Part shown: one piece after another, positions 1 through 26,156 of the stretch
How positions within the stretch are numbered: position 1 is the first letter of the stretch
Layout: each line of letters opens with the position of its first letter
Assembly (NCBI GenBank): GCA_054661495.1
Contig: BAAFSQ010000136.1
Span: 1-26,156 of the forward strand
From: Zygophlyctis sp. KS116
Lineage: Eukaryota > Fungi > Chytridiomycota
Direction of reading: 5' to 3'
DNA length: 26,156 nt
Notes under the pieces: generated by a model
What the model saw: the letters and a program-made list of their open reading frames with translations, nothing else
What the model was told of the DNA's origin: nothing
The model's database searches: none
Translations under genes and position numbers: made by a program

Positions 1-3000
1 TCAATGGAACTATCCCTTCATCAATTGGAAATTTGATAAATTTGGAATATCTGTAATAATTTCTAAATTTAAGATGAAAGTCGTCTTGACAGCAATAAAC
101 TCTCAGGTTCAATTCCTGCTTCAATTGGAGATTTGATAAATTTGCAAACTCTGTAATTATTTTCCTAAATTTAAAATTAAAGTTATCTTCACAACAATAC
201 ACTCTCTGGTTCAATTCCTACTAAGATTGGAAATTTGATAAATTTGCAACTTCTGTAATTATTTTCTAAATTTAAGATTTTAGAGGGCTCAACAACAATA
301 CACTCTCAGGTTCGATCCCTGCTTCGTTTGGAAATTTGACAAATATGATTTGGCTGTAATTATTTTCTAAATTTTAAATTCAAGTTATCTTTCTTACAAC
401 CAGCTCTCTGGTTCAATTCCTGCTTCGATTGGAAATTTGACAAATTTGCAAATTCTGTAATTATTTTTTAAATTTAAAATGAAAGTCGTCTTAACAACAA
501 TCCATCCTTAAGTGGAACTTTCACCCCAAGATGTGGAATGGATATGTAATACTTTTTTAATTATAATGATAAGATATGCTAGCGACACTTCTATTACGTT
601 ACTTTCCTGCTCTTGCACCTCAACATCCCCTCAATGTTGTTGGGTTGTCCGATCATGGCAGCAGATGGGAAAGACTACTTCAGTATCACCTACTAATACC
701 ACTGCTTGTTGCTCAATGACTGGTGTGACTTGTGATTCTACAAACAAGGTCACAATGCTAATGTGGAATGTCACAGGTCTTAAAAACTCAATCCCTTCAG
801 ATATTCTGAAACTCACAAGTTTAACTCAACTGTAAGTATTTTATTTGTTGAAAGATATAGTTATCTTCATCAAAATAGTCTTACAGGTTCAATTCCTTCA
901 GCAATTGGAAACTTAACGAACTTGATTCGACTGTAATTATTTTTAAATTTAAAATCAAAGTTCTGTTAGAGACAATCAACTCTCAGGTGCAATTCCTGCT
1001 TCGATTGGAAATTTGATAAATTTAAGAGATCTGTAATTATTTTCTAAACTTAAATTAAAGTCGTCTCTACAACAACCAGCTCTCAGGTTCGATCCCTGCT
1101 GAAATTGGAAACTTGCCAAATTTGCAACGACTGTACTTATTTTCTAAATTTAAAATTCCAGTGATCTTCAATCCAATCAACTCTCAGAACCAATTCCTGC
1201 CTCGATTGGAAATTTGATAAATTTGGAAGTTCTGTAATTATTTTCTAAATTTGAAATTAAAGTTATCTTCAAAACAATACACTCTCAGGTTCAATTCCTA
1301 CTACGATTGGAGATTTGACAAATTTGCAACGACTGTAACTATTTTCTAAATTTAAAATGATAGCGATCTTAACAAAAATCAACTCTCAGGTTCGATTCCT
1401 TCTACGATTGGAAAGTTGATAAACTTGCTCGTTTAGTAATTATTTTCTAAATTTACATGAAAAGTCAACTTTCTGGCAATCAACTCTCAGGTTCAATTCC
1501 TGCTGAAATTGGAAATTTGATAAATTTGCAACGACTGTACTTATTTTCTAAATTTAAAATTCCAGTGATCTTCAAAGCAATCAACTCTCAGGCTCAATTC
1601 CTTCCACCATTGGAAATTTGATAAATTTGCAGCATCTGTAATTATTTTCTAAATTTATATGAAAAGTCAACTTTCTGGCAATCAACTCTCAGGTTCAATT
1701 CCTGCAGAGATTAACAATTTGAAAAGTTTACAAGGGCTGTAATTATTTTCTAAACTTAAAATTAAAGAGCTCTTTCCGGCAATCAACTTACCGGTTCAAT
1801 TCCTGCTGAAATTGTAAATTTGACAAATTTGACTGACCTGTAATTATTTTCTAAAATTTAAATTTAAAGCATTCTCGAAAGAAATCAACTGTCAGGACCA
1901 ATTCCTGCTGAAATTGGAAATTTGATAAATTTGCAAGAGCTGTAATTATTTTCTAAATTTAAAATGAAAGTTTTCTTAACGACAATCAACTCAATGGAAC
2001 TATCCCTTCATCAATTGGAAATTTGATAAATTTGATAAAACTGTAATTATTTTCTGAATTTACAACGTTAGCTGGCTCCAGAACAATCAGTTCTCAGGTT
2101 CAATTCCTGCTGAAATTGGAAATTTGACAAGTTTGCAAGAACTGTAATTGTTTTCTAAATTTTAAAATAACAGCTACCTCACCAACAATAAACTCTCAGG
2201 ACCAATTCCTACAGAAATAGGAAAACTAACAAGTTTGACTGTTCTGTAATTTCCATTGAATATTTAATGAAAGTGCTCTTGGCTCCAACCAGCTCTCAGG
2301 TTCAATTCCTTCAGAAATTGGAAATTTGATAAATTTGCAACGACTGTACTTATTTCTAAATTTAAAATGATAGGGATCTTCAAAGCAATCAACTCTTAGG
2401 ATCGATCCCTGCTGAAATTTGGCAATTGTTGAATTTGCAAGTTCTGTAATTATTTTCTTAATTTAAAATTAAAAGTGCTCTTCAATTCAATACACTCTCA
2501 GGTTCAATTCCTTCTACGATTGGAAATTTGTTAAATTTGCAGGAACTGTAATATTTTCTAAATTTAAAATGAAAGTTATCTTTCCGGCAATCAACTGTCA
2601 GGTTCAATTCCTTCTACGATTGGACAATTGTTGAATTTGCAAAATATGTAAATATTTTCTAAATTTAAAATTAAAAGTGATCTAGCCGAAAATCAACTCT
2701 CTGGTTCAATCCCCCCAGAAATTGGACAATTGACAAGTTTGCAAACTCTGTAATTATTTTCTATATTTTAAATTAAAGTTATCTCCAATACAATACACTC
2801 TCAGGTTCAATTCCTGCTTCTACTGGAAATTTGATAAATTTGCAACAGCTGTAATTATTTTCTTCAGTTGAAATTTAAAGTGGTCTTTCCTACAATCGAA
2901 TCTCAGGCCCAATACCTTCCTCGATTGGAAATCTTAAGGCTCTGGTAGGCCTGTACGATTTATTCAATAATATTAAAGCGGCTTAAATGACAATTTACTG

Positions 3001-3172
3001 ACTGGAAATATTCCAAAAGAAATAGGAAACCTTATTAACTTAGATGCAGTGTAAACTAAAATTTCATTAAATCTAGATGGATAGGAAGAAATCAATTCAC
3101 TGGATCTGTTCCAGATGGATTTGGAAATTTCACAAACTTATGGTGGCTGTAATATAAGAGTACTAATCGTAG
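1..3172. repeat. Tandem array of ~101-bp units (72-nt LRR exon + ~29-nt intron), interrupted by cap exons at 486-831
   Basis: Recurrent core CTCTCAGGTTCAATTCCT...ATTGGAAATTTGA(T/C)AAATTTG and intron consensus GTAATTATTTTCTAAATTTAAAAT(T/G)AAAG with about 100-102 bp period. Confidence 0.95.
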
Positions 3173-3899
3173 AAATCTTGATGTCAATGACCTTGAAGGA
3201 CAGATGCCATCATTGGAGAAACTGACAAAACTAAAGGGACTGTAAGACTTATGTTCTAATTTGAAGTGTCATTGAGCACAACCCTCGCCTTTCTGGAGTT
3301 GTTAAACTTGGATCTCAAGTTAATACATCAGTGTATTCTTTTAATTATTTAATTTTATCAGCTATGCTCTTGATACAAATATTACAGCAATATGCGGTTC
3401 ATCATCTACGATAAGTTCACCTACTACATATCCTTTTAATGTAACAACTTTGGAATGCTTATCATCTGGAACTCCAACTGGATTAGTTAAAAGAACTATG
3501 GTAATATCTACTGCCCTGTCTGGGCTTCGTTTCTCTTGCAGTACAATTGATGGAACTCTCAATCCATATGCTGATTGTGCGAATCTTATGACTGCATTCT
3601 GTATGCCTGCTCAAGTTACTACTACGGCTGGAAAAAACCAATGCAGAAGTGTGGTTGACCAAGTCTTCTTTCAATTGAACCAGTTATGGATAAACGTCCG
3701 TAAAGAGTGTGGTCAGTGGCCATACTACGGATACAACAATGGTTCTGGTGCAAATTCCGAAACATGTACCACAGCAATTTCTTATCTGCGAGCAGGTGCT
3801 TATTACAAAGCATTTGATGGAAGTCAAGTTCCTATCTCTCAAGCATTTACTGAAAGTATGATGGAAGGACTATGGAGAAGAGCGGACTTAAATGCCTAG
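1..3899 (+). CDS. Multi-exon plant-type LRR protein, locus A (5' end outside window; >990 aa in window): LRR array 1, internal Cys-rich N-cap, LRR array 2, KR site, Cys-rich C-terminal domain
   Basis: Spliced by hand without a frame break. Exons: <1-52, 81-152, 183-254, 284-355, 385-456, 486-545, 574-831, then 23 consecutive 72-nt exons from 861-932 to 3077-3148, then 3173-3241, 3267-3332, 3362-3899 (TAG). All 32 introns are GT-AG, 24-30 nt, phase 2. Each 72-nt exon encodes xLxxNxLSGSIPxxIGNLxNLxxL (plant-specific LRR consensus). No transmembrane or kinase domain is seen at the C-terminus. Confidence 0.93.
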
Positions 3900-4026
3900 C
3901 TTTCATATCTCTAGAAACATTTTGAAATAAAATGGGACTATCAAATTGCCGATGAGCACTGTGCAGCATGACTATCCTCTACTACTACTTTGATAAACAG
4001 AAGTGCGTAAAGTTGAGTTTTATTAT

Positions 4027-4200
4027 TTACCACTCTTTCCCCTCATTCAGCAACCTTGTGCATATATTGAGAGCAGATTTGTTGACATCCGTTTCAGTCG
4101 GAGGCCATGCAATCCCTTCATCAAAGTCTGTTTTAATTGTTTTTACAACTAGAATCTTTGGACACTCATTTTGGATATAATCTAAAATTTCGGACATCAT
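4027..4200 (-). CDS. Short ORF (57 aa, MMSEILDYIQNECPKILVVKT...EGKEW), possible first exon or gene fragment
   Basis: ATG at 4200, protein-like composition, ends at TG|GTAAAT, which could be a donor site or an in-frame TAA. No family recognised. Confidence 0.25.
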   Translation of the reverse strand: MMSEILDYIQNECPKILVVKTIKTDFDEGIAWPPTETDVNKSALNICTRLLNEGKEW

Positions 4201-4391
4201 TTCAATGAGACTGAAATTTATTGTTTTAAATAGAATGCGGCAATGTGATTTAGAATCACTTGCGACAGCTAATAGAATAATCTCGAAAGAGAAAAGAGTA
4301 TCTGTAAAAACCTATGCTCATTTACGGTAAAAGATTGCTCCTATGATTCAATTAGAGTTCGGACGGCGGGTTATGATTACAGCGCCATAAG

Positions 4392-4538
4392 TCATAAACC
4401 ATACTTACAAACTCTATAAAACAACAAAAAAACTATAAAACTCCAAGAAAACAAAGAAACGTGAACGAATGAAACACGATCTCTTATCAACACTAGAACT
4501 GATATCTCTTTAAAAAATAAAAATAAAATGGTTTATGA
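4392..4538. mobile_element. MITE-like element, copy 1 (147 bp)
   Basis: Perfect 11-bp terminal inverted repeat TCATAAACCAT (4392-4402) / ATGGTTTATGA (4528-4538). A-rich interior (AAACTCTATAAAAC motif) shared with copy 2 at 17467-17659. No clear target-site duplication. Confidence 0.7.
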
Positions 4539-4730
4539 ATTAAATTTTGTTACTAGTAAAATCTATAATAATCAGATAGTAATAGCAAGTCGCGATTAAG
4601 TCCACGAACGCACTGCAAGGAAATTTTCCCAGTGATTTCCAGACCAGATTTGCTATAGGTTTTACTACAAGAACCTTGCTGTTAAATACTCTGCAACCCA
4701 CCGCATTCCCCTAAAATATAAGTTATTGCA

Positions 4731-7700
4731 ATGGAAAGACTCTCTATTGCTCATTCCAGGAGGGCATCAATAGATGTAGGAGACTTATTTCCAGCTGTGG
4801 AAGCAAGAATGTCTTCCAAAGGACGTCAATCATTAGATTCTAGAAAGTTGAGAGAATCGGTTCTAGAATTGCATCATTCGCAACAATTGTCGTTGGCGCA
4901 GGAATATTCGTCAAAAGGACGGCGCCAGTCGCGAAATGACAAAGATTTATTTCTCTTTAAATTAACTGAAAGGATTAATACTTCGTTTGTAGAGAAATTA
5001 AATCATCCCTGCATTCTATCAGAAGTTGCATGGGCATTCAGAGAACGAGTTCCGAAATCTAAAAATTCAAAAAATTCTATAGAATATTTAGACTGTTTTA
5101 CAGGTACAGTGGCTGTTGTAAATTTAAATTTGTTAAAATTAGGATACAATTAGTACACTTGTTGGTTGGTCGGACAGATCAGTTGCATTAATGGTTGGAA
5201 GATGTCTAGGAGCTCATGGTTTTCTTTTTGATGTTTTGTATTCATCGGAACTAGTAGATTCTTCAAAAGAAATTTTCAAGGTTAGAAAACCAATTACTTC
5301 TTTTGCGTCTTCTGCATCTTATTCTGGGAACTGTGAAAAGGATAATACACTTCCTGTAGGTGTATACACTCTAGTTAGTAATTGTTATTCATACACTTGT
5401 AAAGAAGGTTTATCTTGTTATTCAAATTTTTGTCCAAGGAAAACAGATTTAGAAACACTAGTAGAAAGAACACAATTTAAAAATGTAGTTGAAGAATCAG
5501 TACTAGAAGAAAAACTTTGGTTTAAAACAGTGCCGGAAGAAATACTTGAGGCGGTTTCTTCAGCTGAAAGGAAACGTCAAGAAATTTTATTTGAAATAAT
5601 TCAAACAGAAAGACAATTTTTAGATGACTTACAAACTGTTCAAAATGTATTTATTAAACCATTACTAGAAACTGATATTATTGAAGCTTCGCAAAGGCAG
5701 ATTTTTGTTGAAACTGTGTTTCTAAATATGACTGAAATATATCAAACAAATTCAAAATTAAAAAGAAAACTCTTATCAAGGCAAAGGGAGAATTTTGTTA
5801 TTAATGCAATTGGGGATATTTTTGCAAGTATTGCAGAGGAATGGTATGTATTTGTAGAATATGGAGCGGGTCAAGCATATGCAAAATATCTGGTTGATGA
5901 GGAAAAGGCTAATAATCCAAAGTTTTTGGCTTTTTTAAAAGTATTTTTAACTAGTATAATGTCAAGGAATGTGAAAAGAAGAAGGAATGTCGAAAATTGC
6001 CATTGGAGAGCTTTCTCTCTAGTCCGACAACTAGGATGGGTAGATATCCTCTCTTTTTAAATTCTTCAATTTCAAATTTACCAAAAAATCATCCAGACAG
6101 CATCACAGTACCTCAAGCATTGGAAACAATTCGTGATATTTTGAAAAAGATTAATTTTGAAGCTGGAAAGGCCGAAAATGCGCTCAAGTTATCTAGATTG
6201 CATGTTCAAATTGTCTTTACTCCAGGAGAGGAAGTTGTAATATTTTAATGTTCATTTTAGGATTTGATGTTAAAAAGCGAAAAACGAAAATTGATTAGAG
6301 AAGGGGTTCTTCATTACAGAAAAGCATCCGGTGATATAGAATTAACCGTGTTTCTTTTTGATCATATGTTCGTGATGACAAAAAAGAAAGAAAATGACAC
6401 TTTCAAAGTATTTAGAACTGTATTTTTCTTTATTATTCATCTAAATAGCCAATACCTTTAGAACTTCTTCTATGTAGGAGGGAATCTGTGTTTCCGACCC
6501 CTTTTGAATTCGATACACATGGGAAGATCAGTGCTAAATCCAATACCATCAACTCTGTTCGAACTTCCGTTAGTTCTGCTGCATCCTCTCCCAGCTTAAT
6601 TACGACCGCGGGAGGAAGGAGTGCATCTTTCACATTTGTGCATTTAGGTCGGAATGGGGGCTCAATGACTTTTTCCACATCTAGCATTGCAGATAAGCAA
6701 GCTTGGGTTGATGCAATGGAGACTCAAAGGAATCTTTTGATGGACAGCTCTAAATTTTTTGAGCTACAGCTTTTGAATGACAATTTTTTCAAGATATCCA
6801 ATCGTGTAAACTGCTCGGTTTCATATGCCGGAATGCTTTTGGTTGGAACAGATGACGGCTTATATGTCGGAACCGAACATAATGTTGACACTCCTTTATC
6901 AAGTCGACTGTTTAGGAAAGTTATTCAAGAGGAAAACATTTTGCAGGTTGATATTTTGCCTGATTATGATATGCTAATATTTCTAGCTGGTGAGATATAA
7001 AATTTTAATTGAAGATCGAAACCTTTTTTCCGTCACTTTAGATGTGCTCGACAATCCCGAGGATGACTCGGCAGCTGGAATTAGAAAGTGGAAAAAAATT
7101 GGTTCAAATGTATCCTTTTTCAAACTTGGAGTTTGTTCAGAACGTACTTTAATATCTGCCGTCAAATCAAGCTCACTGAGCGCAACCATAAAGCTTCTGG
7201 AACCAGTCGGTCTTGGTGGGAACAAGCTGAAAGGAAAATTTGGACGTTTATTTAAATCTTCCAGTGATTCTTTAAGAGTATATAAGGTAATAATAGAAAC
7301 CAATCAATTAATCAAAAGGAATTCTATATTCCAACCGAATCAAGGTCCATTCATTTTCTTCGAACAAAGCTTTGCGTCGGTTGTAGTAAAGGATTTGAAA
7401 TTGTTGATGTGGATTCATTAAATACTCAAGGTAAGTGATGTTAATTCAAAAAGTAGGATTACTAGACATGTCTGATCCAGATCTTAACTTTATTATAAGA
7501 TGGGACGGATTAGCTAAACCTCTTGCAATCTTCCGAATTCAGGATGGGGAATTTCTGTTGTGCTATAACGGTGAGATTTTATTGCTTATCATTAGAATTT
7601 GGATTTTTTGTCGATCAATATGGTAAAAGGTATCGAAAAGATTATCTTTTGTTTTGGACTGGTTATCCTACATCTTTTGGTAAAGTATTTGAATCTCATT

Positions 7701-7908
7701 CTTAGCATATATACATCCCTTCATTCTGGCATTTGAGCCGTCGTACATTGAAGTTCGTCGTTTACAATCTGGCGAAATTTGTCAAATCATTCCAACAAAT
7801 AATCTGCGCCCTCTCAATACTCACCAAGACTATCTTCATTTCGTTTATGATCAGTTTGATTCCCAAGCTGTTGCTAAAGTTGTTTTAACATCTGAAGAGG
7901 AATTATAA
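4731..7908 (+). CDS. ROM2: Rom1/Rom2(Rgf1)-type Rho1 guanine nucleotide exchange factor (DEP-DH-PH-CNH)
   Basis: DEP-like EYLDCFTGTVAVD...ALMVGRCLGAHGFLFDV; Rom-family motif GVYTLVSNCYSYTC...CYSNFCPR; DH start ERKRQEILFEIIQTERQFLDDL and CRKLPLESFLSSPTTRMGRYPL; PH FLFDHMFVMTK; CNH LLVGTDDGLY...EFYIPTES. Nine introns of 24-32 nt: 5118-5142, 5941-5966, 6237-6260, 6420-6448, 6990-7014, 7287-7318, 7431-7456, 7571-7595, 7680-7705. Stop TAA at 7906-7908. Confidence 0.92.
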
Positions 7909-7919
7909 ACATGTCTTTA

Positions 7920-8425
7920 TTAAGAATTAAACTCAATCACATTGTTTTCATCGCAATCAATGGAATTATCTGAATTTTCGAAAGGGGCAAGATGGGTGGC
8001 TTGTCTATTTGGAGGCATGTACTTTGTACATAATCCGTACAAAACGGGGCTAATATTAATAAACATTGTAGTACACGCTCGAAGGATAAGATCCCAGTGA
8101 TAATCCCAATTCCTCGGCTAGTGCATATTTGTCCATCTGCTGCTTAGGGGCATTTGACTCTACGTTTAATTATATCTGAAATACCTGAATTCATAACCGC
8201 CAAAGCCCCAACATACCCATTCCATTTCAAATAGTCTCTAATTAATTCATTGATAAGCATGGTCTCTTTAGCTGGCTGTGGAGTTGATTTTAATGGTTCC
8301 GGACAAATGCACGCAAAGAGCTTTGCCCGCAATGTTCCCTCAAGTGAGTCCAATGTACCATTGGATAATAATTTATTCTTGAGTACATTCTTTAACTCTT
8401 GAGAATCTGTGTCTAGAAACGACAT
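7920..8425 (-). CDS. CEP20: Centriolar LisH protein CEP20/FOR20/FOPNL
   Basis: ELKNVLKNKL..GTLDSLEGTLRAKLF, LINELIRDYLKWNGY, then after 25-nt introns at 8160-8184 and 8050-8074, ES...LAEELGL...VPVLYGL. This matches the short FOPNL architecture. Confidence 0.85.
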
Positions 8426-8490
8426 TTTAATCAAAAGCCGAAATATCGGAGATTCAAGTTAAAAATAGCATCTATCAACATATTCAATCA

Positions 8491-11400
8491 TTATAATTTA
8501 CGAAGTCCTAAAAATCCATGTCCAAGTGACTGCTTCTTTACGCCATGATAATGAATAGATAGTGTTGATTTTGATGGTAAAGCCAAAAAGTCAATTAGAC
8601 TTAGTCCGGAAACAGTACCCTCCTCCATTTTTCCATTTCCATGCATAATGTAACCAGACGAGTGATGGACTACATATGATGGTGAGTTGATTGCAGACAT
8701 CACCGATTCTCCATTTACAACGAGCTGGATTGACGGTTTTGTTTTTGTGAAAAATGCCAATGTGATTTCGTACAATCCGGCTTCAGCAACTTTGATATTA
8801 AAAGAATCTTGTTCCCATTGGAAGTTTTCTTCGTCTAAATTGAGTTGGTGAAATGATTTACCTGTATTACGAGTTTGAATATTCCATGGGACGGCGCTCC
8901 CTAATTTTAGGCGTCCAGACTTCCAAATCCATTGCGCACATCGATGAAATGGCTCGTAAAGTTGACTGGCCAAAATATTTTTACATGAACTTAAATCAGA
9001 ACACAACAAAAACAGCTTTTCGTCGAATTCTCGCCGAATTCGCTGTTCCAAAATCTCCATTTCGTCATCAGAGGGGGTGCTACCTTCTTTCCTTGCTCGG
9101 TCCAAGTTTTGTTTATTAGAAATAAGTTTGATTTTTTCATTAATTAAATTTTCTGTAAACTGCTTGATTGATTTTAAATCATTTTTGCCAATTTCAGCAT
9201 CTGACTGATCACTGGCAATATAAAATGAATCAGGAGTTCTTAGTTTGCTTTCCAAGGATTTAATCTGATTCTTAACATAAATTTCAAGATCTTTTTTAAG
9301 TTTGCTCTTAATCTTTTCATTTTCTGTATTTTGATCAGATTCTTCTAAAACATTTGTTAATCTGGCTGGAATTGCATTCATTTTCTTTTTAGCAACCTTT
9401 TTAAGCTCATCTCTGGTAGCCAAATGTTTTACTAGTTCTTCCAGCACATCGTTATCCACTTTAGTCTCAAATTTAGATTCGAGATCCACCCAAAGTTTGG
9501 ACATGTGTACAGATAACAAATGATCGATTTGAGGAGAGGATTTTTCGTCTTGTAAACTTTTAAGATTATTATTCATTGTCCGAAGAGTTTCACCTTGAGT
9601 AATGTATTCCGATTCGATGTTTTGGATGGTTGGATTGATTTTTGTTTTAATTATTGATTCAAGATCAACAATCTTTTCTTGTATTGCAGCAAAAGTATCT
9701 CTGGAATCTAAAGCGTTAGTAAAATATATAATCGTACCCTGAAATTTTGCAAAATTCAGAGACTGGTTCTGGTTAGAAGATATGATCTTATCATCCAAAG
9801 TCTTTATCAAAATAGCAGATATCTCCACCTTTTGTTTAACATCGTGAACATCTTTAGCCAGATCTAATGAATGAGAATAAACTACTATAGATACCTTTTA
9901 TGTTGATCGAGTTCAAAGGTTTAGCCATTGATTCAACTTCACCTATTCTTGCTGCAAGTACTGATAACCTCGTATTAACGTCCAGGTTGGATTGATGTAC
10001 TTTAGTCTGTTTCATCTGAATTCCCTGATTATCAATACTTTTCCTGACATCTGTGATATCTCTTTCAACTGATTTTAATTCTAGCGAAATTTTCTGTATA
10101 TCTGATTCAAACAAACTTAATTTAGGAGTTAAAGTGGATAAATTGGAAATATCGTCTTGATTCTTTTTCCAAATATTTGATGAAAATACAACTTCTTCAA
10201 TTTTCTTATGAAGATCAATATTAACAGCTGTAGAAGGAGTGTCCGATTTCTTTAAAATTTCTTTTGATAATAAAGAATTCTTTTCAGTTATTTTTTCCAT
10301 TTTTTGACTAATTTCAGCCATTTTTTCCTTGATGTAAGGAATATTTAGAGATGATAGTGAGTCCTTGATGGTGTTTGGAACAGTTACTTCATGTTCATTT
10401 AATTTCATATCAATGTATTCTTTCTGTTTGAGTATTTCGGATTTAAGCATGTTAATAGATGCCAAAACTCCTGTATCGTGAGCAGAAGTTCTATTCTTCT
10501 CCTGTAGATCTTTTGTTGTTTCTTTGAGGGACTCAACAGCCGACTTGAAATTATCGACAATATCATTGGTGGTTTTTTGTCCAGATTTAATTTGAGCGAA
10601 CCCAGTTTCTAGTAATTTTAAGCCTTCCTGAAGTGAGTTTATCCTTTTATTGTCAATTTCATGCATCTTTGAATTCGATGCAATAGTTTCTTTAGTGGAA
10701 TCGAACTCTTTGTGCTGTTCATTTGCTAATCTTTCGATTTGATTGACTCTATCGTCTATAATTTGAAGATGTCTTTTATTTGATTTGGGCAGTTCTGCTA
10801 ATGCGGAAGAGCATTGGTACATTTCATCTTTTAATTCCCGAAACTTATTTTCTAAATCCAACATGAGAGAATGCATTTCATTTTCATTAGATTTGGTCTC
10901 GAGCGCATTATTTTCATCATTGGTTTTGGGAATCTCTTTTTCTTTTAGAATTTGAGAATCAGTAACTCGATCCACCATATTTTTTAAGCTGCTTTCGACT
11001 ATTGATATTCGCTGATCTATTTCAGCATTGCGCACCTTTGTCTTTTCTAATGATTCTACAATTGACGATTGGGCTGATTCGATTTCATTCTTGAATCTCT
11101 TATACACTTCATTAGAATTGTGAAGTGAATCTATGTCGGCAGTATGCTTCTTTTGATTCTGCGTATTTATATCTATCACATTTTCTATCCTTTTTAGATC
11201 CTCTTGGAAAGCATCGATTTTTTGTGAAAGTCCACTGGCTGAACTTGAAATCAAATTTTCGAATTTTAAATCAGTTGACTTGCTTTCCTCTTGCAACTTA
11301 ACGAATTTTTCCTGCAACGATTCTACTTTTTGGGAAAGTTCCAAATTTAAATCATTCTTTATAGTTAAAAAATCTTTGATTACCGTTTTTGAATATTCTT

Positions 11401-12373
11401 CATTATTAGTAGAGTGCTGTAGAGCATTCTGTATAGCATCTTTCAATTCAGATTCTGTTATATATTTAGTATTTTCCTTATTTATAGTAGTTAATATTTT
11501 TTTAGTTTCATCTTGCAATATTACGCGGATCTGGACCATTATATCGTTTTGAATTTGTTGTTTAATTTTGTCATGACCACTTAAAACCAAATCATCAATT
11601 GATTCTAAAACATTAATATTTTGATTGGAACTGGTAATCTGATCTTGAATTTCGTTTTTTATCCATTCTTTAGTATGATTCTTTGTTTCTTTTTCTTGTG
11701 CTCTTTCTTTATTAATATGAGCTAGTACGTTTTGCATTCGATCAATATTTAATGAATTTTTTAGTTGATCAATTTGAATTTCTACTTCATTTTGAACCCA
11801 TTCTTTTGAGAAATTTGGTTCCTCCTTTTTCATATTCTGAATCGATCTATTAATTCTTCGTAGACTCCCTAGTTTTGAGTTTGATTTTCTATCCATTGAT
11901 GATTTTTCTGTAACGATATCAATATCATTGAGAGCATCCTTTAGATTTTTCATCGTTTGATCATGCGTATGTAATGCATCAAGTACCTGGGCAATTGCTG
12001 CATTTGATTGATAATTTATGATTGATCCTCTTAAGCTATGTCTTGACGATTCTTTTAGTTTTTCAATGGATCCAAAGACCGCCTTTACTTTATTAGCGTT
12101 TGGAATTATATCCTGATTCAGTTTAAAGTCCAATGTATAAGAACTTGAATCTATTATTTTTCCCGGACCATTATAAGCCTCAAGGAACCGTGATTTCTCA
12201 ATTGATTGATTGGAGGCAAGTTCGTCAATGCCCTGTAATCTTGGCTCAAATTCCAACTCTTGGGCATAATTAGGCGTTCGATTTCCAAGTAAAGATGAAA
12301 GCATTGAAGTAGTTCCAGTATCATCTGTATCTGATAATTGTCCATCGGGCGTAGTGATAAAGCGTCTTTCCAT
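8491..12373 (-). CDS. Large coiled-coil protein with a conserved C-terminal C1q/TNF-like beta-sandwich domain
   Basis: The 885-aa and 445-aa ORFs join in frame via intron 9864-9894. Probable further introns at 9708-9737 and 8835-8861. The C-terminus QWIWKSG...VPWNIQ..NT...AGLYEITLAFF...IQLVVNGE...GFLGLRKL resembles an uncharacterised C1q-like family I recall from flagellated protists. Start codon uncertain (MERRFITT at 12373 chosen). Confidence 0.8.
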
Positions 12374-12507
12374 TTTCACGTTAAATTTTCGCGTTAAGCG
12401 CGAGTGGACAGATCTCTTGGAGTTATTTTTTATAATGGATTCATGAATGTACATAATTTCTTCAAATTTCAAAAGATCCCAATCAATAATTTCGGAGAGT
12501 AAAAACT

Positions 12508-14263
12508 TCAAACCAGTTTCGCAATTGGTTCAGGATTTTTTGATACAACAGCTCTAAAGTAAGCTGTAATAGAAGTCTTTGTGCAAGATTCCAACCATAC
12601 CGCAGTAGCATTGGATTTGGTTTCAGTTCTAAAGTTGCTGACCCAGGATCCCCAAGTTTCATTACACACTGCTGGTTTTGACCAGAGTGAATCATCAAAA
12701 CTCGTAGACTGATTCCATCCAGCGGATGGATTGAGTATTGTTTTAAAAGAAGATAATCCAGTATCAGTAGCACCTGTCACTGTCTTCGGAACATCGTCTA
12801 CATATACAGCACCCAAAAAACCTGCGATAAGACCTTCATCAATAGCCTCTACTGCAACTACCCATGGACCATTTCCTGTCACAGTAAACTTGTGAGTATT
12901 GATCATATACCAAGCATAGTTAGGATTTACCGGAATTGTCTGCCCATCAACCGTTAATTTATAGCGGTTGTCAACGGCAATGGTAACCTTAATTTCATGT
13001 GAATTACCACATCTTTGTAAAGTAATTCCTGTTTCATGAGCGTGTCTAATATTAATTTCGAAAAAAACCACTACACTTCCATTCCACATCTAGGATGAAA
13101 TGTACCAGTCAGATTGTGATTTTTGTAGAGGCTTCTTTGAAATTTAGATAAGAAAATAGTTACAATGATCGCAAATTGGGTAATTCCCCAATTTTTGGTG
13201 GAACGGGTCCTGAAAATTGATTTTGGTTAAGGTGACTTTAATTATAAATCGTAAAATATGTACAGTTCAGTCAATTTTGATTTCTCCCCAAGCCAGGATG
13301 GAATGCTTCCACTGATATGATTCAAGGTAAGATCGCTTAGTCCTCAATTTTAAAATTACTTACAGAATTTCCAAATTCACTAAATTTCCAAGTTGTTGAG
13401 GAATTTTTCCACTTATACCGTTATATCCTAGCGAACTAAAATAATTAGAGTGAGAAAACGGTTACAGTTTTCGTAAGCTTTTCAAGTTTGTAAGTTCTTC
13501 TGGAATTGATCCGCCAAGACCTCGCAACCACCAATCGATTTCGATAACGGTTGATCCCTCGGACGTAACCCCCCGTATTCCACAAGTTCCAAAGAGGCTG
13601 CCCATATGAGCTTCTTCCTCACCTTCTAACAGCTGCCATGATCGGTAAACCCAGCAACAGTCCCTGGAATTTGAATCACAGGTAACTAGGGGTGTTTTTA
13701 GACAGCTATTCAGCGTGATTCCTGTATTTTCAACATTCCTAATAGCATTAATTCGAATACTTGTACACAGTATTCCAACATTGCCGATGAAGTTGGCCAG
13801 TCAGATTCTGATTCCCATACAAATAACTTGAGATTTAAATTTAGAAAAAAAACTACAGAATTTCCAAACTTTTTAAATTTGTCACATTTCCAAATTCCGC
13901 AATTGAACCAGAGAGTTGATTGTCGTTAAGATAACTTTCATTTAAGTGTAGAAATACTTACAGTTTTTGCAATTTTTCCAAACTTCCAATTTCAGCAGGA
14001 ATTGAACCAGAGAGACCTTGAGATGCCCAGGCAAGCTCAATAACTTTGCTTGTAGAATCACAAGTCACACCAGTCATTGAGCAACAAGCAGTGGCACTAG
14101 TAGGTGATACTGAAGTAGTCTTTCCCATCAGTTGCCAAGATCGGACAACCCAACAGCAGTCCGCAGATGATGAATCACAAGTAACTTGAGACTCTGCCCC
14201 TACAATGATTGCTGATACAATCAATACCCAGAGTTTAAAGTTGTTATTTCCAATATTGAACAT
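12508..14263 (-). CDS. Secreted LRR protein, locus B (508 aa): signal peptide, two N-cap/LRR/cap modules, C-terminal lectin/CBM67-like beta-sandwich domain
   Basis: Exons 14263-13962, 13934-13857, 13826-13767, 13738-13466, 13435-13364, 13335-13264, 13235-13164, 13134-13075, 13045-12508. Eight phase-2 introns of 27-30 nt give a continuous frame. Hydrophobic leader LWVLIVSAIIVGAES|Q; two CCWVxRSWQ caps; C-terminal DNRYKLTVDG, VVAVEAIDEG..AGFL, GWNQSTSFDDSLW, AYFR motifs. Confidence 0.9.
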
Positions 14264-14690
14264 TGCTTTTAGTTACAATTTAGTTTTCAGAACGGAAACT
14301 TCTATAAATAGATCTGAACTAAGCCAAGTTGACGCCGCTTAACGACAGAGTTTGAATCGCAAGAATCACTATTCATACCAGTAGTATAGATAAGGCACAG
14401 AATGATACCGTTTTTCTTGGCAGATGCTCTCTGCTAAAATCTGTTCAAAGTGTGGCATGTGACTTATGTTCATAAGGGTGATTAATGCCAAATATGATGG
14501 GTTGTGATTTTGTGCTCTATTCATACAAATATTTACTTTAATAGTAATTCTATACATACAAAATCTGATGAATTCTCAATTATTATTATCTGTGCTCCGC
14601 TCTCTGCTCAGATTGAATTCAATTTCTTTTGATTTGTGAGTGGCTGCTGGTGGCGCCTCTTTTGAGTTGGTTGGCGCCTATTTTTAGAGT

Positions 14691-14904
14691 TCGAAGCAAC
14701 AAAGACGGCAGCAACACAGCTGCTGAACAACTACTATCAAATCCACTCCACACTTCAGACTTGCCAACCCAGAGACCAAAGTTTTTCTTCCTCCAAAACA
14801 ATAAAAACAAATGGACATCGAAGCAACAAAGACGGCAGCAACACAGCTGCTGGACAACTACTATCAAATCCACACTTCAGACTTGCCAACCCAGAGACCA
14901 AAGT
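14691..14904 (+). repeat. Direct duplication of the HNH gene 5' coding region (14691-14782 vs 14818-14904)
   Basis: 92-bp and 87-bp copies differ by one substitution and a 5-bp indel. Confidence 0.92.
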
Positions 14905-15854
14905 CCCAGTGGCAGGCCGAGAACAAACGAGGCTTATTTCTGGGCATCATTCAGGAGGGAGAAGACTCGCACATCATTCAACTACACCACCTCCTGGCCA
15001 CCAACCAATTTACTCAACAGCAGGAATTCTCAACCACCTCCCAATTGGCAGACCCACAACATCCTCGCACCTTTATCGACGACATGTTTGCCCACTACAT
15101 CCTACCATTCCACAAGGATTACAGCGACACATCCACCTGCCACACTCCGCTTTCTTCAAACCCATCATCAAGAAGCAACTCTGCCGAGGATTTGGACTAT
15201 GTCCCGGATGAGAGAGAGCTGACCCACAAGGATTTGAAGAAGGCTGTCGAGAAGAGAGACGGAGTTTGTCTGTTTTGCTGGGGAAACAAGCAATTGGAGG
15301 CAGCTCACATTATTGCTCAAAAGAACATTCCAATGGCGTACGACGGACCATCACTCCTACTGCGAGCCGGTTTGACTCAGAAACACCAAGTACAGAACGG
15401 CTTCTTGCTCTGCAAAGTGTGCCACGGCGAATTCCACCAGCTGCAGCGATATGTGGATGTAGTGGACGAGAAGCTGGTAGTCAAGGTGGTCAACTACTCA
15501 GTTCTTGGAAAAGACGACAAGCACAGGGAATGGCAAGAGACTGTAGAAGATTTACAAGTGGTGCGTGGCAACAGGCAAAAACGCTGGACCGACATTGACA
15601 ACCGACAAGCAATCGAACCCAACGGTGAAATGGCCTTGTATTTCGTCGAAAACATCGAAACCCAACTACCAAACAGAGACGCACTAGAATTCCACAAAGC
15701 AGCGTGCCTTATTTGGCGCATGGCAGGCGGTGCTGAATCAGAGGATGAGCATTGCCCTGATGATGATGACTACGTTCCTGTTGACTACCGAAGCAAGAGT
15801 ATTGAGAAATGGATGGACTCGAGTGCTACTTTGGTTATCGAAAGTACTCAATAA
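14811..15854 (+). CDS. HNH endonuclease-domain protein (HNH_2 type, resembling Crinkler-associated nuclease domains), intronless, 347 aa
   Basis: RDGVCLFC (CxxC), LEAAHII, QNGFLLCKVCHGEFH (N, CxxCH), C-terminal LPNRDALEFH..ACLIWRMAGG. Visibly more GC-rich than the flanks and has no introns. Confidence 0.85.
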   Translation: MDIEATKTAATQLLDNYYQIHTSDLPTQRPKSQWQAENKRGLFLGIIQEGEDSHIIQLHHLLATNQFTQQQEFSTTSQLADPQHPRTFIDDMFAHYILPFHKDYSDTSTCHTPLSSNPSSRSNSAEDLDYVPDERELTHKDLKKAVEKRDGVCLFCWGNKQLEAAHIIAQKNIPMAYDGPSLLLRAGLTQKHQVQNGFLLCKVCHGEFHQLQRYVDVVDEKLVVKVVNYSVLGKDDKHREWQETVEDLQVVRGNRQKRWTDIDNRQAIEPNGEMALYFVENIETQLPNRDALEFHKAACLIWRMAGGAESEDEHCPDDDDYVPVDYRSKSIEKWMDSSATLVIESTQ

Positions 15855-16062
15855 AGCCGTGTTTTCATTCTTTATTTATAATAGACTGATTTCTGAACCA
15901 AAGCAATAGTTCTTATCGTAGTAAATGTCATGGTGTAATCGCTTCAAAAAGGGGCCTTTCTTCTCATCTAACCCGACCTCCATCTACGGCTTTTTCAGTC
16001 GTTTCTCTCAATCAGTGATTCGCAACGATGTTTCAGAATAAACGATTTACAGCTCCATTGAT

Positions 16063-16485
16063 TTATTTTATATTCAAATTCACGATACTATCAGATAGAA
16101 TCATGTCGTCTTGAGTGGATTGATTGCCATCCCTCTCTCCATCATCTTCAATTGAATGGAAACTGTATCCTGAGGCAATTGAGTTGTCGTCAATGTCAAT
16201 GGTTTCACGATATGGCGGCAAAGTCCCTTTCCAGAATGAGCTTGAAGAATAATTATCTGTGAACAGAGTTTTCGCTTCGTCACCGTCCAGCCAACGACGC
16301 CATTTTGTACATTCGTTGCGAATTGTTGTCCAGGGTAATCCAGAGTATACAAACATTGGGTAATCATTCAGAAATCGATAATAAACGATGTATAAATGAC
16401 ACATGGCGTATTTCCAATTGAAATGTTTTGTTGTATAATCGTTGAAATCCTTTTGATTTTCGAAACAAAGCTCCAAAGCTGCCAA
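16063..16485 (-). pseudogene. Apparently 5'-truncated ORF of unknown family (140 codons), possibly mobile-element derived
   Basis: Open frame begins at TTG just inside the 16493-16539 hairpin. Aromatic-rich helical segment (YRFLNDYPMFVYSGLPWTTIRN) and acidic tail. No introns seen. Confidence 0.45.
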
Positions 16486-16492
16486 TCAGAAA

Positions 16493-16539
16493 ATTACAAA
16501 TTGTAAACGACTTCAAAATCACAGTTTACAATTTGTAAT
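16493..16539. repeat. Perfect 16-bp inverted repeat with 15-bp spacer
   Basis: ATTACAAATTGTAAAC (16493-16508) / GTTTACAATTTGTAAT (16524-16539). Confidence 0.9.
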
Positions 16540-16573
16540 GCATGAAGAATCATTGAAATGACCAAACTGCTAG

Positions 16574-17442
16574 TCAACTTCAAGTGAATAAACTCTCAAG
16601 TTCAATCCCTGTAGAGATTGGGAATTTAGAAAGTGTGGTAGATCTGTAATCATTTTTAAAATTAATTTCAAGTCGGCTTTTCTTGAATCAACTCTCAGGT
16701 TCGATCCCTGCTTCGATTGGAAATTTGAAAAACTTGTCCTGGCTGTAATTATTTTCAAATTTAAAATTAAAAGTCAGCTTTACAACAATCAGCTTAATGG
16801 TTCGATCCCATCTACGATTGGAAATTTAACCAATTTGACTAGACTGTAATAATTTCTTAATTAAAAATGAAACTATCAGGGTCCGTTCCTGCAGAAATTG
16901 GGAGAGTAACCAATTTGCAACAACTGTAATCATTTTCTAAATTTAAAATTAGGCTTTTTTTGAACAATACATCATTAAATGGAGCTTATGCAAGTGTAAT
17001 ACTTTTGTTATATAAGTGAAATAGAGCAGCTAGCAAAACCAGTGTCATTCTATGTGATTGTGCCACGAAAGAATCCCCAGCATTTTCTTTTCCTCCCGAA
17101 AATACTCCCAAAGCATGTCTTGCAAGTAGTACAATAGGAGGAATACTAAGAAAAAGAGCTCAGATCTTCTCGTACATGGTTGATGGAAATCAATACACTT
17201 GCAATAACAACACTGAAGGCAATCCTTCCCAAGATTGTTTGAATTCATTGATTTTCTATTGCAATTCTGATAGACTCAATGGAGGAGTTTCTTCTGTCAA
17301 TGAATGCAAGAATAGAGTAGATGACATGTCTAGAAGTTTGAATGGACATTGGCAAACGTGGCGCTCTCGCTGTTCTAATTCCGCTTGGACATTTTCAAGC
17401 TCTAGAATATTAAATCCAAGACTCTATTATGGGATAGGCTGA
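16574..17442 (+). pseudogene. Headless LRR locus C: three intact 72-nt LRR exons, one broken exon, shortened cap exon, terminal exon with RKR and truncated Cys-rich domain
   Basis: Exons 16574-16645, 16673-16744 and 16774-16845 are intact. The next exon lacks its acceptor G and first ~19 nt (ATGAAA|CTATCAGGG at 16872/3). The cap exon 16953-16995 is 43 nt instead of 60 and shifts frame. Terminal exon 17025-17442 reads AASKTSVILCDC...ILRKRAQIFSYMVDGNQYTC...NPSQDC. No signal or N-cap exon is seen upstream. Confidence 0.85.
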
Positions 17443-17466
17443 AATGATCATTTACATTCATTCCTC

Positions 17467-17659
17467 TCATAAACCAACCTAAAAATCTATAAAACTCTAT
17501 AAAACACCAAAAAAACTATAAAACTCTAAAGAAAACACCAAAAAATCTATAAAACTCTATGAAACAGCAAAAAAATCTATAAAATCTCAAAAGAAACTAA
17601 AAAAAGAAAATCTTGATACAACATTGATATCGAAAAAAAATAAAAGGAATGGTTTATGA
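17467..17659. mobile_element. MITE-like element, copy 2 (193 bp) with ~4 internal ~30-bp tandem repeats
   Basis: TIR TCATAAACCA (17467-17476) / TGGTTTATGA (17650-17659). Internal AAAAATCTATAAAACTCTATAAAACACCAA-like repeats at about 17481-17600. Homologous to 4392-4538. Confidence 0.72.
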
Positions 17660-17967
17660 TTTCTCTACACAAGTACTAAAGTACACTGACACTTGAGTCA
17701 AATCGTGACCAGAGCGGTGAAAATGCTCCAATTGCTCTTTATTCCGAATGTTTGTAATAAGTTTCAACTATAACCCAGGTCATTCTTTGTTGAATCTAGA
17801 ATTACCAAGTTTACTTGAATTTTATATGTTTTCTTGATAATACAAAACTATTACTAGTAAAAGGCTACGTAGACATTCAAATTCTGAATGCATATAGTAG
17901 TACGTACAGATAAACTGCTAAAAATAACAATTTACCGTTTAGATTGCATCCAATCACAATTGGAAAT

Positions 17968-20900
17968 TCAAGATTTTCCCAAAAGTTTTGGATTTACAAA
18001 CTTTCTAGCCAATGCTAGTATTTCTTCTTTTTTAATAGGATCATTACACAACTCTATTGCACTTTATGGTTAAATATTGACAAAAAAAATAAATTCTTAC
18101 ATGTTCCAGTATTTAACATTCTTTGGGTTTAATCCAAGGTTATGCCAAAGTGACTCCATTCCATATTTTACATCTTTTTTAAACATCATCTCGACAAATC
18201 TATTAGAGAGTAAATTTAACTGAAACTTACGGTAAAGGTAAACAGATTGAATCAAGATTACCAAGAATATCAAGCATATTAATGCATTTATCAAATTTTA
18301 ATGCATCAATAGAAGCTTCCAATAATTTATCAGTGAAATAAGACTCCTAGAGTTAAAGTGATTTAAAATACTCCAAGCTTGACAGGGTTTAGAAACTTAT
18401 TGTCTGGATTTGGTCGTATAATTCCATCGTTTAATCTTCCATGTATATCAGTAAATGCCTTGTTTAAAATATTTAATAAATCTCCATTTAAAATATAATT
18501 CCTAATCTTTTTACCAGAAAAAGTTTTCAAGTATCTAAACATAAATAATCAGGCTTACTCTATATGAATTAATAGTCGGCCATTAAGGTCTTGAATTGAC
18601 TCTGTCGCTTCATGAAACTTTTTGTAAAATCCTGATAATGATTCCTCAAGAGTTTCCCAGCAAAGTAGAGTCAATAAAAGATAATTCATCCATGCGAAAA
18701 AGTTTGATCGTATTTGTGTATTCTTTTTCAACATTCTGCTTCCAATATTTTCACCGCTTTGTCGTAATGCAGACTGATATAGTTTAGCAGATTCTTTTAC
18801 AATATTAGTATCTAATTTATCGATAGGAGAGAGATTTTCAAAACAAGAACGAATAAAGTTTACCAGTTGTAAAACCAACGTCTCTGAAGAGACATGTTCC
18901 GATTCTTGCTTTGATAAGCAATTCGAAACATAAGCTAGCAAACTTCCTTCAAAAGATGTGACATCTTCTGATACTTTTTTCTAATACTATTAGACATGAG
19001 TTTATATACATTTATCTGGATTTTGATCATAAATAACTCGGGCTGATTCCCAAACATGACCGATAAATCTTCAATGTATTCTAGAAAAGACTTTTCATAC
19101 TGACCCAAGAGATGTTTTTGAAATTCAAACATATTTTTGATTAATGCAATGTGAGAGTGAGTTAAAGTCTGAGGCTGTTTATATAATTTTAGCAAGTTTG
19201 CCATTGATCTTGAAAGAAAATTCTTGACTGCTTTCGGGCAGCTTTGACTTTTGATGTCCCAACAGATTACAAAGTAGGTTTCCTTGACTAAATATTCATA
19301 CGGGAAGGAATGGAAAGCTTCGGTGGGTAGCATGTTGAAATATCTTAAATAACAATAGACTAACCACAGCGCAATAAAGTGATTCATTGTAAGGGATCGA
19401 TACGCAAATGTTTGAGAAATAATCACTTTTTTCGGAATCGGACAATTCTGAAATAGCTCCTCTATGTTTGAACAAGACACAATTCTGTCAAATAAGATGA
19501 TGGCGGTTTCATATCCGTCAGTTTCTAATGCTATTCGAACAAACTGTAGCAGAACACATATCAATTTATAAGAGTCTTTTTTGTCATCTTACAGTATAAG
19601 TATTAGAAATGTTACCTTGAGCTAGTAGAGTCAGCATATGAGAAAGGATTTTTCTCCTTCCCGCAACTTCAGTCTCCCAAGAATAATATCTCCAGCAGAA
19701 ATAGAAATCATTATTCAAGAAACCAAGAGCCTGCTCAAACATTCGACGTATATCCTTTTCTTTCCCTCGTCGCACATAAAATTCCATATAAAAGTTCCAA
19801 AGACTAGATGAATACCGATCGTTCTTCAGAGCTCTAGAAAGGACATTCAGGGTCTTGTGCAGATTATTAGAAGTTCTTAATTCCAGCGAATCAAAATTCA
19901 GCGCTGGAAGTTCGAAAATACCGTATTCAATCCAGAGATTGATGTCCTTTGGAGATTTCTCCAGTTTTCTTTCGAATTCTTCTTCTGAAGGTAAAACCTC
20001 GTAGTATCTTTTCTCTGCCGGCTCTTCAGTAATGATTTTTAACAAGCCATCTAGCATGATTGGACACGACAAGGGTGGTTTGATTTGGAAATCTGATTTT
20101 TCCAAGTCAGCCAGCATACTTTCTTTTGAAACATTATTTTCTATTTTGTCTTCTTCGCCAGTCTCTTCAGATGAATTGATTATCTGTATTCTTTCAAATT
20201 CATATAAGAGTTCTATAATTTCCCTTATAGAAATGTTTGCACGCTGTATTTCCCTCAACATTCTCGAAAAAGATTTCAATTGCACAGATGAGCATAGCTC
20301 GGCAATCTTAATGATCAAATCTTTGATAAATTCATGTTCTAAAGTTTATATGAAAATAAGTACCAGAAACTTTTAAATCCTTCAAGTGTTGGCCTGTACA
20401 TTGCTTTTTAGTGCATTTTGAGTTTAAAATATCAAATCGACACAAGTTTTTCAATGGATCCAATTTAGATTCAAATGAAAGTGATTTGTCCACTGGGCTT
20501 ACCCGAAGAGATCGATATTTGTCTAATAACGATGTATACGGTTTAAATTTACTGGTAGCAATTGAGTTATCCATCGTTAACTTTCCAGAAGCAAGAACTT
20601 TTGAGGTGACTTTGACAACCCCCTGACCCATTCGCTGCGATATATCATTAACATGAGAAGAAGGAAAATTCAAATCTGTTTCATCAACTAGTATGCCATC
20701 AATAACCAGCAATGTGCGAATCGTTTGATCACTTTTAAACAAGGTGATTTCAGGGGGTTGCTTATTTTGCGCTTCAATTTTTTTCAAATAAAGAGATTCT
20801 ACATATGTCGTTATTGGATCCAAGAACTTCAAGTCAGTAATTTGAATTTGCTTCTTTTCATCCTTTAAGATTTTTGCACTACTTTGTTTTATCGAGCTTA

Positions 20901-22294
20901 AATCTTCCAAATGATCCTCATTAGATTGATTTTCGGCTAGGACCTGTTTTTCAACATCCACATTTATCTGTACCATTGAGCCACCGGTTTGATTAGAAAA
21001 CTTTATTCGCTTAGATTTATCGAAAGTCAAATCTTTATGTTCAATTAAAAGAGTCTTTGAATTTATAAAATCGGTATAAATCTCCTTTAAACCAGTTTTC
21101 AATTCAATCACTGCCATTTTCAAAGATTCCAATAGTTTATATTGCTCCTTTTTTGTCGAATTTAGCAACTTATTTTCTACCAAGAGACTATTAATATTTT
21201 GATTGTTTTTAGAGATTTCCAGCTCTATTTCCTTAATTTTATCTTGAAGACGTTCATTCTGGCATTTTAAATCCACTATTTGAGAATCATTATGCATTAT
21301 AGTATTTTTAGCATTTGATATATCATTACAGCATTTAAGAATTTCACTTTCGTTTTTTTCCATTAAACCTTCTCTTTCTACAATCTCTTTTGACAACCTT
21401 GTCAAAATCTTTTTTCGTTCTAAAACTTCTTTTGAGTCTATTGATTCCTGACGTTTATTCTTTTTTGTAGGTGAGCCTTTTGACTTTTTTGTAACAGATG
21501 GAATTTTTTGGACTTTAACTTGAGGCACTTGATCATCTGGAGTAACAGTTCCGTGACTGTGAGTATCCAAATTTCCAGAATCATTATGAACATTTTTAGA
21601 AACTGTTTTAGCATGAATTAATTTTGACAATCTTTCAATTTCCTTTTCCAATTCCAATCTTTTAATTTCATTTTTATCTAGAGATTTATCCTCTCCTATT
21701 TCATCTTCTGAAATGTCTAGAATATAATTCGCCTCTCGCTCTGGCACAAACCTTTTCTTTACATGATTATTTTGAAAAGGTTCTAGCAAATCCAGTGCAG
21801 TTAACCGTTTCTTAAAATTTTTTTTGGGTACGCTTGGCTCTTGCGGTTCATTGAGATCTTGCTTGGATTCCATTAATTCTGGTGTTTTAGGACCTAAAAT
21901 TTTAGCGATTTCATTCAAATTTTTTCTTGGATTCGGAATATAAAAAATCCAAATTTCAGAAACTTAAAAACTAAAACTTACTAGACATTCTTAAACTTTC
22001 CCCCAAATTTTCCAATAGAGTTTTTTTCTCAAAAGACTTGATCGGTTCAGTCACCTCTTCAATCGTTGGAGTAGAATCCTGAGTTTGTAGAGGCAGACAA
22101 GCCAAGACCAATGATGAATCCAATCCTAAAGAAATGATCCATTCGACAGATGCACCTTGAGACAAGAGCATTGAAATTTGACAAGATAATACAGACCACA
22201 TTTCTTTTGAAAATGAAGACACAACTGAGAATTGATGTTCGATCGGAACCTGAGAAATGAACTGAGAGAGGAATTCAAGTTGCGAAAAATCCAT
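17968..22294 (-). CDS. ZFC3H1: ZFC3H1/Red1-like zinc-finger protein (nuclear exosome targeting, PAXT/MTREC)
   Basis: Coiled-coil N-half; zf-C3H1 motif YTSLLDKYRSLR...KLDPLKNLCRFDILNSKCTKKQCTGQH; followed by HAT/TPR repeats (PKDINLWIEY, LNVLSRALK...LWNFYMEFY, RMFEQAL). Multiple short introns; last exon ends GKS-TGA at 17968. N-terminal exon structure is less certain. Confidence 0.8.
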
Positions 22295-22384
22295 TTTTTC
22301 AAGTTTTTTTTTTCGTTTTGACAAGTTGTTGGTTCGATTCTCACAAATTCCAAGATTTTTATCTCTCAAATCAACTGTCAAGTC

Positions 22385-22424
22385 TCAAATTATAAAGTCC
22401 CAAGTTCGATTCCTGGCCGCACCA
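22385..22424 (+). other. tRNA 3'-half-like / B-box sequence in a divergent intergenic region
   Basis: GTC CCAAG TTCGATT CCTGG CCGCACC A = variable loop, T-arm (4 of 5 pairs), 7-nt acceptor strand, discriminator. The complementary 5' acceptor strand (GGTGCGG) and D-arm are absent. Confidence 0.4.
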
Positions 22425-22434
22425 AATCTGTCAA

Positions 22435-25400
22435 ATGTTTTTTATTGCCTCAAAAAGTATTAGAAATTACTTGTGGAAGCTAGTATTTACAATAGATGAT
22501 ACTATTATTCTGATTTCGGATACAATAGTAATGATGGGGAGTTTGCATGATTTGATTAAAGGATCGTTAAGTCCTTTCGGGACATTTGACTGCACAATAT
22601 TGACAGCGGCCATGGATTACAAGAGGAAATCTTTAATTTTGGCTTTAAGTGATTCTACAATCTGGAGTCTATCTATCCAGTCAAAGACTCTGATTGGGAA
22701 TTTTGAATCGCCGCATTTGATTTGTATTGATCATTTGTCAAGGGCACTGGTAGTTGTTTCGATACATGGTTTAATATCTTGGTGGAATTTAGATCGGGAT
22801 TCTATAAATGAGTCAAAGGTAATTACTAGATATACTTATTAATAGAATATGACATTCAAGGAACAAGGGATCTTATTAAATGCGACTTTTGTAGAGTCCG
22901 AGGAGTATAATTTAATCAATTGGGCGGCAGCATTGATAAGGTATTATTATTACAATTTATAGAATTCTAGAAATGGACAATTGTGGATTATGATTTATAG
23001 ATTAGATATGTTTGAATCATTGTCTAGTTTGGAATTGATTGGTAAGAAATGTGTTGGGGATTATCATCCGTTGCATTTGATTTCACTACCGGATATTCCA
23101 GGGACTTTGGCTTTAATCACGGTATACTTAACTGTGAATTAATCTTTAGGATTCAAATAATTTGTTTATAATTTCATTAAACAATTTCAAGACTGGGATT
23201 GGATGGAAAAAGGTTGAAATTCCAATATTTTCTAGGTCAATCATTAGTGATTTTGTGGCAATTTCGAATTCAAGTAAAAAAACAATTTCACAGTACTGTT
23301 ATATATCTACTGATTCCGGACAGCTATTAAAGGCTTTCATAACTGTTGTAGATTCTAGGTTTCAAGTTGAATTTACTCAATTACCAAAACTAAATCCAAT
23401 TTTAATGATTGGGTATTTAGGGAAATTTAAAGAATATGATATATTGGCTTTATTTGGGGATTTGTGTGAAGGAGCAATCGTAAAGGTTGGAAATGATGAC
23501 GTCTGCACGCTTAAAACATTATATAACACAAGTCCAGCTTTAGATTCAGTTTTAGTATCGGGAAAGACGTCTTCAAGGTTGATTTTAACTTGTGGGTCCA
23601 GGAATGGACAATTGATAGAGTATAAAAAGGGCTTACCAGTTGTGAATTTGGCATCGAGTGATAATGGTTTTGAAGGTGTAACTGGGATTTGGAGTCTTAA
23701 AAAGTCAGAGAACGACTTTCATCATTCTTTTTTGGTTATTTCATTTATTGAAGAAACTCGAGTAATGCAATTTAAAGGTATTGCGTTATATATTGATTAA
23801 TGAATAGATTCTGCTTTAATAGATGTATCTGATTCCCTAGGTCTCATGATAGACTGCCCTACTATTTATGTTAATCATGTCCATTTCAATTCAGAAACAT
23901 TTTACTGCCAAATCACAGATAGGCATGTTTTTGCTGTTAACAGTGACATCTCTATTAGATGGAGCTGCGAATCTAAAATTATCAAGGGTTTTATAGAAAA
24001 TGGAATAATTGTTGTGACTACATCGTGTCGGAGGCTATTGATTCTACAACTTATAACAAATTCTCACGGAAACTACAAAATAAATGAAATAGACCAGATT
24101 AAATTAGGTTGTGAGGTGGTTTGCATCTCTTGTATAAAAATGTCGGAAAGGTACATGATCTAATTATAATCTTAGTGGTGTTGCTGACAATATTTCAAAT
24201 ATTTTCGTGCTAGGGACTTTTAATGCTTCCCTCTATTTCATAGCTCTTGAAAAGGAAGGTGTGATAAAGGAACTTGGTCAGTATATATTCTGCGAACCAA
24301 ATTTCGACAGGAAGTCTGCTATTCCAAACTCAATGATTATTAAGAAATTGCAAAATGGTGCTTGTATGCTTCTCGTAGGTTTCAGAAACGGGACTTTGTC
24401 ATATTTAAATTTGGATATTGATGAGATCGTCAAAGGGCCCAAGTTTCTTAGTCTTTGCATTTCTGTTCTGCAGTCTACATCCCTTGGCTCTGCACCTGTA
24501 TCTGTTATTTACTCTGCTGAGAATTTCCCTATCATTGGATTTTCTGATATGACAGCCTGTTTAAGTTTGAAAAGCGATACTTTTGGTGTAAAAAACGTTC
24601 TTATTGATCAGGTAATTTTCTTTATCATGTTAAAATTAAAAGATTGGCTTTTGCACAGGCTTTATCTTTGAAGACTTATCATCATTTTCTTTCATGATCA
24701 TTTCAAAATGTGCACTGCATTCCATTAAAATTTCAACAAGCGAATCACACTCTGTACAGAGTTACCCTCAATCCGAGACCCCTCGCAGGATAATTCATGA
24801 TAGTGCTTTGGATAAATTCATCGTGGCTTCATCAAGATATGAAAACTCTTCAATATATTCTCAATTGAAACTGCTCTCATCAAACTTTGAAAGGACTCTA
24901 TGTTCTTACAGTTTTCCCAAGGGAGAAATAATAACGGAATTAAATCGTATGAATTATACTTAGTAATTTTAGGATGGGAAGCCCCAGGAAAGAATTATAT
25001 CACTATTGGAACGTGTGAATACATTGATCCGAGTGTCAACGATCTAACTTTTGCACGAGTCATCGTCTTGGGACTTAAATCAAAGCCTGTAATAATTTAA
25101 AATTTATCATTTGACAGGGGAATGATTACAAATTCAAGAAATTAGGAGAAATAGTTCTAAATGAGAAAAGTATAAATTGTATAAAGACATTACAGACAAA
25201 GTATTTTTCAAAATTTAATCCTAGTTATTTAATAGTCGGCGCTGGAAAGACACTCTACAGACTAAAAATAGAAAAAAATCAAGATACAGATGAAAGAAAA
25301 TTAACAATAGCAGAATCTACAACCGTACAATGGCCCATCGATTGCATTGATTGTTTTCCTGTTTTAGGAGGAGAACTTATCGCCATAGGCTGTCAACGGG

Positions 25401-26074
25401 AATCCATTTCGCTCTATAAGTTTTCTTCGTCATCTAAAAAACTGACTTTTCTGGCAAGCGACCGCATTTCAAGACTTCCTTCGACTGTTAAAATTATCAA
25501 TGAAACTTTAATGCTTGGAGCCGACAAATTAGGAAATATTTTCGGACTAGAATATATCTCAAGGAAGGCGCCTAGAGAGAATTCTCTAGAGTGCTGCTTG
25601 CATTACAAAACGTACGAGCCAATTGTCCAAATGTTTACTGGAGTTCTAAGTCCTAATTTCTTGATGTCTAAATCTCTTCAATCAATTTTTATAGCCAATG
25701 ATTCTGATGATGAATCTAGCGATTTAACTAATTCGGATCAATTCAATACCAATCAATTTAAAGAATTCTCTATATATGCTCTGGGACTCACAGGAACAGT
25801 CTATGAATTAAAAGCTCTGTCGTCTCTATGGTATCAGAAATTATTACTTTTGGAAAGACTTTTGCGTGACCACTTAAATCTTGGCGAATCCATTCATCAG
25901 TCTGTAATTAATATGGATATTTTAAAGAATTTTTTAAATCTGGAATTATATGATCAGTCTTTAATAGTCTCTGAATGGAACTTGAAAAATCAAGAAATGT
26001 CTACAACTGTCTCTTGTGTATTAAGTTGCATTGAATTACTGTCATCTCAAGATCAATCTTCAAAATCTTTATAA
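22435..26074 (+). CDS. MMS1/DDB1/SF3B3/CPSF160-family triple beta-propeller protein (most like the divergent MMS1-type subfamily)
   Basis: NTSPALD, LILTCG..NGQL..YKKG, FEGVTGIWSLK...HHSFLVISFIEETRV, LLVGFRNGTL, ETPRRIIH, GADKLGNIFGL, VINMDILKNFLNL. Many short introns join the listed ORFs. Exact start uncertain. Confidence 0.82.
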
Positions 26075-26156
26075 AACTATTTGATAGTCTAGAATAGATC
26101 GATGGTTATAGTAAAATTGATGTGAATTATTTCAAGAGACTCTTACATAAAATCAT

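Follow-up and report, generated by a model that had tools for sequence, protein, structure and literature searches.

A dispersed family of extracellular LRR proteins in a chytrid fungus, apparently diversified by short-tract exchange

How chytrids choose their hosts, and how host-specific strains arise in plankton blooms, is an open question. The window analyzed here (26,156 nt, contig BAAFSQ010000136.1 of the chytrid Zygophlyctis sp. KS116) contains three loci built from LRR exons, one repeat to an exon, which a preliminary description put forward as a candidate combinatorial repertoire of secreted recognition proteins generated from exon cassettes. What kind of family is this, how does it vary, and what might its products be for?

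A large family of plant-type LRR proteins

The three loci do share an exon kit joined in phase 2; loci A and B read through, and locus C is a broken relic (Table 1). The 32 introns of locus A (GT-AG, 24-30 nt) are in phase 2 at 32/32 junctions and leave a single stop-free frame of 995 codons; retention of any one of them (32/32) breaks the frame or brings in a stop. This exon model was drawn by hand and then again by an automatic splice parser that had no phase rule, although locus A was among the sequences on which it was trained. The second module comprises 23 exons of 72 nt and one of 69 nt, separated by phase-2 introns of 24-30 nt. The nine exons of locus B (302, 78, 60, 273, 72, 72, 72, 60 and 538 nt, in order) form two modules with one and three LRR exons.

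Table 1. Coordinates of the LRR loci and associated elements in the window
Feature	Position	Strand	Description
Locus A	1-3899	+	33 exons; 5' end cut off at contig edge
Locus A, module 1	1-545	+	Five LRR exons and 60-nt end-cap exon (486-545); 5'-cut
Locus A, start of module 2	574-831	+	Linker, Cys-rich N-cap (CCWV motif; 83 cap matches in genome) and first LRR
Locus A, module 2	861-3241	+	24 single-LRR exons; plant-specific LRR class
Locus A, end-cap exon	3267-3332	+	66 nt
Locus A, last exon	3362-3899	+	Remaining C-cap, Lys-Arg, then six-cysteine domain of ~134 aa
Family 3' element near locus A	4373-4538	+	A-rich tandem repeats, terminal TGGTTTATGA
Locus B	12508-14263	-	Intact; 9 exons, phase 2 throughout
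Locus B, exon 1	13962-14263	-	Signal-peptide-like start, N-cap, first LRR
Locus B, middle	13075-13934	-	78-nt LRR exon, end-cap, linker and second N-cap (13466-13738), three 72-nt LRR exons, end-cap
Locus B, last exon	12508-13045	-	Beta-rich domain with a weak likeness to CBM67-type lectins of fungi
Locus C	16574-17442	+	Relic without cap; frame broken twice
Locus C, LRR exons	16574-16845	+	Three intact 72-nt exons; upstream without cap or start codon
Locus C, broken exons	16846-16995	+	LRR exon minus acceptor and 5' part; end-cap shortened to 41-43 nt
Locus C, last exon	17025-17442	+	Lys-Arg site and shortened six-cysteine-type domain
Family 3' element behind locus C	17443-17659	+	Directly adjoining locus C

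An assembly artefact at locus A can be rejected as far as is testable: the frame is open over 32 junctions, the longest exact internal repeat is only 54 nt, and contigs from two other runs match it with zero differences over 1196-1486, 1659-1834 and 2834-4092, in separate pieces that each cover part of the array and from runs that may represent the same strain. Downstream, a family-wide 3' element is detached from the locus A stop by ~470 nt. Inspection gave no support to reading this element as the end of a Helitron or other transposon; it is probably a 3' UTR, the likelier reading since a related spliced transcript stops at the same point.

Far from having few members, the family extends across the genome, with at least 83 N-caps, 123 LRR exons, 32 end domains of A-type and 7 of B-type; besides 72 nt, LRR exons may measure 69, 75 or 78 nt. 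Allowing up to three mismatches, there are 68 occurrences of the 31-nt intron consensus and none in the control, so the repeat-intron pattern is not due to chance. In genes parsed with no phase penalty, 347/368 family introns lie in phase 2 versus 67/321 elsewhere in the genome. Family introns measure 20-34 nt and tiny introns are general in this genome (median 27 nt in other genes); the phase-2 rule alone is peculiar to the LRR family.

Across the ~40 loci parsed into gene models, the layout is a signal peptide (assigned by eye and hydrophobicity), one to four modules of N-cap, 1-24 LRRs and C-cap, and a swappable last exon; members differ in how many repeats and modules they have and in their C-terminal domain, as had been proposed. 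The C-termini may be transmembrane, GPI-like, PAN, lectin-like or six-cysteine with a conserved KR. Members with a transmembrane helix and a short cytoplasmic tail are a minority, most being soluble. The LRRs belong to the plant-specific 24-residue class with a GxIP consensus, and among solved structures a full-length relative is matched best by the plant ectodomains of GSO1, FLS2, MIK2 and the ERECTA family (E 1e-110 to 1e-66), in keeping with the proposed plant-type, secreted or surface-anchored family. The cap resembles Pfam LRRNT_2 in motif only, with no match at E up to 1. No kinase was found directly behind any cap match in the genome, and a Roc-COR GTPase is absent from the ~40 parsed gene models and eight full-length relatives.

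From its sequences the source organism is placed as a fungus and no more narrowly, its branch being long and its relatives environmental; a one-gene tree did not place it. The literature search found no paper on this LRR family. Its spliced transcripts exist in lakes: one RNA run shows a period of exactly 72 nt, and full-length reading frames free of introns were found. No alternative splicing was evident: the few assembled transcripts of one gene keep the same repeat order, which is a weak test, and the RNA run was thin.

A hypervariable face under selection

Entropy within the repeat peaks at positions 22, 23, 1, 3 and 4, five hypervariable residues in the strand split by the intron, and 227 repeat units yield 218 distinct faces. 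Identity is 0.39 at face codons, against 0.77 in introns and 0.76 at framework third positions. Counting methods, rather than a codon site model, give a pN of 0.62 versus a pS of 0.45 at the face, and 0.075 versus 0.20 in the framework. Silent differences are also elevated at face codons, which could reflect whole-codon replacement or counting artefacts.

The concave-face hypervariability anticipated by the preliminary description is accompanied by an amino-acid excess between lake populations. Locus B differs from a copy from another lake at 38/651 replacement, 2/192 silent (p=0.003) and 2/143 intron positions, an excess of replacement over silent and intron differences of about fivefold (p=0.0003 with introns included), and in the end domain following the KR, comparison with three lake copies gives a pN/pS of 1.7-2.6 (p=0.02 for the excess); these copies from other lakes may be recent paralogues rather than alleles, the B-like one having a LINE upstream of it.

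A tandem expansion of the ordinary kind, close to neutral and with exposed residues that simply drift, would fit the tolerance of exposed LRR positions to change, the passive recombination of repeats and the presence of pseudogenes. Both the replacement excesses and a face far more diverged than the introns run counter to it, and neutral expansion is largely refuted; we hold it to be most improbable.

Exchange below the scale of the exon

Exchange between loci, as first suggested, is recorded in exact tracts of 40-80 nt common to 37 pairs of genes on different contigs. Exact runs of at least 40 nt were found in 36 unit pairs, compared with 0-1 in codon shuffles. Identity flanking the tracts is at background (0.73 vs 0.71), and 36/37 pairs occupy different array positions. 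The pairs are not independent events and the ends of tracts are biased towards variable sites; subject to this, tracts start inside exons in 28/37 cases and end inside exons in 20/37. Units are about as alike within an array (0.747) as between genes (0.733) or between neighbors (0.743), and local tandem duplication was rejected as the main source of repeats, neighboring units being no closer than others. Duplicated blocks, one of 210 nt and one of 139 nt, do occur in two loci. A gene from another lake is ~90% identical to locus A over the second cap, the next exon and introns before dropping to ~75%, and this same-cap relative terminates in a different KR-type domain.

These patterns bear directly on the idea that whole exons are shuffled as cassettes with breakpoints in introns, with or without exon skipping. 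Such shuffling would be favored by the perfect phase-2 symmetry and conserved introns, by the 210-nt duplication and one 80-nt inter-locus tract that start in an intron, and by end domains exchanged as entire last exons; exon skipping has, moreover, been reported for brown-algal ROCO genes (PMC11378527). However, 0/227 exons are shared whole by two genes and most tracts begin within exons. Similarity of neighboring 15-nt segments is almost unlinked within an exon (enrichment 0.8-1.8) and is not stronger there than across the acceptor (2.0-2.6), and any duplication of one 101-nt period would keep the frame whatever its start point. As to skipping, dropping a 72-nt exon requires a 130-nt intron, whereas parsed introns are about 23-34 nt. 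The cassette claim thus does not hold for the exon, and exon shuffling is an unlikely source of the diversity. Judged from the sequences, the family appears instead to draw on short-tract conversion from a genome-wide pool, in which the exon is not the moving unit.

A programmed system resembling that of lamprey VLRs has also to be weighed, in which a dedicated enzyme would rewrite repeats at a set life stage and relics such as locus C would serve as donors. The layout of cap, variable LRRs, cap and stalk or anchor is VLR-like, exchange is a patchwork of short tracts, the window holds a capless relic, and contigs of runs X2 and X3 contain many mixed joints, which paralogues alone would also explain. 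Against it, the genes in the genome are complete and their 29-nt introns are too small for spare or inverted cassettes. The unique part of locus A is identical in two runs, and the same transcript sequence recurs in two separate runs. The single APOBEC-type match is weak and under the cut-off, itself a weak negative for one profile searched in a draft genome with split exons. VLR-like assembly is accordingly disfavored, and we consider it highly unlikely.

End domains and a candidate payload

The commonest end domain follows a dibasic site, at 3489-3494 in locus A. KR or RR is present in 71/83 aligned relatives, the six cysteines are 98-100% conserved, and the confident part of the predicted model starts immediately after the KR. 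The domain forms 142 clusters at 50% identity, environmental where checked, and it also occurs without LRRs in tandems of signal, domain, KR and domain. It had no Pfam match, and no known fold was found for it: the best Foldseek hit had an E of 0.64, the best VIA hit a Z of 5.0 over 66 residues and the best Atlas hit a TM of 0.33. It is a widespread protein whose model is confident yet matches no structure. The genome carries a kexin-like gene, with an S8 protease and a P-domain adjacent on one contig, and by its sequence the small end domain is probably cleavable at Lys-Arg.

The end domain of locus B, which paralogues carry at the N- or C-terminus, matches Pleurotus-type lectins (6KBJ/6T0Q) weakly (E 0.5-1.8) and a lectin cluster in Atlas at 0.89; its predicted model has a pLDDT of 32.

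Do such proteins serve attack or defence? A defensive role, with viruses, bacteria or hyperparasites of the fungus or fungal cells of non-self origin as targets and the released domain as an antimicrobial, would leave the same signatures of diversifying selection. It would suit the RLP-like members with a transmembrane helix, and also the half sequencing depth over the unique part of locus A, which suggests presence-absence or strongly diverged alleles. None of the cap matches is directly followed by a kinase gene, cytoplasmic tails are short and the majority of members is soluble, all of which weighs the other way, as does a seagrass chytrid genome whose abundant LRR families are discussed as host-associated (PMC13618815). 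Defence is, in our assessment, possible but doubtful.

Relation to known systems

A close likeness is to brown algae, whose ROCO and LRR-kinase genes encode one 24-residue LRR per 72-nt phase-2 exon (Zambounis 2012, PMC3341825; Teng 2024, PMC11378527). These algal genes likewise recombine within and between genes, vary in repeat number and show positive selection on the concave face, but the ROCOs encode a Roc-COR GTPase and have long introns that contain spare exons. The chytrid proteins are secreted or anchored, with repeated capped modules, 29-nt introns free of spares, swapped end domains, the novel KR-linked domain and exchange below exon scale. Their exons follow the algal 'type II' cut, which was not shuffled according to the 2012 study (PMC3341825). 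By analogy, the chytrid family may be seen as working like the ROCO repertoires, but in secreted form.

Plant LRR-RLP/RLK and PGIP proteins share the ectodomain matches, GxIP consensus, Cys caps and, in some members, a helix with a short tail; the chytrid family differs in having no adjacent kinase, no Pfam LRRNT_2 cap, several capped modules per chain and a fungal genome. Lamprey and hagfish VLRs share the cap-LRRn-cap-anchor layout, the hypervariable concave face and a conversion-like patchwork, but are assembled somatically by cytidine deaminases from an incomplete germline gene, where the chytrid genes are complete. Among chytrids, the Lobulomycetales MAG SGEUK-03 has high-copy 'LRR-RLK' orthogroups, common to other chytrids and proposed for host sensing (PMC13618815). 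By description, these resemble the present family in being LRR families of high abundance, and their chytrid is host-associated; that paper, where the word intron never appears, does not deal with exon structure, selection or end domains. Finally, Kex2-processed pro-domain (K2PP) fungal effectors are secreted precursors with a dibasic site and a disulfide-rich mature domain (PMC8528282). The chytrid proteins likewise have a conserved dibasic site ahead of a disulfide-rich domain, with a kexin in the genome; in place of a short pro-domain, however, their N-terminal part consists of a folded LRR array under positive selection, and their mature domain is without a known fold.

Discussion

We regard as probable a dispersed family of extracellular LRR binders that an arms race selects for change and that ordinary homologous recombination diversifies in the germline. 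With a near-constant repeat core and a near-constant 29-nt intron, each of hundreds of 101-nt units would be homologous to all others, and it is from this mutual homology that we infer short gene-conversion tracts rewriting faces across loci. Unequal crossing-over would alter repeat number by whole units, and universal phase 2 would allow modules and end domains to be swapped in frame. In the commonest type, kexin would cut after Lys-Arg, freeing a disulfide-bonded domain of ~130 aa that is itself selected to change; the LRRs may thus act as the address and the effector-like peptide as the payload, with other members serving as membrane-bound sensors or adhesins. The likeliest partners are proteins that an algal or other planktonic host secretes or carries at its surface, with an enemy of the fungus as the alternative.

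A bolder version of this mechanism is conceivable, if distinctly unlikely: a targeting system of the fungus whose address would come from an LRR library driven by recombination, and whose payload would be a domain of new fold released by kexin. Conversion, concentrated on the face codons, would then proceed quickly enough for variation to arise within one bloom season or one clone, giving this single-celled fungus an anticipatory repertoire. As it stands, the family looks like an arms-race recognition repertoire whose variation comes from ordinary copying of DNA and not from any proven immune-style assembly.

Extracellular LRR receptors were earlier described as nearly absent from fungi (PMC2939053); here a lake-dwelling fungus has a family of dozens of genes, with diversifying selection between lakes. 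The family indicates that one-repeat-per-exon layouts can be remixed at sub-exon scale, and it adds a third setting for LRR repertoires beside brown algae and jawless fish. For the biology of chytrids, it provides a concrete and testable candidate for host choice.

The LRR gene family

The LRR genes of this contig belong to a family that is real, large, expressed, selected and recombining. Nearly every detail of the exon kit originally described for loci A, B and C was confirmed by a hand model of A and a splice parser. A 101-nt period runs through window positions 24-501 and 884-2887, each unit comprising a 72-nt exon and a GT-AG intron of 24-30 nt. Locus A forms one open frame of 33 exons with 32 phase-2 junctions, a model that the parser, trained partly on A, reproduced without a phase rule. 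Locus B is intact, with nine exons, two capped modules and a last exon unlike A's; locus C comprises three good LRR exons and two frame-broken exons, with neither cap nor start. Phase 2 characterizes 347 of 368 family introns versus 67 of 321 introns of other genes, while tiny introns occur genome-wide (median 27 nt) and hence, unlike phase, are not specific to the family.

A genome search with caps, LRR exons and introns bore out the expectation of a large family: the counts, all lower bounds, are 83 Cys-rich N-caps, 123 LRR exons and 68 close copies of the intron, besides end domains of the A type (32) and B type (7). A single grammar governs all of the approximately 40 loci parsed, roughly two thirds of the total: a signal-peptide-like start, one to four modules (a cap, then 1-24 LRR exons, then an end cap) and one last exon. 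The commonest last exon encodes a Lys-Arg (KR)-linked six-cysteine domain; others encode a PAN pair, a transmembrane helix followed by a short tail, a Thr-rich stalk whose end is hydrophobic, or next to nothing. The B domain sits at the N-terminus in two genes, at the C-terminus in others and at both ends in one. The repeats belong to the plant-specific LRR class, and nowhere in the genome does a kinase match directly follow a cap match. Matches to the cap, sought among proteins 0.55-1.75 times the query length, and to the end domain all fall in metagenome-type records that name no organism.

Two loci of a different species (L072 and L073, JGI sample 3300045541) share the exon grammar, one gene having three capped modules, and possess their own intron consensus, introns thus being homogenised within each species. 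Two cysteines found in most paralogues, one in the end cap and one in the exon after it, are missing from locus A (window 3267-3460), consistent with loss of a disulfide pair.

The assembly (12.7 Mb, 1175 contigs) is represented in freshwater metagenomes. The label of probable chytrid is fair: the best named matches of a housekeeping protein encoded on one of the family's contigs are chytrids, at only 46-49% identity, and a one-gene tree places this protein on a long branch among environmental sequences. The RhoGEF-PH-CNH gene of the window is of a fungal type.

Expression and upstream sequences

In a lake RNA run, two contigs covering LRR exons show an exact 72-nt period free of introns, and are therefore spliced transcripts of paralogues. 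Short contigs also carry reading frames that lack introns, span 394-621 residues and follow the complete grammar. Because the contig of one such frame terminates in the A-rich element known behind KR-type genes here, this element is probably a conserved 3' UTR. Assembled transcripts gave no sign of isoforms, although this is a weak test. Upstream of their start codons, six loci on different contigs (L035, L043, L051, L042, L044 and L011) have 100-330 nt in common as mosaics at 74-94%, and promoters thus seem to be exchanged between family members as well.

The KR-linked domain

An alignment of 12 copies, at 26-86% identity, shows Lys-Arg to be invariant, and KR or RR occurs in 71 of 83 wider relatives, among which the six cysteines after the site are 98-100% conserved. 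A structure model is confident from just past this site (mean pLDDT 77, pTM 0.78) and found no fold match among solved structures or in the Atlas; the domain may represent a new fold, though an unmatched model is no proof. LRR-free tandems of two such domains joined by Lys-Arg (contig C27 5143-5991 of this genome, G000; protein relatives P0059 and P0108) present the end domain in polyprotein form. The genome also encodes a subtilase with a P-domain. We infer a putative release of a free, disulfide-bonded protein, for which the LRR part would serve as the address. Distant KR-type pairs also occur behind an unrelated N-terminal domain with a Met-Gly-Ser start and no signal peptide (P0166, P0175 and P0185).

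Selection on the face and end domain

Variation is highest at five positions around the strand that the intron splits, and 218 of 227 faces are different; identity is 0.39 in face codons and 0.77 in introns. Selection was tested by counting differences. Between B and an other-lake copy of 95% identity, 38 of 651 replacement sites differ against 2 of 192 silent sites (p=0.003) and 2 of 143 intron bases, with the replacement differences clustered in the second cap. The post-KR domain likewise shows a replacement excess against three lake copies (p=0.02 pooled for two of the three). In each of two runs, depth over the unique part of A is roughly half that of the housekeeping contig next to it (34.6 versus 66.5 and 83 versus 144, contig depth being a rough measure); in a diploid, an allele that is hemizygous or has diverged strongly would give this ratio.

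Exchange between genes

Units of the same array are significantly, but only slightly, more similar to each other than to units of other genes (0.747 versus 0.733), and neighbouring units are no closer than others within an array, which suggests that arrays draw on a genome-wide pool. Exact runs of at least 40 nt number 36, versus 0-1 by chance, with flanks at background identity and unequal array positions. For instance, 80 nt of locus A recur in a gene of a different contig, while non-adjacent units within A have stretches of 54 and 47 nt in common. An other-lake gene resembles A over the second cap and next exon, introns included, before diverging inside the following exon. The proposal that diversity arises by shuffling or conversion thus holds as regards exchange, but not as regards the exon as cassette: no whole exons are common to different genes, and tracts end mostly inside exons. 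The best reading of these sequence comparisons is short-tract ectopic gene conversion with unequal crossing-over. A conserved core and conserved intron would prime both processes, while phase symmetry would serve swaps of modules and last exons.

Window neighbourhood

Contigs from two other sequencing runs (X2 and X3) depart from the window at 4204, where a lake contig match also ends and a multi-copy stretch (4204-4540) begins; the junction between A and the RhoGEF gene may be peculiar to one haplotype or a misjoin. The 140-codon frame may mark the event that removed the 5' part of C. Upstream of the B-like other-lake copy (L070) lies a LINE (endonuclease, RT, RNase H) where the window has the HNH_2 gene.

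Features of the window
Feature	Position	Strand	Remarks
Locus A	1-3899	+	
ROM2-like gene	4731-7900	+	RhoGEF, PH, CNH; introns about 25-30 nt, otherwise ordinary
Long coiled-coil gene	8491-12511	-	no clear family; begins right behind locus B stop
Locus B	12508-14263	-	
92-nt direct repeat	14691-14782 and 14818-14904		by HNH_2 gene
HNH_2 gene	14811-15854	+	intronless, GC-rich (about 47%); between B and C
140-codon frame	16063-16485	-	no Pfam match; close on the 5' side of locus C, which has no cap
Locus C	16574-17442	+	
Multi-exon gene	22500-26074	+	DDB1/RSE1-type propeller resemblance by eye

Relation to known systems

Among described systems, the brown-algal ROCO repertoire (PMC3341825, PMC11378527) comes closest and works similarly, although the present family is not a member: it is extracellular and lacks both Roc-COR and intronic spare exons. 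Judged by the features that could be checked, the family is not a VLR system. Fungi were reported to have almost no LRR receptors (PMC2939053), and abundant LRR orthogroups have since been noted in chytrids without structural detail (PMC13618815).
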